Origin: a virus | Reading direction: 5' to 3' (one strand) | DNA: 64,000 bases | IMG/VR virus record: IMGVR_UViG_3300045988_183453 | Part shown: positions 1-64,000 of the stretch, piece by piece | How positions within the stretch are numbered: position 1 is the first letter of the stretch | How the letters are laid out: each line of letters begins with the position of its first letter | The notes under the pieces: model-generated | The model's database searches: none | Told to the model about the DNA's origin: nothing | The model's input: only the letters and a program-made list of their open reading frames with translations | Program-made: the position numbers and the translations under genes

Positions 1-49
1 GGACCCCGAAATTGAAATGAGTAACTAAACTAATTGAAGAAAGGAGTAA

Positions 50-84
50 GGCCCCACTTGAGATAGAAGTGGGGTCATTTTTAT
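50..84 (+). terminator. Rho-independent terminator
   Basis: Hairpin ccccacttgagatagaagtgggg (52-74) followed by a T-run; likely ends an upstream + strand gene. Confidence 0.6.
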
Positions 85-85
85 T

Positions 86-1492
86 ATGGACAACTTTATG
101 AAAAGTGCCGCTATTTTGGGTGCTTGCCTTTGCTGTCTGACTGCTTGTAAAGGAAACAGCGGAAACAGCGACACGAATGCTAATAGCTCCACCGCGCCGA
201 CCCCGTCCATTCAAAGTACATCGGAACCGTCATCAAATCCCGATATCGGTGGTGAAGTGGATACATCAGGCGGCACCCAAATGAAAGACGGTGAAATCGT
301 TCTAACCAAGCTTAATGTCAAAAACCCGAACAACCTCGATTGCAACGGATACAAGGAAGTGAAAATGGGCGATGGCTCTCCTTTATATAAGGAGAAGGCT
401 CAGGTGATAGAAAGCATGGGCTTGATTCCGTATACGGATGATAACGGAAACGGCCTTGAGATTTTCAGCGGCCATACCGTGTATCTGCGTCCGAACCCGG
501 AACACATGGAGCCGGAAGAGACTCCCGTTCCTGACGATGAAGCCTCGGAAAGTGAGACTGTGGATGAGACGGAGACTTCCTCCGATGACTCCGCGTCAAG
601 TGAAGAATCCGATGGCACGGTTTTGGGCGTTGATGAGAAGGATATCGTTTCGGAATCCGGACACTTTGATGCTGATGGGAACTATGTTGTCGATAGAGTG
701 AGCACGACTGGATATGACGATTCGAACGGCTATAGCGTTGACGATGAATATTTGAAGTGCATTGTTTCCGGTGAGGAAGTCTATGAGCTTGATAAGGATT
801 CGCTTGTCATTGATTATCCAACAGATTTTTCACAGCTTCGAAAAGAAGGTTCCTGTGAACGGCTTTACATCTTCGGCACCCAGGAAGATTACGACCAGGC
901 AATCAAGAATCGAGAAGATGGTCAGGCTATCCTGAAAGGTGAAAAGACTGCTCCTACGAAATGCGTTATCTTGAACGGTTCTTTGGTGCCCGGGATGCAC
1001 TTCTCCATCAATAGCGATGGCCGCTTGTGCGTTTCGGTTCGTGCGTTGGCTGAGGCTTATGACAGCAATACGCAGTATGCGGAAGACGCAGGTCTTCTCT
1101 ATGTTCCCATCACTTATGGGCATTGGGAATATGTGCCGTCCGCAAGAGCTTTGACCAAAGCAAGCGAGTATTTTGAAATCCACGGTGACAGGAAAAACTT
1201 CAAATATACGTCGCGCAATACATCGTATGCCTGGACCGATACGATGACGCTGGCCCAAGATAATACGTTCACAATGCCGATTGAAGACGTTTCGAGAATC
1301 TTTGGCTGGGAATTCTGGTACAGCGATAATATTTTGAAGGTCGTCACGGATTCTCTTGACGATACAAACCCTAACAACTTTATCTTGCAGGAAGTGGATA
1401 CGACCGTTACAGAAGGAGAAGTTGAGGATTTGGATACTTCCGACAGCGAAGAAGAAACCGAAAACACTGACAGTGAGGTGGACAACCAGTGA
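86..1492 (+). CDS. Acidic Ser/Asp/Glu-rich lipoprotein, unknown function
   Basis: ORF of 468 aa. An alternative start at 104 (MKSAAILGACLCCLTAC) gives a signal peptide plus LTAC lipobox; low-complexity acidic repeats. Confidence 0.6.
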   Translation: MDNFMKSAAILGACLCCLTACKGNSGNSDTNANSSTAPTPSIQSTSEPSSNPDIGGEVDTSGGTQMKDGEIVLTKLNVKNPNNLDCNGYKEVKMGDGSPLYKEKAQVIESMGLIPYTDDNGNGLEIFSGHTVYLRPNPEHMEPEETPVPDDEASESETVDETETSSDDSASSEESDGTVLGVDEKDIVSESGHFDADGNYVVDRVSTTGYDDSNGYSVDDEYLKCIVSGEEVYELDKDSLVIDYPTDFSQLRKEGSCERLYIFGTQEDYDQAIKNREDGQAILKGEKTAPTKCVILNGSLVPGMHFSINSDGRLCVSVRALAEAYDSNTQYAEDAGLLYVPITYGHWEYVPSARALTKASEYFEIHGDRKNFKYTSRNTSYAWTDTMTLAQDNTFTMPIEDVSRIFGWEFWYSDNILKVVTDSLDDTNPNNFILQEVDTTVTEGEVEDLDTSDSEEETENTDSEVDNQ

Positions 1493-3657
1493 CCAAATGG
1501 AACGAATTCAAAACGAAAATTCTGATGCTATCAAAGGGAGAAAAGCTCGTACTTTTGTTCTGCTTTTCCTTTCTTGTCAGCCTTTTCCCAGCAGGATGTA
1601 TTGCGAAAGTCTTTGTCGGGGAATGGGATGCGGGGCTTTTGCGGGGTTTCGTGCTTGCCTTGACGACAGGCTACGGCATTGTGACGGCGCTTGTCTTTGC
1701 GTGTGCCATTACATTCATTATTATCCGGTTTTCCGTCAATAACACAGACCTCAATGCAACCAAAGAAGTTGACGACCGTGGCGTTGCAACGTCTATGGCG
1801 GGCACATACGGCACAGCTCGCTGGATGAATGAAACGGAAGCTAAAAAAGTCTATGAGGTTGGTCCTGTCGAAAACGTAACGGGTACGATTCTTGGACAGT
1901 TCACGCAAGACGGTGAGGAAGTCATCGCACTTCCTTTTGAACCTACCGGCAACCGAAACCTTATCCTTATCGGACCTCCGGGCTCCGGCAAGTCTTTTGG
2001 CTATGTCAGAACGGCTGTATTTCAGTCTATTGTACGCGGTGAATCAGTTGTGGTCACTGACCCGAAAGGCGAAATCCACAACGATATGCGTAAACTTTTG
2101 GAGTCCCGTGGTTATAAGGTCAAGGTCTTTAACCTTATCAATCTGGACCTTTCTAATGCGTGGGATTGTGTTCAGGAAATCTACGACCCGATTACTGGTA
2201 ACATTGATGACCAGCGTGTGATTACCTTCTGTAAGACCGTTATTGCTAACACGGGAGGCGGTGCAAACAGTAAGGGCGACCCGTTCTGGGAAAGCTCGGA
2301 AGAAAACTTGTTCCGCGTTGCTGTTTCCTATTGTGCGTATATCCGTGAAAAGAGCTTAATTGAGATTTATGAGCGCCGTGCAAAAGAGCTTTTGACTCAG
2401 CTGCCGTATATCACTCAGGAAGATGAGCAATCTCTGATTGAGATTGTAAAGAACCCGGAATCCGCCATGGTGGATAGACGCCGGGTTGTAGAATATCTTG
2501 CTCATTCGTTCTATGGCGATGAAGAAGGGAACAGAAAACTCTCTGAATGGGAGGAGGATGCTCCGACCTGTAACATCTCCGATATCTATGACGCGCTGCT
2601 TCACAACGACCTGGATAAATGGGAAGCAAACTTCAAGTATGTACCGCTGAGCCATCCGGCCGCATCTGCATGGGCAGTGTTTAAGGGTATGGGTGAGCGC
2701 GTACAGCCCAACATTGTTGGCGGCTTGAATACTCGACTCCAGCTGTTCATGACCTACAAGGTTCGCCGCGTTATCAGTAACGATGACATTCGCCTGGCAA
2801 ATCTTGGCGCGGAAAAAACCGCATTGTTCCTTATCATTTCCGATGATAACGCTTCTATGCAGCTGCTTTCCTCTCTGCTTTTGAGCTTCCTGTTCAAAGA
2901 CCTGAAAGAAGCTTTCGATGCAGTTGGTGGTGAAGGACGCATCCCGGTCAACGTTGTTGCGGACGAGTTGGCAAACACTGGCGTCTGGCCGAACTTTGAA
3001 AAGACGATTGCTACTGCACGTTCTCGTAAGATTGCAGTTTCCCTCATTTTGCAGAGCTTGCCGCAGTTGACTCAGTTGTACGGCGAAGAAAACGCCGAAA
3101 CTATCATCGGCTGCTGCAATACGATGCTGGTTCTGGGCTGTAATGATAAGTATACAGCCGAATACATTTCCGATAAGAGCGGCATTGTTACGATTCGCGC
3201 TAAGAGCGTCAGCGATACTCGTGCTTCCTCTGCCGGAAATCGCGGCGTGATGCAAGGGTATTCGCTCAGTGAAGGCGACGGCAAACGCAATCTTGTGAAC
3301 CCTGATGAAGTTCAGCATTTGGACAAGGAACAGATTTTGATTATGACGAATGGCCAGAACATGTTGGAAGCCAAGCGCTTCGGATTTATTCATCATCCTC
3401 TGTTCAATGACTCGCATTTTGTCCCCACCAAATGGGCAGAACTTCCGAAAACCGCAGACCTTTATCCCAATGCCCGGAAACACGACGCAATTGAATCCCG
3501 TGAATCGTCGTTCGGTGATATCCAGCGCCAGAAAGAAATCAATACAGATATTACGCAGAAGCGTTCCGAAGAGCGCATGAAACCGCGTTTGTCCAAGAAA
3601 GATTTGCTGGCTACGGATGAACCTGCTCCCAAAAAGAAAAACGCATTCAAAAAATAA
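1489..3657 (+). CDS. Type IV secretion coupling protein (TraG/VirD4 family)
   Basis: N-terminal TM helices, Walker A LILIGPPGSGKSF, the T4CP motif VVTDPKGEIH, and Walker-B-like VVADELANTG. GTGA overlap with the upstream gene. Confidence 0.85.
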   Translation: MTKWNEFKTKILMLSKGEKLVLLFCFSFLVSLFPAGCIAKVFVGEWDAGLLRGFVLALTTGYGIVTALVFACAITFIIIRFSVNNTDLNATKEVDDRGVATSMAGTYGTARWMNETEAKKVYEVGPVENVTGTILGQFTQDGEEVIALPFEPTGNRNLILIGPPGSGKSFGYVRTAVFQSIVRGESVVVTDPKGEIHNDMRKLLESRGYKVKVFNLINLDLSNAWDCVQEIYDPITGNIDDQRVITFCKTVIANTGGGANSKGDPFWESSEENLFRVAVSYCAYIREKSLIEIYERRAKELLTQLPYITQEDEQSLIEIVKNPESAMVDRRRVVEYLAHSFYGDEEGNRKLSEWEEDAPTCNISDIYDALLHNDLDKWEANFKYVPLSHPAASAWAVFKGMGERVQPNIVGGLNTRLQLFMTYKVRRVISNDDIRLANLGAEKTALFLIISDDNASMQLLSSLLLSFLFKDLKEAFDAVGGEGRIPVNVVADELANTGVWPNFEKTIATARSRKIAVSLILQSLPQLTQLYGEENAETIIGCCNTMLVLGCNDKYTAEYISDKSGIVTIRAKSVSDTRASSAGNRGVMQGYSLSEGDGKRNLVNPDEVQHLDKEQILIMTNGQNMLEAKRFGFIHHPLFNDSHFVPTKWAELPKTADLYPNARKHDAIESRESSFGDIQRQKEINTDITQKRSEERMKPRLSKKDLLATDEPAPKKKNAFKK

Positions 3658-3858
3658 ATAGTTTGTTCCTTAACCCCTGGTTACTGATTGTGTGACCGGA
3701 GGTTTTCTTTTTCCCTGATTCGCTCCATGCGGGTCAGGAACCACACAAATCGACAGCCTCCGCGCGGCGTGTGGTGGACAGTGCCCGAATCCTGCTACCG
3801 GGCAGCGACAAATGTCGATAATCTCATATTTCTTTTTAATACAAAGGAGACAAATACC

Positions 3859-4995
3859 ATGAACGAAAATGAAATGCTGAATCCCACTGCCGTTGAAACC
3901 AATGAAGCTGCTGTCGCTGCTGCGCCTGGAGAAAATGTAAACGCCGCGCCGGTATCTGAACCGCAGGAACCGAAAGAGGCTACCGAAGCAGCTCCCGCCG
4001 ATGAGGGCGTTGACGAAGAAGTCAATGAGGTTCCTCGTGCGACTCGCCGCTTCAATGATGATGACTTGGCGATTGGTGCTTTCATTGATGACGGCAACGA
4101 TATGCTGCATGTCGATATGCCCGAAGACCGCCGCGCTCGTGACCTGGCTGAGATGCGCCGCTGCGTTGCTGACAACAAGCACGGTCCTCGACGCTTCCTG
4201 CAGGGCAAGGTCTTTGGCGTTCGCCCGGTTCAGAATGGCAGCGCTGTCGTTGAAGTGAGCCGTGGCACGCTGCGCGTCATGATTCCGGCAGAGGACTTCT
4301 TCTACTTCAGTCTGATGAAGGGCATTGAGGAGAACGATGCGACTACCCGGCAGCGCCGTTATCTGCGTAAGGCAAAGCTGATGAATGGCGCTATCATCAA
4401 CTTCTGCCCGTACATGGAAGCCAAGTCTGAGGATGGCGAGGTCGTATTCGCTGGCTCTCGTCAGGACGCTATGCAGCTCCAGCGCAACCGTCACTTCTTT
4501 GGCCGTAATGCGGATGTTCAGAACGGCTCCCGCGCTATCGCTTCTATTCTGTCCAGCGGCCCGGATTACGTCATCGCTGAAGCTCTGGGCGTTGAGACCA
4601 GCATCGGTGCTGGTGCTCTGTCTGCTTACGAGTATATCGATGATGTGTCCAAGAAGTTTCATGTCGGTGAAGGCATTCCCGTGGTTATCGAAGACCTGAA
4701 CGTGGATAACGAAAATGGCACTGTCAGCCTGCGCATGAACCGCGCTATCCTGGAACGCCGCGCTAATCCCGCAATGAACATCCACAGCCTGGCTCGCAAC
4801 GGCGCATACGGTGCTACCGTGACTTCCGTTCAGGACAACTACTACCGCCTGATTGTGGATGTCGGTAACATTCAGGCTCGCGTTGCTCGTACCGCTTCCG
4901 ATGAACTGCTGACTCGCGGCGACCGCGTGACGCTGCTTGTCTACGGTTACGACGATAAGCGCAACTACGTTTGGGGCGCTTGCCATAAGGCGTAA
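3859..4995 (+). CDS. Hypothetical protein with repeated S1/OB-fold-like segments
   Basis: ATG at 3859 preceded by the RBS AAAGGAG; the ORF-track start at 3688 lacks an RBS. Acidic N-terminus, then about 5 segments resembling S1 domains (GKVFGVRPVQNGSAVVEVSRG...). Confidence 0.5.
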   Translation: MNENEMLNPTAVETNEAAVAAAPGENVNAAPVSEPQEPKEATEAAPADEGVDEEVNEVPRATRRFNDDDLAIGAFIDDGNDMLHVDMPEDRRARDLAEMRRCVADNKHGPRRFLQGKVFGVRPVQNGSAVVEVSRGTLRVMIPAEDFFYFSLMKGIEENDATTRQRRYLRKAKLMNGAIINFCPYMEAKSEDGEVVFAGSRQDAMQLQRNRHFFGRNADVQNGSRAIASILSSGPDYVIAEALGVETSIGAGALSAYEYIDDVSKKFHVGEGIPVVIEDLNVDNENGTVSLRMNRAILERRANPAMNIHSLARNGAYGATVTSVQDNYYRLIVDVGNIQARVARTASDELLTRGDRVTLLVYGYDDKRNYVWGACHKA

Positions 4996-5151
4996 CTGAA
5001 ACCCGGCCACTTACTTTTTCTGGCGAGTGGCCGGATACCGCGCATTGTCATCAGCCTTCTCGCGGCGCGTGGTGAGCAACTGCAAAAATTGCAGGCCAAT
5101 GATGACTCTTGTTGAAAATGAATTTATTAAGTGGTGACGAGGTGATTTTTT

Positions 5152-5493
5152 GTGAGTAGGTGTGCGAATATGCGGTCGGGAATGTTTCATACGACAATAA
5201 ATGACACAGAAATTTTTGTTACGTGCAGTATAAATGGGCCATGCGTCAAACTGACGGTCTCTGCGTTCTTTGAAAGTGGTTTATCTGATATGTGCAGTCA
5301 GATGCAGGCAATGAAAAGCGAGCCGGTTTTGCTTTCAATGGATGTCTATAAAAACGGTACAGTAGCAAACATCAGCGCTATTGGATTATTGTCCAGAAAA
5401 GAAAAGGAAGACCAGAATATGCTGATGCAGCTATATCGTAATTGCTGCGCCGCAATGCTTGTATTGGCTCGGCAAAAGGGGGAAAAAGCATGA
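5152..5493 (+). CDS. Hypothetical small protein
   Basis: 113 aa ORF; its stop overlaps the next start (ATGA), suggesting translational coupling. Confidence 0.35.
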   Translation: MSRCANMRSGMFHTTINDTEIFVTCSINGPCVKLTVSAFFESGLSDMCSQMQAMKSEPVLLSMDVYKNGTVANISAIGLLSRKEKEDQNMLMQLYRNCCAAMLVLARQKGEKA

Positions 5494-6827
5494 GTAAAGA
5501 AGAGCAGAAGCCAAATATTTATCAAATCCCCAAAAACTCGTTTGATACCGGGTATGTGTTGAACGGACAATTCAAAACTCGGAACTTCGTTGAAGGTATC
5601 ATCCTGGCACTACCGTTCTTGGGAATTTTCATTTATGGATGGCATGATTTGGGATGGGATGTACAAAGTACCGTGGCCTATTGCGCAATACTCTGTGCTG
5701 CTGCTTTCCTTGGTGCAGCTCATGGTGTTGGCGGCGATAGCTTGTTTGAGTTTATTCAACGTGTTATCCGTTTCCGGCAAAGTCGCAGAATCTCAAAATA
5801 CAATCCTCGTATCAAAACCGAACTTGAACCGGAATATCTGATTCATGACGGGCGGATGCTCCCGAAAGACAAGCTCAAGCAAATGCTTGGCACTGTAAAG
5901 GGAAAAGTCCTTGGTGAAGAGAACGGTCCTATCAGTTCCGATATTACAGATGAAGAGCTCAAGGTCTTCTACGATGATGACTATGGGTTCCTGGAAAAAC
6001 CGGATGCCCTCAAATCTAAAGCAGAACTCCGTGCTGAAGCAAAACAGCGTGCGAAAGAAGAGAAGGAATACATTAACTCTTTGCCCCGTTCTGAACGCAA
6101 GGCTGCTAGAGAAAAAATTAAGCGTAAGCGTGAGCAGGAAGAGGCTGAGAAGAAGGCAAAAGAGGCAGAGCGCGAACGCATTATTAACGAAGCTATCAAG
6201 AAGCGTCTGGATAAAGCCGAGCGTGTTAAGACCGCACAGTATTACGAGAAGTTCATGGACCCCGACAATGAGCAGGAAGATGACAAGCTGGAAGAGAATA
6301 ACGCTGAACTGAATCCTCAGGCTGTAGAGTTCAAGCCCGTCACTGTAGGGCCGAGCAATAATGTGGTTCAGGATGATGTCGATATCTTTGACAGTGAAGA
6401 AAGCATCGACACCGATGAAGTAGAAGCGAATGTGGAAGCAGATGCGGATACAGAGCTGTTTGAGGACGGCACTGATACCGACATCCAAGCCCCGCAGATT
6501 GATGATGTAGTCTTTGACGATGAAACGGAAGTACTTGACGTCGATGAGGACTGGGATGACTTATCGGTTGATATCCAGGATACTCAGTCTGCACAGCCCG
6601 CAAAGCAGGGCAGGGGACAAGTCGTGAACAGCGATGACGATGTCAGCTTGGATGATGTAGACCTTTTCGATGACAGCACGGTCAGCCGCACAGAGGAAAG
6701 ACCTCAGAACGTCAAAACCTCTGGAAAGACGATGGGCTCGCAAAAGCAGCCGCAAACCACACAGAACAACAGCGATATTGATTATATGTCCTTGAATGAC
6801 ATTTCTATCTTTGATAGTGAGGAGTGA
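5490..6827 (+). CDS. Membrane protein, possible VirB3/PrgI/TcpE-like T4SS component with acidic C-terminal tail
   Basis: RBS GGGGG then ATG at 5490 (MSKEEQ...). Two TM helices near the N-terminus and a long D/E-rich tail; lies immediately upstream of the VirB4-like ATPase. Confidence 0.5.
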   Translation: MSKEEQKPNIYQIPKNSFDTGYVLNGQFKTRNFVEGIILALPFLGIFIYGWHDLGWDVQSTVAYCAILCAAAFLGAAHGVGGDSLFEFIQRVIRFRQSRRISKYNPRIKTELEPEYLIHDGRMLPKDKLKQMLGTVKGKVLGEENGPISSDITDEELKVFYDDDYGFLEKPDALKSKAELRAEAKQRAKEEKEYINSLPRSERKAAREKIKRKREQEEAEKKAKEAERERIINEAIKKRLDKAERVKTAQYYEKFMDPDNEQEDDKLEENNAELNPQAVEFKPVTVGPSNNVVQDDVDIFDSEESIDTDEVEANVEADADTELFEDGTDTDIQAPQIDDVVFDDETEVLDVDEDWDDLSVDIQDTQSAQPAKQGRGQVVNSDDDVSLDDVDLFDDSTVSRTEERPQNVKTSGKTMGSQKQPQTTQNNSDIDYMSLNDISIFDSEE

Positions 6828-6832
6828 AGCCT

Positions 6833-9493
6833 ATGTTTCGATTCAAAAATGGCGGAGAAATCCCCCACGGTGTTGTGGAACAGAGTATCGGTACAATCCC
6901 GCTGACGAAAAAGGAACGCGATGAAATCGCCAAAGAAGAGCGGCGGCGGATGAATCAAAAGCTGGAAGCTCAGAATGAGCGCTATCAAATCATTCGAAGC
7001 ACACAGCGTATCATCCCTATTGAGGATATTTACGGCGGCATTGTTGTGACAAAGGACCACCGATATATCAAAATCATGGAATTTCGCCCTATCAACTTTG
7101 CCTATATGGACGCGGAAACTCAAAACCGTATTATTTCGCTTTTCTATCAAACGTTCAAAGCAACTCCCTGCAATATCCAGTTCAAAACCTTTTCTCGTAA
7201 AGCTGATGTCGAGAATTCAATCGCGACCGTGACGGACTATTACAAAGCAGAAAAGAATCCGAGTCGTAAGCGAATGCTGCAGGCATACATCGGATTGCTT
7301 CGTAAGACGGCTTTGTCCGTTGGTATTACCCGTCGCTTCTTTGTGGTCGTAGAATTCCAGCGCACTATCAGCAACGATGGTTCTAAATTTGAAATGGTTG
7401 TGGCCGACTTGAATGCCGTTGCGGCAAACGTCCGCTCTCACATGGAACAGTGTGGTAATATCTTTATTCCTGCACTTGGTAACCCTGACGGAAACGAGGA
7501 CGCAGGTCTACACCAGCTTTTTTACCAGCTCTTGAACCGTAGAAAAAGTGAGACCATCACGTTCAAGCAGCACATGGACCCCATTGTGGACCGTTATTTT
7601 GAAGCCGAAAAGAATGGCGTTAAGACGTCTTTGCAGGCAACGGAACTGATTGCTCCGGACTGGATTGACTTTACGCATCACGATTACATTGTCATTGATG
7701 GCAAGTTTTATACTTTCGCTTACATTCCCTCGAACGGGTTCAGCCAGCGTGTCTATGCGGGCTGGGTGGCTACGTTCGTAAATGCTGGTGAAGGCATTGA
7801 CGTCGATATGTTCTTTGAGCACATGTCCCGTGAAGCTGTCTTCAATAAAATCAGTACACAGCTTCGTCTGAGCCGTGCAAACGCCATGGACAGTCACGAT
7901 ACTGACTCTGACTATCAGGCGCGTATGGAAAAAATTTCGTCCAGTGAATATATGCTGCGCGGCCTTTCCAGCGGCGAAGAGTTCTATTACCTGTCAATGC
8001 TCATCACTATCGTGGCAGATACAAAGAAGGAACTCGATTACAAGTTCGATGCTTTGAAAAAGCGTATCGAAGGTCAGAGCATGAAGATTCGCCGTGCGGA
8101 TTTCATGATGGAAGAATGCTTCGATTCTTGCCTGCTTCCTCTTGCGAAAATCAATAAGGAGCTGGCAAAGAAATCTCATCGCAATCTTCTGACTTCGGGT
8201 GTTGCATCCTGCTATCCGTTCATCTCGTTTGAAATGCAGGACCCGGGCGGCGTTATGGTCGGTACAAACCATGTCAACAACTCTCTGGTCACCATCGATA
8301 TGTTTGATACCCGCGCTCATGCAAACGCAAACGCCGTTATCTTGGGCTCTTCCGGTTACGGCAAGACTTTCACCGCACAGCTGTTCGCACTACGCTTGTC
8401 TGAGATGGACACGCAGGTGTTTATCATCTCTCCTCTGAAAGGTTTGGAGGACTACGGCGGCGGTTGTAAGGCAGTCAATGGTCAGTTCGTCTCCATGGAC
8501 CCCTCTTCGGACAACAACATCAACATCATGGACATTCGCGCTCCTGACGATGAGGACGCAAAACTGCTGGATGATTATGAGGCTTCCGGTTCCTTCTTGA
8601 CCAAAAAGATTCACACGATTCTTTCGTTCCTGCACCTGGTTGTTCGCAATATGACGCAGGAAGAAGAGCAGCTAATTGACGGCTGCCTGTATGCGACATA
8701 CGCAAAGTTCGGCATTACCCGTGATAACAACTCTATCTACGATAAAGATGGCAACTATAAGGTGATGCCGCTGTTGGAAGATTTGCAGGAAGAAATGAGA
8801 AAAAAACCTGAACTGCATACCGTCTGCAACATCTTGAATCCGCTAATTAACGGTTCTATGGCTTGCTTCAATCACCACACCAACGTGGACCTTGACTCCA
8901 AGTACATCGTATTTGACTTCAATGGCATGAAAGGCTCTTTGCTTACCATGTCTATGTTCGTGGTTCTGGACTTTGTCTGGACGAAAATCAAAGAGGACCG
9001 TACACAGCGCAAAGCCGTATTTATTGACGAATGCTGGAAATTGATTGGCACTGACTCCAACGAGCAGGCAGCTGAAGACGTTGTTGAAATCTTCCGTACG
9101 ATTCGTGCTTATGGCGGTTCCGCTTTTGCTATGACTCAGGATATTTCTCAGTTCTACGAATACAAGGGCGGCAAATACGGCAAGGCAATTATTGGTAACG
9201 CCGATACCAAAATCATTATGCACCTGATTCCGTCCGAAGCAAAAGCCCTTCAGGAAGCCATTCAGCTGACCAGCGTTGAGATGGAAGCGGTATCCAGCCT
9301 GCCGCGTGGTCAAGGTCTGGTTTGCTCTGCATCCGCAAAACTGTTCGTCGATTTTGTGGCCGATGACTATGAAGCCAAGGAAATCACAACCGATGCTAAG
9401 TCCTTCTACGAACGCCGCAAGGCTCTGGAAAAGAAAAAGCGGGAAGAAGAAGAGAAGGCGGCGGAAAATACCGTCATTGATGTTGAAATGTGA
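6833..9493 (+). CDS. VirB4-family conjugal transfer ATPase (TrsE/TcpF/Orf16-like)
   Basis: Walker A VILGSSGYGKTF and Walker B VFIDECWKL; about 885 aa, a size typical for Gram-positive VirB4. RBS GGAGTGA before ATG 6833 (the track uses GTG 6824). Confidence 0.85.
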   Translation: MFRFKNGGEIPHGVVEQSIGTIPLTKKERDEIAKEERRRMNQKLEAQNERYQIIRSTQRIIPIEDIYGGIVVTKDHRYIKIMEFRPINFAYMDAETQNRIISLFYQTFKATPCNIQFKTFSRKADVENSIATVTDYYKAEKNPSRKRMLQAYIGLLRKTALSVGITRRFFVVVEFQRTISNDGSKFEMVVADLNAVAANVRSHMEQCGNIFIPALGNPDGNEDAGLHQLFYQLLNRRKSETITFKQHMDPIVDRYFEAEKNGVKTSLQATELIAPDWIDFTHHDYIVIDGKFYTFAYIPSNGFSQRVYAGWVATFVNAGEGIDVDMFFEHMSREAVFNKISTQLRLSRANAMDSHDTDSDYQARMEKISSSEYMLRGLSSGEEFYYLSMLITIVADTKKELDYKFDALKKRIEGQSMKIRRADFMMEECFDSCLLPLAKINKELAKKSHRNLLTSGVASCYPFISFEMQDPGGVMVGTNHVNNSLVTIDMFDTRAHANANAVILGSSGYGKTFTAQLFALRLSEMDTQVFIISPLKGLEDYGGGCKAVNGQFVSMDPSSDNNINIMDIRAPDDEDAKLLDDYEASGSFLTKKIHTILSFLHLVVRNMTQEEEQLIDGCLYATYAKFGITRDNNSIYDKDGNYKVMPLLEDLQEEMRKKPELHTVCNILNPLINGSMACFNHHTNVDLDSKYIVFDFNGMKGSLLTMSMFVVLDFVWTKIKEDRTQRKAVFIDECWKLIGTDSNEQAAEDVVEIFRTIRAYGGSAFAMTQDISQFYEYKGGKYGKAIIGNADTKIIMHLIPSEAKALQEAIQLTSVEMEAVSSLPRGQGLVCSASAKLFVDFVADDYEAKEITTDAKSFYERRKALEKKKREEEEKAAENTVIDVEM

Positions 9494-9747
9494 TATTTGA
9501 AACGTCAAAATAAGGCAAAGGAGCGCTGATTATTATAAAGAATGATACATTTTGAGTAAAGCTGTGAATGTACACGTTAAAATGTGTTCATTTTGCACTT
9601 TCAAAATGTGTCATTCTTTTTCTTTTATCCATAAAAAGGCACAATTCAATTTCACGTAAGCACAACGCTAATGCGTTTAATTTATGGTTCACAAACGGCA
9701 AAAGAACACATTGGTTCATTTTGCTAGAAATGAAAGGAGACATTTGT

Positions 9748-10338
9748 ATGTCTGAGATTCACAATTCCGATATCCGCGAACTGCTGGATGCTATCCCCGT
9801 TATTCCCAATGAACTGATGGCCGAGTATCTCACTCGTCAATATCAGGTCAGCAAAAACATGGCACAGGAAATCATTTACAACGCCTGCCGTAAAGGCTCC
9901 AACCGCCGTCCGGCTTGCTATCCTACCAAAGAAGGGTTGGCAAAAGCCGATTACATCACGATGACGAGCAGTATCCGCAAGCGCTGCCGTGCTTTCCGCG
10001 TTGCATGTGAATTTTTGCCGGAGAGTCGTAATTTTACGATTCCCAGCGGCACTCCCTGGCTGTTGAGCTTCTGCTTCGATGGCAGTGTCTACTATGTTTG
10101 TGAATTTGAACGTGGCAACGAACTTATTTTGGGAGACACGATTCGGAGCCTTGGCATTCGTGAGGATATGATGCCGGTCACTTCCCGTATCGCAATCCTG
10201 GCCCCCGGCGCAAATCGAAAGCTTCTGAGTGAATGCGGGATTCGTTATTTCTGCATGGTCAGCGACAACTATGACCTGAATGTGACGGAACAAATTGACG
10301 ACGAGGATGTTTGGAATGGCGTTCCCATCATTAAATGA
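9748..10338 (+). CDS. Hypothetical protein
   Basis: ATG at 9748 with RBS AAAGGAGA; the upstream part of the track ORF is AT-rich and non-coding. Confidence 0.5.
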   Translation: MSEIHNSDIRELLDAIPVIPNELMAEYLTRQYQVSKNMAQEIIYNACRKGSNRRPACYPTKEGLAKADYITMTSSIRKRCRAFRVACEFLPESRNFTIPSGTPWLLSFCFDGSVYYVCEFERGNELILGDTIRSLGIREDMMPVTSRIAILAPGANRKLLSECGIRYFCMVSDNYDLNVTEQIDDEDVWNGVPIIK

Positions 10339-11083
10339 TTATAAACGTTGTATCGATAAAAACGATGTCAAACGCAACGCCGGTGATGATGCCCCTGAAG
10401 CCGAATATCAAGCCCCGGTTTTGTACAATGCATCGACAAAGTTCGTAAAAAGCAAGCTCCAAAAGGCAGTGGATGCTTTGAAATCGGTTCCGGATGATGT
10501 TCCCTTGAAAAAGCTGCCGGATTCCATTCGCAATGATGTCTCGATTGAGATTCTTAAAGCCGAGCGGTCAATCATTGTCTCATTTGAGAGTGATGAAGCC
10601 CCTGCACCGTATCAGCGAAAAAACATTGCAACGTCAATTCAAAACGATTTCTGTATGGTTTCTATCCCTCAAAATGGCTTTCTCAAGCTCCGGTTTTCTT
10701 CCTTTTTGCCGCCTTTTCAGCATGAGTGGTACAGCCGCAAGGCAAAGGCGAAAGACGCTGTTGGGCAGTATTATCTTGATGCCGAATTCGATTACATCAC
10801 AGAGGCTGCTATCAAGGCATTTATCGCTCAAAATGGGCCAATTAACCTGCCTTCCGAACAGCTTTTTCTCGTGTTTTGTCGCGGCGTTTCACCCACGAAA
10901 AAGACCCCGATTGACAGCAACAATGTCTATACGGGAGCCATCACAAATGCCATTTGCAGGGTGCTCCAACACGGTGATGGATGGGATATGATGAGCTTCC
11001 TTTACACTGCAATTCCGACCGAATATGACCCGTATTTGGAAGTGATTCTTTGCTCAAAAGCCGACCTCTTTCATTGGCTTTAA
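10316..11083 (+). CDS. Hypothetical protein
   Basis: ORF overlapping the previous stop; start uncertain (track start 10295, ATG 10316). Confidence 0.45.
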   Translation: MAFPSLNDYKRCIDKNDVKRNAGDDAPEAEYQAPVLYNASTKFVKSKLQKAVDALKSVPDDVPLKKLPDSIRNDVSIEILKAERSIIVSFESDEAPAPYQRKNIATSIQNDFCMVSIPQNGFLKLRFSSFLPPFQHEWYSRKAKAKDAVGQYYLDAEFDYITEAAIKAFIAQNGPINLPSEQLFLVFCRGVSPTKKTPIDSNNVYTGAITNAICRVLQHGDGWDMMSFLYTAIPTEYDPYLEVILCSKADLFHWL

Positions 11084-11092
11084 CGTAGTCCG

Positions 11093-11170
11093 GTAGTAAC
11101 ATTTTAAGGGATATAAAAGAGTAACATTTTTAGGTGTCATATTTTCGTTCCCTAGAAATGTTACTCTTTC
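11093..11170. promoter_or_regulatory. Operator-like repeats GTAACATTT (two direct, one inverted)
   Basis: ggtagtaacatttt ... aagagtaacattt ...(30 bp)... aaatgttactctt. A 13-bp perfect inverted repeat upstream of gene 11256. Confidence 0.5.
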
Positions 11171-11255
11171 TTTTTGATTTTACGCGGTACGATATGAATT
11201 TCAGCCCTGCGATTCGTATGAGGTACGGAATCGAACGGACAACTTTGGTGGTACT

Positions 11256-12533
11256 ATGACGAACGAACAAAAGCTTCTCGTATATCTCTATAGCGTTGAT
11301 TCTATCCAGCACAAGCAGCTTGCCATTGCTCTCTCTGACATCCCATATCAATGCGTTACCAAAGCTCTGAGAGCGGCCAAAAAGCATGGGTATGTTGAGG
11401 TCTTTATGAGAGATGAATCGCGGTATGTGCGTATCTCTCCGGACGGTCTGAAATACATTCGAAGCACTCAAAAAGACGCTCTGGATGTAGACAAGCGGGC
11501 GGCTATGAAGCGGCGAATCAAAGGCGAACAAGGACGGCTCACCAGGGTGGAAACGACACTCTGCATGTGCCGAGCAGCGGGAATTCAGCCTGCCAAGGAA
11601 GCTGGTATCAAGTTAATCGATGTGCTTGACCCCGAGCAGGATGCGACCCAAACTTTCATGAATGACTTCTTCTATGACAAAGGACTTCTTTTCCTGTCCG
11701 ATGAAATCTCTGCAACTATCAAGACGAGCACCACAATGGGCGAGGAGTACACGCTCGGTCAAAGCCGTCTGGTAGGTATCGTAATCAACCGCACAGGCAT
11801 TTCTTTTCTCTACTGTACGCTCGATAAGCTGATGCGATGGGTTGTGTCTTACGAACAGCGGCGTGTAAGTGCAGTGATGGAACTCTTGAAATCCAGCTCA
11901 CTTGCGGCAACTGACGAGGACTTCGCAACAATCTGCAATATGTCTCCTAAGTGCATCGTTATCGGCAAGACCTGCGCTATAGTTCCAAAAATCATTACTG
12001 GCGATAAGTATGGCAAAGCAATCGACAGCACTGATATTATCAAAACCCATAACGCAACAAGGCTCTTGACGCTCACGAATCTCGAACAAGTCTACAAGTA
12101 CAGCTATTTCGTTCCAGCAAGTTCTATCGGCGTGGAACTTCTTGCTCGAACAGCAGCTTTAACACGAAACGAACTCAATGAAATGATTTCCGTGTGGCTG
12201 GATGAGATGGCTGAAAGCCATACAACCGTTACTACTGGGCGATATGTTGAAGCATACATCAATGAACAGAAATGCAAAACCATAACGCTGCCGGTCATTG
12301 AGTTTGAAGAACTCGAATATCAAAAAAACGGACGAGTGCCTTATCATGTCGTTTGTGAGCGAGGAACGCAAGACGGTATCAGCCGGGCACTAGGAAGCAA
12401 AGTTCTCGATTTCAAGGATTTTGACAACATCCCAATGCCAGCACATAAATACGACGACGACGGAATTCGCCGCGATGGAATTAACCCATTGACGCATAAT
12501 GGATACAATGAAGAGGAGATGGATGACCAATGA
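11256..12533 (+). CDS. Hypothetical protein with N-terminal winged-HTH-like region
   Basis: 425 aa; the N-terminal 70 aa look wHTH-like (…QHKQLAIALSDIPYQCVTKALRAAKKHGYVEV…). No relaxase or recombinase motifs recognised. Confidence 0.55.
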   Translation: MTNEQKLLVYLYSVDSIQHKQLAIALSDIPYQCVTKALRAAKKHGYVEVFMRDESRYVRISPDGLKYIRSTQKDALDVDKRAAMKRRIKGEQGRLTRVETTLCMCRAAGIQPAKEAGIKLIDVLDPEQDATQTFMNDFFYDKGLLFLSDEISATIKTSTTMGEEYTLGQSRLVGIVINRTGISFLYCTLDKLMRWVVSYEQRRVSAVMELLKSSSLAATDEDFATICNMSPKCIVIGKTCAIVPKIITGDKYGKAIDSTDIIKTHNATRLLTLTNLEQVYKYSYFVPASSIGVELLARTAALTRNELNEMISVWLDEMAESHTTVTTGRYVEAYINEQKCKTITLPVIEFEELEYQKNGRVPYHVVCERGTQDGISRALGSKVLDFKDFDNIPMPAHKYDDDGIRRDGINPLTHNGYNEEEMDDQ

Positions 12534-12832
12534 TAGCGATTCGAGTATGTCCAACCTGCAAGCGCAAGTTTGAAGCTCGTGTGGGAGAACCCCAAACTTA
12601 TTGTGAAGAGTGTCTTGAACTCAAAACCATGAGTGAATCGTCCGTGTGCTCTTGGTTCTTTGATGACGATGACTTCGATGACGATTTCGATATCTCGGAA
12701 GCTGGAAAAGAAGAAAAGGCGGAGACACAAGAGGGAAAGCAGAGTAGACAAGTATTTGACTTGATTCCGCCGCACAAGGAAAAGACAAGACGCATGGACA
12801 ACGCTTTCTTCCAGGAAGCATTGAAAGGCTGA
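12530..12832 (+). CDS. Small zinc-ribbon protein with acidic tail
   Basis: CPTCKRKF…YCEEC is a CxxC…CxxC motif. Overlaps the upstream stop (ATGA). Confidence 0.5.
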   Translation: MIAIRVCPTCKRKFEARVGEPQTYCEECLELKTMSESSVCSWFFDDDDFDDDFDISEAGKEEKAETQEGKQSRQVFDLIPPHKEKTRRMDNAFFQEALKG

Positions 12833-12930
12833 CAGAAGGGTTGATGGAGCTACTTCAACCTCTCGTCTGGCAGGCTGGCAACACTTTGACCGCTAATCGT
12901 GAACTTTCATTTAACAAACCGGCTTCCAAA

Positions 12931-12959
12931 TTGAGAAAAAGTGCAATTTATGGTATAAT
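12931..12959 (+). promoter_or_regulatory. Sigma70-like promoter (TTGAGA-N17-TATAAT), degenerate copy of the element-wide spacer motif
   Basis: ttgagaaaaagtgcaatttatggtataat; the spacer GTGCAATTT resembles the GTGCGAATT motif. Confidence 0.5.
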
Positions 12960-13063
12960 GCAGATATAGAAAAGAAAAATTGTACATACCTCTGACCACA
13001 AATCATTCAGATGCAATCTAATCAAAGTTTGAGGTTATCTAAATCAAATCGGAAGCATGTCCT

Positions 13064-13732
13064 ATGAAAAGAAAGTTTTTAATTCCATACGCTGCAGCAA
13101 CACTGGCAATGGCAGCCGCAATCTGCACTGCCAGAATACCTTCCGTTGCTTTAGCAAGGACCTATGAGGGCTATAATGGAATGAAGCGTAGCTCGACGGC
13201 AGAAGAGACATTCCAGGAAATCAAAGTTTCTGCCTTTGCCTCCATCAAAGAAGTGACGGCGGAGGAAGCACGAAGCGTAGCTGATGGCATCATCGTTTTT
13301 GCATTTCCTACCTGCCCTTATTGCCGGAACCTGATGCCGGAACTTATCGAGACCGCAAAAGAGGAGGGAAAGACCCTCTACTATTGCCAGATTGATAACT
13401 ACCGCGACAAGTATGAATTTGATGAGACTCTGAATGGCCCGGTCATGACCGTGGCTCCCGGAAAAGGGTATTATGAGCTTCTTGACTGGCTGAGCGATTA
13501 TCTCAGCGACTATACTGTGAAAGACGAGAACGGCGAAAGCATCAGTATCGGTGAAAAGAGAATCGGAGCGCCCACCATAATTACAGTCCAGAACGGGGTT
13601 CCTGTATCCTCCTGGAAGCTGAGCATGGTAGAGAACGCCGAGTTCCCTGACAATGCGTATACTCGTTGGAGCCAGGAAACACAGGAAATCGTATCGGAGT
13701 CACTGCATCAATATTTTGCTGAGGAGGCATAA
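13064..13732 (+). CDS. Secreted thioredoxin-fold protein (CPYC active site)
   Basis: Signal peptide (…AAICTARIPSVALA), then FAFPTCPYCRNLMPEL, a thioredoxin/glutaredoxin-like CxxC. Confidence 0.7.
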   Translation: MKRKFLIPYAAATLAMAAAICTARIPSVALARTYEGYNGMKRSSTAEETFQEIKVSAFASIKEVTAEEARSVADGIIVFAFPTCPYCRNLMPELIETAKEEGKTLYYCQIDNYRDKYEFDETLNGPVMTVAPGKGYYELLDWLSDYLSDYTVKDENGESISIGEKRIGAPTIITVQNGVPVSSWKLSMVENAEFPDNAYTRWSQETQEIVSESLHQYFAEEA

Positions 13733-13735
13733 ATC

Positions 13736-13960
13736 ATGTCGAATATCACTGTTGGTCGAATCTTGCTTCTGGACCTTGTGTTCCTTGTTAATTCTGCTTT
13801 AACTCTTGTTGTTTTCAAGTTCGTTGGCCTTTTGGATGTTATGACTACACCGGCCTTGTTCTTTCATTTTGTTGGTTCTTATATTATCCTGGCATATTTC
13901 ATGTTTTGGATTTATCCGCAGATTCTGGAAGACCGGGAAAACAACGACGACGATAAATAA
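13736..13960 (+). CDS. Small membrane protein
   Basis: 74 aa with two hydrophobic helices; starts 4 nt after the upstream stop. Confidence 0.4.
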   Translation: MSNITVGRILLLDLVFLVNSALTLVVFKFVGLLDVMTTPALFFHFVGSYIILAYFMFWIYPQILEDRENNDDDK

Positions 13961-13964
13961 CTTG

Positions 13965-14195
13965 GTCGGAACCGTAGGTGCTTGAAACCGTAGGTACTTG
14001 CCTAAAGTTGAGCGAAATGTACTTGCGGGAAGCGTAGCCGCAATAGACTACTCCGAAAGTACCGTAGGCCCGCATGCCGTAGGCCATACAATGAAGCGTA
14101 GCTGTTTGTAAAGAAATGAAAGACGGATGATGGAAGCGTAGCCGCTGCCCGGTAACAGGCTGCCGGTTGCGTAGCTGCCATTCGTCTTTTTTGGT
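13965..14195. repeat. Cluster of short repeats (A)ACCGTAGG and GAAGCGTAGC
   Basis: CCGTAGG occurs 4 times and GCGTAGC 4 times within 230 bp. The same motif pair recurs at 47280-47340. Confidence 0.6.
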
Positions 14196-14212
14196 TTAGA
14201 GGAGAGACGAGA

Positions 14213-14446
14213 ATGGTATATGAGGTAATCAGTCCACGCCCACATGGTTCAGAAACATTCGTGGGATTGCATACGCAATACCCGGAATGCATCGACCCGT
14301 TGAGTGTGCAGGAAGCGATGCTCAGCGGCGGTAACAAAATTACATTCAAGGGCACTGAGAAAGAATATGAGGCGGTCAAGAAAAAGCTGGCAGCCAAAGT
14401 CAAGGTGACCATCATCAAAGAACAGAAAACGGAGAAAGAAAGATAA
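14213..14446 (+). CDS. Hypothetical small protein
   Basis: 77 aa with RBS GGAGAGA; the next gene starts 2 nt after its stop. Confidence 0.4.
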   Translation: MVYEVISPRPHGSETFVGLHTQYPECIDPLSVQEAMLSGGNKITFKGTEKEYEAVKKKLAAKVKVTIIKEQKTEKER

Positions 14447-14447
14447 T

Positions 14448-15197
14448 ATGGTAAAGACTGATTTCAAGAACACTTATGAAGCATTTATGCATTGCGATAA
14501 AAACAAGCTGGCGAAAGAATTTGCTGCCATGTATTCCGATAACGAGGAACAGGCGGCAGCAGTTAAGGAGGTCGATAGAGCATTTGCCAGAATGAAGACC
14601 GTCACGCCAAAAGCAGTAAACCCGGATGAGCAAAGTATCATTGTGGTTTGCAAGGGATTTGGCGATGAAGGCGATGACACTGTCTGTATCGAAGTGAGAG
14701 ACCTCCGTAACTGGAAAGAAAAGCACACGAAAAAGTCTGAGCCTATTAGTGACGAGATGCTGACCTTTATGAGCACGGACGAAATCGAGAATGCAGTGAT
14801 GAAGCAGGACCTTCCCACGAAATATGCTTTTGAGCTCAGTGCTTGGAATGAAATTCTTAGCTGGAAACTGGCACCATCCAGCATCTACATCTATGGCCTT
14901 GAATTCTGCCTGTCCCGTGTGTTATGGGAAATAACCTTCTTTGGTGTAGATGCATCCGGCGTTGAGCTGGAAAAGGAAAAGCTCGATACGAGATTTGAGG
15001 AAGCGCAGAGGGCTTTTGATGAAAACAAGGAACCTCGAATTGGATTCTCAATTGAAGACATTGCCAAGAAACTTCTCGGTGATGACTATACCGAAGACTG
15101 GTATCCCGAAGAGGAGCAGGAACGCGACCGCCGAAATATGGTTATTTCCTCCTATAAGGACAACAATGAAATGGAACGGCTGCTCATGATGCTTTAA
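14448..15197 (+). CDS. Hypothetical protein
   Basis: 249 aa acidic ORF; no motif recognised. Confidence 0.5.
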   Translation: MVKTDFKNTYEAFMHCDKNKLAKEFAAMYSDNEEQAAAVKEVDRAFARMKTVTPKAVNPDEQSIIVVCKGFGDEGDDTVCIEVRDLRNWKEKHTKKSEPISDEMLTFMSTDEIENAVMKQDLPTKYAFELSAWNEILSWKLAPSSIYIYGLEFCLSRVLWEITFFGVDASGVELEKEKLDTRFEEAQRAFDENKEPRIGFSIEDIAKKLLGDDYTEDWYPEEEQERDRRNMVISSYKDNNEMERLLMML

Positions 15198-15222
15198 GAG
15201 AAAACGAGAAGGGGAGATGAGG

Positions 15223-16062
15223 ATGAGCGAAATCTTCGTGGCGGGAGATATCCATGGAAACTATCAAGGATTGATGGAATCTCTCAATGCAGCAGGCTGG
15301 CAGGAAGGCGATACCATCATCTGCGTGGGAGATGTCACCGACCGTGGAAAAGATAATGCCAGAACGGTGTCCTTTCTGCAGGAGCATGAATGTAATGTGA
15401 GATTGGTTCAGGGCAACCATGAGCTTCAGCATAAGAAGCTGCTGCAGTACTATCATGTGCTAATCAAAGTTCCACAGATTCGATTGTTTGCAGCAGGGAT
15501 ATTCAGAACATACAAGGCAGGATATACTTATCCCAAAACAAAAGAAGAACTCAAAGAGTATGAGTGCAGTGCCGATAAACGAATCGAAATCATTCAGGGA
15601 AAGCCTAAGACCTTTCATGCTTTTGTTCGAGCCTTTATCGCTTATACATTAGCATGGGAAGACGATAGCCTTTGGAAGATTATTCTGTACTTGCTGGAAG
15701 TGATGTGCGGCAATCCCTATGATGCCGAAAGAACTATATACGAGTATCTCTCCTGTACAAGGAAACAAAGAGCAGCGTTTGAATGGCTTTGGAATCAGAC
15801 GGCTACTGAGGTTAATATCGATTATACGGAACCATATAAGTATCAGCATATAGTGATTACGCATAATAATCCTTTTGGAAGATATTATAGCTATGACCCG
15901 GATGAGGTACGGTCTGGACACGATAAGACGCTCTATATCTTTGGGCACATCCCGCATTCCGAAATCGTCAGGTTTGACAGGGCTTGTTCCGGATGCACTT
16001 ATCTGGACATTGACACATCCCTGAATTCGGTCGGCGTCATTAAGCTGAGTGATTATCTCTAA
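15223..16062 (+). CDS. Metallophosphoesterase, PPP (lambda phosphatase-like) family
   Basis: Motifs GDIHGN, GDVTDRG and GNHE. ATG 15223 has better RBS spacing than 15217. Confidence 0.8.
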   Translation: MSEIFVAGDIHGNYQGLMESLNAAGWQEGDTIICVGDVTDRGKDNARTVSFLQEHECNVRLVQGNHELQHKKLLQYYHVLIKVPQIRLFAAGIFRTYKAGYTYPKTKEELKEYECSADKRIEIIQGKPKTFHAFVRAFIAYTLAWEDDSLWKIILYLLEVMCGNPYDAERTIYEYLSCTRKQRAAFEWLWNQTATEVNIDYTEPYKYQHIVITHNNPFGRYYSYDPDEVRSGHDKTLYIFGHIPHSEIVRFDRACSGCTYLDIDTSLNSVGVIKLSDYL

Positions 16063-16071
16063 GAAAGCATA

Positions 16072-16114
16072 AGCACCATGGGGGCAGAGAGCCTCTGTGG
16101 TGCTTTTTCTTTTT
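16072..16114 (+). terminator. Rho-independent terminator
   Basis: agcaccatgggggcagagagcctctgtggtgct followed by TTTTTCTTTTT. Confidence 0.65.
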
Positions 16115-16625
16115 GTGCGGGTAAGTTCTCTCCTGACTCGCACGGAAGCGGAGCGCAGGCGACGGCTTTCTGGCGGCTGTGGGGTGGTAGAACAATCAGT
16201 CCAAAGTCTGGTTTCATAATGTTCATCAGAACGGATGGCCTGGTCAAAACGAATCTATGCCAAGGCATACCGATTTCTCAGCAGAGCGCAGTCGTCCCAA
16301 TAAGATAGGTTCAGAACGTCTGCAGCAGTTTGCGACAACTGCCAGCTTATCACTTTTGCTGCCTGCTTGTCTCAGCAAACTCTCCTGTAACCAAAACCAG
16401 AGACTTGGCTATTCGGCTTTGATAAAAGCAGTTCACAAAGCGGACTTCCCATTGTATAATAGTGACATACATTTGAGTTTCGCAGGACTGATATCAGGTG
16501 GAGCAGATGGGCAAGAATCGGATGAACTGCAGGGAAGCGTGAGCAAAGAAAACCACAAGGACAGCAAAGATAATCTTGGCAGAACGGGGAAATTCTGATA
16601 TCGTTCAAGGAAGGAGGAATGAGAC

Positions 16626-18023
16626 ATGGAACAAACGATTGACACAGAGACAGAGGGGCTCTCAAAGCGGGAAAAGTACCGCGAATGGCGCGGTGAGGAG
16701 TATGATGTTGTCTCAAAAGTCGCTTTCCTTATTGGCGTGACAGACTCTCACTGGAAGAGCCAGTATACGGGTTTGGATTCAGATATTTATGAGCAACTCA
16801 GCGATAACCGAGACGCTCGCATTATCCGAAACCTCTGTGGCTTACGAACCGAGATAGAGCGGAACTTCAAGCGCTTCTCAATGCTGATTCTGATGGAGTT
16901 AAAGAACCTGCATACGATTCCGCAGACACAGGGAATGGTCAATCAACTCCGCAAGGATGGAATCGATATCATAAAAGCAAATCCAAAGCTGGAAGAATAC
17001 CTTCCAAAAATCAATGCTCTCTTGCTGCAGCACATCGATGCCTGTAAATCTCTGTTTCCAATCTGGGTCAACTGGGAGTTCGTGCGGCAGCTGTTTATCA
17101 TCCCTGGCGGCAACAGCACAAAGAAGTCCAAGGAAGTCTTCGAGTATTATATGGAGAACCTCGAACGCTATCCGTATCGCATGTTCATTAACTGGCGGTG
17201 GAGCAAAGACGAAGAGGGGAATCTTCTCTATAATGACGAAAAGTTCCTGAGCCGACTCTATCAGCAGAATGGTGAGGTGTTCACCGGTTATTCCAATGTC
17301 AGAGGAGAAGGAAGAGAAACCAAGAGAAACATTTATGGATTTGTGGATGCCAGCGAACAGACGGTTGCTCTCGTTGACTGCGAAAACTGTGACCCGCTGA
17401 AACTGTGTGCGGCTCTTCAAAGTATGCAGCCGGAAACGCTTGCTAAAATCACAAAAATCATTTTGTACAATGATGTTAATGCTTCTTCTGCCTGGAATCT
17501 GCTTCAGAAACACACAAAGGCGGTTATTGAACATCAGATGTCGGAACGGGTCCTTACAGGGAAAAGCCTTGTGGATGTGATGCTAGTGGCAGGATGCTGT
17601 AAGGAGCACTATGTCAACAAGGTGGACAGTTTCTTACTGTTTTCATCGGATTCTGATTATTGGGGGCTTATCAGCTCGGTGTCCACTGCCAAATTTCTCG
17701 TGATGGTTGAGCAAAATAAAGTCAGCAGCGAAATTGTACAGAAAATGATTGACAGTGATATTCCCTTTTGCTATCTAGACCAGTTTTGCCAAGGTGGGCA
17801 ATCTCACAAAATGAAGGTTGATGCACTGCTCAGTGAATGCCAGCGCTTTGTCGGCAGGCACTTTGAAAGCTTTAACGTCAAGGAAATGATGAATGTGGCT
17901 CATCTACAGACCCGCATCGAGCTTTCGAAGGCTGAGGAAAAACAGTTTTATGAACGATATATCAAAACCATGCGCATCAAGATTTCAGCGGATGGTTCCG
18001 TAAATATTGAGTTCGGAAGCTGA
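16626..18023 (+). CDS. NYN/LabA-like (PIN-fold) nuclease domain protein with unknown N-terminal domain
   Basis: C-terminal half carries VALVDCENCD … LFSSDSDYWGLI, matching the NYN aspartate motifs. RBS AAGGAGGA. Confidence 0.55.
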   Translation: MEQTIDTETEGLSKREKYREWRGEEYDVVSKVAFLIGVTDSHWKSQYTGLDSDIYEQLSDNRDARIIRNLCGLRTEIERNFKRFSMLILMELKNLHTIPQTQGMVNQLRKDGIDIIKANPKLEEYLPKINALLLQHIDACKSLFPIWVNWEFVRQLFIIPGGNSTKKSKEVFEYYMENLERYPYRMFINWRWSKDEEGNLLYNDEKFLSRLYQQNGEVFTGYSNVRGEGRETKRNIYGFVDASEQTVALVDCENCDPLKLCAALQSMQPETLAKITKIILYNDVNASSAWNLLQKHTKAVIEHQMSERVLTGKSLVDVMLVAGCCKEHYVNKVDSFLLFSSDSDYWGLISSVSTAKFLVMVEQNKVSSEIVQKMIDSDIPFCYLDQFCQGGQSHKMKVDALLSECQRFVGRHFESFNVKEMMNVAHLQTRIELSKAEEKQFYERYIKTMRIKISADGSVNIEFGS

Positions 18024-18028
18024 AGACG

Positions 18029-18361
18029 ATGCACAATGATAGCAAGGAGGGTAAATACCAAGTGATACCGATTGTATGTGTCGATGACCAATTCGGCATG
18101 GCGTTCAACAAACGGCGCTGCAGCTCGGATGTGGCCGTCCTCAAAGATATTCTTGGCAGAACGGATAATGCCAAGCTATGGACCGACTCGTACTCAGCAA
18201 AACTGTTTTCACCTGAATCTGAGATTCTAGTGGATGACAGGGCTTTTGAGAAAGCCGGGGCAGGGGAATATGTGTTTTGCGAGCGAGTAGACCCAGGAAA
18301 ATATCAGGATAGAATCGAGAAAGTCCTTGTGTATTTCTGGAACCAGAAATATCCTTCCTGA
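18029..18361 (+). CDS. Hypothetical protein
   Basis: 110 aa ORF, 5 nt after the upstream stop. Confidence 0.45.
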   Translation: MHNDSKEGKYQVIPIVCVDDQFGMAFNKRRCSSDVAVLKDILGRTDNAKLWTDSYSAKLFSPESEILVDDRAFEKAGAGEYVFCERVDPGKYQDRIEKVLVYFWNQKYPS

Positions 18362-18390
18362 AGCCAATAAATTATTGCGGAGAAACCTTA

Positions 18391-19536
18391 ATGGGAACAT
18401 ATATCACACATGAGGGCCTGCCATTTCATGGGGGTCTCAAGAAAATCAGAATCAGGTCCTACCGAGCAACCGACCCATCTATGCCAGGATTTGATGAAGA
18501 GCAGCTTCTCGAAATCACACGGGACGGAACAGTGAAGCTCACGCAAAAGACTCCGTCAGGAACAGAAAAGGTGAAAACCCGTATTTCACAAGCTGATGCT
18601 GCTTATATCTTTGCTGCATTCTCCGAAGTATTCGCGAGCTATCGAAGGGAACACATCCCATCACTTAGTGGTCATTGGCGAGTTCGGCTTCTAACGGATA
18701 ATAATGAGGTATACTTCTACCACGGCGCAAATGGGCAGGATTACCGCTACCATGACGAGTCTCTTACGGATATTCTTCGACAAAGAACCGGAATGCAGAA
18801 ACTATTTGGTCTGAGCGTTAAGGCTGAGACAAAGAGTAAGGTGGAATCCATAGAAATCAGTCTGGAACAGACTGCAACAGATGAGGTAAAAGACAAATAT
18901 GCCAGCGAGTATGGAATTTGTATACATGATATAAATGAGTGGCTGCTTGTCAGTTCAGAAGGTACGCTGACCTATAACCGCCGTATCGCAAAGATAGGAA
19001 GAGTCTCCTTGCAGTATGAGCTAAAAGACAAGGTGGCGGAATTCCTCAAACTATATGAGGACCGAGATGTGTTTTCTCGTCCAAAAGGGAACTCGCCAGA
19101 TACTGTACAAAATGAGATTCGAAAGACATACAAGATAGTTGTGACCCGTGATGACGGAGAAAGTTCCGTTCTGGAAGGCTCATTCGACAAGGACGGTCTG
19201 CCCGATAACTGGGCGGACTTTGTTGGCAGGCTGACAGACTTCTTCCAAGGTCAAAGCCTCGGGATGCTTTTCGATTCTCGCTCGTACAACAAGGTGCTGA
19301 GGAAGAACAATGAAGTGGCTTTTTGCGGCGTTGATATTGATGGCGCAGTAGGAACGCGCTATTACCGCTGCGGAGATGAAATCTGCGAGGGAGATACGGT
19401 CGTGGTCCCGACACCGATGAAGCACACATTGGCTATAGGACGGGCTGTCGAAATTCGGTATTGTCCCAAAGACCAGATTCCGAAAGAGATGGCGCAGGCA
19501 CAAGAGATTCTGGGCCTTGCCAAAGAAACAGAATAG
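18391..19536 (+). CDS. Hypothetical protein
   Basis: 381 aa ORF; no motif recognised. Confidence 0.5.
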   Translation: MGTYITHEGLPFHGGLKKIRIRSYRATDPSMPGFDEEQLLEITRDGTVKLTQKTPSGTEKVKTRISQADAAYIFAAFSEVFASYRREHIPSLSGHWRVRLLTDNNEVYFYHGANGQDYRYHDESLTDILRQRTGMQKLFGLSVKAETKSKVESIEISLEQTATDEVKDKYASEYGICIHDINEWLLVSSEGTLTYNRRIAKIGRVSLQYELKDKVAEFLKLYEDRDVFSRPKGNSPDTVQNEIRKTYKIVVTRDDGESSVLEGSFDKDGLPDNWADFVGRLTDFFQGQSLGMLFDSRSYNKVLRKNNEVAFCGVDIDGAVGTRYYRCGDEICEGDTVVVPTPMKHTLAIGRAVEIRYCPKDQIPKEMAQAQEILGLAKETE

Positions 19537-19540
19537 GGAA

Positions 19541-19580
19541 AAGAAAAAAGAGGGGCTTAGAACAGCTCCTCTTTTCTTGT
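19541..19580. terminator. Bidirectional terminator between convergent genes
   Basis: A-run, then hairpin aagaggggcttagaacagctcctctt, then T-run. Confidence 0.6.
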
Positions 19581-19584
19581 TGCT

Positions 19585-19974
19585 TTATTCGCCCAGAGCC
19601 TCTCCGAGCGAAAGGACCGCATTGCGGACACATTCAGGGCAGGGACACAGAACTTTGCCGGTTCCAATGCCTTTCAGGTCCTTGCAGATGGTAGCACCGC
19701 ATTTACGCTCGAAATTCTGTACAAGCTCTTTGGAAATACGGGGCGTGCCTTTGCCATCTGTGAGAATGCCTGCCACCATGACAGCGCCAATCAGGGCCCC
19801 GCAAGTGCTTTCCATACACCCCATCCCGGCAGCGTATCCCGCCGTCAGCTTCATCAGCGTTTCATCATCGATAGGTAGTTTATCCTCAAACACCTTGACC
19901 ACAGACTGTGTGCAGTTGCATTTCCCGGTCGCCTTCAGTTCAGCAGCCACCGCTGCGCGTTCCTCAATACTCAT
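19585..19974 (-). CDS. Cysteine-rich putative redox protein (C_GCAxxG_C_C-like)
   Basis: 129 aa with CNC…C-GALIGA…C…CPC; the spacing resembles the C-GCAxxG-C-C family. Confidence 0.5.
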   Translation of the reverse strand: MSIEERAAVAAELKATGKCNCTQSVVKVFEDKLPIDDETLMKLTAGYAAGMGCMESTCGALIGAVMVAGILTDGKGTPRISKELVQNFERKCGATICKDLKGIGTGKVLCPCPECVRNAVLSLGEALGE

Positions 19975-20021
19975 ATTTTACACTCCTTTTTCTTTCCAGT
20001 ATACCACAAAAAGACGGGCAC

Positions 20022-20058
20022 AGGCAAAAAAAGAAAGGAGCCACCCGAAGGTGACTCC
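20022..20058 (-). terminator. Rho-independent terminator (minus strand)
   Basis: Minus-strand hairpin ggagtcaccttcgggtggctcc followed by TTTCTTTTTTT. Confidence 0.6.
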
Positions 20059-20093
20059 AATAGTTTAGGTTCCTGTTTTAGCCGTAAAAAGCA

Positions 20094-21131
20094 TCAGGCG
20101 ACAGATGGGGTATCCGTTGCTGCGTCAAAGAGCAGTGTGCCTTCGCCGTTATAGCTTGCGTCGTTCAGAGCGGCGTAGATGTAGTCAATGAAATAGCCAT
20201 CATCACCATTGTAGGTGGACTTCATGGAGACAAGATTGCCGTTGTCATCATAGGTGTTCTCGAAGGTCTGTTCGAAGTTGCCCATCGTAGCATCTTTGCC
20301 CTGCTGTTTGGTCATATTACCATGCTCATCGTATTCGGTCGAGACCTCACTGCCCTGACCAAAATAATAAGTGGTCTTGTTGTCGCTCACGCGCTTGTGA
20401 TACACAATGTCATCTGCACCATCTTCGCTGACAGTCTCGATATACAGACTATCGACGTCCATCGTATCAAAGTCACGAGTCGTGGTTTGAACGCCACTGT
20501 CATTCGTGATGACCTCCGTAACAGGCAGCTCGTGGGTGTCATCATAGGTGTAGGCAGTGGAGTAGTTCAGATACTGCTCACCATCACTTACGGTGTAGGA
20601 CTCTTCGCTCAGTTTCCGGCCGTTGTCATCATAGGTATACTGGCACACGATGGAAGGATTGCCATCCTCATCATCGCGTTCAATCAGGTCCCCGTGGTCG
20701 TTAAAAACCTGAGTGTACAGATAGTTTTGCTCGCCATTGAGGTAGGAGGTCATTTTCAGGACATTGCCGTTCTCGTCCAGCTCTTTGATGATAACGGTGT
20801 CCATATCACTTGCTTTGTCGATTTCACGCATGAAAACCTCATTGCCGTTCTCATCGTACTTATGGACGGTAACAACGCCATCTTCATCATCAGCACTGTA
20901 GTGCATCGTCTCGGTGCTCAACAGCAGGTCCTCTGCAGCAGCTTCGTCTACATCAGTAACCTCGGAAGGCGCTTCCTTCGGCGTAGTCTCCTCAACCACA
21001 GAACTTTCAGCCGGGGCGGTAGAAGCTGCTTCGGACGAGGAAGCGGCAAGCTTCTGGGTAGCACATCCGGCAAGCATCAGGGCTGTGGCGGTTGCCATGG
21101 CAGCGGCAGCGGTCAAGTTTTTGTTTCTCAT
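20094..21131 (-). CDS. YD-repeat (RHS-like) lipoprotein
   Basis: Start MRNKNLTAAAAMATATALMLAGCAT with a lipobox, after the RBS GAAGGAGAA. Repeated YDENGN / YDDNGN YD-repeat units. The track ORF extends 36 aa upstream without an RBS. Confidence 0.6.
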   Translation of the reverse strand: MRNKNLTAAAAMATATALMLAGCATQKLAASSSEAASTAPAESSVVEETTPKEAPSEVTDVDEAAAEDLLLSTETMHYSADDEDGVVTVHKYDENGNEVFMREIDKASDMDTVIIKELDENGNVLKMTSYLNGEQNYLYTQVFNDHGDLIERDDEDGNPSIVCQYTYDDNGRKLSEESYTVSDGEQYLNYSTAYTYDDTHELPVTEVITNDSGVQTTTRDFDTMDVDSLYIETVSEDGADDIVYHKRVSDNKTTYYFGQGSEVSTEYDEHGNMTKQQGKDATMGNFEQTFENTYDDNGNLVSMKSTYNGDDGYFIDYIYAALNDASYNGEGTLLFDAATDTPSVA

Positions 21132-21289
21132 GTTCTTTCGTTCTCCTTCGTTTGGATAGTTTTTGCACAAATACTTCAATGTAGTATTTGTTGTACATCT
21201 CCTATTGTATCTGGCTCGCATATCCCGGCAAGCAAACAAGCATTACAAATTGGTAACCATTCGTGCAGCTACTGAAAAAATCGCGAAAT

Positions 21290-21425
21290 TTCTTCGATGA
21301 CTTCCGGTTGTAGTGTATTTGATTGGACTTCCAAATTCTATTTTATCCGCACATATTGCAACTTACGGTTGTATTTGCTATACTATTAACAACCAATTAC
21401 AACCAGCAGAACATAAATAACAACC
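21290..21425. promoter_or_regulatory. Repeated TACAACC(R)/CGGTTGTA motifs upstream of the Y-family polymerase
   Basis: ccggttgtagtgtatttg, acggttgtatttgc, aacaaccaattacaaccagc, aacaaccaac. Confidence 0.35.
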
Positions 21426-21458
21426 AACAGGTGTTGCAGCGGACGGAGGAGGCCAATC

Positions 21459-22760
21459 GTGGCGAGTGAACGAATCATTCTTCATTGTGACATGAATTGC
21501 TTTTATGCAAGCGTGGAGATGGCCTATAACCCAAAGCTGCAGGGGAAGCCGATTGCAGTATGTGGTGACCCGGAAAGGCGAAACGGCATTGTGTTGACTG
21601 CCTCGTATCCGGCCAAACGGATGGGCGTGAAAACCGGGATGGCACTCTGGGAAGCGCAGCAGCATTGCCGTGACATCATCTTTGTTCCGGCTCATTATGA
21701 CCTATATACCAGGTACAGTGGGTATACCAGAGAGATATTCCTCAGATACTCTGACATGGTCGAACCGTTTGGCTTGGATGAAGCATGGCTCGATTGTACC
21801 GCAAGCCGGTCTCTCTTTGGAAGCGGGGAAGAGATAGCCAAGAAAGTATCTGATACCGTGAAGAATGAACTGGGCATTACCTGTTCCATCGGAGTGAGCT
21901 GGAATAAAGTCTTTGCCAAGTTGGGGTCTGATTACAAGAAGCCAGATGCCACCACCGTTATATCAAGGTCAAACTGGAAAGATATCGTGTTCCCGCTGCC
22001 TGCCACGGACCTTCTGTATGTTGGGTCCAGAACGGGGAAAAAGTTATCAAGCTACTGTATCCATACAATCGGTGATTTGGCGACCGCCAATCCAAACTTT
22101 CTGAAAGAAAAATTCGGGAAAATCGGCCCGATGCTTTGGGGATTCGCCAATGGCCTTGACACGGGAGCAGTGGCGAAATACGAGGGAAGGGAAGCTCAGG
22201 TACCTATCAAGAGCATCGGAAACAGCTGGACAACGCCACGGGACTTGAAGACTAACCGGGATGTCTGGATTGTTATTTATCTGCTCGCGGAAAGTGTCGC
22301 TGCGCGGCTCAGAGAGAACCATTTCCGATGCCGAGGCGTAGAGGTGAGTCTCCGGGATTCCAGCCTTTTCTCTTTTGAGAGACAGTGCAAGCTCGGCCAG
22401 CCAACGATGCAGGAAAAGGATATTGCGGAGGCAGCTTACCAGCTGTATAAGAAGAACTACCGGTGGAGTGAGCACCTACGCTCAGTTGGCGTGCGTGCCA
22501 TTGACCTGCGGCCGGATACCGAGCCAAATCAGATATCTTTTGAGTACAGCGCCGAAAAGCAGGAAGAGACCGAGCGGCTTGAATCCGCGATTGACGGAAT
22601 ACGGAACCGATTCGGGTATTACTCTGTGCAGCGAGCCGTCATGTACAAAGACCGGTTTCTCTCTCATTGTGATGCAAAGGGAGACCATACGATTCACCCA
22701 CATGGGTATTTACAGGGAAGCACAGGGGAGCATCTAATCTATGTCAGAACCAAGAATTAA
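21459..22760 (+). CDS. Y-family DNA polymerase (UmuC/DinB-like)
   Basis: N-terminal ILHCDMNCFYASVE, the DxDxFFAxVE signature; 433 aa. Confidence 0.85.
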   Translation: MASERIILHCDMNCFYASVEMAYNPKLQGKPIAVCGDPERRNGIVLTASYPAKRMGVKTGMALWEAQQHCRDIIFVPAHYDLYTRYSGYTREIFLRYSDMVEPFGLDEAWLDCTASRSLFGSGEEIAKKVSDTVKNELGITCSIGVSWNKVFAKLGSDYKKPDATTVISRSNWKDIVFPLPATDLLYVGSRTGKKLSSYCIHTIGDLATANPNFLKEKFGKIGPMLWGFANGLDTGAVAKYEGREAQVPIKSIGNSWTTPRDLKTNRDVWIVIYLLAESVAARLRENHFRCRGVEVSLRDSSLFSFERQCKLGQPTMQEKDIAEAAYQLYKKNYRWSEHLRSVGVRAIDLRPDTEPNQISFEYSAEKQEETERLESAIDGIRNRFGYYSVQRAVMYKDRFLSHCDAKGDHTIHPHGYLQGSTGEHLIYVRTKN

Positions 22761-23013
22761 GAAATATGTCGAGGTCATTGCCGATTTCTCTCCTGAAGGC
22801 ATTTTGACACCGCAGACAGTCATCTGGGACACGGGCCAGAGATTCGATATCACCTGCATCTCGGAAGTGTTGCCCCGGAAATACTCGAAAACTGGCGGAG
22901 TAGGAGTTCGCTATGCCTGCCAGATAGGAAGAGCCAAAACATATCTGTTCTTTGAGGAGGACAGGTGGTTCGTGGAAGCAAAGGAAAATGCTGCAGCCGG
23001 AGACCCCTGCTAA
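22741..23013 (+). CDS. Small protein downstream of Y-polymerase, possible YolD-like accessory
   Basis: 90 aa overlapping the polymerase gene. Called from position and size only. Confidence 0.35.
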   Translation: MSEPRIKKYVEVIADFSPEGILTPQTVIWDTGQRFDITCISEVLPRKYSKTGGVGVRYACQIGRAKTYLFFEEDRWFVEAKENAAAGDPC

Positions 23014-23399
23014 AAATCGAAGAAATAATCGCCCGTCAAGACTCCACCAACTTCCATGGTCGAGTTTGGGTCGGGCTTGCAACCAGATTTGCAGCAGAAT
23101 GACTCCATTTCGGGCGTCAACACAGATTGGATAATAATGCGGTGTACGCCGTTTTCTTCGCAGATTTTCTTTAAGGCAAAAAGTATCGCTGTCATCGTAC
23201 CACAACGTTTGTGAGCAAACTCAACGCGAGAAAGAACCAATGCAAAATTTCCAAGGAAAGCAACACGCAGCTCATTTTCCCCGTCGCTAGAAGTAATCCA
23301 AATAGTACGCATACTGTTGGAAACACTGCAATGACAGTCTTGCTTGCTCTCGATAGTATCTACAAGTTGTTGTATTTGCTCTTTCGTAAGCTCAAGCAT
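23010..23399 (-). CDS. Hypothetical protein, possible GNAT-fold
   Basis: Start MLELTKEQ chosen after the RBS GGAGG; the track start is an upstream TTG. Weak GNAT-like core (HKRCGTMTAIL…). Confidence 0.35.
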   Translation of the reverse strand: MLELTKEQIQQLVDTIESKQDCHCSVSNSMRTIWITSSDGENELRVAFLGNFALVLSRVEFAHKRCGTMTAILFALKKICEENGVHRIIIQSVLTPEMESFCCKSGCKPDPNSTMEVGGVLTGDYFFDF

Positions 23400-23494
23400 A
23401 CCTAAAGCCTCCATCATTTTTTGGTTGTAAAAATTATACCACAAACAGTGTCAAGCAGACGAAGTGATTTTGCAACGAAAGGAGAAGAAACAAG

Positions 23495-24025
23495 GTGAAT
23501 AGCAAATACCGAGAGCAAACCTGCTGCTTTGTTGGGCACAAGGATATCCCACCGGGCGAGCAGCTCAAAATATTGGCCAGGGTGGAACACCGGCTTATTC
23601 CACTTATCCAGCAGGGAGTCACTTACTTTGGTATCGGCGGTTCTTTAGGTTTTGATACTCTTATGGCGGATATGCTGGTTTCGTTGAAAGCAGCACATCC
23701 CCGAATTCGCGTTATTGAGGTTTTGCCTTTTGAGGGATACCGTTCTAAATGGAGCTTAGAACAGCAGCGGCATGCCGAGAAAATAGACAAGCAGGTAGAC
23801 AAAATAGTATATGCTGCGAAAGAACCAGGCAGGGGAGTATACCTTCTAAGAGACCGACATCTAGTCGATTACTCTGCTTATTGTATCTCCTATTGCACAA
23901 GGACTACCGGCGGCACGGCATATACGGTGAAATACGCTCTGGAACACGGCATAACGGTGTACAACGCCTCCAGTTTCGATGTGAGCGCCTTGCTTCAGGC
24001 CCGACCGCTTGCGAAGAACGGATGA
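23495..24025 (+). CDS. DUF1273/SLOG-family (YoqJ-like) protein
   Basis: CCFVGHKDIP … GIGGSLGFD … TGGTAYT. Rossmann-like SLOG pattern, common in prophages and plasmids. Confidence 0.55.
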   Translation: MNSKYREQTCCFVGHKDIPPGEQLKILARVEHRLIPLIQQGVTYFGIGGSLGFDTLMADMLVSLKAAHPRIRVIEVLPFEGYRSKWSLEQQRHAEKIDKQVDKIVYAAKEPGRGVYLLRDRHLVDYSAYCISYCTRTTGGTAYTVKYALEHGITVYNASSFDVSALLQARPLAKNG

Positions 24026-24106
24026 AAAAGCGCCCTTGCACAAAACATGAGGGAGATTTCCTGGCGTTTGGAAAAAGCACCCCTATGACTTTGAGCTTTG
24101 CCGCAC

Positions 24107-24145
24107 AAAAAGCGAGCCTCCGCTCTTTGGCGGGGGCTCTTCTTG
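24107..24145 (+). terminator. Rho-independent terminator
   Basis: gagcctccgctctttggcgggggctc followed by ttcttgtattc. Confidence 0.5.
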
Positions 24146-24279
24146 TATTCTCAAAAACGTTGAATTCAATTTCACTGAATTCCGATTCAGCATTATTTGG
24201 CGTGGCTCAGCTTGGCCCGGTAGCACGATACCATGGCGGCCGAACACAATGATTCTCCAGAACGGAATTCTCGACATTC

Positions 24280-24298
24280 GGTGCGAATCGTATATAAT
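24280..24298 (+). promoter_or_regulatory. Promoter carrying the element-wide spacer motif (GGTGCGAATCGTATATAAT)
   Basis: TCGACA-N16-TATAAT with GTGCGAATCG in the spacer. Confidence 0.55.
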
Positions 24299-24330
24299 CT
24301 AAATAATAAAACAGTATAGGAATATAGCTA

Positions 24331-24372
24331 AGCCGCCAAGCGAGTGAAATCGTTTGGTGGCTTTTCTTTTTG
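24331..24372 (+). terminator. Terminator closing a short RNA about 65 nt from promoter 24280
   Basis: gccgccaagcgagtgaaatcgtttggtggc followed by TTTTCTTTTT. The tail GGTGGCTTTTCTTTTTG recurs at 16095 and 47440. Confidence 0.5.
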
Positions 24373-24395
24373 CTACGGAAAAGTAGACATTGTAC

Positions 24396-24470
24396 TTGTC
24401 ATGAGCTTGTTGCATACTTGCTACGAACTTGCTAAAAACTTGCTAAGCACTTGCTACGCTTCACCTCGAA
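24396..24470 (+). repeat. Iteron-like direct repeats ACTTGCTA (4 perfect copies plus 2 degenerate) at 10-11 bp spacing
   Basis: acttgtcatg agcttgttgcat acttgctacg aacttgctaaa aacttgctaag cacttgctacg. The last repeat forms a hairpin with gcaagt, followed by T9. Confidence 0.6.
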
Positions 24471-24978
24471 GCAAGTTCATTTTTTTTTGCGCGAAAGAAT
24501 ATCGGATAAGTGACGCTTCCTACTCGTATGACCGAAAGAAAACATGCAAAGACTCTACCATTCTGGTAGGGCTTTTTTGCTGCCCAAAAAGTTGGAAAAA
24601 TGTCGCAAGCGAGCCGCTGAAACCTCGGAATTTTGTCGCAGCCTTTCCGAATATGAGATGTATCTCACAAAAGCGAAATGCGCTGCTTCGTATCTGTGGT
24701 GAGACAATCGGAACAGGCGAATAGCAAAATCTCAGCTGCCGCAAATGCTGTCAAGTTCAAATCACAACTCCCAAAAGTTTCGTTTGGGAAAGCCTGCATT
24801 AAAAGTTTCGTTCTGGAAAATGCAGAGGGGAAAGGAAAATGCCGAAGCATATATGCACTGATTTTCTTCTTGCTATTTGTGCAATCCGCTCAAATTGGCG
24901 ATAAATATTCCCAAAATAAATAAGTCAAAGTGCTTTTGGTGTATAATGGCTCTGACAAACAGAAAAAAGGAGAACACT

Positions 24979-26061
24979 ATGAAAAAGGTTGTATCATTAG
25001 CACTTTCGACTTTGCTCGTCCTCTCGTTGGCTGCCTGCGGCAAGGCGAATAGTTCCGCTGCAACAGCCGCAAGTGAATCCAAGTCAAGTGCTTCGTCAAA
25101 TAGCACTTCCAATAGCACGCAAGATTACAGCCCTGACGGGATTAAAGTAGGAGAGACATATACTACAGAAGACGGCAAAACATATGAAAGGGTGTGGAAC
25201 GGCACAGGCAGCGATTTACCTACGCCGTCCCCCGAACCCAAAATTACATACGATAATGATTTCCAGGCACAGACACTTGTTGATAATGAAGAATGCACCA
25301 TTATCTTGCAGAGCGTTGGTTACGATGATGATTACGGCTATTATTGGAAGCTTTATTTCAAGAATAAGACATCAGATAAAAAACTCGGTTACTCGTTTGA
25401 TGACTGCACATTGAATGGCGTGGGTGCGAGCCTTTGGCTTACGAGTGTTGAACCTGGTCAAGAGGAAACGGAGATTCATCATTGGGAAAGTTCCGGGCTT
25501 AAAATTTATAACATCAATCCGCAGGATATCAATACGGTAAGTTTTTATCTCGATGTCTATAACGAATTAGATTATGATGTTATCCCACGGCATGACTTTG
25601 TTGATGACGATTTCGTGGTTTATCCAAAAGGGGAAGAAAACGCAACCGAGCCAAAGCATGAAACCCAACCCACAGACCTCGTACTGGTTGATAATGACGC
25701 TTGCGCCCTGATGATTTGTGGATTTGACCCCAACGGCCTACACGGTTATACGGCCAAAGCTTACATAGAAAACAAGACGGATAAAGAAATCATGTTTGCC
25801 TTTAGAAGCGGAGGCTCTATAAACGGTTTTGAGTGCTTCCCTGAAACAGATACAATGGGAATTGATGCGCACACTAATGCCTATGTAGACATCTACTATT
25901 ACGATTATTTAGATACTTATGAGGCCAACGGTAAAGACCCCACCTCTGTCACCGAAATGGTGATGCCAATCGTTATAAACAATTCCAGCACTCGGGACAT
26001 CTATGTAGATGAGACTTTCACTATTAACCCTCAGACAAATTCCGTGACAACATCGGAATAA
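24979..26061 (+). CDS. Lipoprotein, paralog A (internally duplicated domain)
   Basis: MKKVVSLALSTLLVLSLAACG lipobox with RBS AAAAGGAG. Two internal repeats (…CTIILQSVGYDDDYGYYWK… and …ACALMICGFDPNGLHGYTAKAY…). Confidence 0.7.
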   Translation: MKKVVSLALSTLLVLSLAACGKANSSAATAASESKSSASSNSTSNSTQDYSPDGIKVGETYTTEDGKTYERVWNGTGSDLPTPSPEPKITYDNDFQAQTLVDNEECTIILQSVGYDDDYGYYWKLYFKNKTSDKKLGYSFDDCTLNGVGASLWLTSVEPGQEETEIHHWESSGLKIYNINPQDINTVSFYLDVYNELDYDVIPRHDFVDDDFVVYPKGEENATEPKHETQPTDLVLVDNDACALMICGFDPNGLHGYTAKAYIENKTDKEIMFAFRSGGSINGFECFPETDTMGIDAHTNAYVDIYYYDYLDTYEANGKDPTSVTEMVMPIVINNSSTRDIYVDETFTINPQTNSVTTSE

Positions 26062-26218
26062 TTTGACGCCCTCCTGCGATTAAAATTATTAACTTTCCCG
26101 GGCTTCGTTTGCAACTTTGTAAGTAAAGGTTTCGTTCTGGGAAAACACGGTGGAAAAGTAAAATGTCGAAGCGCTTTTGATGTATAATAGCCTTATACAA
26201 AGAAAAAAGGAGAAAATC

Positions 26219-27241
26219 ATGAAAAAGGTTGTATCATTAGCACTTTCGGCTTTGCTTGTACTTTCCCTGGCCGCCTGTAGCAGCTCTAACACTACCAGTA
26301 CTGCTGCCAGCAGTGCAGCTACATCTGATGCTGCATCCTCCGAGGAAAGCACCAGCGACTCTTCAACGAGTACTGCAAGTAGTGCTGCCGATAATGCAAC
26401 GGCTGAACCCGACATCCAGTTCGATGAGAGCTTCCAGCCACAGACGATTGCCGACAACGATACCTGTACCATCATCTTGCAGAACGTGGGTTATGATGAC
26501 AGCTATGGCTACTACTGGACCGTTGATTTCCAAAATAAAACGGATGACAAAACTCTTTGCGCTATCACAAGCAGCTCGTCCTTGAATGGAATCCCGGCAG
26601 ATACCAGTTGGTTCCCGGAAATTGGACCAGGAGTGAAAACCACCGAGGTCGTTTCGTGGGATAAAGCAGGACTGGAAATCTATGGAGTGAAACCGCAAGA
26701 CATCGATACCGTCAAACTTCACATCGATGTCTATGATGAAGCAGAATGGGATGTGTCGAATCGTGATGACCCTGTCGATGATGACTTTGTGATTTATCCG
26801 AAAGGTGAAGAGAAAGCGACAGAACCAAAACACGAGATTCAGCCCACGGATATTGTGCTGTTCGACAATAATGCCTGCAGCATGGTCGTTTGCGGATTTT
26901 ATTCTGATAGTTTCATGGGCTATACGGCAAAAGCCTACTACGAAAACAAAACCAACGACCGTATCAATGTCATTCTGGACAAAGGCTCTATCAATGGTTT
27001 TGAGTGTACCCCGGAAGGGACAACGCTGCTGGAACCACATTCTAACGCCTATATTGATATTCGTTGGCAGGAATATGCCGAAACCTACGCAGAAAATGGC
27101 AATGACCCAACATCCATCACAGAAATTGTAATGCCAGTTTTTGTGAGAAAAGACACAGGGAGCAATACGGTATACATTGACGCCACTTATTCCATTGACC
27201 CACAAGCAAGAACAGCAACGCCGATAGTGAATCCCCAATGA
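26219..27241 (+). CDS. Lipoprotein, paralog B of 24979..26061
   Basis: MKKVVSLALSALLVLSLAAC. Motifs colinear with paralog A (CTIILQNVGYDDSYGYYW, DFVIYPKGEEKATEPKHEIQPTD); the upstream ~100 bp is also duplicated. Confidence 0.7.
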   Translation: MKKVVSLALSALLVLSLAACSSSNTTSTAASSAATSDAASSEESTSDSSTSTASSAADNATAEPDIQFDESFQPQTIADNDTCTIILQNVGYDDSYGYYWTVDFQNKTDDKTLCAITSSSSLNGIPADTSWFPEIGPGVKTTEVVSWDKAGLEIYGVKPQDIDTVKLHIDVYDEAEWDVSNRDDPVDDDFVIYPKGEEKATEPKHEIQPTDIVLFDNNACSMVVCGFYSDSFMGYTAKAYYENKTNDRINVILDKGSINGFECTPEGTTLLEPHSNAYIDIRWQEYAETYAENGNDPTSITEIVMPVFVRKDTGSNTVYIDATYSIDPQARTATPIVNPQ

Positions 27242-27353
27242 TAGCCGCATAATTTTCCAAAGCCAAAAAAATTCTTGGGAAAACAGCAAAACTTTTCTGA
27301 GTTCAAAAAACTTTTAGTATTTTTGGGAAAAGTTTTCTGGAACGGAAAATATT

Positions 27354-27395
27354 AAAGCGCTCACCATCTTCGGTGGGCGCTTTCGTGTTTATTCT
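27354..27395. terminator. Bidirectional terminator
   Basis: aaagcgctcaccatcttcggtgggcgcttt with T-rich flanks on both strands. Confidence 0.55.
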
Positions 27396-28918
27396 TCAGT
27401 TTTCTTTTTCAGCCACTGCCTTCTAACGAACGGCGTTACATAGGTTTCATCACTCTTCAGCTCATAGCCATAGCTTTCAGCTATCAGGATGGCACGTTCG
27501 CTTGCTTTCTGTCCGGCAGGCAGATGGCGAATGAAACCATTGATGTTTTTGGACGAAGCATCATATTTGGACTTGTCGAACACCCGCAGCGGCTCGTCGT
27601 CATCATTGCCTTTCTTGCGATAATCGCGGGGCTTTCCGCCAATCATCAGACAACGAATCCCGAATGGAGTATCCGCGTGTGTCACAAACGAAGACCGGAA
27701 CGACGCATCAGTGGGCAGGACATCCGGCAAATCACAGGCGAGAGAAGTGTACAGCCAGAGAATCAGATTCGTGACGCTGTCAACCAGCTCTGGAAATTGA
27801 GCCCGGTCAGTCAAAATATAAAACCACTCGGTGCTTGTGTTATAGTATCCGGCCAGGTCACCAAACTTGGTTACGATTTTATACAGACACACAATCTCGT
27901 TGTCGCGGCAAGTCTCTTTCAGCTTAATTTCCTGTATCAGCTGGCAGGCATCAAACTGAAACAATGCACCGTTGGCGGGAAGAGTTCTGCGGCGATGGTG
28001 CAGCGTATCTTTCAGAAACTCTGTCGTATATTTGGGTGAGATGGGCTTTGGCCACCAGGACCACATGTTCGGAGTATTCTCAATCAGCGGCTTGTCCGGC
28101 AGCATGTCCACGGTATACTCGTTCACATAGGTAGCCATCGAAAGGACTGTGTTCGTATACAAATGTGAGAGCAAAGCGAGGTTGTTGATGCTGTCGAAGT
28201 CGGCAACGCCCTCATAACCATAACGCTTATAGTACGAAAAGACCATATCCAAGCGTCTGTCTTCAGAAATCTGAGATTCACATTTGTCGTATGGCCGATT
28301 GTTGAAAAGAGCATCACTATAATAGACAGGAACATCGGCGAGGGGATAGGGGTCCCGGATGATGATTGGCTCGTTCTCAGTTGAGATACCGACAATGTTG
28401 TTCACAATATCGAATTCCTGAGGCTTGAGGTATTCGCTCCCCTGCATCAGCATATCGATTACCGCGTACAGGACAGAATCATTACGTTCCACATTTCCGT
28501 CAATGGTCAAACCTAAATGAACGCATTCCTGCGCATAAGCAATAGCCTTAAAATACAAAGCATAGTCCTTATTCTTCTTGATGGGCTTTGTGAGCTCCTG
28601 CAAGAACCGATGATATCCCTTGATGAATTTATCAGAGTTCGCCATGGCAAGCTCTACCTGAGAGCTGACGGCCTCAATGATGGGTTTGCACTCCTCAGCT
28701 TCACGGACCAGGTGAAAGAGGAAAGTAGATGCTTTCCCAAAATCCATGTCATGCAATGTCGTCGCAACCTGGCAAGCGCTGGACAGGGTTCTTCTCTGAA
28801 ATACCCAGATAGACTCGCCTTTGCTCCGATACTTCTTATCCCATACCGGTGCGTATTTATCGACTAAGGCATTACCGAAATCTTCCTGCACTGCCAAAAC
28901 ACCATTTTCGTTCTGCAC
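27389..28918 (-). CDS. Hypothetical protein (509 aa)
   Basis: Long ORF, last in a 3-gene minus-strand operon; no motif recognised. Confidence 0.55.
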   Translation of the reverse strand: MQNENGVLAVQEDFGNALVDKYAPVWDKKYRSKGESIWVFQRRTLSSACQVATTLHDMDFGKASTFLFHLVREAEECKPIIEAVSSQVELAMANSDKFIKGYHRFLQELTKPIKKNKDYALYFKAIAYAQECVHLGLTIDGNVERNDSVLYAVIDMLMQGSEYLKPQEFDIVNNIVGISTENEPIIIRDPYPLADVPVYYSDALFNNRPYDKCESQISEDRRLDMVFSYYKRYGYEGVADFDSINNLALLSHLYTNTVLSMATYVNEYTVDMLPDKPLIENTPNMWSWWPKPISPKYTTEFLKDTLHHRRRTLPANGALFQFDACQLIQEIKLKETCRDNEIVCLYKIVTKFGDLAGYYNTSTEWFYILTDRAQFPELVDSVTNLILWLYTSLACDLPDVLPTDASFRSSFVTHADTPFGIRCLMIGGKPRDYRKKGNDDDEPLRVFDKSKYDASSKNINGFIRHLPAGQKASERAILIAESYGYELKSDETYVTPFVRRQWLKKKTEE

Positions 28919-28928
28919 AGTATCCTCC

Positions 28929-29729
28929 TCATAGTTTCAGCTGCCCTACACAGCTCTGCGCAGTGGGCAGTAGTTTGTGGGTTATCTCGTTGCGGAAATA
29001 CTTAGGGTCCACGGCCCGCATCCCGAACCGCACACGGTCTAAAGCATCTGCATCCTTGAGAATCGTATATAGCAGCCACACCCGTTCTTTGTTTCGAATA
29101 TTGGATGTTTTGAGGTCTGCAAGAGCCTTGCGGTCATCCAAGCAATGATACTCGATGAGGAAAGCAGTTGCCGGATTGCAGTCGGAGACTGTGTCATAAT
29201 AAATGTCCCTAGACTTTGCTCCGTGGCTGTCATCGACATCATCGTTTGTCCGCCCAATATCATGGTAAAGAATCGCATCACATAGCTGGTGGGATTCTTT
29301 TCTTGTTAAGGCAATGCCCTGAACCTGAACCAAAAGCAGCGCATCAAAGAGAACTCGCAGCGTATGCTCGGCGTCGTGCTCCTCATCATTAGCCCGGCCA
29401 TAAGCATCATACAGAGTGGAAATGCGGCTCCGGTAGTGCTGGTAGAGAGGGTAGAACGCCTGGATTTCGTCTGTCAGAGCGTTGATACCGAGAAGCACAT
29501 CGACCTTTACATCTTTTACGGCAGCCGTGGGGACAAGGACCTCTTTTTCCTCATCGTCCGGAAAATACTCGATAATATCACTTTTGTTGATATGGGCAGT
29601 GATGATTCTGCTGTTCTCGAGACTCGGAATGCGGCAGGCGAAGAAACAGGCTGCCTTGTAGCTCGTGGTCCAGGAAAAGGACTTTTTGTATGTAGTAGAC
29701 TTGCTGCCTTCCCCACGATAAACAGTCAC
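28929..29729 (-). CDS. HD-domain phosphohydrolase-like protein
   Basis: H..R…LYHDIGR … KDADALDRV, the HD superfamily metal-binding motifs. Confidence 0.6.
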   Translation of the reverse strand: MTVYRGEGSKSTTYKKSFSWTTSYKAACFFACRIPSLENSRIITAHINKSDIIEYFPDDEEKEVLVPTAAVKDVKVDVLLGINALTDEIQAFYPLYQHYRSRISTLYDAYGRANDEEHDAEHTLRVLFDALLLVQVQGIALTRKESHQLCDAILYHDIGRTNDDVDDSHGAKSRDIYYDTVSDCNPATAFLIEYHCLDDRKALADLKTSNIRNKERVWLLYTILKDADALDRVRFGMRAVDPKYFRNEITHKLLPTAQSCVGQLKL

Positions 29730-29777
29730 GGTATCCGGCAGGCTGGATAGCCTCTTTATAGTATCCTGCTTTTGTTT

Positions 29778-30326
29778 CTAAGATTTTTCGGCAAAGACTT
29801 TTTGGAGGTCATCCTCCTTGAGAGCAGAGAAGCCAAAGTCGCTGGTACGATAAAGGTCCAGAAAGAGTGAGTACAAGTCCTCGTCAGGGTTAGACAACTC
29901 AATGTACCTGGAAAGAACAGACACACGAAGGCTGTTTTCCAGGGAAAAGAGGTAGCTGCGAATGAAGGGGGCGTTTCCCGATGAGATTTTCTCGGCCATA
30001 TCCAGAACTCTCTGCTGAAACTTTTCGTCCGATTCGCCGTTCACAGCCAGACGCTTGTCCCCGTAAATGTTCAGAGAGAGAACAATGGGAACGGTCGTGC
30101 TATCGAGCTCGCAATAATAAAGAGGAGCAAGCATATTGTGCGCAGCATAAATCTTGTCGACGGGGAGTCTCGGATACTTTTTAGCGAATTCAGTGGCCGT
30201 TATACCGATGCTGTAGCCTTCTTTGTAGTACCGTTCAATGTCAGCACTTGTCTGCACTGCAGTGAGGGGTAGCATCGTCTCGAGACTTGCTTGGTTGATG
30301 CTTACAAGAATATTCCCGACCGTCAT
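29778..30326 (-). CDS. Hypothetical protein (182 aa), first gene of the HD-domain operon
   Basis: ORF with an 8-codon gap to the HD gene. Confidence 0.5.
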   Translation of the reverse strand: MTVGNILVSINQASLETMLPLTAVQTSADIERYYKEGYSIGITATEFAKKYPRLPVDKIYAAHNMLAPLYYCELDSTTVPIVLSLNIYGDKRLAVNGESDEKFQQRVLDMAEKISSGNAPFIRSYLFSLENSLRVSVLSRYIELSNPDEDLYSLFLDLYRTSDFGFSALKEDDLQKVFAEKS

Positions 30327-30625
30327 TGTTTTTCTCCTCCCACAATTCTTTCTAACATAATTATATCATATTTTACAGATGGACGGGCCAAAATCGCAAC
30401 TTTGTTCATGAATACTTAAACTTTATGCACGAGATTTATTGTTGCCCTAATATATAAAACTAGAACCCCGTCATCTTGGATGGGGCTCTTGAGTTGTAAC
30501 TGGAGGTGTATCTCATTTTGTGCCAGGGGTATTGTATGGTAGTTTTCGAAAATGAGTGCAAAAAAACAAACACCAGAAGTCGAACTCAAAAATATCTTAG
30601 TCTTGGCAAGTTTACCCTTGCGCCG

Positions 30626-30645
30626 CTGTGCGAACTTCGTACAAT
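30626..30645 (+). promoter_or_regulatory. Motif promoter P1a (TTGCGC-N16-TACAAT, spacer CTGTGCGAACTTCG)
   Basis: ctgtgcgaacttcgtacaat. Confidence 0.55.
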
Positions 30646-30651
30646 AAGAAT

Positions 30652-30786
30652 TGTACAAGAGAAACGGCAAGAGACATTTGTAGTGATTATAGTTGGTCGC
30701 CACGAATCGATGCCGTGTCTGCTTGCGCATAATTACCTCTTTTCGAAGCCCACAGGTCATTCTCTCACCTGTGGGTTTTGTTTATT
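30652..30786 (+). ncRNA. Candidate short RNA (~135 nt) between P1a and a strong intrinsic terminator
   Basis: Terminator hairpin cccacaggtcattctctcacctgtggg (30748-30773) plus TTTTGTTTATT. No credible ORF with an RBS. Confidence 0.4.
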
Positions 30787-30794
30787 GCGGAATC

Positions 30795-30812
30795 GTGCGA
30801 ATTGCAGACAAT
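30795..30812 (+). promoter_or_regulatory. Motif promoter P1b (GTGCGAATTGCAGACAAT)
   Basis: TTGCGG-N16-GACAAT immediately after the terminator. Confidence 0.55.
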
Positions 30813-30883
30813 TAAAGACAGAGCGATTGTGAGATGGGGCGATACCGATGCAGTAGGGATGAGAATCTTAGCAGCTAAAAGAG

Positions 30884-30958
30884 TCAACAACCCCGCCTAA
30901 ACCGGTTCACCGGTTATAGACGGGGCTTGCGGGGTAACCCGTAAGCTCGGTTGATTAG
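30884..30958 (+). ncRNA. Conserved structured RNA-like module, copy A
   Basis: caacaaccccgcctaaaccggttcaccggttatagacggggcttgcggggtaacccgtaagctcggttgattagcc. Nested hairpin (ccccgcc[aaccggt-ttca-accggtt]ggcgggg) plus hairpin gcttgcgggg-taa-cccgtaagc. About 92% identical to 43118-43195. Confidence 0.45.
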
Positions 30959-31138
30959 CCTAAGTCTGCTGCTCCGGCGGCAGGAAACTACGTTGTGTAC
31001 TAATAATATAGGCACCTTATCCATGCTCCACAAGTGGTGAGCTCTGCAGGCGTTTCGTTAAACATCTCCGAGGGGAGGAGAAGTGCGAGCGTCATGTCGA
31101 AAGGCTAAAACAGTGCATAACATTGGCGAAGTGGACCA

Positions 31139-31178
31139 CAGGACGCAAGTCCTGACTTATAGTTTTATTACTATTTTA
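31139..31178 (+). terminator. Possible leader terminator before the flotillin gene
   Basis: caggac-GCAA-gtcctg hairpin followed by a U-rich tract (acttatagttttattactatttta). Weak. Confidence 0.35.
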
Positions 31179-31198
31179 CGAATGGAGAAACAAAAATT

Positions 31199-32842
31199 AT
31201 GGTATATGTGATTGGAATTGTAGCAGCCCTGATTATTCTCTTTGGATTTCTCTGCTACAAGAAAGCTCCGCCCACGGAGGCTATCGTTGTAACTGGCTTT
31301 GGCCTGTCTAAGCCTAAAGTGGTTTGCGGAAAGGGTACATTTGTTCTGCCCGTTCTTCAACGGGCTGACCGACTGAATATGCGCCTTTTGAAAATCGATG
31401 TCAAGACTCCTGAAACAGGTGTTAAGACGAAGAACGGCGTAAGTCTCTGGATTGACTCTGTTGTCACGATTCAAGTCTACAGCGAAAACTCTACCGTTCT
31501 GGATGAAGAAGTGAAGGCATCCGGTCTGAAAGACGCCAAGGCGTACATCATGTCCCGACAACAGGCAGCCATCTCGAACTTTCTGGGCATGAACGAGCAG
31601 GGCATCAATGAGAAAGTTAATGACGTTCTGCAGGGCAATTTGCGTGAGATTGTCTCTGACATGACCGTTGACCAAATTCTGACGAACCGCAAGCAGATGG
31701 CTGTGAGCGTTATCGAGAATGCTCGCCCCGACCTTGCTAAGATGGGACTTGAGGTCGTGACTTTTAATGTCCAGGACATCAGGGATGCAGTGGATGTTCA
31801 AGGCCACAATCACGGCGTTATCGAAGCTATCGGCATTGAACAGGAAGAGCTTGTGAAAAAACAGGCTGAAATTGCCCGTGCTCAGGCTGCCCGTGATGTA
31901 GCCTGCGCGAAGGCCGATGCTGAGATGGCTGCAAATGCCAAGGAAGTTGAAGCGCAGACTGCGATTGCAAAACGCAACAATGAATTGCAGCTCGCCAAGG
32001 CAAAGCTGAAAGCTGAAGCTGATAAAGCTGCGGCTGACGCAGATGCTGCCGGTCAGATTCAGATGAATCTCCGCGCCAAAGAAATCAAAGAAGCGGAAGC
32101 GGATGCTGAAATCGCCAAGCAGAAGAAAATGGTAGACCTTGCCGCACAGGAAGCCGAGGTCCAGCAACGCAAACTGGATGCGGAAGTCCGCAAACAGGCA
32201 GATGCTGACCTGTACCGCCGCCAGAAAGAGGCAGAAGCCAAGAAATATGAGGCGGAACGTGCAGCTGAGGCACAGAAGTTCTCCAAGCAGCAGGAAGCAG
32301 AAGGCATTGAGCTTGTCGGTAAGGCAGAAGCTGAAGCGATTCGTCAGAAAGGCTTGGCTGAAGCGGAAGCCATGAAACAGAAAGCAGAGGCATATAAGCA
32401 GTATAACGATGCGGCTGTGGCTGAAATGCTCATCAAGGTTCTTCCTGACATTGCCAAGAGCGTGGCTCAGCCTTTGTCCAGCATTGATAAGGTTTCTATC
32501 ATTGGCGGTGATGCCTCCGGCGTATCCGGCGTTTCCGGGAACGTTCCTATCCTGATGGCTCAAACCATGCAGACGGTGAAAGAAGCGACCGGCATTGACA
32601 TGGGCGAAATTGTCCGTGCCAACAGCATCCAGGCAAAGACAGACCGCAACATCAACATTATGACTCAATGTGAACAGCCTGAGAATAACAAAGAGAAAGG
32701 AGGTGCCAAGGCAATGGAACGCGTAGAAGGCGGCTATCTGATTCATGAGAAGAATCTCAACGGTGAGGAAGTCACTCATTTTCGACCGGATGTGACCGAA
32801 GAAGAGAAGGCTATCATGAAAGACAAAAAGGCCAAAGATTAA
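31199..32842 (+). CDS. Flotillin-like SPFH/band-7 protein (FloT/YuaG-like)
   Basis: N-terminal TM, SPFH domain, long Ala/Glu-rich coiled coil (AEAEAIRQKGLAEAEAMKQKAEAYKQY); 547 aa. Confidence 0.85.
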   Translation: MVYVIGIVAALIILFGFLCYKKAPPTEAIVVTGFGLSKPKVVCGKGTFVLPVLQRADRLNMRLLKIDVKTPETGVKTKNGVSLWIDSVVTIQVYSENSTVLDEEVKASGLKDAKAYIMSRQQAAISNFLGMNEQGINEKVNDVLQGNLREIVSDMTVDQILTNRKQMAVSVIENARPDLAKMGLEVVTFNVQDIRDAVDVQGHNHGVIEAIGIEQEELVKKQAEIARAQAARDVACAKADAEMAANAKEVEAQTAIAKRNNELQLAKAKLKAEADKAAADADAAGQIQMNLRAKEIKEAEADAEIAKQKKMVDLAAQEAEVQQRKLDAEVRKQADADLYRRQKEAEAKKYEAERAAEAQKFSKQQEAEGIELVGKAEAEAIRQKGLAEAEAMKQKAEAYKQYNDAAVAEMLIKVLPDIAKSVAQPLSSIDKVSIIGGDASGVSGVSGNVPILMAQTMQTVKEATGIDMGEIVRANSIQAKTDRNINIMTQCEQPENNKEKGGAKAMERVEGGYLIHEKNLNGEEVTHFRPDVTEEEKAIMKDKKAKD

Positions 32843-32970
32843 AGACAACATGAAAAGAGGGTGACTCGAAAGAGCCATCCTTTTTTCTGTTGTGACGCAA
32901 ACGAAAAGTTCATGGTAGCCATCCAATTTGGGTAACTGTCTTTTTTGCATGTTAAGGCTTTGTTGCTGAA

Positions 32971-32989
32971 TTGTGCGAATTGAAGATAA
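32971..32989 (+). promoter_or_regulatory. Motif promoter P2 (TGTGCGAATTGAAGATAAT)
   Basis: TTGCTG-N16-GATAAT. Confidence 0.55.
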
Positions 32990-33044
32990 TTAAAAACAAA
33001 AGATGCTTTGTATCAAATCGATTGAAACCGAAGAGGTGAAGTTA

Positions 33045-33848
33045 ATGCTCGGCGTGAGTTTGATTATCATAGCAGCGGCTATAGTCTACATGGTCGAAAC
33101 CTATATCAGCACCTATTACACTATCGAATACATGCACGGAACATCGCTGTTCCTTATCCTCCTTGCGAAATATGGCACGCCAGTCCTGTTCCTGCTGCTC
33201 TGCGCCTACATTGCATATCGCAATTTCCTCAAAAAGCAGAAAGCTGCGGCTTCTGCTGCATCTGAACGGCCTACAAGCAAAGAAGAGCTGTATACCAACA
33301 AAATTCAAACGGCAGTAAAGACAAAAAGCGTCTTCTCAGAGCAGGCTGACCAAATGCTGTATCAGGTACGGCGCTTCGGGCAAAAAATGGCCGTTGCCTA
33401 CAGCATGACCCAGGATAGCAAGACATCCGGGGAACAAGCCAAGTGCCTAACGTTATTGGAATCCGCAGAACGTATCTTCTATGACCGACTGGATGACGCG
33501 ATTCGCTCGGCTTCAATGTTTGATGAAACGGAATACAAGGCTTTCTGTCAAGGCTCTATCTCGTTTGGAAACAAAGAAGAAGCGCAGAAAAAGAAAGAAA
33601 TCTACAATGGTATCGTAAGTACCGTGGATAAGGTAGTTCATGACAATGAGCGCTTAATCCTCCGATTAGATTCTTTAGCATACGCTCTGAACCAACGTTC
33701 TGCCCAGAATCCGTGGGATACAGAGGTTGTGCTCGCAATGTCAAAGCTCGATGCTGTCATTAACAAGACGACGCAGGATATTGAACAGGATGAAGATATC
33801 AGTCGTGAGGCTATGAAACGATATAACAACTTGAAAGGAGAAATTTAA
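33045..33848 (+). CDS. Membrane protein (3 TM) with soluble C-terminal domain
   Basis: Start MLGVSLIIIAAAIVYM with RBS GAGGTG (the track start 33003 lies in the promoter). Adjacent to the flotillin gene. Confidence 0.5.
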   Translation: MLGVSLIIIAAAIVYMVETYISTYYTIEYMHGTSLFLILLAKYGTPVLFLLLCAYIAYRNFLKKQKAAASAASERPTSKEELYTNKIQTAVKTKSVFSEQADQMLYQVRRFGQKMAVAYSMTQDSKTSGEQAKCLTLLESAERIFYDRLDDAIRSASMFDETEYKAFCQGSISFGNKEEAQKKKEIYNGIVSTVDKVVHDNERLILRLDSLAYALNQRSAQNPWDTEVVLAMSKLDAVINKTTQDIEQDEDISREAMKRYNNLKGEI

Positions 33849-33849
33849 C

Positions 33850-35544
33850 GTGACAAAAAAGAACATTTTCCCTGTAGTTGCAACCATCGCCGTGGTGGGT
33901 GTTGTTCTCGGAGTATTTTCGATGACGGTGATGAGGGACTCGAATGTCAGCATCAGCACGATGACTTCCGAGCAGGCATATGCCAACTTGAGCAGCAAGA
34001 TGAAACGTATCGGGGTGCAGGAAGTATCCGTCAATCCGCAGCAGCTTGATGTATCGGAGTTTCTGGACGCAAAGGATGAACTGCCCGACATTGAATCCTC
34101 CTACCCATTCGTGGTGGAGGGGAACGGTGATGTCAACATTGAAGTCTTCTCTTCCGGCGAGAAAGCAGCAGAATCCGGCTCCGATTCTTTCCTGACAAGC
34201 ATGGCAAAAAAGTTCAATGCCCAGCACAACAAGACTTCCGGAGACAAGACTATGAGTGTCTCCCTGCGCTCCGTTCCGTCCGGTACGGCGGCTGAGTACA
34301 TCTCGACGGGAAAGTATCAGCCCGAGTGCTATACCCCCTCAAATACGCTCTTTGGCGAGCTGGTGAAGAACGAGGGCGTAGAATTGACCGTTGAGGCTGA
34401 CCGTCTGGTCGGCAATGTGGCGGGTATTCTCGTATCAAAGAAGACAGGGGATATGCTTCGCTCTGAATACGGTGAAGCGTCTGTTTCTTCCGTTCTGAAC
34501 GCAACCATCGATGGCAAACTCATGATGGGGTATTCCAACCCATATACCAGCGCAACTGGTCTTAACTTCCTGCTTGCTGCATTGGCAAGCAGCGGCAGCG
34601 ATACGATTGTCGATACGGCTGCTGTTGAGAATTTCCAGAAATTTCAAGCGAACGTCCCTCTCGTATCCTTCACGACCCAGCAGATGGTCCAGTCGGCTGA
34701 CAAGGGTATCGTGGACGGTGTCGTGATGGAGTACCAGTCTTATCAGAATGACCCGACCTTGCAGCGCAACTACGAGTTCATCCCGTTCGGTGTGCGGCAT
34801 GATAACCCCCTGTATTCTATTGGAAGCATCTCGGCCGAAAAGAAGGAAGTTATTGCTGCGTTCGTTTCCCTCTGCGCCCAGAATCAGGCAGAAGCGACGA
34901 AGGACGGGTTCAATGGTCTTGACGACTATGCTTATACAGGCAAGGCATACGACGGCAACACCATCGCACAGGCTCAGAGTGTCTGGAAAGAAGAGAAGGA
35001 TTCCGGTATTCCTATTGTGGCAGAGTTCGTTGTCGATACTTCCGGCTCGATGCGCGGCGAACCCCTGAATGCCCTGAAAACCGCGATGATAAACACCATC
35101 CAGTATATCAATGACGACAACTATATCGGCATCATTGGCTTTGATTCAGATGTCAGGGAATACCTGCCCATTGACCAGTTCTCTCTGACCCAGAAAACTC
35201 TGTATAAGGGTGCCGTGAACTCCCTCGATGCGAACGGCAGCACCGCAATGTACAACGGTCTTTGCGTTGCTATGGACCGCATCTACCAGAAATCTCAGGA
35301 ACTGGGTGGGAATTGCACGCTCATCATCTTTGTGCTCACGGACGGTGACAACAATACCGGATATGGCTTCTCCGATACGAAGAACATCATTGCCGGTATG
35401 GATATCCCCATTTACACCATCAGCTACAACTACGCAGCGGATAGTCTTTCGGAGCTCGCTTCCATCAACGAAGCGGCAGCTATCGTTGGTAACAGCGAGG
35501 ATATCACCTACAAGCTCCGCAACCTGTTTAACGCAGAGATGTAA
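33850..35544 (+). CDS. Membrane-anchored protein with C-terminal von Willebrand factor A (vWA) domain
   Basis: N-terminal TM; MIDAS-like VVDTSGSMRGEPL and the LTDGDNNTG motif. Confidence 0.7.
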   Translation: MTKKNIFPVVATIAVVGVVLGVFSMTVMRDSNVSISTMTSEQAYANLSSKMKRIGVQEVSVNPQQLDVSEFLDAKDELPDIESSYPFVVEGNGDVNIEVFSSGEKAAESGSDSFLTSMAKKFNAQHNKTSGDKTMSVSLRSVPSGTAAEYISTGKYQPECYTPSNTLFGELVKNEGVELTVEADRLVGNVAGILVSKKTGDMLRSEYGEASVSSVLNATIDGKLMMGYSNPYTSATGLNFLLAALASSGSDTIVDTAAVENFQKFQANVPLVSFTTQQMVQSADKGIVDGVVMEYQSYQNDPTLQRNYEFIPFGVRHDNPLYSIGSISAEKKEVIAAFVSLCAQNQAEATKDGFNGLDDYAYTGKAYDGNTIAQAQSVWKEEKDSGIPIVAEFVVDTSGSMRGEPLNALKTAMINTIQYINDDNYIGIIGFDSDVREYLPIDQFSLTQKTLYKGAVNSLDANGSTAMYNGLCVAMDRIYQKSQELGGNCTLIIFVLTDGDNNTGYGFSDTKNIIAGMDIPIYTISYNYAADSLSELASINEAAAIVGNSEDITYKLRNLFNAEM

Positions 35545-35815
35545 CTCAAAAGCGCGGTTTTGTCCGCGCAGCTGCTCCAAAAGACAGCCTCCACACGGCG
35601 AGCAGCGGGAACATGCTGGTCGGAAACGGCACGGTCGGCAGCTACCAGTGCCACTCGATGAATGAGGCGGTCGATATGGTCGCCGCCTTGTACAATGGCA
35701 GAAAAACAGAAGCAGCGCAAGCATAACCATTCTGCAAAAATATATGCCGTTCACCTTTTTGGGTGGACGGCTTTTTGTTTTGTGAATACAGCGATTCAGT
35801 GGCGAAGCGAGCCGA

Positions 35816-35860
35816 TTTTACCAGCAGTTTGATATTCTGCGGCATGATTTCCAGCAGTTT
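35816..35860 (+). repeat. Direct repeats ACCAGCAGTTTGATAYTCTG, two copies with a third at 42008-42030
   Basis: ccagcagtttgatattctgcgg … ccagcagtttgatactctgtgg; compare ccagcactttgatattttgtgg at 42010. Confidence 0.5.
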
Positions 35861-35884
35861 GATACTCTGTGGGCAGTTGCACAG

Positions 35885-35904
35885 CCGTGCAAATTGCATA
35901 CAAT
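35885..35904 (+). promoter_or_regulatory. Motif promoter P13 (CCGTGCAAATTGCATACAAT)
   Basis: TTGCAC-N16-TACAAT, followed by a ~340-nt leader before gene 36248. Confidence 0.5.
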
Positions 35905-36247
35905 GGGAATTGAAGAACAAAAAGAGCGATGCAAGGCTGTATTTACAAAAAATCCTGTGAGCGTTTTTTAGTATTCATTAAACGACACGAAATTCAACAA
36001 AACGTGAAGAGAATACAAGAAAAGGTGAATGAAATCCGGCTGAGGCGGATAAAACTTGCGCTGAGTGGTTTGAAGTCCGGACAATGGGACAGCTAAAGTG
36101 GTAAAATGAAACTAGGAATACCTAAAATCAGATTTAACCGAAAAAACAAAAACCATGAATGAATAATTGGTTGCTAAAAAGTAACCGCTCGCTTTTATAC
36201 CCAAACCAACAAATGACCCAAATCTGTTTAGGAAGGATAGGTACAAA

Positions 36248-38413
36248 ATGGCAAGAAGAAAAGCAAACGACTTGGAAAATCAGATGTCGCTGATGGACAT
36301 GATGGCATCGGAAAGCCCCGAATATACCGAAGAAGGTCCGGAAGAACTCTTGGACCCCGGCGAGGACATGGGGGACAGTGAAGGGCAGACGGATAAGCCC
36401 TTCAAACTCGTGGCGAACAAGACCACGAAGACAAAGGTGAGCATCTCCACGCAGGCGCTGAATGTTGTGAAGGCGGTATATGCTGATACGGTCGAAACGA
36501 ATTGGGAAGAGTTGTTTGACGGGTTCGACAGACTCTATGCTATCACTTTTTCGTCCGGTATCGAGTTCGTGAATAAGGTCATCAACAAGTTCTCGTATGC
36601 GGAAGTCGTGTTCGGATGCGAGAAAATCATCGCCAACGACATTGCTGCCATCATGTCGGTGCAAATCGACAGCGTGCAGCGGCTCGCTAAGTCTAAGTCG
36701 GCAGGGAACCTTGCGAACCGCCTCGATGACGGGTCTTTGCAGTTGTATGTATCGCGGGACACGAAATCGCACGAGAAAATCTTCATTTTGGAGAGCGCTG
36801 ACCATAAGCGTGTCCGAGTCATCACCGGCAGTGCGAATATGTCGGCATCGGCGTTTTGCGGCATCCAGCGAGAGAATATCGTTTGCTTCGATGACGAGGC
36901 GGCATTTTCGCATTATAAGGTCCTGTTCGAGACCTTCAAGGAGACCTGCTCCGACAATGTCTCCTATAAGGCAGTCGTGAACACCATGAACCAGGAAGAT
37001 TATCTGAAAGAGAACATCAAAGAAGTGCCCGTCTTTCAGTCTATTGAAAAGCAGAAGCTTGTCTTTCTGGAACAGGCACAGCCCGAGGATGAGGTCGAAT
37101 ACGAGATAGTTGCCGATGTCAAGAAAATGCAGGAACTCGTCAAGCCAATCATGCCTAAGATGCCAGTACAGGCGAATCGTATTGTAGTGGCAGCGGAACC
37201 GATGCGCGTTTTCGGGAAACGATATACCGAGGTTCGGCATGTGGCAGCTGAGGCAGTTAAGCAGCTCCCGAAATTACATATCGACTATGATGCCGGGACA
37301 ATGACCTTCAACGACGAGAATATCGACCTCAATCCGAATCTCAACGAGGTGGCAAAGAACATCAAGAGCATCCAGAAGTTTTTCTCAGGCATGGACTACT
37401 TTTACGGCGATGTCGAGCAGGCCAAGAAGGACTACTTCAAATACATGACCTGGTATCTGGCTACTCCGTTCATGGCGTTTCTGCGGTATTTCGCATCGAG
37501 GAACAACTACGATACGAAGCTGTTCCCGATGTACGGCGTTATATACGGCGACTCAAACGGCGGCAAGACGACATTTATAAAATTTCTTGTCAAACTCATG
37601 TGCGGTGAGACCGTTAAGATGAACACAACGGAGGATTTCACAGCCACAAGAATCGACGGCCTCAAACGAGTTTGTGAGGGACTGCCGCTGAACATCGACG
37701 ACCTCGCCAAGACCCAGTTCCAGAACCATTCAGAACGGGTAATCAAGAACGATGAATGGGGCATCTCGGACAGGCTCGTGAACTATCCTGCTGTATCTAT
37801 CACATCGAATAAAATCACCTCGCTGACAAAAGACCTCTCGAAACGCGCTATCATCTGTCGAATCGGTGCTAAAATCGACAACGAGCGCGGTGCCAAGAAC
37901 TCGAAGCGTGTGAATGAGAGTATGTCGGAGCTGACAACCGCGTTCTATGGCGAATATGTCCGCCGAATGCTTGTTTGCATCGATGAGATGACGACGGAAA
38001 TGCGTGAAAATGCGAATGGCAAGGAATACTTCCCGGATATCTTCCATGCCTCGTCCAGCGTGATTGCGGATATCTTCGAAGATTGCAGAATCGATTTGCC
38101 GGACTATGTGCGTATCCTGTATTACAACGACTACATGGGTGATGAGAGCATTGGTCGTGCTGCGATTGAAAAAATCGAACTGGCGTGGCAGGCTGACCCG
38201 AGCAAGTTCCGGGTGGATAAGAAGCAGAACCGGCTCATTTACTCCTATCCACCGGATGGACCGTGGTACGAACTGAAATACATTGCAGATGAGCTGCCGA
38301 ACTCCCTCGAAGCAGAGATTTCTGGCGGCAACCAGCTTATCATGAACTACGAGCAGGCACAGGAATTGTTCGGCATCAAGTTTCGGCGCTGGCTGGGCAT
38401 CTTTAACCTCTAA
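36248..38413 (+). CDS. Fusion protein: N-terminal PLD-like (HKD-type) domain plus C-terminal SF3 (D5/VirE-like) helicase P-loop NTPase; candidate replication initiator
   Basis: SHEKIFILESADHKRVRVITGSANMS is an HxK…GSxN-like motif. Walker A GDSNGGKTTF, Walker B LNIDDL, and motif C AVSITSN. Confidence 0.55.
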   Translation: MARRKANDLENQMSLMDMMASESPEYTEEGPEELLDPGEDMGDSEGQTDKPFKLVANKTTKTKVSISTQALNVVKAVYADTVETNWEELFDGFDRLYAITFSSGIEFVNKVINKFSYAEVVFGCEKIIANDIAAIMSVQIDSVQRLAKSKSAGNLANRLDDGSLQLYVSRDTKSHEKIFILESADHKRVRVITGSANMSASAFCGIQRENIVCFDDEAAFSHYKVLFETFKETCSDNVSYKAVVNTMNQEDYLKENIKEVPVFQSIEKQKLVFLEQAQPEDEVEYEIVADVKKMQELVKPIMPKMPVQANRIVVAAEPMRVFGKRYTEVRHVAAEAVKQLPKLHIDYDAGTMTFNDENIDLNPNLNEVAKNIKSIQKFFSGMDYFYGDVEQAKKDYFKYMTWYLATPFMAFLRYFASRNNYDTKLFPMYGVIYGDSNGGKTTFIKFLVKLMCGETVKMNTTEDFTATRIDGLKRVCEGLPLNIDDLAKTQFQNHSERVIKNDEWGISDRLVNYPAVSITSNKITSLTKDLSKRAIICRIGAKIDNERGAKNSKRVNESMSELTTAFYGEYVRRMLVCIDEMTTEMRENANGKEYFPDIFHASSSVIADIFEDCRIDLPDYVRILYYNDYMGDESIGRAAIEKIELAWQADPSKFRVDKKQNRLIYSYPPDGPWYELKYIADELPNSLEAEISGGNQLIMNYEQAQELFGIKFRRWLGIFNL

Positions 38414-38474
38414 TATGCATGGCAGGTTCTTTTCGGAGCCTGCCTTCTTATTTCGCAAAAATAGTTGCCCATTT

Positions 38475-38493
38475 GTGCGAATTGCAGACAATC
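38475..38493 (+). promoter_or_regulatory. Motif promoter P3 (TGTGCGAATTGCAGACAAT) with a structured ~125-nt leader
   Basis: TTGCCC-N16-GACAAT. The leader has hairpins cccacgatttcaatcgtggg and ccgcatacaaggcagcgagttatgcgg. Confidence 0.55.
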
Positions 38494-38620
38494 AGAATTG
38501 ACACCTCCCACGATTTCAATCGTGGGATTCCCGGGTGGCGGTGGCAAGGCTTATCACCATGCCGCATACAAGGCAGCGAGTTATGCGGTTCCCCACCATC
38601 CGCTACGGGTGTAGCGCACA

Positions 38621-38866
38621 ATGAGCATCCAGCCTAAAAGGGTAAAGCATAAAGCAGTCAACAAGGTAAACCTTAATCCGGGTGATTTAGTCTCTCTCAA
38701 CGGAGAAGTTCTCGTTGTGCATGGTACTCATACCAATAAAAAGGGTGCTGTAAATGTAGAATTCAAAACACCCGGAAAAAGCGGTCAAAAATCTGCAAGC
38801 CTTAAAAAACTTAAAATTGTAAAAGCAGCAGATTCCATGCATTCTGCATGGGAAAAAATATCTTAA
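38621..38866 (+). CDS. Hypothetical small basic protein
   Basis: 81 aa ORF. Confidence 0.45.
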   Translation: MSIQPKRVKHKAVNKVNLNPGDLVSLNGEVLVVHGTHTNKKGAVNVEFKTPGKSGQKSASLKKLKIVKAADSMHSAWEKIS

Positions 38867-38996
38867 TCATTTAAAGAAAGGAGTAGCAGGGTATTTGTGC
38901 TAACTGAGTACACTTCAAATTGCCTCTTGGTTAGCGCATTCCTCACCGCCTAAGTCGCAAGCGACTATAGACGGTGTACCCTGCGCACATAATTTG

Positions 38997-39635
38997 ATGA
39001 AATGGATTGTCAAGCAAACCAAATCGAAAGGATATGAGTTCACCTTCGATATCGTGAAAGGCAAGGCCGTTATCGGGCAGGCACACTATATCCCGAAAAT
39101 GCTGCGGCAGGGTTATGGTATTCGACTGAATGATTCCAAGTTCCTGCTGCAATACATGCCAGCTGCTGACGCAAGGGCGTACATGCGCGGCATCAACACG
39201 AAAGATATTCTGAGACACCCTTTTGCTATCTGTGAGAACAACCGCACGGTAGGCGAGATTTCCGTCATCCATACAAAAACCGGATTCCTCCAAGGATACA
39301 ATTCTATCGCCATGCAGCTGTATGGCGAGGAATACCAGAGCTACAAAATCGGCTTTGGAAAAGAAGGAGTATGCTGCCCTGTATTCCTTTGCGGACAGCA
39401 AATCGCCCAAATCAATAAGAGCGCGGTGGTCAAGGATAATCTGGATGAATACCTGATTTACGCAGTGAATGAAAAGGCACTGATGCCGTCCGTCATGTTC
39501 GCCATTTATATCGATGGAATATACTACGCAAACCGAGGCGTGTATGTGGATGACGCAACGACTATCAACTGCGAATACAGCTTGAACGAGGAAGTTCTGT
39601 CCCACTACGACCCGAATTTTGTCAAGGGACTATGA
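38997..39635 (+). CDS. Hypothetical protein
   Basis: ATG 38997 (the track uses TTG 38994). A conserved ~55-nt module lies upstream, shared with 43264-43333. Confidence 0.5.
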   Translation: MKWIVKQTKSKGYEFTFDIVKGKAVIGQAHYIPKMLRQGYGIRLNDSKFLLQYMPAADARAYMRGINTKDILRHPFAICENNRTVGEISVIHTKTGFLQGYNSIAMQLYGEEYQSYKIGFGKEGVCCPVFLCGQQIAQINKSAVVKDNLDEYLIYAVNEKALMPSVMFAIYIDGIYYANRGVYVDDATTINCEYSLNEEVLSHYDPNFVKGL

Positions 39636-39676
39636 CTCCGATAACTGGTATTCACAGACAATATCATGTTGCGAAA

Positions 39677-39696
39677 CTGTGCGAATCGCAGACAAT
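39677..39696 (+). promoter_or_regulatory. Motif promoter P4 (CTGTGCGAATCGCAGACAAT)
   Basis: TTGCGA-N16-GACAAT. Confidence 0.55.
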
Positions 39697-39735
39697 TAAA
39701 AGTGAATGAATTACAAAAGCTACAGAGGATAAACA

Positions 39736-40332
39736 ATGAGCTATGAACCCATTATCACACCGGGCAGGAATTTCTTTCTTGTCTCGACGGAGTACAAAGA
39801 GAGCTGCTCTGCCTGGTGCCGCAAGCAAATTAGAGCGACACTGAGGACCTGTCAGGGACGAGTCATCATCATTGATGCAACGGGCGAGTACGCGGACTTG
39901 GCGCTTGAACATGACAGATTGATTCGAGAGAAAATTCCGTCCATTATTTATCGGTATAAGCTGGTGGACGGGAAACCGTATATTGCTCATGTCATTGAAG
40001 TTGATACGGAAGCAAATGAAGCACCGCACCTGATTGTATACGATATCAGCCGGACCATAATCATCAGCTGGAAGGTCGGCGTGGAAGCCGTCAATAAAAT
40101 CCTGCAATCCTATGCCGTGATGCAGGACAGTGAAATTGCGTGGCTGTATGTTCCGTTGGACCTATATACCAATGTCAAGCCCGAAAGCGAATCCTGGAAC
40201 ATTCTGGAACGAACCATCAAGGGCAATGAAGGAAAGCTCATGACAGTGCTAACGACTCGAAAATTCACCATCGGCATGGTTCAGCGCTGTTTGCATATGA
40301 CAAAAAATAAACTTTTGGAGGATAGCAAATGA
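39736..40332 (+). CDS. Hypothetical protein
   Basis: 198 aa with RBS AGAGGA. Confidence 0.5.
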   Translation: MSYEPIITPGRNFFLVSTEYKESCSAWCRKQIRATLRTCQGRVIIIDATGEYADLALEHDRLIREKIPSIIYRYKLVDGKPYIAHVIEVDTEANEAPHLIVYDISRTIIISWKVGVEAVNKILQSYAVMQDSEIAWLYVPLDLYTNVKPESESWNILERTIKGNEGKLMTVLTTRKFTIGMVQRCLHMTKNKLLEDSK

Positions 40333-41216
40333 CCAATGAACAGCTGAGAATCGCATTGACGGCGAATGCCGTTACCAAACAGACCCGTAACCATTTTGGG
40401 TTCAGTGACCCGTGTGGGAAGACTCTGGAAGAGTACAACAAATCTTCAACGCTTTGCTGTGTGACGGCAGCGCAGAAAATGAACACGCCGGGTTTCGAGC
40501 GTGTCCTTGCTGCACAGATTTTCCCCTGCTTCACCATCGGCTGCTGGAACCAGACGAAGACGGTCTATGATTTTGACTACGAGTTCCAGAAAATTCTTAT
40601 GGATACGGATGACATGGCGATTCATCAGGATATCCTGCAGCGGCTTCCGATTCGTGATTTCTTTATCCCGGTGTATGACAGCTACGACTACAACGGTATG
40701 TTCGTGCATGTGGAATTCGAAGAGAAAGAGAAGACCACTGCTTTCGGCATCGTTCTTGTCGGCCCGGCCAAAGGCAGCCATGATGATTTCACGTTCCTGA
40801 CTCTGCCTGCCTGGGCCAAAGAAAACCAGAGTTTGACGGAAGCAACTCGGAGCACGAAAGAATACCTGGAAAAGGCAGCCGGGCAGCGGCAGGTAAATGG
40901 TATCAGCGTACCGGCTGTGATGGAAGCAGTTCCTTCGGTCTTTGACGGCGGCACACCTTATGTTCGCCTGGCAATCCTGTGTGCCTACTATCTTGCCAGT
41001 AAGAACCCTGATGTCCGCTTGGAAACTTCCAAAAAGCGCGACCGCCCAGTATTCGTGTTTCAGGGAAAGGCACAGCGAATCAACGTCAAGACATATACCG
41101 TTGGTGAGAATGCGGCCAAAGAATACAAAAAGAATGGGGAAGGCAAAACTCCCCGCTGGCGGCATTACTGGTGCGGCAATGGCCGGGAACGCCGGGAATG
41201 CAAGTTTATTTACTGA
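40329..41216 (+). CDS. Hypothetical protein
   Basis: 295 aa; ATGA overlap with the upstream gene. Confidence 0.5.
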   Translation: MTNEQLRIALTANAVTKQTRNHFGFSDPCGKTLEEYNKSSTLCCVTAAQKMNTPGFERVLAAQIFPCFTIGCWNQTKTVYDFDYEFQKILMDTDDMAIHQDILQRLPIRDFFIPVYDSYDYNGMFVHVEFEEKEKTTAFGIVLVGPAKGSHDDFTFLTLPAWAKENQSLTEATRSTKEYLEKAAGQRQVNGISVPAVMEAVPSVFDGGTPYVRLAILCAYYLASKNPDVRLETSKKRDRPVFVFQGKAQRINVKTYTVGENAAKEYKKNGEGKTPRWRHYWCGNGRERRECKFIY

Positions 41217-41234
41217 TGGCGGTGAGGGTGAATC

Positions 41235-41942
41235 ATGGCTCCCCATACTTATCAGGACCCGATTGGGTTCTATGAATGGTTCGATGACCTTCCTTATGCT
41301 ATCCAGGATAGTATTCTGAAACACCTGCCGCATATGGAAGGCGAGGAATGGCTCATTGTCATTATCCTTGCAGCTCTTCTTCTGATGATTCTGGTTTCAG
41401 CGTATCTGGGCTTTGCAAGACATAATGTCAAAAAAACGAGTGAACGACTCAACGCTTTGAAAGAGCTGAACAACACGACTGAATTCATGCCGGTCGAGGC
41501 GCAGTACCGCTACTATCTACGTTCTGATACGAAGCTGGAATACGAGGAGTTCTCGCTCCCGAAATTCTTCCGCCGCGAAGTGAGAGAAAACTTTAAGCTG
41601 TTCAACACTCTTCTTGGCAATGCTCGGGCAAACACGGTATTGTATGAAACATACGGCCGCGAAATCCAGGAACTCCCGGATTGGACAGAATCGGATGACG
41701 ATTGCGGGCGGCATATCCCGTTCTTTCTCTACCACAACATCGAGAAAGAGTTGTACGATGAAACTGTCCTGGACTGCCCTGTAACGAGCCCTGAGTTTGT
41801 CTGTACGAAAAGCTATCTGCCCAAAGATGCCAAAGAGCCGATTGAGACGGAAGAGACCTATACACTGGAGGAACTGGAAGAGTACATACGCCGCTTGAAG
41901 GTTGCAGCCGATGTCAAGAAGAACAGCCAGAACGCAGGCTGA
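41235..41942 (+). CDS. Hypothetical membrane-anchored protein
   Basis: One TM helix (WLIVIILAALLLMILVSAYLGF) near the N-terminus. Confidence 0.5.
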   Translation: MAPHTYQDPIGFYEWFDDLPYAIQDSILKHLPHMEGEEWLIVIILAALLLMILVSAYLGFARHNVKKTSERLNALKELNNTTEFMPVEAQYRYYLRSDTKLEYEEFSLPKFFRREVRENFKLFNTLLGNARANTVLYETYGREIQELPDWTESDDDCGRHIPFFLYHNIEKELYDETVLDCPVTSPEFVCTKSYLPKDAKEPIETEETYTLEELEEYIRRLKVAADVKKNSQNAG

Positions 41943-42089
41943 AAAAGGCGGTAAACAAATGCAAGAGGCGGGAGTCCCGGGTTTGTTGGTTCCAGAACGT
42001 CTTCTCACCTTAATTTTACCAGCACTTTGATATTTTGTGGTTATTGACAAACGGCGCAAAAGGTGCTTGAGTTAAAAGCCATTGCAAAA

Positions 42090-42109
42090 AAGTGCGATAT
42101 CCATATAAT
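42090..42109 (+). promoter_or_regulatory. Degenerate motif promoter P14 (AAGTGCGATATCCATATAAT)
   Basis: TTGCAA-N16-TATAAT. The upstream repeat ccagcactttgatattttgtgg matches the 35816 repeats. Confidence 0.45.
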
Positions 42110-42139
42110 AAATTGAAATCCAAAAGGGAGATACACATT

Positions 42140-42748
42140 ATGAGTGAACAGAAAGAAAATGCTCAGCTCGAAGCTTATCGGAAGCTCGTTGAAGATTTCA
42201 AGCGCTTTGTCAGCTCTGAGATTCGGACGGAGGAAAACAGTTACCGAATTGTGGACATGACTTCTGAAGATGCCGAAATCAATGACCCTAGTGTTCCGGT
42301 AACTCAGCTGGAAGACGATAAGGCAGAGAAGCTTGCCGGTATCTGCATGGACCTGTCCAATGCCACGCTGTGGCTCTACTACAACCGTGACAAATTTGCA
42401 AACGTCGAGTTTATGCCCCTGACTGATGAAACTCTGAAAGAATACCAGAAGCAGGCTCAGAATGCTCTGAATGAACCGAAGAGCCCTCTGTATCTGAAAT
42501 CCTGGTATCAGCTCATTGAAATGTTGAGTCAGGAATGTATCCCGCAGCGCTACGAGGACGACGGTCAGCGATATACAGACGTCTATGTGAACACCTATAT
42601 GCTCATGTACCTGACCATGACCCGACTCAAGAATGGCGGCACCTTTACGCGCCTTGCAAACGGGCAGGGAAGCGATGCTGTGAAAATCACGACCATCGCA
42701 ATGTACTACTTCTCCAGCCTTTTGACGGTTCTCTGCACTGAATATTAA
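42140..42748 (+). CDS. Hypothetical protein
   Basis: Start MSEQKENAQ after the RBS AGGGAG; the track start 42092 lies in the promoter. Confidence 0.5.
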   Translation: MSEQKENAQLEAYRKLVEDFKRFVSSEIRTEENSYRIVDMTSEDAEINDPSVPVTQLEDDKAEKLAGICMDLSNATLWLYYNRDKFANVEFMPLTDETLKEYQKQAQNALNEPKSPLYLKSWYQLIEMLSQECIPQRYEDDGQRYTDVYVNTYMLMYLTMTRLKNGGTFTRLANGQGSDAVKITTIAMYYFSSLLTVLCTEY

Positions 42749-42823
42749 GAAATTTTTTCCCGTGTGAGCAGTGACGCTCATGCGGGAATTTTTTGTAATT
42801 TTCTATTGTCAATCTGTGCGAAT

Positions 42824-42843
42824 TGCGTACAATGAAAAATATA
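42824..42843 (+). promoter_or_regulatory. Motif promoter P5 (CTGTGCGAATTGCGTACAAT)
   Basis: TTGTCA-N16-TACAAT. Confidence 0.6.
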
Positions 42844-42866
42844 AACCAAAAATATATCTTATCGTT

Positions 42867-42903
42867 GTCCCGCATGAGTTGTTTGTGCGGGACTTTTTGT
42901 TTG
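42867..42903 (+). terminator. Leader (promoter-proximal) intrinsic terminator / attenuator
   Basis: gtcccgcatgagttgtttgtgcgggac followed by TTTTTGTTT, between P5 and the start codon at 42921. Confidence 0.55.
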
Positions 42904-42920
42904 CGGAAAGGAAATGCACT

Positions 42921-43127
42921 ATGTACGGTTTATCAGAAGAAAGCTTAACGATTGTTGGTGTTATTTTGATTGTGGTTGGTGTCGCTATGATTGGTTGGGG
43001 ATTTGAATGGAATCAGGACATTACCAATGATAAACGGGTCGGAACCGTTGTCAGAGACATTGGCGTTATGGTTTTGGCAACCGGCATCATATTTGTGATG
43101 CAGCGGGCAGTCAACAACCCCGCCTAA
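42921..43127 (+). CDS. Small membrane protein (68 aa)
   Basis: MYGLSEESLTIVGVILIVVGVAMIGWGFEW… after the RBS GAAAGGAAA. Its last 6 codons overlap the conserved structured module. Confidence 0.4.
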   Translation: MYGLSEESLTIVGVILIVVGVAMIGWGFEWNQDITNDKRVGTVVRDIGVMVLATGIIFVMQRAVNNPA

Positions 43128-43195
43128 ACCAGTTCGCCGGTTATAGGCGGGGCTTGCGGGGCAACCCGTAAGCCCGGTTGATTAGCCTTGGTGAA
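43118..43195 (+). ncRNA. Conserved structured RNA-like module, copy B
   Basis: caacaaccccgcctaaaccagttcgccggttataggcggggcttgcggggcaacccgtaagcccggttgattagcc. Same double-hairpin architecture as 30884-30958, with compensatory-looking loop differences. Confidence 0.45.
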
Positions 43196-43474
43196 CGGCA
43201 ACTTCGGTTGCTGCGAACTCCGTTATGCATTTGAGTAAGCAGGAAATGCTGTATCTTAGTCTTTTCTAAGAAGCGCATTCCTCCCCACCAAAGCCTTACG
43301 GCTATAGATGGGGTGTCCTGCTCCATTATCATGAAACTTACAAGAGTGAGCAGGCAGCTCAGAATGCCCGAAAGCAGATTACCCGGCGCGGTGAGACGGC
43401 AGTGTATGCCACAGTAGAGGAAGCCGAAGCGTGGGTCGAACAACAGAAGGCGGCAAGAACCAGGAGGTAATCAT

Positions 43475-44017
43475 ATGCGTACAGACAAAACAGCAAGCCA
43501 CATTTGCTACGAGCTTGACCACGATGTGCAGGAATATGCGAAACGGCTTTTAGCCAAAAAAGTTCTGCACGCGGTACGGCAGGACAATACTGCTTCATTG
43601 CCTGACGAAATGGCAAAAAAACTCTCCGAAACGGCAGTATTTCTGACCGAACGCCTCGCGCTTTTGTATGAGCTGAATTCTGGATTCCGAGGCATCCGAT
43701 TCAGCACTTTCGGAGAACAACCTGCTGTTTACACTACCATGGTCCAGCACAATGCTCCGCTGTACGATGAGCTGATGCTTGGACGGGCCTATAACCTTGC
43801 CAACTACCTTGCTGCTGATAACGCGGATATCAAAGAATCTGCTTTGATGAAGCACAAGGTTTTGGCAGCAATTTATAGTGCCGCTGCACACATGAAAGGG
43901 CAGACTCCGGAGCGGAGAAAAATCTCGATTCAGAACCAGCTGTTTGTGTCTACGGCTGTTGAGCTGTTTGATGGTCTTTTGAGTGCAGCGGAAGAGAAAA
44001 AAGAACGGCAGCGATAA
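43475..44017 (+). CDS. Hypothetical protein
   Basis: 180 aa with RBS AGGAGG. Confidence 0.5.
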   Translation: MRTDKTASHICYELDHDVQEYAKRLLAKKVLHAVRQDNTASLPDEMAKKLSETAVFLTERLALLYELNSGFRGIRFSTFGEQPAVYTTMVQHNAPLYDELMLGRAYNLANYLAADNADIKESALMKHKVLAAIYSAAAHMKGQTPERRKISIQNQLFVSTAVELFDGLLSAAEEKKERQR

Positions 44018-44052
44018 AAGTGCCGCCTGAGTTAGAAATTAGGAGAATTTGC

Positions 44053-44505
44053 ATGATTCGAGTTAAGAAAGAGAACCACCGTAGTTGGTTCATGAGCAAC
44101 TATTATCCTTGCGAATTTGTGATGAATGGGATTCGCTACAAGAACGCTGAAGCAGCGTTTCAGAGTCACAAGGTCCCACTGGAAGAGCGCAGACAGTTTG
44201 CGGACATGCCACCGGCTTCTGCCAAGCGCTTTGGCCGCAATGTAGCTATCCCCGCAAACTGGGGTGAGGCTCGGGACGACGTGATGCGCCGCGTGGTGAT
44301 GGCCAAGTTCGAGCAGAATGAGGACCTCAAACAGCGCCTCCTCGAAACGGGTACGCAGCCTATTGAGGAAGACACGACCAGCTGGCATGACAATTACTGG
44401 GGCAACTGCCACTGCCCGAAATGCCAGAACATCCCAGGTCAAAACCGGCTTGGGATTATTCTGATGGAAACGAGGGATAAACTGAAAAAGCAAGCGGGCA
44501 AATAA
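44053..44505 (+). CDS. NADAR-domain protein (YbiA-like ADP-ribose / N-glycosidase family)
   Basis: Colinear with E. coli YbiA: NYYPCEFVMNGIRYKNAEAAFQSHKV; VMRRVVMAKFEQNEDLKQRLLETG; SWHDNYWG…GQNRLGIILMETR. Confidence 0.85.
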   Translation: MIRVKKENHRSWFMSNYYPCEFVMNGIRYKNAEAAFQSHKVPLEERRQFADMPPASAKRFGRNVAIPANWGEARDDVMRRVVMAKFEQNEDLKQRLLETGTQPIEEDTTSWHDNYWGNCHCPKCQNIPGQNRLGIILMETRDKLKKQAGK

Positions 44506-44707
44506 TGCTTGCAATGCATTGCGGGTTCCATATAATTAAAACCGTAATCAAAAAGAACTATCTTTTGCGAGGACTCCGTTGCCGACGGTGTTCTCGTTTT
44601 CTTTTTTCAAGACAAAAGGCTGCCGCCCAGTAATGGGTAGCAGCCTTCTTTTTTTTGATTGTGTCAGCCAATATGGCAGCAAATCACCTTACCGCGTTCA
44701 GAACGAT

Positions 44708-46594
44708 TCACTGCACAATCTCGCCAAGGTCGTTTGCATATTTCGGGCCACACATCATGAAGTAGTTGACGGGGCCGTACTCCAGACCGAGCTCCTGCGC
44801 GTATGCCTTGATAGCTTCCAGAACGTCCTCTTTCTTGAGGCCAAACTTGGAATGCAGACGGGCAAACTCTTTGTCAGAGACAGAAACGCAAGAGCAATTT
44901 TCTGCATCGGTTTCTTTGCTGCCCAGCATCCCGTCAAAGATGTCCTGCCCTGCACAGAGAATCGTCTCATTGTTCATCGCATAGGCGATAACGGAAGCCT
45001 TACAGTCAAAGTCGCTGTCTTCCACAAGGAAATCCTCAGGGCGGCCGTGACGCTCAACAACGTTTTCATAGATGTCCCGGAGTTCGATAGGAGCAGAAGG
45101 AGCGGTCAGAGCTGCTTTATGAAGGCGCATGAATTCCACAAACTTTTCATTCGAGAGGGTATCGGTATAAAAGCCGATGCCGGAAACGCGAACCTTCACT
45201 TCGCTGGCAAAGTAATCGTCAATTTTGGAAACGATTTTCTGCTGGACCCGCTTGTATGCTTCCTGAACATTGGAAGCCGTGTAAAATACCGGGAACTTCA
45301 TGATGTCGATTCCCTCCGGCAGACTCGCGTCATAGGCCGCATCAATGCCACCTCGCAGCGCCGGAACCGCGTCATGCAGCTCTTTCACAGAAGAAATGTA
45401 TCCGGTAATGTACAGCTCATCGTTTTTGCTGTAATGCCCGATAAGTCCCACATAGAGGGTCTGCATCAGCATCCGCTTGAAGCTGAACCAACAAAGACGA
45501 ATGGGTAGAATGACATTAGCAGCCGTACCTTCCGCACGATAGGTGCCGGGGGCAGAGACCTTTTCCAGCAGAATCTGGTCGTTCTTGTCACCGTATTTTT
45601 CCTTGAAAAGAGCTTGAAGAATTTCAGTGGACGAAAGAGGAGTGGACATTGGAATCGTTTCATTCAGAAAAGAGAGGAATGCATCCACGTTGTCTTTCTG
45701 CCATGCGTCATCAGACATGCTTGCACGCTGCATAGAGAGCTTGTCTTTCCCGTCGTCAGGCAAGGGCTTATACCCACAGGCGATACGAAGCTCGTTCTCC
45801 GTGACAGCATCCGTTGCGCTTGCAATTTTCTTGATGGTATTTTCGGTCGGCTGAGCTTTTGCGTTGCCATTCACGAGGCTGCTGATATACCCACGAGTCA
45901 GTCCTGCCTGAAACGCAAACTTACCCTGTGTTCGGGTTCCGATGGCTTTTTTGACCAGCGATGCCAGCCTTTGAAAGTCGGGCTCTTTGGGAAAGGTGGC
46001 CTCCGTATCCTTATTGCTGTTCTTTTCAAGTACCGACTTGTCCCAACCGGTGACAAGAGAATACCCAATATCCCTCAAGGATTGATAGGCAACCCCATTC
46101 TGGTCAAGAGCCGGGGAGTATGTACCGCTGTTATCTTCCAGCTGCTCTACTGCGTCACGCACCATCCTTGCTTCGTTCATCAGGATGACGTCCGGGGCTT
46201 CAAGCCGGGCAAGACTCTTGTACCGATTATTGAGGCGCTCGACTCGTGCGGCCAATGCAGTGATGTTGGCAACTTGGTCTTCCGTTGCATGGGCAGAGAT
46301 ATCTGCACCAAGTTCAAAATGGTTCAGTGCAGGAATATCCACGCCTTTGCTCTTGGCGAATTCCACAATGGCTTCCGCGCCATAGAAACGCTTCTCATGG
46401 GCTGCGACAACTTTCGTTATCGTGTCGGCCGAGTTGTCCAGCTCAAGCACTTCACCTTTTCCGGCATCCTCGACATAACACCTGGCGTTGGTGAGAAAGC
46501 CTTTCAAAAAATCAGCATCCACATCCAGCTTCTTAGCGATGCCGGGCAGCTGCTTATAGAAAATCACGGGCGTGGCGAGGTTAACAGAAATCAT
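44708..46594 (-). CDS. Large protein with central XRE-type HTH (628 aa)
   Basis: Central GLTRGYISSLVNGNAKAQPTENTIKKIASATDAVTENELRIACGY, an HTH_XRE pattern. The flanking domains are unassigned. Confidence 0.55.
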   Translation of the reverse strand: MISVNLATPVIFYKQLPGIAKKLDVDADFLKGFLTNARCYVEDAGKGEVLELDNSADTITKVVAAHEKRFYGAEAIVEFAKSKGVDIPALNHFELGADISAHATEDQVANITALAARVERLNNRYKSLARLEAPDVILMNEARMVRDAVEQLEDNSGTYSPALDQNGVAYQSLRDIGYSLVTGWDKSVLEKNSNKDTEATFPKEPDFQRLASLVKKAIGTRTQGKFAFQAGLTRGYISSLVNGNAKAQPTENTIKKIASATDAVTENELRIACGYKPLPDDGKDKLSMQRASMSDDAWQKDNVDAFLSFLNETIPMSTPLSSTEILQALFKEKYGDKNDQILLEKVSAPGTYRAEGTAANVILPIRLCWFSFKRMLMQTLYVGLIGHYSKNDELYITGYISSVKELHDAVPALRGGIDAAYDASLPEGIDIMKFPVFYTASNVQEAYKRVQQKIVSKIDDYFASEVKVRVSGIGFYTDTLSNEKFVEFMRLHKAALTAPSAPIELRDIYENVVERHGRPEDFLVEDSDFDCKASVIAYAMNNETILCAGQDIFDGMLGSKETDAENCSCVSVSDKEFARLHSKFGLKKEDVLEAIKAYAQELGLEYGPVNYFMMCGPKYANDLGEIVQ

Positions 46595-46837
46595 GGTGTA
46601 CTCCTTTCAAACGTGTCATTTACTGTACAAAACTGTCATCTTATGTAATTATAATAGCACATCTCGCACTAAAAAGCAAGCGCTAATTTACAACAAATGA
46701 CAATAAAACACACAAGATGACATATTTGAGCAAAGCGATTGATTCTTGAGCTTTCCGGCTTGGTGACAGAACAAGCTCTATGCGCCTTGTCTTTACCACA
46801 ATTTTGCCACAGTTTTGCCTTGTGCATCCGTGCAAAT

Positions 46838-46857
46838 TGAATGCAATTAAAGATGTC
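46838..46857 (+). promoter_or_regulatory. Variant motif promoter P6 (CCGTGCAAATTGAATGCAAT)
   Basis: TTGTGC-N16-TGCAAT, in the divergent region between 44708..46594(-) and 46897(+). Confidence 0.45.
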
Positions 46858-46896
46858 GAAAGATAAAGCACAACACACAAAAAAGGAAATTTCACT

Positions 46897-47217
46897 ATGA
46901 ACACCAGTATTTTGAAACTCGAAGCCACTGTAATCCGCCCCAAAGACGATGATGAACTTGACGACCTTGCCGCATCCATCAGCTTTCCCGTCGAATGCGA
47001 TGATGAAGCAATTGGCGAGGCTCTGGGCGACCATGACCTGATGGCCTATGTTGTCGGAGAGCTACACGACCTCGTTGTCCGAATGCGTCCCGAATGGCTG
47101 GATAATGAGGATACTAGCCTGACCATCAAGGCATTCCTGGACGAAGCTGAGTACCAGACGTTCAAGGGCCTTGTCGCGATGAAAGAAGACAGCTACACCT
47201 TTGATATTGAGGGCTAA
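46897..47217 (+). CDS. Small acidic protein (106 aa)
   Basis: RBS AAAAAGGAAA. Confidence 0.5.
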   Translation: MNTSILKLEATVIRPKDDDELDDLAASISFPVECDDEAIGEALGDHDLMAYVVGELHDLVVRMRPEWLDNEDTSLTIKAFLDEAEYQTFKGLVAMKEDSYTFDIEG

Positions 47218-47244
47218 ACGCCACAGAGCAAAAAGCAAACCCTG

Positions 47245-47274
47245 CCTGCAGTAAAATGCGGGTAGGACTTTTTT
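47245..47274 (+). terminator. Possible terminator
   Basis: cctgca-gtaaaa-tgcggg followed by ttttttg after a 6-nt gap. Confidence 0.35.
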
Positions 47275-47279
47275 GTCTG

Positions 47280-47340
47280 CGTAGCTGCATCCTTTTGTCC
47301 GCAGAAACCGTAGGTGCCAGGATGCGTAGCTGCCAGTATG
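47280..47340. repeat. Second locus of the GCGTAGCTGC / AACCGTAGGTGCC motif pair
   Basis: gtctgcgtagctgc…aaaccgtaggtgccaggatgcgtagctgcc; the same 10-12-mers occur in 13965-14195. Confidence 0.55.
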
Positions 47341-47352
47341 ACTTGACCTGAT

Positions 47353-47370
47353 GTGCGAATTTTATACAAT
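47353..47370 (+). promoter_or_regulatory. Motif promoter P7 (TGTGCGAATTTTATACAAT)
   Basis: TTGACC-N16-TACAAT. Confidence 0.55.
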
Positions 47371-47376
47371 CGGATT

Positions 47377-47455
47377 TGTACGAGAGATACTATTCACACA
47401 ATAGGATTCACACGAAGCTGCTCGGGAGCCGTATGGCTGCTGGGTGGCTTTTTCT
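47377..47455 (+). ncRNA. Candidate short RNA (~80 nt) from P7, ending in a T-run terminator
   Basis: Contains AGATACTA…ATAGGATTCACA, shared with the leader at 54915-54965. 3' end …GGGTGGCTTTTTCTTTT. Confidence 0.4.
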
Positions 47456-47458
47456 TTT

Positions 47459-47477
47459 GTGCGAGTTGCGTACAATA
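47459..47477 (+). promoter_or_regulatory. Motif promoter P8 (TGTGCGAGTTGCGTACAAT)
   Basis: Directly after the P7 RNA terminator; weak -35. Confidence 0.5.
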
Positions 47478-47500
47478 TAAATCAAACGGAGGAAATTACC

Positions 47501-47908
47501 ATGAAAAAATTTATTGGAACTGCTTTGGCATTATGCTGCCTGGCTCTACCTTTGGCTGGCTGTGAGGACGCAATCAGCACTGTGACAAGTACCACAATGT
47601 CTGAACTCGAAGATATCCCGAACCAGATATTGGCCACACCGGAAAGTGCTGAGATGAAACTGGAATACAATTACATTCATTTTCGTTACGACAACATCTG
47701 GACTGTATCCGCTCTCGTAAGCTACGAAATCGTGGACAACGGGCAAAACATCAAATTTGAAATCAACGATAGTCGTTATCGAGACAAGGTTTTCTATACC
47801 AGCATGTCGAATGTAGAGCTCGTATACCGAGACAATAACGTTGATTATGACACGGACTACACCATCTATCCAGGGAATGCTTCGAAATTTGGAAAGGGTG
47901 GTAAGTAA
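47501..47908 (+). CDS. Lipoprotein (135 aa)
   Basis: MKKFIGTALALCCLALPLAGC lipobox after the RBS GGAGGAAA. Confidence 0.6.
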   Translation: MKKFIGTALALCCLALPLAGCEDAISTVTSTTMSELEDIPNQILATPESAEMKLEYNYIHFRYDNIWTVSALVSYEIVDNGQNIKFEINDSRYRDKVFYTSMSNVELVYRDNNVDYDTDYTIYPGNASKFGKGGK

Positions 47909-47909
47909 G

Positions 47910-48386
47910 ATGGGCATTAGATTTATCGACGGCAATATTTTTTCACGACTTTCTGCGAGTAAGCCAACTTACATTTGCCAGCAAGTAAATTGCAAAGGCG
48001 TGATGGGAGCCGGACTCGCGATGCAAATTCGCAGCCAATGGCCGGTAGTATATCGGCGCTATCTGGGACTTTGCTATGGCAGTGATGGCAACAAGCTTGG
48101 GACTTATCAAGAAGTTCTGGTAGAGCCGAAGCTGTACATCGTGAACCTGTTCGGCCAAAATGGCTATGGCCGGAGCGAAAGACAAACAAATTACGCTGCA
48201 CTGGCGGCTGCGCTGTTCTCGTTTTTTAGAGACTGCGCTCGAAAGAATCAGGACGTAACTATCCGGCTGCCATATGGTTTAGGCTGCGGACTTGCCGGAG
48301 GCGACTGGGACACGGTTCTGGACATCATCAGCGATGCAGCAAAAGCCTGGAATCTGAATGTTGAGATTTGGGAACTCCAGAAATAA
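47910..48386 (+). CDS. Macro-domain protein (ADP-ribose binding / hydrolase fold)
   Basis: FIDGNIF…YICQQVNCKGVMGAGLAMQI … LPYGLGCGLAGGDW, colinear with YmdB/MacroD-type macro domains. ATG 1 nt after the upstream stop. Confidence 0.6.
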   Translation: MGIRFIDGNIFSRLSASKPTYICQQVNCKGVMGAGLAMQIRSQWPVVYRRYLGLCYGSDGNKLGTYQEVLVEPKLYIVNLFGQNGYGRSERQTNYAALAAALFSFFRDCARKNQDVTIRLPYGLGCGLAGGDWDTVLDIISDAAKAWNLNVEIWELQK

Positions 48387-48395
48387 TAGCAATAA

Positions 48396-48433
48396 GACCT
48401 TTACCGAAATTCGGTAAGGGTCTTTCTTTTTTT
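48396..48433 (+). terminator. Rho-independent terminator
   Basis: agacctttaccgaaattcggtaagggtct followed by TTCTTTTTTT. Confidence 0.7.
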
Positions 48434-48556
48434 GTAGGGATGCAAATATGTACAGATTGCAAACAAATGACACCTGCCGTTGCAGAAAAAGCACGATAGT
48501 GGGATAATATTAGTAAAGAAACAACAACATCATCAGTAAAGTAAGTGAAAAAGCCT

Positions 48557-49564
48557 ATGACAAACGCAGAACTAAAAGCAATCGTCCAGCGCGAGGAATA
48601 CGATTTCCTGCGCACTAACAAACACTTGGGGAGCAACATTTTATTCCTAACGCTTAGCGGCAGTCACGCCTACGGAACCAACGTCGAAGGCTCCGATATC
48701 GATATACGTGGCGTGGCAGGCTCACCCGAAATCTTAGGGTTTAACCACTTCGAGCAGGCCATTGACAACCGGACAGATACAGTCATCTACGCTGTGAACA
48801 AGTTTGTCAGCTTGCTTGCGCAGGGTAATCCCAACATTATCGAACTTTTTGGCAATGACCCGGAGCTATATGTGAACATGACGCCGGAAGGCCAAATGCT
48901 GCTTGACAATAGGGAACTGTTCTTGACTCGGCGCATTGCCTACAGCTATGGCGGCTTTGCGAACGACCAGCTCAGACGTTTGCAGATGGGACTCCTTCGT
49001 AATGGGGCCTCGCCGGAAGCATTCAAGAACAAATTCGAGAAGAGAAGCCTGGAACGGTCGATTACCGGATGGGGCGTGGATGACATTTTTGAAATCTCCA
49101 TCAGTGAGGATACAGATGAAGAAGGCAAACATCCGCTCCTGATTTCTTGCAGCTTGAACGATTATCCAGTCACCTCTCTAAAGTCGCTGCTAAAGAGTCT
49201 GACTACGACCATCGACCAGTATGAGCAGCCGCAGCATCCGAAAGCACAAAAAGATGCTGCCCACATCAACAAACACGCGATGCACATTGTGCGGTTATAC
49301 TACACGGCGTTCGATATTCTGGAAAAAGGCGAGATTATCACTCACCGAGACAAGGAACGCGAGGAACTGTTGGCGATTCGCAACGGCAAGTACCTGCGTG
49401 AAGACGGGTCGTACGCACCCGAATTCTTTGAGTTTGTTGATGCGCTTGAAAAGAGATTTCAGGATGACGTGAGGAAAACCTCTCTTCCTGCTAAGCCTGA
49501 CTTTGGAAAAATTGAGGAGCTTCTGGTGGAAATCAACAAGTCATATTTGCGGCGTATCGTGTGA
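48557..49564 (+). CDS. Pol-beta superfamily nucleotidyltransferase-domain protein
   Basis: LTLSGSHAYGTNVEGSDIDIRGV, the hG[GS]…[DE]h[DE]h NTase signature. Confidence 0.6.
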   Translation: MTNAELKAIVQREEYDFLRTNKHLGSNILFLTLSGSHAYGTNVEGSDIDIRGVAGSPEILGFNHFEQAIDNRTDTVIYAVNKFVSLLAQGNPNIIELFGNDPELYVNMTPEGQMLLDNRELFLTRRIAYSYGGFANDQLRRLQMGLLRNGASPEAFKNKFEKRSLERSITGWGVDDIFEISISEDTDEEGKHPLLISCSLNDYPVTSLKSLLKSLTTTIDQYEQPQHPKAQKDAAHINKHAMHIVRLYYTAFDILEKGEIITHRDKEREELLAIRNGKYLREDGSYAPEFFEFVDALEKRFQDDVRKTSLPAKPDFGKIEELLVEINKSYLRRIV

Positions 49565-49688
49565 AGCGGAACACCAACGACAACAACCATTAAGGCTGTA
49601 CAAGATTATGCGCTCATTCGCAAGTCGCGGGTGGGCGTTCTTTTTTGCCCAAAAAACAAAAATAAACATAGTAAAAAGCCTTGCACAT

Positions 49689-49708
49689 CTGTGCGAATCA
49701 GATATAAT
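49689..49708 (+). promoter_or_regulatory. Motif promoter P9 (CTGTGCGAATCAGATATAAT)
   Basis: TTGCAC-N16-TATAAT. Confidence 0.6.
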
Positions 49709-49732
49709 AACCCTAATAAGATAAAAATTGTG

Positions 49733-49773
49733 CCCTGACGGCATCTGAATTGGATGCTGCCGGGGCATTTTTG
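49733..49773 (+). terminator. Leader hairpin plus T-run (attenuator-like) before the helicase gene
   Basis: ccctgacggcatctgaattggatgctgccgggg followed by cATTTTTG. Confidence 0.45.
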
Positions 49774-49794
49774 TTTGTTAAGGAGAATTTGGCT

Positions 49795-52515
49795 ATGACA
49801 CTGAACGACTTGTCAAGCGAACAGCAGGAATTCGTACATTTGGCATTGTCGGGCAAAAACGTATTGTGTGACGCCTGCATCGGCAGCGGAAAAACATCGA
49901 CTATCAACGTACTCTGCGATGCATATCCACCAGAACGGCGTATTTTGTACTTGACCTACAACCGATTACTCAAACTTGATGCCAAAGACAAAATCAAGAA
50001 TGGCAATGTCCTGGTTCAGAACTATCATGGATTTGCAAGCCTGCTGCTGAACAAAAAGGGAATCCGGAATTGCGGACAGGGCGAACAGCTTGCCATGGTA
50101 TTGGAAAAGAAAATTCCGATTCCGCCGATTGATACTCTTATCATTGACGAGTATCAGGATATCAATGACGAGATTGCAGAACTGCTCAAATATATCCGTT
50201 CTCAGAATCCGGGCCTTCAAATCGTCGCAGTGGGCGATATGAAGCAGAAAATCTACGATGATACAGCGCTGGATGTCTGGGAGTTCATGCAGAATTTTCT
50301 CGGCCGCCATGAACAGGTGGTTTTCACGAAATGCTTCCGTATTTCTCATGACTTGGCAGAACGACTCGGCAATATCTGGGGCAAGACCATCAACGGCGTA
50401 AATGGTTCCTGCATCGTGGAACAGATGTCAGTCGATGAGGTGACGGAGTTTCTGAATAAACAAAACCCGAAAGATGTTTTGTGTCTGGGCGCTCGAATCG
50501 GAGCTATGACAAAGGTGCTCAATGACCTGGAAAATCGCCCCGGAAACCTCTATGACAAGCATCACGTCTATGCAAGTATCGCGGACAATGACGGGGATAA
50601 GGCGGTAGCACCTTCCTCAGATGTTGGTATCTTCACAACATTTGACGGCAGCAAAGGTATGGAGCGACCTATCTGTGTCGTGTTCGATTTCACGGAAGAA
50701 TACTGGTCGTCTCGCACAAGCAAACCGATGGCACGATATGAGATTCTTCGGAATCTGTTTTGTGTCGCAGCAAGCCGAGGAAAGCAGCGAATCATTTTCG
50801 TAAACTCAGACCATCCGTTGAGCGATAAATCTCTGATGACCCCAACTGAAACTCTTCGCGGATTTCCGCATCCGTTCGCATTCTCTGAGATGTTTGACCA
50901 TAAATTCATCGAGGATGTAGATGCCTGCTATAAGCTGTTGGAAGTCACACCGATTGAACGTAATGATACCACGACCATTGATATCCAGACGGCAGATGCA
51001 ATGATTGATTTGTCTCCCTGCATCAGCATCTACATGCAGGCAGGATTCTTTAATTCCTACGATATAGATGACGCACTTGCGTATTACATGGACCTGCATA
51101 AAGACATGCAGTATTTGAAAATCAAGAAGGGCGCAACGGTCGAGGATAAGGTTCTACTGCTCACAGCACTCGAAACGAATCAGTGCAGGTATGTAAAACA
51201 GGTCAAGCCTCCTTTTGTGAACGCAAAAGCCAAAATGTCGCTCAGTATGCGGCTTGGAACCGTGTTCACTCCCGATGAATATGTTCAGGCACGCGGCGAT
51301 ATCGAAATTCATACTAAGGACTATAAAGTGATTTATACCTCGGGCCTTGCAGATGTCGTAAAGAACAACACCGTCTACTGCATCAAGTTCATTAGCAGTC
51401 TGGCACACAAGCATTTTCTGCAGTGTGCGTGTTCTATGATTGCGCTGGGTCTTCCATATGGCGTTGTCTGGAACGTGAAAAGTAACCTGATGTACAGCGT
51501 AAAAATCAAGGATAAGGACGCTCTGATTGACGCAATCCTCAAGTGCATCACGAAACGAGCTTACAACGGCGCGGATTATTACACCTGCCGAAAAGGCTTT
51601 GTACAGGATACGGCATCGATTATTGACCGCTGGACTGACGACGGATATGCGGAAGAGCCCACCACTATCACTTCTGGCGACGGTATCGCCATCATCAAGC
51701 AGGGAACTCGCTATTTTGTGATGGACGGAGCACGCCGAAACACCCTGAACGATAATTTCGGGCTTGGTTTTGCCGATGTGAAAGACGCTTGTCTTGCTTA
51801 TGCGAAGAGTTGCGAACTTCAAAAAACCGTGGACCATGATTCTCCTTATTCCGAAGTCGAGTTCTGGCTCGACCAGAACAAAGCGTTTGAGGAATACATG
51901 ACGCAAGTAAGCCATGAAATCGAACAGCACAAGGAAGGACCGTATGCAAAGTATAAGTCTTTTGCTGCTCCCGCTGTCCGAAAGATGCTGGCTGAAAAGG
52001 GACTGACCATCACGTTCCCGGAAAAAGCCCTCATCAAGGTCTGGAAGATGCGCCGTGTCGAAGATGCCATGTATCAGAAAATTGAAGAAGCAAAGAAGCA
52101 GAACAGCTCCAATGTACCGCTTGATGAGGCGTTCTTTGACTCTGAACTGGTGGATTCCGTTGAGGGAAGCATCGAAAGCGCCAAGGCAAAATCCAAGCCC
52201 AAAAAGGAATCCGCATTACCATTTTCCAAGTACGGCACAGATGAGAAGAAGAGCTATCGTGTCGTGAAAAGCGATGAACTCTCAAAGCCCAACCAGCCCC
52301 GTTATGTTGTGGTCGAGACCGCTACTGATAAAGTCCTGGACAATGCTAACGGATATGGCTACCTTTCCTATCAGGCTGCCTGGAAAGGCTATTCGTACAA
52401 GAGCAAGCATCATCTGGACGGCACGAAGAAAACGATAAGTAAGAGTGCAAAAGAGCAGGCAAAGAAAAAGGCGGCTTTCTTTTCAACTGACTCGGAGCAG
52501 CTCAGCTTTGGCTGA
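49795..52515 (+). CDS. UvrD/Rep-like superfamily 1 helicase
   Basis: Walker A CDACIGSGKTS and Walker B LIIDEYQDI (DExQD). 906 aa with RBS AAGGAGAA. Confidence 0.7.
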   Translation: MTLNDLSSEQQEFVHLALSGKNVLCDACIGSGKTSTINVLCDAYPPERRILYLTYNRLLKLDAKDKIKNGNVLVQNYHGFASLLLNKKGIRNCGQGEQLAMVLEKKIPIPPIDTLIIDEYQDINDEIAELLKYIRSQNPGLQIVAVGDMKQKIYDDTALDVWEFMQNFLGRHEQVVFTKCFRISHDLAERLGNIWGKTINGVNGSCIVEQMSVDEVTEFLNKQNPKDVLCLGARIGAMTKVLNDLENRPGNLYDKHHVYASIADNDGDKAVAPSSDVGIFTTFDGSKGMERPICVVFDFTEEYWSSRTSKPMARYEILRNLFCVAASRGKQRIIFVNSDHPLSDKSLMTPTETLRGFPHPFAFSEMFDHKFIEDVDACYKLLEVTPIERNDTTTIDIQTADAMIDLSPCISIYMQAGFFNSYDIDDALAYYMDLHKDMQYLKIKKGATVEDKVLLLTALETNQCRYVKQVKPPFVNAKAKMSLSMRLGTVFTPDEYVQARGDIEIHTKDYKVIYTSGLADVVKNNTVYCIKFISSLAHKHFLQCACSMIALGLPYGVVWNVKSNLMYSVKIKDKDALIDAILKCITKRAYNGADYYTCRKGFVQDTASIIDRWTDDGYAEEPTTITSGDGIAIIKQGTRYFVMDGARRNTLNDNFGLGFADVKDACLAYAKSCELQKTVDHDSPYSEVEFWLDQNKAFEEYMTQVSHEIEQHKEGPYAKYKSFAAPAVRKMLAEKGLTITFPEKALIKVWKMRRVEDAMYQKIEEAKKQNSSNVPLDEAFFDSELVDSVEGSIESAKAKSKPKKESALPFSKYGTDEKKSYRVVKSDELSKPNQPRYVVVETATDKVLDNANGYGYLSYQAAWKGYSYKSKHHLDGTKKTISKSAKEQAKKKAAFFSTDSEQLSFG

Positions 52516-52741
52516 TTCAGAAAATCGAACTATAGCTCATGAACTCGTGGTTCAATCGGCAGGGATGCCATATCGCTGCTGATGAGAGGGGGCGTTATGC
52601 ACAGACTCAGAACGTTGCGCATTGTTTCGATGCAGCCACGCCAACTCGACCAACACGAATATAATCACAAATCAGGGAATTTTTCTGAATATCAATAACA
52701 AATATCAAACACACGCCTACTTGGGCAGAAAGGAATCACAA

Positions 52742-53608
52742 ATGGGACGCTATAATTTTAATCAGAGGACTCGGGACGGCTACGAAATCTCGCCCGAACA
52801 GGCTAAAAAGTGGCTCGAAAAAAACGACAATAACCGGAACATCAACTACGCCAAAGTCAAGAAGATGGCGAAAGACATGAAGGAAGGACACTGGGATACA
52901 ACACATCAAGGTATCGCCATTGCCTCCGACGGTACACTGGTCGATGGTCAGCATAGATTGCTCGCTATCGTGGAGTCCGGCGTGACTGTGCGTATGAATG
53001 TTACCTTCAATGCCTCCAAATCTCAACATATCGACTCCGGCAACAGCCGCTCAATGGCAAACCGTGTACAGATGTCGGACTACGATATGAGTTGGACGAA
53101 CAAGACGATTCTCTCCGCAGCAAACCTCATTGGTCGCCTGTTTGCAGGCTCAAATCTCAGCCACGAAGAAGCTCTGAGCGAGTGGCTGATGAGGTATCGC
53201 ACGCAAATCGAATCTACATCCAAATGCATCAAAAAAGCTACGCTGCCGGGACTCAACTCCGCCGGTACGACAGCGGCTATCATTGTAGCCGCCATGAACG
53301 ATGTCCCCGCTATCTACATTGAGAAATTCATGGACGTGTTCTATTCTGGATTCACCAACAACGAAGCCGAGCATTATGCTATCACGCTGCGGGACGAACT
53401 GCTGCGTGAAAATCGTGTCAAACGCGGCACACAGTATGCAAAGTTTGCCTTCTACCGTACAGCCAACCGGCTGAACCAGTATTATAAGACGGCTACCGGG
53501 CAGCGCGTTGCCAAGCGCGTCAATGACGGCGATTTCCCGTACAATGTTTATGATGCCAACGGCGGTATCGTAAAACCAGAAACCAAGAAAACCAAGAAAG
53601 CCGGGTAA
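52742..53608 (+). CDS. DGQHR-domain protein (ParB/Srx-fold; DndB-like)
   Basis: EGHWDTTHQGIAIASDGTLVDGQHRLLAI contains the literal DGQHR motif. The start MGRYNF is inferred from the first ATG; the upstream part of the track ORF has many rare codons. Confidence 0.55.
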   Translation: MGRYNFNQRTRDGYEISPEQAKKWLEKNDNNRNINYAKVKKMAKDMKEGHWDTTHQGIAIASDGTLVDGQHRLLAIVESGVTVRMNVTFNASKSQHIDSGNSRSMANRVQMSDYDMSWTNKTILSAANLIGRLFAGSNLSHEEALSEWLMRYRTQIESTSKCIKKATLPGLNSAGTTAAIIVAAMNDVPAIYIEKFMDVFYSGFTNNEAEHYAITLRDELLRENRVKRGTQYAKFAFYRTANRLNQYYKTATGQRVAKRVNDGDFPYNVYDANGGIVKPETKKTKKAG

Positions 53609-53715
53609 TGCCATCAACTTGAGTCTTAACAGCTGTATGGATGTTGCAAAACTAAGATATAGCCCAAAAAATTCCGATAAATCGCATAAAAAATTGTTGC
53701 AAGGAGACAAAAACT

Positions 53716-53991
53716 ATGAATAAGTTTGAAGCAAGGAGCACGCTGGGGAGCGAGGCTGTCCCGGTTTTCGACGATGACGGTGAGCTCACGGAATGGCTGC
53801 ACCGGGATAACTACACTGTTGAAGAGCTGGAACTGATGAACTTCGTCGGCAAAGAAAAGCCTGTCATCAATAAGGATGGCGTGAAAATCGTTCGGGATGG
53901 CACGGTCATTCGGAGAACCAACACTGAAACAAGAAAAACTGAATTTCTATTCATCCCGCGCATTGTCACCAGCGAACAGAAAACGGTGTGA
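53716..53991 (+). CDS. Hypothetical small protein
   Basis: 91 aa with RBS AAGGAGA. Confidence 0.45.
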   Translation: MNKFEARSTLGSEAVPVFDDDGELTEWLHRDNYTVEELELMNFVGKEKPVINKDGVKIVRDGTVIRRTNTETRKTEFLFIPRIVTSEQKTV

Positions 53992-54281
53992 GGTGCAACG
54001 TGGTCAAAATTTATGGGTCCAGTGACGACCTTGTCTGCCTGGATAATTCCAACTATGGGGTCGATGAAATTGGTTGCTTCGATGTCAAGGGAGTTCGGCT
54101 GTTCCTGGATGATGACACGATTTTGGTAGTGCGCTATTCGAACGGTATCTGGCGCATCGAAATCGAGCGAAAGGGTACTGCACCATATCAGCATGAGGTC
54201 TGTGCGGGCAATGATGAGGCCGATTACAGCGATATCTTTTGTACGGAATCCGACGTTATTGCGCACGAAATCATTCGATGA
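53988..54281 (+). CDS. Hypothetical small protein
   Basis: GTGA overlap with the upstream gene; 97 aa. Confidence 0.4.
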   Translation: MRCNVVKIYGSSDDLVCLDNSNYGVDEIGCFDVKGVRLFLDDDTILVVRYSNGIWRIEIERKGTAPYQHEVCAGNDEADYSDIFCTESDVIAHEIIR

Positions 54282-54295
54282 GGATTGGAGCAGCC

Positions 54296-54481
54296 ATGGC
54301 AAAAACTCTTCTGACTCAAAAAATAGAATCAGCGCTAAAGGTTTGGCATCCTGCCAACTATGGTGAATACCAGGTTGATTCGTTCCGTCAAGGCTTCGAC
54401 GCTCTGGAAGTACCTGTCGAGTGCGGTTCGATAAAATCCGGCCTTGTTCGCCTATTCAAAACTGGAATATCAGTAATGTGA
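54296..54481 (+). CDS. Hypothetical small protein (61 aa)
   Basis: ATG after the RBS GAGGATTGGAG. Confidence 0.35.
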   Translation: MAKTLLTQKIESALKVWHPANYGEYQVDSFRQGFDALEVPVECGSIKSGLVRLFKTGISVM

Positions 54482-54554
54482 CTTCACGAACTGATATGTT
54501 TACAAATGCTCCGTGCGGTGACATCTTTGCATCTGCAGCATAAAGGAGGACTAA

Positions 54555-54674
54555 ATGAAAAGGCTTTTGAAAATCATCATTTTCGCTATCCTGGCCGGAC
54601 TTAGTATTTTTTGGTATACAGAAAGTCAGAAGCGCCGAACTCTGATTCCGCTCGAATTTCGAGGCGAGTGAGAT
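54555..54674 (+). CDS. Small single-TM protein (39 aa)
   Basis: RBS AAAGGAGGA; MKRLLKIIIFAILAGLSIFWY. Confidence 0.35.
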
Positions 54675-54885
54675 GCGAAAAGACATCAAAATTGTGCTGG
54701 AAACCATCTGGTATCTAATTCTGCCGGTGTTTATTTTTGTACTTAACATTAGATATTGGCATGGGTATCTTGCGAATCCCGGCTGGTCCTTGACCCATCC
54801 GTCATATGTTGTTCTTGGATTTGTCTTGAGCGCTGCATTGTGCTTTGAGATTGTATATATCGACATCAAGTTTGGGGAAAAATAG
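54673..54885 (+). CDS. Small two-TM membrane protein (70 aa)
   Basis: Overlaps the previous stop; hydrophobic helices. Confidence 0.4.
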   Translation: MRKDIKIVLETIWYLILPVFIFVLNIRYWHGYLANPGWSLTHPSYVVLGFVLSAALCFEIVYIDIKFGEK

Positions 54886-54895
54886 CGCTTGCCAA

Positions 54896-54913
54896 AATAT
54901 ACGAACGCCGTAC
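54896..54913 (+). promoter_or_regulatory. Degenerate motif promoter P10 (ATACGAACGCCGTACAAT)
   Basis: TTGCCA-N16-TACAAT. Confidence 0.5.
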
Positions 54914-54969
54914 AATGTAAAGTGTGAACAGATACTAAGCAATCAGTAGGATTCACAATCTGTATTTTA

Positions 54970-55008
54970 AGCGGACTTATCCCATCACGGGGTAGGTCCG
55001 CTTTTTTT
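54970..55008 (+). terminator. Leader terminator before the MBL-fold lipoprotein gene
   Basis: agcggacttatcccatcacggggtaggtccgct followed by TTTTTTTG. The leader shares AGATACTA…TAGGATTCACA with the 47377 RNA. Confidence 0.6.
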
Positions 55009-55026
55009 GTTGAAAGGAGAAAAAGT

Positions 55027-56187
55027 ATGAAACTCAAAAACAATCTATTCCGGAGCACGGCGGCAATCATCGCTACGCTCTTTGCACTCAGCTTCACCGG
55101 CTGCGGTCAGAATCCGATAATATCGGAAAGTCCATCCAGTATCGGGGTCGTCTCAGAAAGTACTGTGAGCAGTGACCAGACGGCTGGCGGTTCGGTGGAC
55201 GGCAGCTTTACCATTCATTTTATAGACGTAGGGCAGGCGGATTCCGCTCTTGTTACCTGCGACGGCCACTCAATGCTCATTGATGGCGGCAATGTCGATG
55301 ATTCTAACGTTCTTTACTCTGTCATGCAGCGTGAAACCGATGGACACCTGGATTATGTCGTTGGGACTCACGCGCACGAAGACCACATCGGCGGCTTGTC
55401 CGGTGCTTTTGAGGCCGTCTCTGCGGACATGACTCTATGCCCTGTGACAGAATACGACAGCAAAGCATTTCGGGACTTTGCAAGCTACGCGGAGCAAAAA
55501 GGCGGAGGCATCACGATACCGGATGTGGGTGAAACCTACACTCTAGGGGAAGCAGAATTCACGATAGTTGGTGTTAATTCTGTTCCCGATGATACGAACA
55601 ATACATCGATTGTTTTGCGTATTGTCTATGGAGACACCTCGTTCCTCTTTACCGGAGATGCGGAACAGGAAGCGGAAAACGTGATGCTTGCATCGGGACA
55701 AGACATTCAGTCAACAGTTCTGAAAGTAGGGCATCATGGCTCAAGTACATCTACCTCAGAGGCTTTTCTGGATGCGGTAAATCCAACATATGCTGTGATT
55801 TCTTGTGGCGCAGGGAACAGTTACGGCCACCCGCATCAGGAAACACTCGACAAGCTGCAAAACAAAGGTGTCGAGGTTTATCGCACAGACCTGCTGGGTG
55901 ATATTTACTGCACCTCGGATGGCAAAGAGGTAAGTTTCACTTCCGGTGAATATCATGATGAGAATCGGATTGAAGCCGGTTCTGCTGCAGAGTCCAATGA
56001 TGAACAAAACAGCAGACCTCTTGTAATAGACGAAACATACGTTCTGAATACAAGCACTATGAAGTTTCACAAACCCGATTGCTCTGTAGTCGAGTCCATG
56101 AGTCAAAAGAATAGAATCGACTATATGGGGCCCCGCGATGAGCTCATCCAGGAAGGGTATTCGGCGTGCGGGATTTGCAAACCTTAA
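55027..56187 (+). CDS. Secreted lipoprotein with MBL-fold metallo-hydrolase domain (ComEC-type extracellular beta-lactamase fold) and Cys-containing C-terminal domain
   Basis: Lipobox LSFTGC; HxHxDH motif in VVGTHAHEDHIGGL; C-terminal …PDCSVV…GYSACGICKP. Confidence 0.7.
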   Translation: MKLKNNLFRSTAAIIATLFALSFTGCGQNPIISESPSSIGVVSESTVSSDQTAGGSVDGSFTIHFIDVGQADSALVTCDGHSMLIDGGNVDDSNVLYSVMQRETDGHLDYVVGTHAHEDHIGGLSGAFEAVSADMTLCPVTEYDSKAFRDFASYAEQKGGGITIPDVGETYTLGEAEFTIVGVNSVPDDTNNTSIVLRIVYGDTSFLFTGDAEQEAENVMLASGQDIQSTVLKVGHHGSSTSTSEAFLDAVNPTYAVISCGAGNSYGHPHQETLDKLQNKGVEVYRTDLLGDIYCTSDGKEVSFTSGEYHDENRIEAGSAAESNDEQNSRPLVIDETYVLNTSTMKFHKPDCSVVESMSQKNRIDYMGPRDELIQEGYSACGICKP

Positions 56188-56524
56188 AGGGGTATTTACG
56201 AAATTTGGTGGCTTGAAATATAACCGTAACGATAAGGTAACGGACTTTCATCTGGCTTATTTACTGAACGAAGGGCGTGCTAAGAATCTCGATTCGAATA
56301 TCTATAAAAAGCGTGAACCTCATGTAGACAAGCTCGAATACGAATTCAACAAAACCGGCGATATCGACTTTTACAGCGGCGAGCTGTACTTGAACGCCAT
56401 CGGTGATGTCGTTTCCGGCTGCGATTGGTCCTACAAGTCGCAGAAGAAATATCGTTTTGGTAATGTAATGAACAAAAACTGGCTGGAGAACATTTCCAAC
56501 AGCGAGTTGTACATTGCAAGCTAA
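56138..56524 (+). CDS. Hypothetical protein, start uncertain
   Basis: The ORF overlaps the 3' end of the previous gene. The true start is probably downstream (TTG near 56210?); no clear ATG or RBS. Confidence 0.3.
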   Translation: MSSSRKGIRRAGFANLKGVFTKFGGLKYNRNDKVTDFHLAYLLNEGRAKNLDSNIYKKREPHVDKLEYEFNKTGDIDFYSGELYLNAIGDVVSGCDWSYKSQKKYRFGNVMNKNWLENISNSELYIAS

Positions 56525-56594
56525 ACCATATCACTTATACATTGCCACTGTTTTCCTACAGAAACGGTGGCTTTTTTAGAAAAGGAGACCACAA

Positions 56595-58028
56595 ATGACT
56601 GAAACAAAAGACATGTTTGAACAAATCAGCGCCATCTTAACCGATAAGAAAGATAAGCCGTTTTCCTATGAGGAGCTTGCAGCAATGCTCAAAACTGACC
56701 CTGATGCCCTCAAAACCTTTGATGAGGTCTATAAGACACAGGTTCTTGAAAGCGGAGAGCTGCATGAAAATATGCTCCAGTGGGATACAGCTACAGTCAA
56801 AGCAATTCTCGACAAAAAGGTCTACTTCCCACCGGAACTCAATTCGCTCATTGACCGCATCGTCACAGAACTGGTGCTTGAAACGCGTCTGTACATCTAC
56901 AACGCGGAACGCGGTGGCTATTATGTGACATACTCTGCCAACCGCGACTTTATGACAGAGGTTACAAACGAGGAGTTGAAACGCTACCCCGAAGAACTCC
57001 GTCCGCAGCTCACCGGAAAGTTGATGAAGATTGACATTTCTGAGCCGTCGTACAAGGAACTGCTTCAAAACTACGCAGGCTACAAGAATGCAAAGAACGA
57101 CAGCACAAAAATGTTTTACTACAACATGTTCCGTCAAGGTCTTGACATCCTCGACCTTGATGACTTCACTTATCAGATGCTTGAGATGAACCCCAACTCT
57201 ATGGGCTTCTGGTTTCCTCCTCTGGTAGAGGGATTGTACGGCAGCGCATTTTTCAAGGTTCCGGACACAAAAATTCTTCGCGTACCTATCACCATGCTGC
57301 AGCTTACCCGCCTTGGTTTCGAGACGTTGAATCCCGTTACAAAGGAAATCGTGAACCGTTATTGCCAGAAAGTCTTCCATCTTGATGGATACGAAGACTA
57401 TTTTATCAAAACGGGCACGTATTCTTCCAAATACGAATTCCGCAACGCTCATATCCATAACCCGAAGGAAATCAATGAGATGGGCGAGTATTTCTTGTTT
57501 TTGAATCATCTGACATGTTCGATGGCATCCCCTCTGAACAATCGCTGCTTCTACGGCGCGAACACCACGAACGAGTGGGTCGTCAGAGAATACATCAAGG
57601 ACAAAGAAAATAACCCCACCATCTACAACGGTTTGCCGCTGCACACTGAATATCGCGTGTTTGTGGATTTTGATACAAAGGAAATCCTTGGCGCAAGTCC
57701 TTATTGGCGCAGCGATGTTATGAAGAACGAATTCAAAAAAGTCAGCAGCCCACAGGAACGCCATGATTATGTTGTCTACAAGATGCATGAAGACATTCTG
57801 AACCAGCGTTACCACGAAAGCGTTCAAACTGTTCTGGCTGAGCTGAAGAAGGTTATTCCTCGCATTGAGTTGACAGGGCAGTGGAGCATCGATGTGATGC
57901 GCAATGGTGATGACTATTACATCATCGACATGGCTCTTGCTGAACACTCCGCTCTGAACGACTGCGTGCCAAAGAACCTGCTTCGAGCTTATCCGCAACA
58001 GTGGCTGCCGGGGGAATCGAATAGCTAA
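56595..58028 (+). CDS. Hypothetical protein, possible ATP-grasp fold
   Basis: C-terminal IELTGQWSIDVMRNGDDYYIIDMALAEHS resembles the ATP-grasp metal-binding loop; EYRVFVDF resembles the central strand motif. Weak. Confidence 0.4.
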   Translation: MTETKDMFEQISAILTDKKDKPFSYEELAAMLKTDPDALKTFDEVYKTQVLESGELHENMLQWDTATVKAILDKKVYFPPELNSLIDRIVTELVLETRLYIYNAERGGYYVTYSANRDFMTEVTNEELKRYPEELRPQLTGKLMKIDISEPSYKELLQNYAGYKNAKNDSTKMFYYNMFRQGLDILDLDDFTYQMLEMNPNSMGFWFPPLVEGLYGSAFFKVPDTKILRVPITMLQLTRLGFETLNPVTKEIVNRYCQKVFHLDGYEDYFIKTGTYSSKYEFRNAHIHNPKEINEMGEYFLFLNHLTCSMASPLNNRCFYGANTTNEWVVREYIKDKENNPTIYNGLPLHTEYRVFVDFDTKEILGASPYWRSDVMKNEFKKVSSPQERHDYVVYKMHEDILNQRYHESVQTVLAELKKVIPRIELTGQWSIDVMRNGDDYYIIDMALAEHSALNDCVPKNLLRAYPQQWLPGESNS

Positions 58029-58064
58029 CAACAACTGACTAATAACATTTCAGGAGGTAAAATT

Positions 58065-59144
58065 ATGGCCACTATTAACAACGTGAAACATCTGACAGAA
58101 GAAGGAGTATATGAATTTCTTCACAACCCGAACGAGAATTATTTTGAGGGGTTCGCGGTAGATAAGGAACCCGCTTTCTATTGTCCACGCAACTGCGAAG
58201 ATGGAGCGTATATAAAGCTCTTCAAGGCCCCGGTTAACAGTAGGATGACAGAACTGTTTATGCAGAATTTTAGATGGAGCGCACGAGAAGGCTGTTACAA
58301 CACGCCGCTCCCTGAAGACTGCACAATCAGCTTTAAGCGTGCTGGATTTATTGCCGATTCATCCAAGTTCTGGATTTTGTCGGATTATCTTCTTAAAGTT
58401 TGCCCTAAATTGAAACCTGAATTAGCAGATTTTCGTCAGCAGTTTGAGCAGGCGTTCTGCAAGAAAATTCTCGATGATTTCAGTATAAGCCAAAGCCCTA
58501 TCAATAGCAAAGAAGCAGAAGAACGTGCAGAGCAGTATGCCATCTATGCTATGCTTGAAAAAGAACCGGTTTACCATGAATATGTACTTCAAGATGCAAT
58601 GAGCATTGTTCGCAGTTTTGGCTTTAGAAGCATGGCAAACTATATTCTTGACGCGAATGATTATCTTGAAAGTGCATTAGCCAATCTCAAAGATAGAGTA
58701 ATAAGAAGCTTTGTTTTTCAAGGAGTTTGGTACAGCAGACGAGCATATGAATTTCCTAAAAAAGTTGAAGCAGCAAGACTGGCAGATAAAATTGCACATA
58801 CGTTCATTGCTGACGACAACGAGTCTCAACGTATTGCAAAAAGTGTATGTGCATATTGCTCACGGGAACTTAATGATAGAAAAAACATGACCATCACGAT
58901 TGGAACCGGCGATGACAACGGCATTTCCGTTAAAGTTTCTTGCGATACCCTGCTTCATTACGAGCCAACCTCCAAAGAGGTTTTTGTCAATGTCAAATCC
59001 GCAAGCAAGAACGAACGCGAAAAAATCAATCAATACGTAAAAGACAACGGCACTTTTGTAAGCGAAGACCTTGTTCCAATGAGCCTTTTACAGTCTGTTG
59101 TCTCCTACGGTTTGGAATATTGGAATCGAGACTTTCCTGAATAA
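58065..59144 (+). CDS. Hypothetical protein
   Basis: 359 aa with RBS AGGAGG. Confidence 0.5.
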   Translation: MATINNVKHLTEEGVYEFLHNPNENYFEGFAVDKEPAFYCPRNCEDGAYIKLFKAPVNSRMTELFMQNFRWSAREGCYNTPLPEDCTISFKRAGFIADSSKFWILSDYLLKVCPKLKPELADFRQQFEQAFCKKILDDFSISQSPINSKEAEERAEQYAIYAMLEKEPVYHEYVLQDAMSIVRSFGFRSMANYILDANDYLESALANLKDRVIRSFVFQGVWYSRRAYEFPKKVEAARLADKIAHTFIADDNESQRIAKSVCAYCSRELNDRKNMTITIGTGDDNGISVKVSCDTLLHYEPTSKEVFVNVKSASKNEREKINQYVKDNGTFVSEDLVPMSLLQSVVSYGLEYWNRDFPE

Positions 59145-59301
59145 TAATCCTAGATATTTGTATCACTCATACAAGGCCGGAAAACTACTGGATTGATTTT
59201 CAAAAGCAATAGCAATCGAGACCACTGCCCCGAAAAGGGTAGTGGTCTTATTTTTTGCACAATACTTACCATAAATTACCAGAAAGAAAAACATTGTGCA
59301 T

Positions 59302-59321
59302 CTGTGCGAATTGCATATAAT
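59302..59321 (+). promoter_or_regulatory. Motif promoter P11 (CTGTGCGAATTGCATATAAT)
   Basis: TTGTGC-N16-TATAAT. Confidence 0.6.
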
Positions 59322-59388
59322 ACAAAATATAGAACGAAAGGCATCAAAAAATATCGTTGGTCGGGCAAAATTCGACCGAAAGGCTAGG

Positions 59389-59421
59389 GCAGGCTCAGTT
59401 TTGAACCTGCTCTTTCTTTTT
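59389..59421 (+). terminator. Leader terminator before the HTH-repeat gene trio
   Basis: gcaggctcagttttgaacctgc followed by TCTTTCTTTTT. A second upstream hairpin is tcggtcgggcaaaattcgaccga. Confidence 0.5.
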
Positions 59422-59433
59422 ATCGGAGGCTTT

Positions 59434-59961
59434 ATGTCAAACAAAGAGGAACGCATGAACCGCAATAAAAGCATCATCGAAGATTACAAAAATGGAAAGC
59501 CGATTTTAGAAATCGCGAGGGAATATAATCTTTCAGAAACGATGTGCTACAAGATTCTAAAAGGTACGCAGGAGCCGCCCCGTTATTTTGAAAAAAAGAG
59601 GAAGAGACTTACCACTCGAAATGAGCAGATTGTTAAACAGTATAAAGGCGGTATGACGGCCAGAGAATTGGGCAAGATGTACGGCATTTCCATGCAGCGT
59701 ATTTATGCAATCTTGCATTCGAGCGGAGAGTACGAAAGCCAAAAATACAATCATATTGAAACGACTCTCAAAAAAGAGAAAAAGATGCGGAACCAAACTT
59801 TTCTTGATGCTTACAAGAAAAATCCTCGAAAATCGATTATCGAGTTGAGCAGGGAGGTAAATATCAGCCCTTCACTAGGTTACCTTATCCTTCATCAAAA
59901 TGGGATTTACCAGTATAACGTAAAAGCCAGAGCTAAGGAGAATAGCGAAAATGCCGATTAA
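59434..59961 (+). CDS. Tandem HTH-repeat protein (3 repeats)
   Basis: Three ~50-aa repeats of the pattern Y(K/E)xGx(S/T)xxEIAxEYxISxxxxYxIL, resolvase/sigma-region-4-like HTHs. Confidence 0.6.
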   Translation: MSNKEERMNRNKSIIEDYKNGKPILEIAREYNLSETMCYKILKGTQEPPRYFEKKRKRLTTRNEQIVKQYKGGMTARELGKMYGISMQRIYAILHSSGEYESQKYNHIETTLKKEKKMRNQTFLDAYKKNPRKSIIELSREVNISPSLGYLILHQNGIYQYNVKARAKENSENAD

Positions 59962-60469
59962 CAAGATTACCCACATGTGTCTAACTCATGACAAAGTCAG
60001 AGCACGAAATGAAAAGATGCTGGAGGATGCCAAGGACGGTATGTCCCAGGAACAGCTGGCCGAAAAGTATCAAATTTGTGTTTCTACTGTCCGATATAGT
60101 CTGAAGGACTTTTACAAAGAACAGGCCCGGCAGAGGAAAGCAAAGAAGAAAGCCTGGCAAACCCAGATGATTCATGAATATGAGATGGGCGCAAAATCTC
60201 CGGAGCTCCAGGAAAAATACGGCATCAGTGGAACGCTCTTTTATCGGATTCTTCATGCGCATGGAAAGAATGGCCGACAAATCCACAGCCAAAACCGTAT
60301 CGAGACTGGCAAGAAAAGAAACGCCGAGATGGTCAGGAAATACAAAAACGGCGTTTCTGTCAAAGAGCTTGCGGAAGAATACGGGCTCAAAAAGGGAAGC
60401 GTATATCGCGCCATGAAGCGGTATAGTCCAGGCCCAGGGAAAAGTAAAAGTTGTCAAAGCGAGGAATAA
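59951..60469 (+). CDS. Tandem HTH-repeat protein (3 repeats), paralog
   Basis: DAKDGMSQEQLAEKYQICVSTVRYSL; EYEMGAKSPELQEKYGISGTLFYRIL; KYKNGVSVKELAEEYGLKKGSVYRAM. Overlaps the upstream gene. Confidence 0.6.
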   Translation: MPINKITHMCLTHDKVRARNEKMLEDAKDGMSQEQLAEKYQICVSTVRYSLKDFYKEQARQRKAKKKAWQTQMIHEYEMGAKSPELQEKYGISGTLFYRILHAHGKNGRQIHSQNRIETGKKRNAEMVRKYKNGVSVKELAEEYGLKKGSVYRAMKRYSPGPGKSKSCQSEE

Positions 60470-60473
60470 TTGC

Positions 60474-61427
60474 ATGGCTGCATCAAAGAAAGATGTTGCG
60501 AAGCAGCAGGTCAAAGAAGACCGCGAAAAGGTTCGGGAAATGTATCTTTCTGGCAAAACTGTCAAGGAAATCGCCAAGGAAACGTATTTTTCAAGCTCTT
60601 ATTGCTATGCCATGGTGAGAGACCTAGCAAAAGAAAAGAATCTTGCAAAGAAAGCAAAAAGAGCACCTCTCGACGAAGCTATGATTCAAGATGCGAAAGC
60701 CGGGATGACGGTTGCTGAAATCGCAAAGAAGCATGGCGTGACCTATCAGCAGTGCTACTATACTGTTTCTGAATACGCTCAAGCTACGATTAAGAAGAAC
60801 AAGAAAAAGCAGTCTGCTGCCACGAAAGTTCGCAATGCGGCTATGTTGGAAGATGCGAAAGCCGGAATGACTGATAAGGAAATCGCCAAAAAATACTTTT
60901 TGTCTCGAAGCAGTGTCCGTACCGTCCTTGCAGGGCATTTACATACAAATTCCAAAAAGTTGGATGAAAGGCGCAAGGCGATTCTTGCGGATTATGAGGC
61001 AGGAACGTCCTCAAAAGACATCTGTGAAAAATACGGTATTTCAAAATCCACTCTTTACAAGGACATACGCCAAATTGGAAAAACCTGTCAGGAATACTAT
61101 CACAAGGCGCTGAAAGACAAGACCAATCAAAGGAATTCCGATATTCGAAGCAAAATCGAAAGAGGGGTCTCGGTCAGCACTATTGCCAAGGAATACGGAA
61201 TCTCTAAAACGGCGATTTATGAAACGTTTCATCAGGAAAATGTCAGAGCTGGAATTTTACAGAAACGCGGCCGTCCGCGAAAAAACACGGAACGTAATGC
61301 ACTGATTGCTAAACGCCACAGGGAAGGCGAGAAGGTGCAGGCGCTTGCCACTGAATATAATCTCTCTGTTTCGACGGTAAACACTATTTGCAGTAGAAAC
61401 AAAAATCAGAATATAACCTCATATTAA
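60474..61427 (+). CDS. Tandem HTH-repeat protein (6 repeats), paralog
   Basis: Six repeats (…DAKAGMTVAEIAKKHGVTYQQCYY…, …DYEAGTSSKDICEKYGISKSTLYKDI…, etc.). Confidence 0.65.
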   Translation: MAASKKDVAKQQVKEDREKVREMYLSGKTVKEIAKETYFSSSYCYAMVRDLAKEKNLAKKAKRAPLDEAMIQDAKAGMTVAEIAKKHGVTYQQCYYTVSEYAQATIKKNKKKQSAATKVRNAAMLEDAKAGMTDKEIAKKYFLSRSSVRTVLAGHLHTNSKKLDERRKAILADYEAGTSSKDICEKYGISKSTLYKDIRQIGKTCQEYYHKALKDKTNQRNSDIRSKIERGVSVSTIAKEYGISKTAIYETFHQENVRAGILQKRGRPRKNTERNALIAKRHREGEKVQALATEYNLSVSTVNTICSRNKNQNITSY

Positions 61428-61430
61428 CAG

Positions 61431-61460
61431 GCTGCCATTTGGCGGCCTATTTCTTTTTTA
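61431..61460 (+). terminator. Rho-independent terminator
   Basis: ggctgcc-attt-ggcggcc followed by TATTTCTTTTTT. Confidence 0.6.
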
Positions 61461-61472
61461 GGAGGAAATGAA

Positions 61473-62387
61473 ATGACAGACGACGTACGTAATTTAATTC
61501 GATTTGTGGTGGATGGCGATATTCGAAACGCGCAGACTCAGTGTCGAATCATGCTTGAAAAGAATGTACCCGAAAAGGACGCCAGGTTCAAAGAAAACGA
61601 ACTCAGAAAGTTGAATCTTCTGAAACCGGAACTGATTCAGCTGCCCGCCAACCTGGAAAACCTCTTGATTGCGGAGGATGCCACGAATTTCCCTGAGAGC
61701 CGGTTCCTGCTCCGCGAGGAGGAAGAAACAGTCATCAACAAGCTCTTGGCCACCAGAAAAGCAGCTTTAGCCATCAAGGAGCTTGGCATCCACTATACTT
61801 GCTCTTTGCTTTTGACGGGCCTTCCTGGTGTTGGTAAGACTGAATTGGCCCGCTACATTGCACACAAGGCGAATTTACCGTTTGTTTTCCTGAAATTTTC
61901 TGGCCTTGTCAATTCTGCTCTTGGCCGGACACAGCAGAACATCGGCAGAGTGTTCGATTACGCAAAGCGCACGCCTTGTGTTCTTTGTGTTGATGAAATT
62001 GATGCCATCGGAATGTGCCGTGGCAGCCGCGATGATGTCGCTGAAATGAGCCGCGTCACCATCGCATTGATGCAGGAACTTGACCGGCTCCCGAATGACG
62101 TCATTCTCATTGGCACTACAAACCGCGTCGATAACCTTGACGAAGCCCTCATTCGCCGATTCACTTTCAAACACCGCGTCAAGCCTTTAGGCGACGATGA
62201 TATGAAAGAACTGTGCAAGAAGTTCCTTGCTTCGGCAGACTATCCCTTCACGGAATCCGAACTCGACGAACTCTGCCATTCGCTGCGTGAACAGCGGACT
62301 GCCAGCGCCGCTGTCAATGCCTGTACAGAACGTATCGTTACACATATCGTATCGCAGCTGCCTGAAAATTCGGCAGATGCCGTGTAA
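61473..62387 (+). CDS. AAA+ family ATPase
   Basis: Walker A LLLTGLPGVGKTELA, Walker B VLCVDEIDAI, sensor-1 IGTTNR, and arginine finger region LIRRFTF. Confidence 0.8.
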   Translation: MTDDVRNLIRFVVDGDIRNAQTQCRIMLEKNVPEKDARFKENELRKLNLLKPELIQLPANLENLLIAEDATNFPESRFLLREEEETVINKLLATRKAALAIKELGIHYTCSLLLTGLPGVGKTELARYIAHKANLPFVFLKFSGLVNSALGRTQQNIGRVFDYAKRTPCVLCVDEIDAIGMCRGSRDDVAEMSRVTIALMQELDRLPNDVILIGTTNRVDNLDEALIRRFTFKHRVKPLGDDDMKELCKKFLASADYPFTESELDELCHSLREQRTASAAVNACTERIVTHIVSQLPENSADAV

Positions 62388-62427
62388 AAGTATGATAGCC
62401 TGGGAAGAAAGCCCTCGTCAGTTTAAG

Positions 62428-63090
62428 ATGTCCAAGCAACTCGATGAGGGAAAATTCGGAGAAGACTTGGCTCGCAAATTCCTTAACGACCCGATTATCA
62501 AAGTGAATCATGGCATTAGCCATTACGATGACGTGACTCAGGATAAATCATATCAAGACAAAGATACCGATTTCATTGTCTGGAAGAAGAATGGTAAGAC
62601 CTTTGGCCTGGAAGCGAAAGTGGACAGTCACAATACCGGAAATTTCTACCTGGAAACCTCGGTGGACTACTTCTCCATGGTGCCTGACGCTCTGAACGAA
62701 CAGCGGGTAGCGCGGCGGTATCGGGATGGCATCGACCCTTTATGGCACACCCCGGGCTGGGTATACAGGAGTGGTGCGGACCAGATTCTCTATTATTTCA
62801 GAACCACGCAGCTGCTTTACATTTTCTCCCGCGTTGATGTCTGGTTCTATGCTGAAAAGCTGATGCGCGGTGGAATTCATCTCGACCCCGGAATCAGAAA
62901 GCCAAAAATGTATTCTGCCGAAAATATCAGTGAACGCAATGGTTCCACTCTCTTCTTTGCCAACGGCTTATGCGTGAATGCTGAGCAGACATACAAGGCT
63001 TTAGGGGCGCAAAAAAGAGTCATTAAATACCAGGTTGAGAACCCGAATTCAGACGTCCCAACGTTCAGCTTTTGCCCTTTCAAATTATGA
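62428..63090 (+). CDS. Hypothetical protein with PD-(D/E)xK-like nuclease motif
   Basis: DKDTDFIVWKKNGKTFGLEAKVD is a D…(E)xK arrangement. The start is ambiguous (62377, 62392 or 62428), overlapping or adjacent to the AAA gene. Confidence 0.45.
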   Translation: MSKQLDEGKFGEDLARKFLNDPIIKVNHGISHYDDVTQDKSYQDKDTDFIVWKKNGKTFGLEAKVDSHNTGNFYLETSVDYFSMVPDALNEQRVARRYRDGIDPLWHTPGWVYRSGADQILYYFRTTQLLYIFSRVDVWFYAEKLMRGGIHLDPGIRKPKMYSAENISERNGSTLFFANGLCVNAEQTYKALGAQKRVIKYQVENPNSDVPTFSFCPFKL

Positions 63091-63171
63091 ATTTTCCGCT
63101 AACAATCGACAAAAAATCACATTTCAGTTCAGCGGAAGAGTATAATTGTAGTAGAAAGAGAGGAAAAAAGC

Positions 63172-63294
63172 ATGAACCAAATCAACGTTGTCACGATTGG
63201 GAAACTCATTGAAGCGCATCGTGGAGGTGACGAGCAGAAGTTCAAAACTCACGTCGATTTTATAAAAACAAGCCGGGAAAACCCACGACTTTAG
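63172..63294 (+). CDS. Possible small ORF (40 aa)
   Basis: RBS GAGAGGAAAAAAG with an upstream TATAAT. Ends inside the hairpin cccacgactttagtcgtggg. Confidence 0.25.
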   Translation: MNQINVVTIGKLIEAHRGGDEQKFKTHVDFIKTSRENPRL

Positions 63295-63373
63295 TCGTGG
63301 GATGAAAGGCGTTAAGAACGAATCAATTCACGCTGCATATCCGCAAGATGGACAGCATTTTTTTGCTGTCAAA

Positions 63374-63393
63374 GCGTGCGAATTGCGTACCAT
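63374..63393 (+). promoter_or_regulatory. Motif promoter P12 (GCGTGCGAATTGCGTACCAT) directly upstream of tnpB
   Basis: 17 of 19 identical to P5; the tnpB RBS AAAGGAGG follows. Confidence 0.55.
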
Positions 63394-63429
63394 AGATAGT
63401 AGATTCTAAAGAAAAGGAGGCTACTACTC

Positions 63430-64000
63430 ATGCGTCTGGTTGTTAAAACTTACAAGTATAAGCTGTACAACAGTAAAAAGAACAGATACCTGGTGCGCCA
63501 GATTGAACTTGCCTCCGAGATTTGGAATTTTTGCATTGCTATGCGGCGTATGTACTATTTGGTCTATGGCAAAACGCTTAAAGCCAATGATTTGAAAAAG
63601 TACATTGCTAAAATCTGCAAGCGCCGCAAGTGGGCACATTGGCATAATCTCGGCAGCCAGGCGATTCAGGATGTGGTGGAACGGGTTGACCGTGCCTATA
63701 AAGCCTATTTCGATAATAAGAAAAAGGAGCATCCAAAAAAGAAGTCCCTACCAAAATTCAAGAAGCGTGAACTGTACAAAAGTTTTACACTCAAGCAAGC
63801 AGGCTACAAGTTTGAAGGAAAAGGCCGCATTACCATCAATGGCAAAAGGTATCGGTATTTTGATTCTCGGCCATTGAAAGGTAAAGTGAAAACCTTAACC
63901 GTCAAGCGCGACAATTTGGGCGACATCTATATTTTTGCCGTCACGCAGGAAGAATACAATGAAGTCCTTCCACGAGCAGGTAAAGCTGTCGGGATGGATT
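63430..64000 (+). CDS. tnpB: TnpB (IS200/IS605 OrfB family RNA-guided nuclease-like protein), N-terminal 190 aa, truncated by the window end
   Basis: MRLVVKTYKYKLYNSKKNRYLVRQIELASEIWNFCI… matches the OrfB_IS605 N-terminal pattern (yKfrlyP.k.q…r.vyN). Also …KFKKRELYKSFTLKQ…GKVKTLTVKRDNLGDIYIFAV. The frame stays open to the window end and is not in the ORF track for that reason. Confidence 0.75.
   Translation, partial: MRLVVKTYKYKLYNSKKNRYLVRQIELASEIWNFCIAMRRMYYLVYGKTLKANDLKKYIAKICKRRKWAHWHNLGSQAIQDVVERVDRAYKAYFDNKKKEHPKKKSLPKFKKRELYKSFTLKQAGYKFEGKGRITINGKRYRYFDSRPLKGKVKTLTVKRDNLGDIYIFAVTQEEYNEVLPRAGKAVGMD

Follow-up and report, generated by a model that had tools for sequence, protein, structure and literature searches.

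In SauUSI and NgoAVII/CglI, a BfiI/NgoFVII-type PLD nuclease is coupled to an ATP-hydrolysing DNA motor that is SF2 helicase-like, with SRA-like or B3-like DNA-recognition domains. The HUH-SF3 Rep proteins of parvoviruses, CRESS-DNA viruses and rolling-circle replicons likewise combine a nuclease with a helicase, in this case of the SF3 type. The only experimentally characterised branch found in the literature for the family analysed here is that of AgaP, the PLD partner of long-A Argonautes (pAgo) in the haloarchaeal APAP system (Cheng et al., mLife 2024, PMC11442185). Expressed alone, AgaP is toxic, and both this toxicity and the restriction of plasmids require the PLD catalytic residues (PMC11442185). 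The words ATP and ATPase never occur in that paper (PMC11442185), so that a motor domain apparently was not considered.

The locus described here lies in a 64,000-nt stretch of DNA from an IMG/VR virus record (the window) and encodes, on the plus strand (36248–38413), a 721-aa protein that joins an AgaP-like PLD nuclease to an SF3/Cch-type AAA+ helicase-like ATPase. Given the defence-type contexts of the homologues and the characterised relative AgaP, the favoured reading, held with reasonable but far from full confidence, is that this protein is a stand-alone AgaP-like nuclease-helicase, probably a DNA-targeting enzyme of defence or interference; such an enzyme is more likely than a replication module of the plasmid.

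The ORF and all the PLD and SF3-type motifs quoted in an earlier note on this DNA are present. The ORF starts with an ATG, with the ribosome-binding site AGGAAGGA located 10–17 nt upstream (~36231–36238). The ~66 N-terminal residues (36248–36445) comprise an acidic, fast-evolving tail that is predicted to be disordered (pLDDT below 50 for residues 1–66, compared with the mean of 86.2 for the AlphaFold model of the entire protein), is missing in most of the aligned homologues and shows dN of 0.35–0.38 against the L077, L079 and L070 copies. The folded domains, in contrast, are all under strong purifying selection, and dN/dS against diverged copies of the gene is ~0.05.

The tail is followed by the PLD (HKD) nuclease domain (36455–36961), whose only catalytic motif consists of H175-x-K177 (36770–36778; SHEK, residues 174–177) and, after a spacing of 16 residues from K177 to G194, G194-S-A-N197-M-S199 (36827–36844; GSANMS, residues 194–199). 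The PLD assignment, already proposed in the earlier note, is upheld by Pfam matches above the cut-offs (RE_NgoFVII, 30.1 bits against 23.8; PLDc_2, 27.2 against 27), which are found in 39 and 35 of the 41 family members, respectively, and by the PLD fold, with structural matches to 7clg and 4rct. There is one catalytic HxK per chain; H222-Y-K falls in a column without conservation in the alignment of the 41 sequences. No family could be assigned to the middle region (36962–37507), where the model shows two long helices as well as a small alpha/beta part ahead of the ATPase core (37508–37927). In this core, Walker A (GDSNGGKTT, residues 434–442, 37547–37573), Walker B (LNIDDL, residues 481–486, 37688–37705, with NIDD at 482–485), motif C (SITSN, residues 517–521, 37796–37810, with TSN at 519–521) and the arginine finger R533 (37844–37846) are all conserved and come in the SF3-like order, with a B′-like VIKNDEWG (37739–37762) between Walker B and motif C that contains the nearly invariant K500. 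Across the 41 sequences, with identity down to 24%, H175, K177, G434, K440 and R533 are invariant, and S195, N197, S199, G439, K500 and N521 are at least 90% conserved; G194 is invariant only among the 8 closest sequences. The protein ends with a helical region and a small alpha/beta domain (37928–38392, from the model secondary structure), which is alignable along AgaP to about residue 700. From the model, the small domain possibly adopts a winged-helix-like fold, and the C-terminal region is a candidate DNA-recognition module.

The designation of the ATPase as an SF3 helicase core, made in the earlier note, stands with respect to the motif order and the fold, which resembles those of solved SF3 or MCM-like helicases (the Foldseek matches of the 721-aa protein include the B19V NS1 helicase), but not with respect to the SF3 Pfam profiles, the RNA_helicase match being at 13 bits, below the cut-off of 21.5. 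Among the relatives, weak SF3 Pfam matches are scattered (PPV_E1_C with 1.4e-5, RNA_helicase, VapE and DUF5906). Searches with the 721-aa protein yielded no match in PHROGs or NCBIfam, noise only in the PDB sequence search, and only generic P-loop and Zucchini fragments in the PDB profile search. The closest solved relatives of the ATPase are replication-initiator helicases of mobile elements, an observation that counts against the defence reading.

The window protein resembles SauUSI and NgoAVII/CglI in joining a PLD nuclease of the BfiI/NgoFVII type to a motor, but this motor is of the AAA+ ring-helicase type, and no SRA-like or B3-like reader domain is recognised in it. It also lacks detectable membership in the sequence families of SCCmec Cch, SaPI Rep (DUF927-type) and the SF3 helicases (D5, E1, NS1, NrS-1), from which it further differs in that its N-terminal part is a nuclease rather than an origin-binding or primase domain and that no iteron origin is adjacent to the gene.

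The earlier note held the fusion to be atypical; however, the combination of PLD with the Pfam family PF27394 (‘Aq_aa27') is a large catalogued architecture, with 926 clusters at 50% identity in bacteria and archaea and the full-length arrangement conserved. The window protein is assigned to PF27394 through homologues that are 97–99% identical to it, in which precomputed PF13091, PF09565 and PF27394 matches are present, with PF27394 downstream of the PLD domain. Literature searches for PF27394 or Aq_aa27 returned nothing or spurious matches, and those for PLD-SF3 fusions, and for NgoFVII with ATPase and defence, returned nothing relevant. A metagenome scan with the profile of an 8-sequence alignment recovered close relatives only, and a genome scan with the single 721-aa protein identified one MAG.

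Haloarchaeal AgaP aligns with the family of the window protein in hhalign over ~565 columns, across both domains, with probabilities of 99.6% and 99.5% (E-values of 2e-24 and 3e-22). On this sequence evidence, AgaP belongs to the PLD + Aq_aa27 family as a remote relative that matches it along its whole length. The AgaP ORF of N. pellirubrum contains VHSK, GSPN, GESNGGKGT, VVDD and ISN..RNR, and all three haloarchaeal plasmid matches adjoin Piwi genes. [quoted passage not shown] They differ in that the identity between them is only ~19%, that HxK and GSxN are separated by ~50 residues in AgaP compared with 16 in the window protein, and that only AgaP shares its transcript with a Piwi gene, no Argonaute being encoded near the window gene: Piwi or Argonaute domains are absent from the ORFs between 27.4 and 53.6 kb of the window and from the close relatives. 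That AgaP is toxic without pAgo, while the window protein stands alone, counts against the defence reading as well.

The context argument comes from ~10 sampled neighbourhoods and is not a family-wide statistic. A WYL regulator adjoins the gene in three independent settings, namely, in L013, in L018/L019, where the gene and the regulator are located directly upstream of brxA-brxB-brxC-pglX (BREX), and in L100/L101, where the homologue is found beside the WYL regulator, PIN7, two methyltransferases and a McrB-like ATPase. One homologue is on an island with an SF2/MTES_1575 helicase, another one is in a helicase-methyltransferase-helicase cluster, and some are in toxin-antitoxin islands. No small partner protein is conserved across these contexts, only the WYL regulators being shared. 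Self/target control in the relatives relies on pAgo in the case of AgaP and on WYL repressors for several bacterial relatives. No recognisable partner, whether WYL, Piwi or another, is encoded within ~10 kb of the window gene, nor does any of the scanned window ORFs match WYL; the genes immediately downstream, AcrVA2-like and NADAR, look like anti-defence rather than defence genes. The lack of a partner and these neighbours are further points against the defence reading, and so is the fact that PADLOC 2023 includes no model for the family. In PADLOC, the protein has only a weak match to the ZacB PLD (E = 0.003), and its neighbours in the window have only generic UvrD/GajB similarity.

On the favoured reading, the PLD domain is a metal-independent DNA nuclease, coupled to an AAA+ motor of the SF3/Cch-like kind. 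By analogy with Cch, SaPI Rep and SF3 helicases, the ATPase domains would form a ring, in which adjacent PLD domains may pair to complete the active sites, as in the Nuc and BfiI dimers. ATP-driven translocation or unwinding would then supply DNA to the PLD sites for cutting or degradation, and the resulting interference with incoming DNA, such as phages and rival plasmids, would benefit both the plasmid and the host. Expression of the gene might, as a guess, be controlled through a repeat motif and the long leader upstream.

The element that carries the gene encodes conjugation proteins (T4CP at 1489–3657 and a VirB4-like protein at 6824–9493). A phage origin of the window, considered because 50 contigs in IMG/VR contain this gene, was rejected as unsupported in view of these conjugation genes; the collection of phage genomes contains no match to the PLD-helicase protein, and ten large unassigned ORFs of the window match no phage structural families. 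The gene itself travels as a cassette common to different contexts (~35965–38497), which is closed by an intrinsic terminator-like hairpin with a T-run (38421–38454, + strand) that is kept in all contexts.

An alternative that seems unlikely, but less so than those below, is that the protein serves the plasmid in DNA processing, either by degrading host or competitor DNA once the plasmid has entered by conjugation, in an establishment or anti-defence role, or in a Tdp1-like repair role, removing covalent protein-DNA adducts with the help of the motor. The conjugative nature of the element and the position of the gene just upstream of the AcrVA2-like and NADAR genes are compatible with such a plasmid-serving function, as are weak Tyr-DNA_phospho matches in 5 of the 41 family members and the annotation of one archaeal member as a tyrosyl-DNA phosphodiesterase.

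A role in replication or mobilisation of the plasmid or the gene cassette, as a non-HUH analogue of HUH-SF3 Rep, is improbable. Under this scenario, the PLD domain would nick a specific site via a covalent phosphohistidine, leaving a 3′-OH, and the ring helicase would unwind the DNA from the nick. The nuclease-helicase combination is shared with the HUH-SF3 Rep proteins, but a PLD histidine takes the place of the HUH tyrosine, with a different fold and chemistry, and no origin hairpin or nick site was identified. The elements in which the gene occurs are large plasmids that encode a Rep themselves: every plasmid with a visible backbone encodes a canonical initiator (L004, Rep_3 with ParAB; pKOB3, RepA; Arcobacter p82, Rep with DnaB; pATS1, Rep), and chromosomal islands contain homologues without other mobility genes. 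Neither an iteron array nor a cluster of DnaA boxes nor a skew switch occurs near the gene; the skew analysis suggested in the earlier note does not map an origin here. DnaA boxes number 16 compared with 13.8 expected, and the intergenic region has none. In one of 10 near-identical plasmid contigs, the gene is split into 444 and 271 aa, which also argues against an initiator, although this could be an assembly error. The defence-type contexts and AgaP, a restriction effector (PMC11442185), point to defence, and the replication module proposed in the earlier note is not supported. The broader version of this idea, in which a site-specific or structure-specific PLD nickase with a ring helicase represents an unrecognised non-HUH class of rolling-circle-type initiators in plasmids and islands, and the presence in defence islands reflects island mobility, is very improbable.

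The upstream region bears on the remaining alternative. The direct repeats reported in the earlier note at 35816 and 35842 are real but shifted and longer: two 25-nt copies, TTACCAGCAGTTTGATATTCTGCGG (35818–35842, + strand), which contains the extended −10-like TGATATTCT, and TTTCCAGCAGTTTGATACTCTGTGG (35848–35872, + strand), lie 30 nt apart, start to start. A third copy, which the note had placed at 42008–42030, does exist, at 42016–42040 (+ strand), 100 nt upstream of a gene for a 202-aa protein (42140–42748) and just before a TTGACA hexamer. Copy 2 ends 4 nt upstream of TTGCAC (35877–35882), which together with TACAAT (35899–35904), after a 16-nt spacer, makes up a weak promoter-like site, and ~340 nt separate this site from the ATG. 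To this extent, the leader described in the earlier note stands, but not as a region devoid of ORFs: it contains a 55-aa ORF (35929–36096), which is not conserved as coding because a 1-nt indel shifts the frame in close relatives. The leader proper (35965–36247, + strand) is A-rich (33–39% GC), has no conserved ORF and includes another promoter-like site (36078–36107); it accompanies the gene into a different context in L004 and is missing in the L077 lineage. The suggested structured RNA is not supported: the fold of the leader is not unusual (z = −1.38; 11 of 100 shuffled sequences are as stable), and no Rfam family matches. The entire intergenic region folded as DNA reaches z = −3.9, owing to terminator hairpins and a ribozyme remnant.

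The repeats occur far above chance (3 matches compared with 0.00 expected in 100 shuffles) and are retained in 123 of the 129 related loci, which have between 0 and 3 copies. They are absent in L004 even though the protein there is 90% identical, and in the L077 lineage, without the long leader, they are 74–104 nt from the ATG, a promoter-like position. Every copy contains the extended −10-like core TGnTAT(T/C)(C/T/A)T. Given the variable copy number, the location outside the shared cassette and the third copy in front of another gene, the 25-nt repeats resemble a promoter or operator motif of at least two transcription units rather than iterons. That the 721-aa protein binds them as the iterons of an origin, with the leader as a structured regulatory RNA, has next to no probability: such a function would fit two direct repeats and an AT-rich leader upstream of a helicase-type gene, but there are only two tandem copies and no array, relatives can do without the repeats, the third copy is at a promoter distance from an unrelated gene 6 kb away, and neither the weak fold nor the patchy presence of the leader agrees with it.

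For the family, the comparison with AgaP adds to the experimental work by pointing out that AgaP itself carries a conserved ring-helicase-type ATPase. This suggests that the motor opens the DNA, or threads it, when Argonaute-AgaP attacks double-stranded plasmids, and predicts that Walker A mutants of AgaP would lose plasmid restriction. Few large conjugative elements of the human gut are assembled as often as the carrier of the window gene, and two protein clusters of this gene alone comprise 5005 and 2893 sequences. If the defence or interference reading holds, the single-gene nuclease-helicase would be a widespread, still uncatalogued candidate system of immunity or interference.

The 721-aa ORF at 36248–38413 (+), whose ATG start is preceded by the ribosome-binding site AGGAAGGA, contains all the motifs quoted in the earlier note: the PLD motif parts SHEK (residues 174–177) and GSANMS (194–199), followed by Walker A GDSNGGKTT (434–442), Walker B LNIDDL (481–486) and motif C SITSN (517–521). 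The identification of a PLD nuclease fused to an SF3-type helicase proved correct: residues 144–235 match PLD families above the curated Pfam cut-offs (RE_NgoFVII, 30.1 bits vs 23.8; PLDc_2, 27.2 bits vs 27), the motifs are conserved, and some family members show weak SF3 Pfam matches (e.g. PPV_E1_C, 1.4e-5), the nearest solved motors being those of the Cch/SaPI-Rep type. In the alignment of this protein with 40 homologues (24–44% identity), the K177, G434, K440 and R533 columns are invariant, as are G123 and R413 outside the named motifs; S195, N197, S199, Q207, E209, G439, K500 and N521 are kept in at least 90% of the sequences, as is H175, which is invariant only among the 8 closest ones. 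The pattern is that of an HKD nuclease site and, C-terminal to it, Walker A, a B'-like lysine, the sensor-1 asparagine and the arginine finger. The AlphaFold model from the homologue alignment has a mean pLDDT of 86.2, with disorder confined to residues 1–66. There is a single HKD motif per chain, and PLD activity should need the pairing of two chains, as is known for Nuc and BfiI.

Every folded domain is under strong purifying selection (dN/dS ~0.05 vs copies at 82–85% nucleotide identity), unlike the disordered N-terminal tail, which is fast-evolving. Compared with the homologous loci L004 (protein 90% identical) and L072, the first 66 codons have dS of 0.08–0.14 and the remainder of the gene 0.7–2.2; in L004, the leader preceding the gene moves together with the 5' segment of the gene (window 35965–36445 compared). 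This marks the gene as a recombination mosaic and suggests a recent exchange of its 5' end.

The fusion, considered atypical in the earlier note, instead defines a large family with a catalogued Pfam architecture: an exhaustive HMMER search yields 926 clusters at 50% identity (E <= 0.001), 284 of which reach E <= 1e-30, with members mostly of 640–690 aa aligning end to end and with homologues annotated, in precomputed Pfam, as PF13091, PF09565 and PF27394 (named 'Aq_aa27'). Human-gut metagenomes contain the window's lineage in great abundance; two 90%-identity clusters comprise 5005 and 2893 sequences. The contigs of the recovered loci, 80 from metagenomes and 50 from IMG/VR, reach 346 kb, and one MAG with the gene is labelled Clostridiales. 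The domain family itself is catalogued, with a single distant member, linked to Argonaute, characterised. To our knowledge, the stand-alone bacterial form is without experimental description. PADLOC 2023 holds no model for this form.

Three haloarchaeal plasmids gave tblastn matches, all three adjoining Piwi-domain genes; among them is Natrinema pellirubrum pNATPE02, whose 717-aa ORF is AgaP, the PLD partner of a long-A Argonaute (Cheng et al. 2024, PMC11442185). The nuclease-helicase protein is homologous to AgaP over its full length: in profile–profile comparison, the family alignment matches two AgaP orthologues with probabilities of 99.6% and 99.5% (E 2e-24 and 3e-22) across ~565 columns that include the PLD part as well as the ATPase part, and N. 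pellirubrum AgaP has GESNGGKGT, VVDD, ISN and RNR at the expected positions. AgaP is toxic if expressed without its Argonaute, this toxicity requires residues H105, K107, G157, S158 and N160, and plasmid restriction by the pAgo–AgaP pair uses the PLD centre of AgaP; the words ATP and ATPase are absent from that paper, and the motor domain is not mentioned (PMC11442185). Whereas the target choice of AgaP comes from the Argonaute, no Piwi or Argonaute domain was found in the window ORFs between 27.4 and 53.6 kb.

The sampled neighbourhoods of bacterial homologues are of the defence type. The gene follows an integrase and a divergent WYL regulator in L013; lies between a WYL gene with a 127-aa gene and an 88-aa gene with brxA-brxB-brxC-pglX in L018/L019; and is flanked by WYL and PIN7 on one side and by TnpV, two methyltransferases and a McrB-like ATPase on the other in L100/L101. 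Further homologues are found in a small chromosomal island that also encodes an SF2 helicase with an MTES_1575 domain (L009–L012), upstream of a RelB-family gene in metagenome contigs (L014–L017), in toxin-antitoxin islands of Acetobacteraceae plasmids and in a helicase-methyltransferase-helicase cluster of Athalassotoga pATS1. The WYL proteins of the three WYL contexts are mutually homologous, no small partner besides WYL is common to the sampled contexts, and WYL repressors probably restrain several of the bacterial relatives. We favour, with some reserve, the reading that the window protein is a defence or interference nuclease-helicase. Its motor domains would assemble as a ring, like those of Cch, SaPI Rep and SF3 helicases, with active sites formed by the pairing of adjacent PLD domains; ATP hydrolysis would move or open the DNA, and the PLD sites would cleave it without metal ions.

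The carrier element is treated as a large conjugative plasmid because it encodes a type IV coupling protein (1489–3657, +) and a VirB4-like ATPase (6824–9493, +), no phage structural genes are recognisable among the ten large unassigned window ORFs, a search of the phage genome collection gave no match to the PLD-helicase protein, and L004 encodes Rep_3, ParA and ParB ~10 kb upstream of its copy of the gene. The same gene is present, at 91–99% identity, on 50 contigs classed as 'viral' in IMG/VR (L118–L167; the longest 346 kb). The viral classification may be wrong; alternatively, the element could be a phage-plasmid. Downstream of the gene are a 295-aa ORF (40329–41216, +), with same-length counterparts in relatives annotated as PF26125 AcrVA2-like, and a gene for a NADAR-domain protein (44020–44505, +; E 2.7e-25), both anti-defence-like. 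These neighbours would suit a protein that serves the plasmid itself, in establishment, anti-defence or repair, but such a role does not fit the contexts outside the window and seems unlikely.

Still less probable is a nickase-helicase replication initiator. Members of the family do occur on plasmids, and the motor resembles mobile-element replication initiators; however, the homologue-bearing plasmids have separate Rep genes (a canonical initiator is annotated elsewhere on pKOB3, Arcobacter p82, pATS1 and L004), there is no origin signature near the gene, the direct repeats upstream of it are dispensable in relatives, and the AgaP data argue against this role. Domain searches of the ORFs found no replication initiator within the window.

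The direct repeats reported in the earlier note are real, with coordinates shifted by 2–8 nt and a unit of 25 nt. The copies lie at 35818–35842, 35848–35872 (30 nt from the first, start to start) and 42016–42040; the degenerate 25-mer pattern has exactly these three sites in the window, vs 0.00 expected in shuffles. Cassette limits were set by aligning the upstream and downstream regions across contexts, and the unit common to the window and L004 extends from ~35965 to ~38497 and consists of leader, gene, terminator hairpin (38421–38444) and a further ~45 nt. The repeats are outside this unit and absent from L004. Of 129 related loci whose upstream sequence reaches 750 nt or more, 106 have two copies, 16 have one, one has three and six have none; the absence from related replicons, which the earlier note named as refuting its proposal, is thus seen in part. 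In a diverged lineage (L070, L077–L082, L092, L097), two copies are located 74–104 nt from the ATG, without the long leader. A 202-aa gene (42140–42748, +) begins 100 nt after the third window copy. In L004, a homologue of its product (38% identity, E 2e-45; L004 12309–12938) is encoded by the gene that directly follows the nuclease-helicase gene, whereas the window has ~3.6 kb of other genes in between. The 202-aa protein could be a lineage-specific partner. The TGnTAT(T/C)(C/T/A)T core of each copy resembles a putative extended -10 element, and the repeats behave like a promoter or operator motif common to two transcription units.

That they are iterons marking an origin, next to a structured RNA leader, is highly improbable, given that the copy number varies from 0 to 3, the third copy is at another gene, the cumulative GC skew climbs steadily through the region, DnaA-box-like sites occur at chance level with none in the intergenic region, and the leader has a fold z of -1.38 (11 of 100 shuffles fold as well) and no Rfam match. 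Tandem Repeats Finder detects the two-copy repeat only, and the 55-aa ORF of the leader is frame-shifted in relatives.

Farther upstream, a conserved trio (31199–35544, +) encodes a 547-aa SPFH/flotillin, a 281-aa protein that has no family matches and whose counterparts in relatives are called at 267 aa, and a 564-aa protein with a vWA domain; a ribozyme follows the trio in relatives. Ten contigs share an identical vWA protein; in one of them, L113, the nuclease-helicase gene (10399–12564) is called as two ORFs of 444 and 271 aa, which reflects either disruption of this copy or a fault in the assembly. The window segment 35571–35655 (+) matches the F. prausnitzii HDV-like ribozyme (RF02682) at 29 bits, below the Rfam gathering score of 44. 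All 11 scanned relatives that keep an extra small-ORF stretch (~1.25 kb in L064) have an intact ribozyme (54–60 bits) directly after the vWA stop codon, for example L064 2057–2127, L035 2923–2992, L077 6560–6629, L079 5703–5771 and L026 3620–3689. The window match is the stump of a genuine ribozyme that lost its 3' half by deletion between two GCAGCGG repeats. The SPFH/flotillin gene is closely preceded by a HEARO RNA (RF02033, IscB omega RNA; 30883–31141, +; 96.4 bits vs gathering score 83), with no adjoining IscB-like ORF identified; some relatives have a TnpB (OrfB_IS605) gene near this position.

Three consecutive proteins consisting of repeated helix-turn-helix/Mor-like modules (221, 172 and 317 aa; 59296–61427, +), which are followed by an AAA ATPase (61473–62387), are candidates for regulators that act on the 25-nt repeat and similar motifs. 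Because neither an Argonaute nor a WYL gene was recognised among the window ORFs scanned, control of the putative defence nuclease-helicase may be transcriptional, perhaps via the repeat motif and the long leader.

Follow-up and report, generated by a model that had tools for sequence, protein, structure and literature searches.

Promoter-proximal terminators before cargo genes of a conjugative element: probable leader attenuators in recurrent cassettes

In the 64 kb stretch of DNA analysed here (the window), cargo genes are preceded by a recurrent cassette in which a promoter of one motif type, a short leader, an intrinsic terminator and an SD sequence follow one another. We consider it likely that these are real leader attenuators that need read-through; the whole statement, that the promoter-leader-terminator-SD cassettes are transcription attenuators whose read-through is locally controlled, is plausible but falls slightly short of an even chance. 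The original prediction had included attenuator leaders among its readings, and the order promoter, short leader, intrinsic terminator, SD and gene, deduced from predicted start sites, does recur and is conserved. The reading it favoured, a processive antitermination regulon (Q-like or LoaP/NusG-paralog-like), was supported by no test, and no known factor was found for it among the ~80 ORFs of the window. Throughout the analysis promoters, start sites and termination are predicted; where transcription begins, that it ends at the hairpins in the cell, and how it might be regulated are inferences.

The promoters share the consensus TTG-N6-TGTGCGAAT-N5-TAyAAT, which is of the housekeeping-sigma type with a conserved spacer. 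About 14 such motif promoters are present per 64 kb, all except one on the + strand. The window belongs to a replicon of ~250 kb, of which ~190 kb lie outside it. The cassettes in which a predicted promoter is followed by a terminator, and a neighbouring hairpin, are:

24271-24373, + strand: motif promoter with a weak -35, and terminator 24326-24367 (-24.1 kcal/mol; z = -5.22)
30618-30812, + strand: motif promoter P1a (30618-30645), ~130-nt structured leader, terminator 30744-30780, promoter P1b (30785-30812) (z = -5.04)
42757-42788, + strand: hairpin insulating the cassette of the gene at 42921 (13 pairs, -20.6 kcal/mol)
42806-42833, + strand: motif promoter TTGTCAATCTGTGCGAATTGCGTACAAT of the gene at 42921 (sigma-70-like scan 10/12, motif alignment)
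42867-42903, + strand: leader terminator of the same gene, hairpin 42867-42893 followed by TTTTTGTTTG (-16.3 kcal/mol; leader fold z = -3.25)
44509-44607, + strand: degenerate motif promoter and terminator 44567-44597 (-17.3 kcal/mol; z = -3.54)
47343-47476, + strand: promoter P7 (47343-47370), degenerate class A-like leader, terminator 47414-47451, promoter P8 (47449-47476) (z = -4.73)
49681-49708, + strand: motif promoter of the UvrD-like helicase gene (motif alignment)
49730-49779, + strand: leader terminator of the helicase gene (ATG 49795), hairpin 49730-49768 followed by TTTTGTTTGTT (-25.2 kcal/mol; z = -6.27)
54889-54916, + strand: promoter of the MBL-fold lipoprotein gene; its spacer motif is degenerate (scan 10/12)
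54969-55010, + strand: leader terminator of the MBL gene (ATG 55027), hairpin 54969-55003 followed by TTTTTTTGT (-25.5 kcal/mol; z = -6.28)
59294-59321, + strand: motif promoter of three HTH-repeat genes (motif alignment)
59382-59421, + strand: leader terminator of the HTH-repeat genes (ATG 59434), hairpin 59382-59417 followed by a U-run (-15.3 kcal/mol; z = -3.65)

Other motif promoters of the window are followed by no leader terminator:

32963-32990, + strand: motif promoter with -10 GATAAT and a short leader
38465-38492, + strand: motif promoter with -10 GACAAT; the leader at 38498-38625 has no significant structure (z = -1.6)
39669-39696, + strand: motif promoter with -10 GACAAT and a short leader
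63366-63393, + strand: motif promoter with -10 TACCAT and a short leader, before an ORF beginning MRLVVKTYKYKLYNSKKNRYLVRQIELA

A GC-rich hairpin followed by a U-run was thus found behind a promoter at 8 sites, with -15 to -25 kcal/mol and 5-8 T. The original prediction had named five leader terminators: those at 42867, 49730, 54969 and 59382 have a hairpin and a U-run placed between promoter and SD/ATG, but the fifth, at 31139-31178 before the flotillin gene, is not one of them. It had also described two pairs of tandem promoters, P1a/P1b and P7/P8, each split by a terminator, and coordinates and folds bear out both; P8 overlaps the U-run of the 47414-47451 terminator, and the P7 leader is a marginal match to the class A covariance model R1 described below (12.4 bits). 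The terminators at 24326, 30744, 44567 and 47414 are four more, which it had not fully listed.

At the gene at 42921, the GC-rich hairpin has 11-12 bp and starts 34 nt past the -10; it lies 28 nt ahead of the ATG, with the SD (42905-42914) between terminator and start codon, and the orthologous terminator of locus L067 carries a compensatory change from U-A to C-G. The helicase terminator is retained, with an altered apical stem, in diverged orthologous leaders. That of the MBL gene, with 15 pairs, is the top match in the terminator scan, and that of the HTH-repeat genes is kept in 7/8 leader variants and replaced in the remaining one (L050). In these leaders of the window, SD and ATG follow within 17-28 nt of the hairpin, too close for a second promoter to fit between; most related leaders have a gap of 16-40 nt.

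When the window and related loci were combined, a terminator preceded the start codon in 22 of 53 non-redundant motif-promoter leaders, compared with 0-3 (about 1) in 12 dinucleotide-preserving shuffles. The fold z of the leaders ranges from -3.3 to -6.3. The leader terminators are as strong as gene-end terminators (-15 to -25 kcal/mol plus U-runs). In orthologous leaders of the short type (class B), the stem sequence varies while hairpin and U-run persist. In four loci (L021, L025, L031 and L048) a gene has been inserted behind a second copy of the helicase cassette, so that the cassette stands on both sides of it; as in PeSL-like elements, a promoter/stem-loop composite is repeated at an indel boundary, and the same promoter occurs in over 50 distinct leaders. 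We infer that the cassettes recombine. In relatives at ~40% identity, promoter motif and leader terminators are both missing except for one conserved cassette, 44509-44607, which is kept at ~40% protein identity. Hairpins, U-runs, their positions, recurrence, conservation and covariation are direct observations.

These elements form a family: 71 loci at 95-98% helicase identity were found in gut metagenomes and more than 120 IMG/VR stretches belong to it; contigs of 240-280 kb are among the material. The source is a large conjugative element, common in human gut metagenomes. Megablast of 40-60 kb against a plasmid database gave no match, the T4CP is only ~30% identical to T4CPs of Clostridium plasmids, and a literature search with the motif strings returned nothing relevant.

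The motif is specific to this family, as judged by a scan of 185,579 genomes. The scan gave 19 matches versus ~17 expected (a hand estimate from base frequencies), that is, about the chance number, and several matches lay together on one Clostridiales MAG contig only; the motif as a general host promoter was rejected on this count. Other readings of the promoter region were also rejected. An alternative sigma factor, with GCGAAC as an ECF -35 and GTACGAT as -10, would impose a spacing of ~20 nt. Moreover, some copies of the motif have no GTACGAT, and helix P1 of the class A RNA needs GUACGA to be transcribed. A sigma-H-like promoter would lack its AGGA -35. Finally, TGTRCGA is not enriched outside promoters as a dispersed operator would be (22 matches versus 15.3 +/- 4.1 expected).

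The claim that failed concerned a leader that contains another RNA:

30883-31141, + strand: HEARO (IscB/IsrB-type omega) RNA (Rfam RF02033, 96.4 bits versus a gathering score of 83)

This RNA sits in the flotillin leader downstream of P1b, a motif promoter, as a ~290-nt insertion; locus L103 has the corresponding leader without it. The supposed terminator at 31139-31178 is a weak hairpin of 6 bp that is not immediately followed by a U-run (z = -2.56); it is the 3' end of the HEARO RNA. No IscB/IsrB ORF (RuvC with or without HNH) adjoins it; flotillin (Band_7) lies to one side, and to the other are two small ORFs on the minus strand, neither with a Pfam match.

One class of leaders is represented in the window by the MBL gene:

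54917-55010, + strand: class A leader RNA of the MBL gene (47.6 bits, E = 2e-7 with covariance model R1, by construction, as it is among the 31 rows of alignment A1 behind that model; fold z = -6.28; family alignments A1 and A2)

Class A leaders consist of a 5' three-way junction, a AUUCACAAUU linker and a terminator; in the MBL leader these are a 5' stem UGUGAA:UUCACA, a AUUCACAAU linker, and the hairpin 54969-55003 with its U-run. In 790 kb of related contigs there are 85 copies (E < 1e-3), with as many as 6-7 in a locus of ~11 kb, standing immediately before ORFs that have no relation to one another, and across 69 distinct copies a structured domain of ~50 nt and the invariant linker are kept before the terminator. 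In the 5' domain, the P1 strands are invariant and the P2 and P3 hairpins vary in sequence at fixed positions; a two-hairpin junction between the invariant strands UGUACGA and UCGUACA was present in 31/46 parsed copies, with variable P3 sequences. P1 itself is nearly invariant and shows almost no covariation, so its pairing is putative; the conserved letters may instead be recognised in the DNA. That the RNA structure sets in at the predicted +1 speaks for the promoter prediction.

Class A terminators are, by their alignments, under selection for structure: 98.9-99.1% of cells are paired, compensatory changes affect 6-9 of 11 pairs, and double-change cells numbered 49 versus 15.9 +/- 4, and 134 versus 36.5 +/- 7.5, in shuffles, the observed value being reached in 0/500 shuffles. 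An antiterminator hairpin of 5-7 bp between linker and terminator arm was predicted in ~26 of 31 leaders (3'-truncated folds); on the alignment its helix is 77.5% paired versus 75.1 +/- 0.6 when shuffled (1/500), and in a smaller alignment the difference was not significant. The original prediction had raised riboswitch or attenuator leaders as an alternative, and a conserved structured RNA domain in one leader class is what that alternative would predict. The downstream genes are diverse rather than a coherent set, and no described class corresponds: Rfam at gathering thresholds (the window and five class A-rich loci) and at an E-value threshold (54880-55030) returned only HEARO. The class A model found no match in the relatives at 40% identity (L211-L213). 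Class A is a well-populated structured RNA without an Rfam family, its terminator covaries strongly, and it is a concrete candidate for a new kind of attenuator that responds to a protein or a ligand.

The class B leaders (42867, 49730, 59382) are short and have neither an alternative fold nor a shared RNA motif; direct reading showed no leader-peptide ORF in them. Alternative antiterminator structures, for which the original prediction had proposed to look, were predicted in class A, with weak support from the alignment, and not in class B. As class B leaders share no RNA motif, they offer nothing for a local factor to recognise, which counts against local control; as they have no alternative fold, they must depend on a factor acting in trans or else simply terminate incompletely.

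Taken as attenuators, the cassettes could operate as follows. Cargo genes would be expressed from modular units: a promoter is followed by a 25-110-nt leader that ends in a canonical intrinsic terminator, and 17-40 nt further on come the SD and the start codon. Most transcripts would end as RNAs of ~60-140 nt and the gene would be made by read-through only, so that terminators may keep strong promoters gated. In class A, the AUUCACAAUU(YY)GC linker could pair with the base of the terminator 5' arm (GGCRGA), which suggests a factor or ligand that stabilises a small antiterminator hairpin. Each leader would most likely set its own read-through, with no processive modification common to all. Almost all genes or short operons have a promoter to themselves and are closed by terminators on both sides, which local gating fits better than a single modified polymerase that passes one terminator after another. 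A DNA-binding protein encoded by the element probably uses the conserved promoter spacer as its operator and would so join the cassettes into one regulon.

A possible but doubtful alternative to regulated attenuation is that the terminators are constitutively leaky and without regulator; they would scale down very strong promoters, insulate neighbours and travel with the promoter in a recombination-prone regulatory cassette, in the manner of PeSLs. The company kept by the terminators favours it, since a TAyAAT -10 and a proximal terminator go together in the window (7/7 TAyAAT promoters, versus 0/5 with GAyAAT or TACCAT); the family split is 18/23 versus 14/29 TA-type in a plain hand tally of leader lists. 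Class B leaders, too short for a sensor and without a common RNA motif, fit as well, no regulator gene was recognised, and an indel boundary is where the duplicated cassette lies, as described for PeSLs (PMC2839356, PMC4122927). However, a weaker promoter would be a simpler route to the same result, the terminators look fully efficient, with long GC stems and 5-8 U, and a passive attenuator needs neither a ~50-nt class A domain nor an invariant linker.

Processive antitermination of a lambda Q-like or N/put/LoaP/conAn-like kind, in which an element factor engages polymerase at or just after the motif promoters and all leader terminators are overridden together, seems unlikely. It finds support in the position of the motif between -35 and -10, the same place as the lambda Q-binding element, in the terminator close behind the promoter, and in the joint loss of motif and leader terminators in distant relatives. 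The -10-like hexamers of the initially transcribed region (TATAAA after 42833, TATAGA after 59321, an invariant TACGAT in class A) would also suit it, but A/T-rich hexamers of this kind are expected by chance in such leaders. Strong gene-end terminators around almost every gene would be redundant if polymerase were terminator-resistant, many motif promoters have no leader terminator to override (5/13 in the window, ~31/53 in the family), and the conserved class A RNA domain points to leader-specific control. Processive systems are documented in Gram-positive conjugative elements (PMC8191782, PMC11658703).

A Pfam scan of the ~80 window ORFs found no known antiterminator domain (no Q, NusG/KOW (NusG_N), ANTAR or CAT-type protein), in agreement with the original prediction, which had recognised no antiterminator gene. 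Two loci encode candidate factors:

44708-46594, - strand: 628-aa protein in which residues 110-156 copy the clamp helices of RNA polymerase beta' and residues 222-269 form an HTH_3 domain
59434-61427, + strand: three genes encoding 2-6 tandem HTH units (HTH_23/HTH_28/Mor-like/sigma-70 region 4-like; Pfam)

The conserved 628-aa protein is, from its domains, a candidate transcription factor of the element, and this fusion of a clamp-helix copy to an HTH domain also speaks for processive control. The beta' clamp helices are the docking site for sigma region 2 and NusG, which makes the protein an unusual candidate for interfering with either. The HTH-repeat proteins are candidate binders of the promoter motif; a PDB sequence search with the first of them gave weak matches only. 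An element-wide terminator-gated regulon, in which an element factor (candidates being the clamp-helix/HTH protein or the HTH-repeat proteins) reads the spacer motif and/or the class A RNA so that polymerase passes the leader terminators, is improbable. If true, it would add to a new class of cis-regulatory RNA a mechanism, Q-like or of the NusG/sigma-decoy type, that has not been described in Gram-positives, and dozens of cargo genes in abundant gut Firmicute elements would be switched together.

The units could also be small RNA genes of ~60-140 nt (antisense or trans regulators, replication-control RNAs, decoys) whose position before genes is incidental. Among the promoter-proximal terminators of the window, 2/8 have no gene behind them: 24271-24373 is followed by ~600 nt of non-coding DNA with iteron-like repeats, and 44509-44607 points at the 3' end of a convergent regulator gene. 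Another 2/8 are followed by a second promoter (after 30618-30787 and 47343-47457) that could alone serve the gene. These four are therefore not operon leaders in the sense of the original prediction and fit stand-alone small RNAs equally; HEARO RNA also has a motif promoter. We nevertheless give the small RNA reading little credence, since at four sites of the window, and in the majority of related leaders, an SD comes within 10-25 nt of the U-run and no other promoter is present, cassette and SD shift as one unit to different genes, and 85 class A copies lie directly upstream of unrelated ORFs.

Leader terminators normally flag regulated genes, and here a sizeable fraction of the cargo genes have them in combination with a single promoter motif. 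If read-through is regulated, it would constitute a simple, testable switch for expression of accessory, anti-defence and repair genes of a megaplasmid-like element.

Several known systems share parts of this architecture. In the late control of lambdoid phages (lambda, 82, 21), PR' has a Q-binding element in its spacer, a sigma-dependent proximal pause and the terminator tR'. The cassettes resemble PR' in the conserved element inside the promoter spacer, the short initial transcript and the proximal intrinsic terminator, which would have to be read through to reach the genes; they differ in number (~14 promoters per 64 kb versus one), in the Firmicute-type host, in the closure of each gene by its own terminator, in a pause element that is only putative here, and in that the window has no Q homolog. 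In the kor regulon of IncP plasmids, one operator is repeated in many plasmid promoters. Here too, one short DNA motif in many promoters of one plasmid implies plasmid-wide co-regulation, but the motif is not palindromic, no KorA/KorB homolog was identified, and the kor system has no leader terminators.

Class A leaders recall BglG/LicT RAT-terminators and riboswitch platforms by their structured 5' domain, a linker that may pair with the terminator 5' arm, and a strongly covarying terminator followed by the SD. In contrast to these, they stand before unrelated cargo genes in many copies per element, their alternative helix is weakly supported, they belong to no Rfam family, and the window encodes no CAT or ANTAR protein. 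Gram-positive conjugative elements that override terminators inside or before operons include pLS20, with conAn, and Tn916; there, a single large RNA element, either alone or helped by a protein, reportedly acts processively from the start of one long conjugation operon (PMC8191782, PMC11658703, PMC8955417). The present elements instead have short cassettes by the dozen, each independent and most of them serving cargo genes, and an Rfam scan of the window gave no conAn-type match. Lastly, PeSLs of T4-type phages are promoter/stem-loop composites between accessory genes, at indel boundaries (PMC2839356, PMC4122927). PeSLs are arranged terminator-then-promoter, on another kind of replicon and in another host, whereas here a terminator also follows the promoter in the 5' leader; common to both are a short conserved promoter with a terminator-like stem-loop, its repetition, and the modular shuffling of genes.

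A 28-nt promoter-like sequence, TTG-N6-(T/C)GTGCGAA(T/C)-N5-(T/G)A(C/T)AAT, with a -35/-10 spacing of 16 nt, recurs in the window:

24271, 30618, 30785, 32963, 38465, 39669, 42806, 47343, 47449, 49681, 59294, 63366, plus strand: motif promoter copies
44509, 46820, 54889, plus strand: degenerate motif copies
Before the gene at 44708-46594, minus strand: motif variant, the sole copy off the plus strand

The 63366 copy is followed by an ORF that begins MRLVVKTYKYKLYNSKKNRYLVRQIELA and extends past the window end (63366-64000); this start is presumably similar to the N-terminal end of TnpB/IS605 OrfB-like proteins. Downstream of eight motif promoters lies a compact, GC-rich hairpin with a directly adjoining U-run:

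24326-24367, 30744-30780, 42867-42893, 44567-44597, 47414-47451, 49730-49768, 54969-55003, 59382-59417: promoter-proximal terminator hairpins

These hairpins range from -15 to -25 kcal/mol, on a par with gene-end terminators, and the whole-leader folds gave z = -3.3 to -6.3 compared with dinucleotide shuffles. The original prediction, promoter-proximal terminators at five sites, was largely right and statistically solid: four leader terminators (42867, 49730, 54969 and 59382) were recovered, as were those between the tandem motif promoters P1a/P1b (30618-30645/30785-30812) and P7/P8 (47343-47370/47449-47476). The fifth, 31139-31178 before the flotillin gene, is a 6-bp hairpin lacking an adjoining U-run (z = -2.56), and belongs to a HEARO RNA:

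30883-31141: HEARO RNA (RF02033, 96.4 bits), whose 3' end is the 31139-31178 hairpin

This RNA is an insertion of ~290 nt in the flotillin leader (about 30884-31176), absent from the otherwise identical leader of the related locus L103. This HEARO (IscB/IsrB omega-type) RNA is an orphan, since no IscB/IsrB ORF adjoins it, and P1b is the motif promoter that drives it. Among related loci, a second HEARO was found at L193:8505-8751, and L021:4252 shows HEARO-like starts after motif promoters.

At 42867, 49730, 54969 and 59382, an SD and an ATG follow within 17-28 nt of the hairpin, and these genes depend on read-through because no other promoter fits the gap to the ATG. Upstream-gene terminators precede the cassettes (42757-42788, 49610-49638, 59218-59249), so that the unit consists of terminator, promoter, leader, terminator, SD and gene. 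Judged from their sequence, the leader hairpins are predicted bona fide intrinsic-terminator signals; because these lie inside 5' leaders they would be attenuators, which supports the attenuator reading proposed originally.

Other units have no directly gated gene: there is no gene behind 24271-24373, 44509-44607 is directed toward a convergent gene, and a second promoter lies behind P1a and likewise behind P7. The term short transcription unit suits these four better than operon leader, and they may have a small-RNA role. Directly 3' of the 24326 terminator, CTTGCTA occurs five times at 24370-24458, mostly spaced by 11 nt, in ~800 nt without a convincing gene (non-coding stretch 24100-24960) and near a further terminator (24549-24574); these repeats resemble iterons, or a site of centromere or origin type.

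When all motif-promoter leaders of the window and of related loci were clustered, 53 distinct leader types were obtained. A terminator lay between promoter and start codon in 22 of them, compared with 0-3 in twelve dinucleotide shuffles, and never in leaders shorter than ~60 nt. In orthologous leaders of diverged elements the stem changes and the hairpin and U-run are kept: helicase leader orthologs differ in their apical helices but not in the stem base, RCCCUG...CAGGGY, and the ortholog of the 42921 leader has a U-A to C-G exchange in the stem. Motif promoter and leader terminator co-occur in >20 leader families. In ~40%-identity relatives the motif is replaced by TGnTATAAT promoters and leader terminators are absent, save a conserved cassette beside the regulator gene. 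Furthermore, the helicase cassette (promoter, leader, terminator, SD) was duplicated as one piece before an inserted gene:

L021:8546, L025:4453, L031:8550, L048:8550 (versus window 49681-49794): duplicated helicase cassette, flanking an extra gene of ~1.3 kb

This arrangement points to putative cassette-mediated gene insertion. Co-occurrence, joint absence from the ~40%-identity relatives and one-piece duplication argue for a functional link between promoter motif and leader terminators. Within the window, a proximal terminator was present at 7/7 TAyAAT promoters and 0/5 GAyAAT or TACCAT promoters, an association that is weaker across related elements (18/23 vs 14/29 TA-type, 53 leader clusters). 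A purely constitutive role fits part of the data, including this window distribution; in that role the terminators would damp strong promoters, insulate cassettes and supply homology for cassette shuffling.

One leader type, class A, carries a conserved structured RNA:

54917-55010: MBL leader, class A; the P7 leader belongs more loosely

From the predicted +1, its layout is UGUACGAUAGAUAMC, two small variable hairpins, UCGUACA, AUUCACAAUU(YY)GC, a terminator whose 5' arm starts GGCRGACUU, then UUUUUG. Searched with a covariance model derived from 31 copies, 790 kb of related contigs yielded 85 matches at E < 1e-3, with at most 6-7 copies per ~11-kb locus; an ORF is always downstream, and these ORFs are mutually unrelated. 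In the window the model matched only 54917-55010 (47.6 bits, by construction, as this is a row of the seed alignment) and, marginally, 47371-47456. In the terminator helix 98.9-99.1% of cells are paired, and compensatory changes affect 6/11 pairs (31 sequences) or 9/11 pairs (69 distinct sequences), far exceeding shuffled and slid controls. In 31/46 parsed copies, two hairpins form in the interval bounded by UGUACGA and UCGUACA, which are invariant strands, and the sequences of helix P3 vary (e.g. GGCGC:GCGUU, AGCAC:GUGCU, AAGGG:CCUUU), which indicates a putative three-way junction in the 5' domain. Pairing of helix P1 is putative, as P1 hardly varies. Without the terminator 3' arm, the linker folds onto the 5'-arm base (5-7 bp) in ~26/31 class A leaders, a helix with marginal support on class A alignments. 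No Rfam family matched class A RNA, nor did its sequence turn up in the literature searched.

Any control of read-through is more probably local, leader by leader, than processive antitermination, since every gene or short operon comes with a promoter of its own and is closed by a terminator that matches those of the leaders in strength, class A carries its own conserved RNA domain, and no Q, NusG-paralog, ANTAR or CAT protein was found among the ~80 window ORFs scanned. The originally suggested antitermination regulon is a minority hypothesis, including its Q-like form, for which it can be said that the conserved motif sits in the spacer, as does lambda's Q-binding element, and that the scan covered the window, which is the minor part of the replicon.

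Two loci may encode factors:

59434-61427: three HTH-repeat genes, 2-6 tandem HTH units per protein
44708-46594, minus strand: gene of a 628-aa protein, the region's only long minus-strand gene

The HTH-repeat proteins, whose genes are themselves downstream of a motif promoter and leader terminator, are a candidate factor. The 628-aa protein contains, at residues 110-156, a copy of the RNA polymerase beta' clamp helices (~50% identity; phmmer vs PDB, E = 2e-5), on which sigma region 2 and NusG/RfaH dock. This search matched 73 distinct beta'/gamma subunit sequences; an HTH_3 domain follows the clamp-helix copy, and the 350-aa C-terminal part gave no hits. The AlphaFold model (pLDDT 77) contains the helical hairpin, and the best 50 Foldseek matches listed in PDB were all beta' or homologous cyanobacterial gamma subunits. 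Members of this family number in the thousands, are invariably ~626 aa long and occur on contigs of as much as 350 kb, with the clamp-helix residues kept; in relatives the gene is again alone on its strand. It is a conserved core gene of the element family, and a putative role of its product in the promoter-motif/terminator system is plausible. The divergent promoter region 46595-46896, with the variant motif promoter TTGCTTTTTAGTGCGAGATGTGCTATTAT serving this minus-strand regulator gene and the degenerate 46820-46847 promoter serving the plus-strand gene at 46897, is laid out like a cI/cro-type switch region.

Nearly all window genes are on the plus strand, including conjugation genes:

1489-3657: VirD4-type coupling protein
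6824-9493: VirB4/TraG-like ATPase

Many are accessory (Y-family polymerase, NADAR, RlaP, NYN, MBL-fold protein, UvrD-like helicase, VWA, flotillin). A strong hairpin at 50-76 (-16.7 kcal/mol, with ATTTTTATT) lies 9 nt upstream of an ATG (position 86), the start codon of the gene located before that of the T4SS coupling protein. This terminator-like element is intercistronic, and no motif promoter for it can be seen in the window. PLSDB contained no plasmid matching the window at the DNA level, and the coupling protein is ~30% identical to its Clostridium plasmid counterparts. The helicase recruited 71 human-gut metagenome loci (95-98% identity, contigs up to 280 kb) and the promoter motif >120 stretches on IMG/VR contigs of 30-390 kb; the window therefore derives from a widespread, very large conjugative element, filed as viral in some catalogues. 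The sole genome-collection contig with several motif promoters, one of them followed by a leader terminator, is DYBQ01000001.1 (Clostridiales MAG HRGM_Genome_2451; L007, L013, L017), which may be a host, or else a relative that is integrated or binned there. Each MAG of Butyricicoccus pullicaecorum has a single motif promoter copy.

Neither the leader RNA of class A nor the architecture of the cassettes appears to have been described. T4 PeSLs are a precedent for a constitutive role of such cassettes, and in that proposed role the leader cassettes described here would resemble them (PMC2839356, PMC4122927).

Follow-up and report, generated by a model that had tools for sequence, protein, structure and literature searches.

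The window, by which we mean the whole stretch of 64,000 nucleotides that was analysed, is part of a large conjugative element of Clostridia from the human gut. It carries genes for a T4CP and a VirB4-like ATPase, and a T4SS pilin gene lies just upstream of it, which bears out the conjugative label given by the first-pass annotation. Neither a relaxase nor an oriT was identified in the window and the 10 kb flanking it on each side. Between 24 and 63 kb the plus strand carries nearly all genes; of the 18 matches to a promoter motif, TTG-N7-GTGCGA-N6-TAnAAT, for which 0.55 matches were expected, 17 also lie on that strand. The section of this array described here holds genes for a NADAR protein, a macrodomain protein with a lipoprotein partner, an RlaP-family nucleotidyltransferase, a UvrD-like helicase and a ParB-like protein, together with an XRE regulator on the opposite strand.

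The region comprises at least five transcription units and is not one operon. NADAR is the third gene downstream of a motif promoter at 42806..42833 (plus strand), which heads a unit encoding a 114/115-aa protein, a 180/184-aa protein and NADAR; neither a further motif copy nor a strong terminator was seen between this promoter and the NADAR gene. The middle gene (43475..44017, plus strand), which ends 35 nt before NADAR, encodes 180 aa here and 184 aa in sister contigs and was called in L001-L006. Its product had no match in Pfam, NCBIfam, PHROG or PADLOC and no DarT or ART signal. The next motif promoter (44509..44536, plus strand) lies right after NADAR and points into the XRE gene from its 3' end, in antisense orientation; in L006 an IS605 element is inserted there. 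Tandem copies (47343-47370 and 47449-47476, together 47343..47476, plus strand) precede the lipoprotein-macro operon and one copy (49681..49708, plus strand) precedes the helicase unit. For RlaP we could read from the sequence just one degenerate copy near 48481, with about 3 mismatches. The ParB-like gene, which has no motif promoter of its own, is probably transcribed behind the helicase. The first-pass view that each gene has its own motif promoter thus held for the helicase and for the lipoprotein with macro, but not for NADAR or the ParB-like gene, and with a degenerate copy for RlaP.

The cassettes are also separable. Sister elements are without RlaP and helicase, or without the ParB-like block, and keep NADAR, the XRE gene and macro; in the variant L004 RlaP is missing and NADAR and macro are retained. 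Elements that are more distant share the backbone regulator but have neither NADAR nor macro. The array is hence a series of modular, independently transcribed, exchangeable cassettes on the same strand. Since transcription units are separate and cassettes separable, our data did not confirm the single functional cluster of five genes proposed earlier.

The NADAR gene (44053..44505, plus strand) encodes an orphan protein of 150 aa, a predicted ADP-ribosyl N-glycohydrolase of the YbiA subfamily. The initial NADAR call was confirmed by Pfam PF08719 (90.3 bits, cutoff 35.1; 2e-25; profile positions 6-163 of 163) and by TIGR02464 (78.7 bits, cutoff 73.7), with a further match to phrog_1017 (4e-35). 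The colinearity with E. coli YbiA was borne out by an alignment beginning at residue 15. When aligned to PnNADAR (8bau) and YbiA (2b3w), the protein showed the motifs NAEAAF, SHK, PIEED, HD and YWG. Equivalents of PnNADAR E43, K50, E125, D130 and W133, which have catalytic or ligand roles in that enzyme, were all kept, and Glu at position 125 marks the YbiA type (PMC11543638). A DarG1 identity was rejected, as no DarT1 is adjacent, the E125 position holds Glu and not Asp, and the protein, only 150 aa long and aligned to YbiA from residue 15, does not show the N-terminal extension of DarG1. NADARs of the YbiA type act on both DNA and RNA, from which they remove G-ADPr and C-ADPr (PMC11125620; PMC12945103).

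The phage NADAR AdfN (T4 gp30.3) was shown by experiment to counter DarTG1 (PMC11825919). AdfN and the present protein both stand alone on mobile elements, with no cognate DarT, and share equivalents of the catalytic Glu and Lys; the direct match to Pfam Phage_30_3 was weak (7.5e-4). Phage NADARs, however, have His at the PnNADAR E125 position, where the present protein has Glu, and AdfN resides on a phage, whereas the protein described here is on a conjugative element and its activity is predicted from sequence. In vitro activity without rescue of cells from DarT1 was described for E. coli YbiA and, in one study, for the T4 NADAR (PMC11125620). The nearest phage NADAR, that of SPbetaL3 with 45% identity, lies 3.4 kb away from Gad1. 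An E. faecium conjugative plasmid carries a NADAR domain within a 954-aa protein adjoining relaxase, primase and ssb.

TIGR02464 labels NADAR as a riboflavin-intermediate N-glycosidase. This label, together with the separate transcription units and separable cassettes, would suit a reading in which the genes are unrelated neighbouring cargo with no common function and the hydrolases would be metabolic N-glycosidases akin to YbiA. Riboflavin genes are absent, however. Homologues are also rare among plasmid records (50 of 72,556 for NADAR and 35 for macro), so that the joint presence of NADAR, macro and a YpsA/SLOG protein (gene at 23495-24025) on one element is unlikely to be due to chance. We regard this explanation as highly improbable.

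The macro gene (47910..48386, plus strand) encodes an orphan macrodomain protein of 158 aa of the SCO6735/BT1257 type (ALC1-like class). It starts at ATG 47910, one base past the stop of the lipoprotein gene (47501..47908, plus strand; 135 aa, lipobox LAGC), to which it is translationally coupled; TTG 47841 was rejected as a start. A terminator follows at 48394-48424. Pfam Macro PF01661 gave no match at E<=0.01, and in this respect the macro call of the first-pass annotation was not supported. The macrodomain identity nevertheless follows from matches to the NCBIfam (4.5e-13) and PADLOC (3.5e-14) models for DarG, to phrog_335 (5e-37) and to macrodomains in the PDB, namely SCO6735 (5e3b, 1.9e-11), BT1257 (2fg1, 6e-10) and also DarG. 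An identical protein is encoded in 182 blocks of the collection.

The closest relative with a solved structure, the ALC1-like macrodomain SCO6735 from Streptomyces coelicolor (PDB 5e3b), cleaves thymidine-linked ADP-ribose and rescues cells from DarT (PMC9411070). In the alignment to this enzyme Asn27, Gln85 (in FGQNG) and Gly126 and Gly128 (in the loop GCGLAGG) were conserved, and Gln85, essential in SCO6735, replaces the lysine of DarG/TARG1 in both proteins. Lys34 and Lys89, which assist DNA binding in SCO6735 (PMC9411070), were not conserved, nor was His24. The present protein is plasmid-borne and co-translated with a lipoprotein, and it is only remotely related to SCO6735 over the aligned part. 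A DarG2 antitoxin (NF048014) was rejected: the score was 49.2 bits against a cutoff of 250 over profile positions 1-148 of 338 only, Gln takes the place of the catalytic Lys80, the C-terminal DarT-binding domain is absent, and the upstream gene encodes the lipoprotein and not DarT2. In its catalytic residue the protein is thus not DarG-like. The stand-alone phage macro protein AdfM (PhiKZ gp104) counters DarTG2 (PMC13309987). It belongs to the same macrodomain class, with a local match of only 30 residues, whereas the DarG profile models cover the whole macrodomain of our protein; AdfM and DarG have the lysine of FPTK where FGQNG is found here.

Among PDB matches of the macro protein were also ADP-ribose-1''-phosphate phosphatases (6lft, 7e-6), and phrog_335 is annotated as 'phosphatase'. 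These matches would fit a role in which NADAR, macro and SLOG/YpsA leave DNA marks alone and instead clear small ADP-ribose-derived molecules, for instance immune signals like cyclic ADPR isomers of the Thoeris type, ADPr-1''-phosphate, or breakdown products of NAD. Clearance of this kind was argued by Iyer et al. 2022 for phage Macro, NADAR and SLOG, which co-occur above chance (PMC9503650), and all three are present on this element. We nevertheless consider it unlikely. The substrate of the closest characterised relatives (SCO6735, NADAR/YbiA, AdfN and AdfM) is ADP-ribose linked to bases of nucleic acids, and the macro gene adjoins neither a Nudix nor a sponge partner.

Behind the macro gene follows a gene for an RlaP-family Pol-beta nucleotidyltransferase (48545..49564, plus strand), with the degenerate promoter at about 48481 and a terminator at 49610-49638. 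It matched PF10127 (74.3 bits, cutoff 23; 1.7e-20; profile positions 9-140 of 249 only) and, over its full length, phrog_388 (6e-50), and it carries the Pol-beta GS...DxD motif (SGSHAYGTNVEGSDIDIRG), in agreement with the nucleotidyltransferase call made at first pass. RlaP extends damaged RNA 3' ends by 1-2 nucleotides and restores aminoacylation (bioRxiv 10.64898/2025.12.29.696909); it is an RNA 3'-end repair enzyme and not an ADP-ribose enzyme. An RNA ligase domain, that of the neighbour which gave the family its name, was not detected in the neighbours of RlaP or in other scanned ORFs.

The activity of RlaP raises the alternative of an RNA repair set directed against tRNA-cutting defence nucleases, in which RlaP would rebuild tRNA 3' ends and macro and NADAR would remove the ADP-ribose by-products that arise when a Tpt1/KptA-type enzyme takes off a 2'-phosphate. 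Gene context elsewhere does tie NADAR and Macro to RNA repair systems (PMC9503650). On this element, however, RlaP is a transcription unit of its own and is missing from L004, which has NADAR and macro, and no RtcB/Rnl ligase or KptA/Tpt1 domain was found in any scanned ORF of the window. Such a set is very unlikely.

The assignment of a UvrD-like SF1 helicase was likewise confirmed for the 906-aa protein encoded at 49795..52515 (plus strand). It has a compact core of about residues 1-340, followed by a C-terminal region of about 560 aa. AAA_19 (40.5, cutoff 25.1) and UvrD-helicase (33, cutoff 23) scored above their Pfam cutoffs, the motifs GSGKT, DEYQD and VAASR were present, phrog_1967 was the PHROG match, and UvrD_C models gave no match. 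The gene at 52742..53608 (plus strand) encodes a basic protein of 288 aa with a DGQHRL motif that was invariant in 27 homologues. It matched phrog_5931 (1e-39) and phrog_12305 (0.0015) and had no match in NCBIfam or Pfam, including DGQHR (TIGR03187) and DndB (PF14072), the latter scoring at best 0.0068, in 4 of the 27 homologues. Foldseek matches to ParB-N, Noc, Srx and SbnI were all non-significant (E>0.28). Of the DGQHR/DndB assignment the invariant motif thus stood, but no family model or solved fold was significant; a ParB/Srx-like N-terminal domain is probable.

The surrounding array carries further cargo of a counter-defence type. An AcrVA2-like gene lies at 40329-41216 and a Lar-like (Lar_restr_allev) gene further along the array; the array of L004 contains an orphan RnlB-like antitoxin gene and those of related elements contain orphan DNA methyltransferases. 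Strand bias and known types of anti-defence genes (AcrVA2-like, Lar-like, orphan RnlB-like) were thus found together, as in the leading-region anti-defence islands described by Samuel & Burstein 2024 (PMC11541004). Both are one-directional, lie on conjugative elements and consist of small anti-defence-type genes, with AcrVA2-like and Lar-like genes as known markers in the present array. The promoters of the present array are of a sigma-70-like duplex type with a conserved spacer and not demonstrated ssDNA promoters. ADP-ribose, NADAR and DarG are not mentioned in that study.

A Y-family polymerase gene (21459-22760) is also present and may be a hint that this polymerase, the UvrD-like helicase and the ADP-ribose hydrolases form a DNA damage-tolerance set for replication of the element or for the host. 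DarT lesions are reported to stall replication and to be handled by RecF recombination and NER (PMC7003065). Alternatively, the hydrolases could confer immunity against ADP-ribosylating toxins delivered by competing bacteria, and not against defence systems of recipients, as proposed for SCO6735 and NADARs (PMC12945103). However, the genes lie scattered between AcrVA2-like, Lar-like and orphan antitoxin genes and vary as cassettes, a pattern typical of conflict genes and not of housekeeping repair genes. Damage tolerance or competitor immunity is therefore quite unlikely in our view.

NADAR and macro belong to enzyme types that strip ADP-ribose from DNA bases, and the notion that both could do so is in line with their catalytic residues, intact by sequence, and with their orphan status. 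Their neighbours at 43475-44017 and 47501-47908 contained no ART or DarT by Pfam, NCBIfam and PADLOC, nor was an ART found in any other scanned ORF. Our preferred reading, to which we give a probability of about one half, is a counter-defence or establishment array in which NADAR and macro undo DarT-type base ADP-ribosylation as AdfN and AdfM do. The earlier proposal of an anti-defence island thus persists in part. Orphan hydrolases intact by sequence, a conjugative element, counter-defence-type neighbours and the precedents of AdfN, AdfM and SCO6735 speak for it, but the single cluster did not stand. We infer that NADAR, being of YbiA type, would strip ADP-ribose from guanine and probably from cytosine in ssDNA or RNA, and that the SCO6735-type macrodomain would strip it from thymine. 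Together they would reverse the ADP-ribose marks that DarT1/DarT2-like or pierisin-like transferases of the recipient place on bases. Such transferases act on single-stranded DNA, and it is as single-stranded DNA that a conjugative element enters a cell. RlaP might repair RNA 3' ends damaged by defence RNases, and the helicase and ParB-like protein may be DNA-handling cassettes. The absence of Lys34 and Lys89 from macro, its remoteness from AdfM, the failure of the YbiA type to rescue cells from DarT1 and the lack of both genes in the more distant elements count against an anti-DarT role. Co-translation of macro with an exported lipoprotein is not explained by the counter-defence model.

The conserved opposite-strand gene of the element family (44708..46594, minus strand) encodes the XRE-HTH protein noted at first pass, of 628 aa in three regions. 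HTH_3 was found at residues 222-269, preceded by an N-terminal module that the first-pass annotation did not contain and that resembles the clamp of the RNA polymerase beta' subunit (clamp helices at residues 105-153); the C-terminal domain had no match. Residues 109-177 aligned to the beta' clamp helices (E. coli beta' 264-321) with 38% identity and an hhalign value of 96.7%, and homology to the beta' coiled coil was significant in both sequence and fold, a helical hairpin being predicted as in the polymerase. The beta' clamp helices dock sigma region 2 and the NGN domain of NusG/RfaH. Equivalents of beta' R278, L285, A287-P288, N294-E295 and N309 were invariant in the family; those of R275 and A302, reported sigma-binding determinants, were not conserved. 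Unlike the beta' clamp helices, the module (about 190 aa) sits outside any polymerase, fused to the HTH and a further domain, and other conjugative elements also encode it as a stand-alone protein of about 200-240 aa.

The XRE protein may control the shared promoter motif. Most units share this one promoter type, and under control by the divergently encoded regulator the array could fire together in a cell that lacks it. Only tentatively, since we find it doubtful, do we propose that the XRE protein and its stand-alone relatives are a new class of mobile-element transcription factors with captured beta' clamp helices, which would silence the array at the GTGCGA spacer in established hosts and release it in a naive recipient. 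The HTH would tether the protein to the array promoters at their conserved GTGCGA spacer, and the clamp-like module would mimic the surface on which sigma region 2 (or NusG) docks. If this is true, entry into a naive recipient would switch on the whole array at one time, including the pair of ADP-ribose erasers specific for guanine and thymine.

Divergent from the XRE gene, a motif promoter at 46820..46847 (plus strand) drives a gene for a very acidic protein of 106 aa (46897..47217, plus strand; pI 4.05, net charge -19), behind which a terminator lies at 47241-47266. The divergent layout is repeated in L010, L011 and L013, and homologues of the 106-aa protein with 44-48% identity occur in L011 and L013.

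The NADAR and macro proteins encoded in the region, which lies on a conjugative element, are best read as orphan erasers of an antitoxin-like kind that reverse base ADP-ribosylation. The NADAR protein (44053-44505) matched PF08719 with 90 bits and passed the cutoff of TIGR02464. It had been described as colinear with E. coli YbiA, and indeed aligned lengthwise to YbiA and to a Phytophthora NADAR. Inspection of the catalytic residues in this alignment showed that the equivalents of E43, K50, E125, D130 and W133, which bind or cleave ADP-ribose in the Phytophthora protein (PMC11543638), were all kept. The Glu at the E125 position puts the window NADAR in the YbiA subfamily. In vitro, YbiA-type NADARs take ADP-ribose off guanine and cytosine in both DNA and RNA (PMC11125620; PMC12945103); E. 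coli YbiA, however, failed to protect cells from DarT1 (PMC11125620). Relatives of the NADAR were found in 663 phage records as against 50 plasmid records. The nearest phage relative, that of SPbetaL3 (45% identity), is encoded 3.4 kb away from gad1, an anti-Gabija gene. On the MOBP conjugative plasmid pEfm12493 of E. faecium, a 954-aa protein (contig L014, 8935-11799) begins with a NADAR domain and is encoded two short ORFs downstream of the MobP2 relaxase, with primase, topoisomerase, AbiE and ssb genes nearby.

The macro assignment held by a different route: the Pfam Macro model gave no match, whereas DarG models (NCBIfam, 4.5e-13; PADLOC, 3.5e-14), phrog_335 (5e-37) and solved macrodomains (SCO6735 at 2e-11, with BT1257 and DarG also matching) identified a macrodomain. 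Its start is ATG 47910, one base past the stop of the upstream lipoprotein gene, and the 158-aa product matches the record. A cytoplasmic-looking macro protein is translationally coupled to an exported lipoprotein (stop, 1 nt, ATG; 47501-48386, plus strand); distant elements have an unrelated 138-aa protein after the lipoprotein, in place of the macro. The catalytic position is a lysine in DarG, TARG1 and PhiKZ AdfM (FPTK / ITKK), whereas the window macro, like SCO6735, has the Gln of an FGQNG motif; judged from sequence, it is not DarG-like at this position. The TARG1 sequence in the alignment serves for illustration only. The equivalence of Lys and Gln rests on PMC9411070, according to which Gln85 of SCO6735 is essential and Asn27, Gly126 and Gly128 matter too. 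All four were conserved in the window macro, whereas the DNA-binding residues Lys34 and Lys89 were not. SCO6735 cleaves thymidine-linked ADP-ribose off ssDNA, and it rescued E. coli and Streptomyces from DarT (PMC9411070). Relatives of the macro occurred in 565 phage records versus only 35 plasmid records; close kinship with PhiKZ AdfM was not found.

A true DarTG module was rejected: the neighbours are not ARTs, a DarT-binding domain is missing and the score is far under the DarG cutoff. No ART/DarT signal was detected in the genes adjoining NADAR and macro, nor was an ART found in the other scanned ORFs. In phages, each eraser type has separately been shown to act as counter-defence, the T4 NADAR AdfN against DarTG1 (PMC11825919) and the PhiKZ macro protein AdfM against DarTG2 (PMC13309987), and we read the window NADAR and macro as their plasmid counterparts. 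Our literature search returned no report of a conjugative element with both eraser types. DarT toxins modify single-stranded DNA alone, and conjugative DNA enters the cell single-stranded. DarTG-type systems are therefore possible conjugation barriers; we infer that the incoming strand would be an obvious target of DarT enzymes. The literature search found no paper testing DarT action on incoming conjugative DNA, and the leading-region survey PMC11541004 does not mention ADP-ribose. If DarTG is such a barrier, plasmid-borne erasers would be the counter to it. Confirmation would extend the principle of the orphan antitoxin as counter-defence from phages to plasmids very common in the human gut, and would provide a simple test system. 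One rival reading is damage tolerance, or immunity to toxins of competing bacteria.

Another rival explanation is that NADAR and macro clear small ADP-ribose-derived signals (PMC9503650). Co-occurrence of Macro, NADAR and SLOG as a trio has been reported for DNA viruses (PMC9503650), and with its YpsA/SLOG protein (23495-24025, plus strand; PF06908, 3e-14) the element carries this trio. A YpsA/SLOG homologue also adjoins the homologue of the XRE protein in L012. The erasers of base ADP-ribosylation, as we prefer to read them, share the array with other genes of counter-defence type. An AcrVA2-like protein of 295 aa (40329-41216, plus strand) was recognised by a precomputed PF26125 match in sister contigs, and a homologue of the restriction-alleviation protein Lar is encoded in the downstream extension of the array (L007, 13379-13579). 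The variant sister contig L004 has an orphan RnlB-like antitoxin (14221-14574; PF15933, 5.8e-11); the gene called before it is Zeta-toxin-like and showed no RnlA domain. In related elements that share the backbone regulator, the corresponding array contains orphan DNA methyltransferases. The array also encodes a 106-aa protein (46897-47217, plus strand) with a pI of 4.05, a net charge of about -19 and its own promoter and terminator, whose composition resembles that of DNA-mimic anti-restriction proteins. It is 44-48% conserved in distant elements, with the lipoprotein conserved alongside. An MBL-fold protein (55027-56187, plus strand) carries the signal peptide of a lipoprotein, and its C-terminus is rich in Cys. 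It is probably not the Anti-Pycsar protein Apyc1, given this signal and a precomputed match described as merely faint.

The first-pass annotation had joined NADAR, macro, nucleotidyltransferase, helicase and a DGQHR protein (44053-53608) in one candidate anti-defence or DNA-repair island, each gene with its own motif promoter. Its observation was largely right. Anti-defence may reasonably be inferred for the two eraser genes and not for all five, which are neighbours in a cassette array rather than one system. The motif TTG-N7-GTGCGA-N6-TAnAAT had 18 matches against 0.55 expected, 17 of them on the plus strand, between 21204 and 63393, and exact copies were also present in the distant related elements L010, L011 and L013. 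Its spacer is conserved and contains a TGCGnnnTGCG direct repeat. Transcription units were drawn from these promoters, named by start position, and a terminator scan. P42806 precedes genes for a 114/115-aa protein, a 180/184-aa protein and NADAR; P44509 runs antisense into the XRE gene; P46820 leads to the acidic 106-aa protein and a terminator; P47343 and P47449 serve lipoprotein and macro, again up to a terminator; a degenerate copy around 48481 precedes RlaP and its terminator; and P49681 precedes the helicase, then probably the ParB-like gene (the DGQHR protein) and several small genes. By these scans, macro and helicase do have their own motif promoter and RlaP weakly so, while NADAR and the ParB-like gene do not.

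A single operon or single system was ruled out by the terminators at 47241, 48394 and 49610 and by cassette differences among contigs. A block reaching from within the gene at 42092-42748 as far as the macro terminator (42442-48436) was present in six of six sister contigs. In L004 all sequence past the macro terminator is replaced, L002 lacks 52526-54446 including the ParB-like gene, and in L006 an IS605/TnpB element (L006, 5383-6525) has inserted at 44535/44536, exactly inside the motif promoter that separates NADAR from the XRE gene's 3' end. These cassette differences make the region modular. Unrelated cargo, brought together by mere adjacency, is a further rival reading.

Strong terminator-like hairpins were seen 60-80 nt downstream of promoters 42806 and 54889, before the first gene (42867-42893 and 54969-55003). 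They may act as attenuators or antitermination leaders, or be small RNAs. An Rfam scan of the studied region gave no known RNA. Elsewhere in the window, a HEARO RNA (30883-31141, plus strand; RF02033, 96 bits), an omega-RNA type associated with IscB/HNH, lies just downstream of motif promoters 30618 and 30785. No ORF beside this RNA was recognised as IscB-like; the adjoining one encodes a flotillin/Band_7 protein.

The nucleotidyltransferase (48545-49564) was confirmed and belongs to the RlaP family (PF10127, 74 bits; phrog_388, 6e-50; GS...DxD motif intact); PDB sequence and profile searches gave no match. RlaP extends damaged RNA 3' ends by one or two nucleotides (bioRxiv 10.64898/2025.12.29.696909). 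The genes might thus form an RNA repair set, a reading weakened since neither a ligase nor Tpt1 was detected in the scanned ORFs of the window. RlaP also fits a counter-defence array, by a route other than ADP-ribose removal. The UvrD-like helicase (49795-52515) was borne out by N-terminal matches to AAA_19 and UvrD, together with the motifs GSGKT, DEYQD and VAASR; its C-terminal part of about 560 residues had no match. It was rejected as Gabija GajB, the PADLOC matches being limited to the generic DExQD region. For the ParB-like protein (52742-53608), the DGQHR assignment is plausible but unproven. Its family has an invariant DGQHRL and no precomputed Pfam domain on record; DGQHR, DndB and ParB models all fell short of significance, as did the Foldseek matches of its AlphaFold model (pLDDT 89) to ParB-N, Noc, sulfiredoxin and SbnI, and PDB sequence and profile searches gave no match.

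The XRE protein (628 aa; 44708-46594, minus strand), product of the sole minus-strand gene of the region, is more unusual than was first seen and is the item most worth follow-up. Its residues 109-177 are homologous to the clamp helices of the RNA polymerase beta' subunit (E. coli beta' 264-321). This part matched rpoC models at 3e-7 and, by phmmer, 73 distinct beta' sequences in the PDB. The family profile aligned to genuine beta' with 96.7% probability in hhalign (E 4e-10, 38% identity, 69 columns), and an exhaustive search of 1.84 billion proteins retrieved true, Pfam-confirmed beta' subunits at E 2e-9. Equivalents of beta' R278, L285, A287-P288, N294-E295 and N309 are invariant in the XRE family. 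The AlphaFold model (pLDDT 83) predicts a helical hairpin at 105-153; with it, Foldseek gave 67 matches under E 1e-3, mostly over about 230 columns, and all 50 among the matches listed were RNA polymerase largest-subunit chains. The clamp-like module of about 190 aa also exists stand-alone, in proteins of about 200-240 aa, one of them encoded divergently from an operon that includes a coupling protein. Among distant relatives (40-55% identity), the XRE-family gene again faces a same-strand array, and the exact promoter motif recurs, also in a copy divergent from the start of this gene. The clamp helices serve sigma region 2 and NusG-type factors as their main docking site, and on this ground we propose the XRE protein as regulator of the array promoters, which it would control, hypothetically, by a polymerase-mimicking contact. 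A literature search for clamp-helix mimics returned nothing relevant. Such a regulator could reveal a new way for mobile elements to interfere with, or use, the site at which sigma or NusG docks on the host polymerase.

The window belongs to a large conjugative element. Its genes include those for a type IV coupling protein (1489-3657) and a VirB4-like ATPase (6824-9493). Immediately upstream of the window are genes for a T4SS pilin, a roughly 2000-aa surface protein and an M23 peptidase, and beyond about 21 kb the window continues with a long run of plus-strand cargo genes. Neither a relaxase nor an oriT turned up in the window or in the 10 kb on either side. The closest plasmid relatives of VirB4 (38% identity) come from Vescimonas and Subdoligranulum plasmids of 142-247 kb. 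Near-identical DNA was not found in phage and plasmid collections, and the XRE protein had no match in PLSDB. The host is known roughly only, since among GTDB representative genomes the macro protein had no match and the XRE family profile found one human-gut Clostridiales MAG. The element is common: the exact macro protein occurred in 182 blocks of the metagenome collection, all among the matches listed being from human-gut-type assemblies. Five XRE-family homologues of about 40% identity (P0018, P0060, P0082, P0098 and P0105) lie on contigs of strikingly alike length, 345-352 kb, which suggests that each contig is an entire giant extrachromosomal element from a related family.
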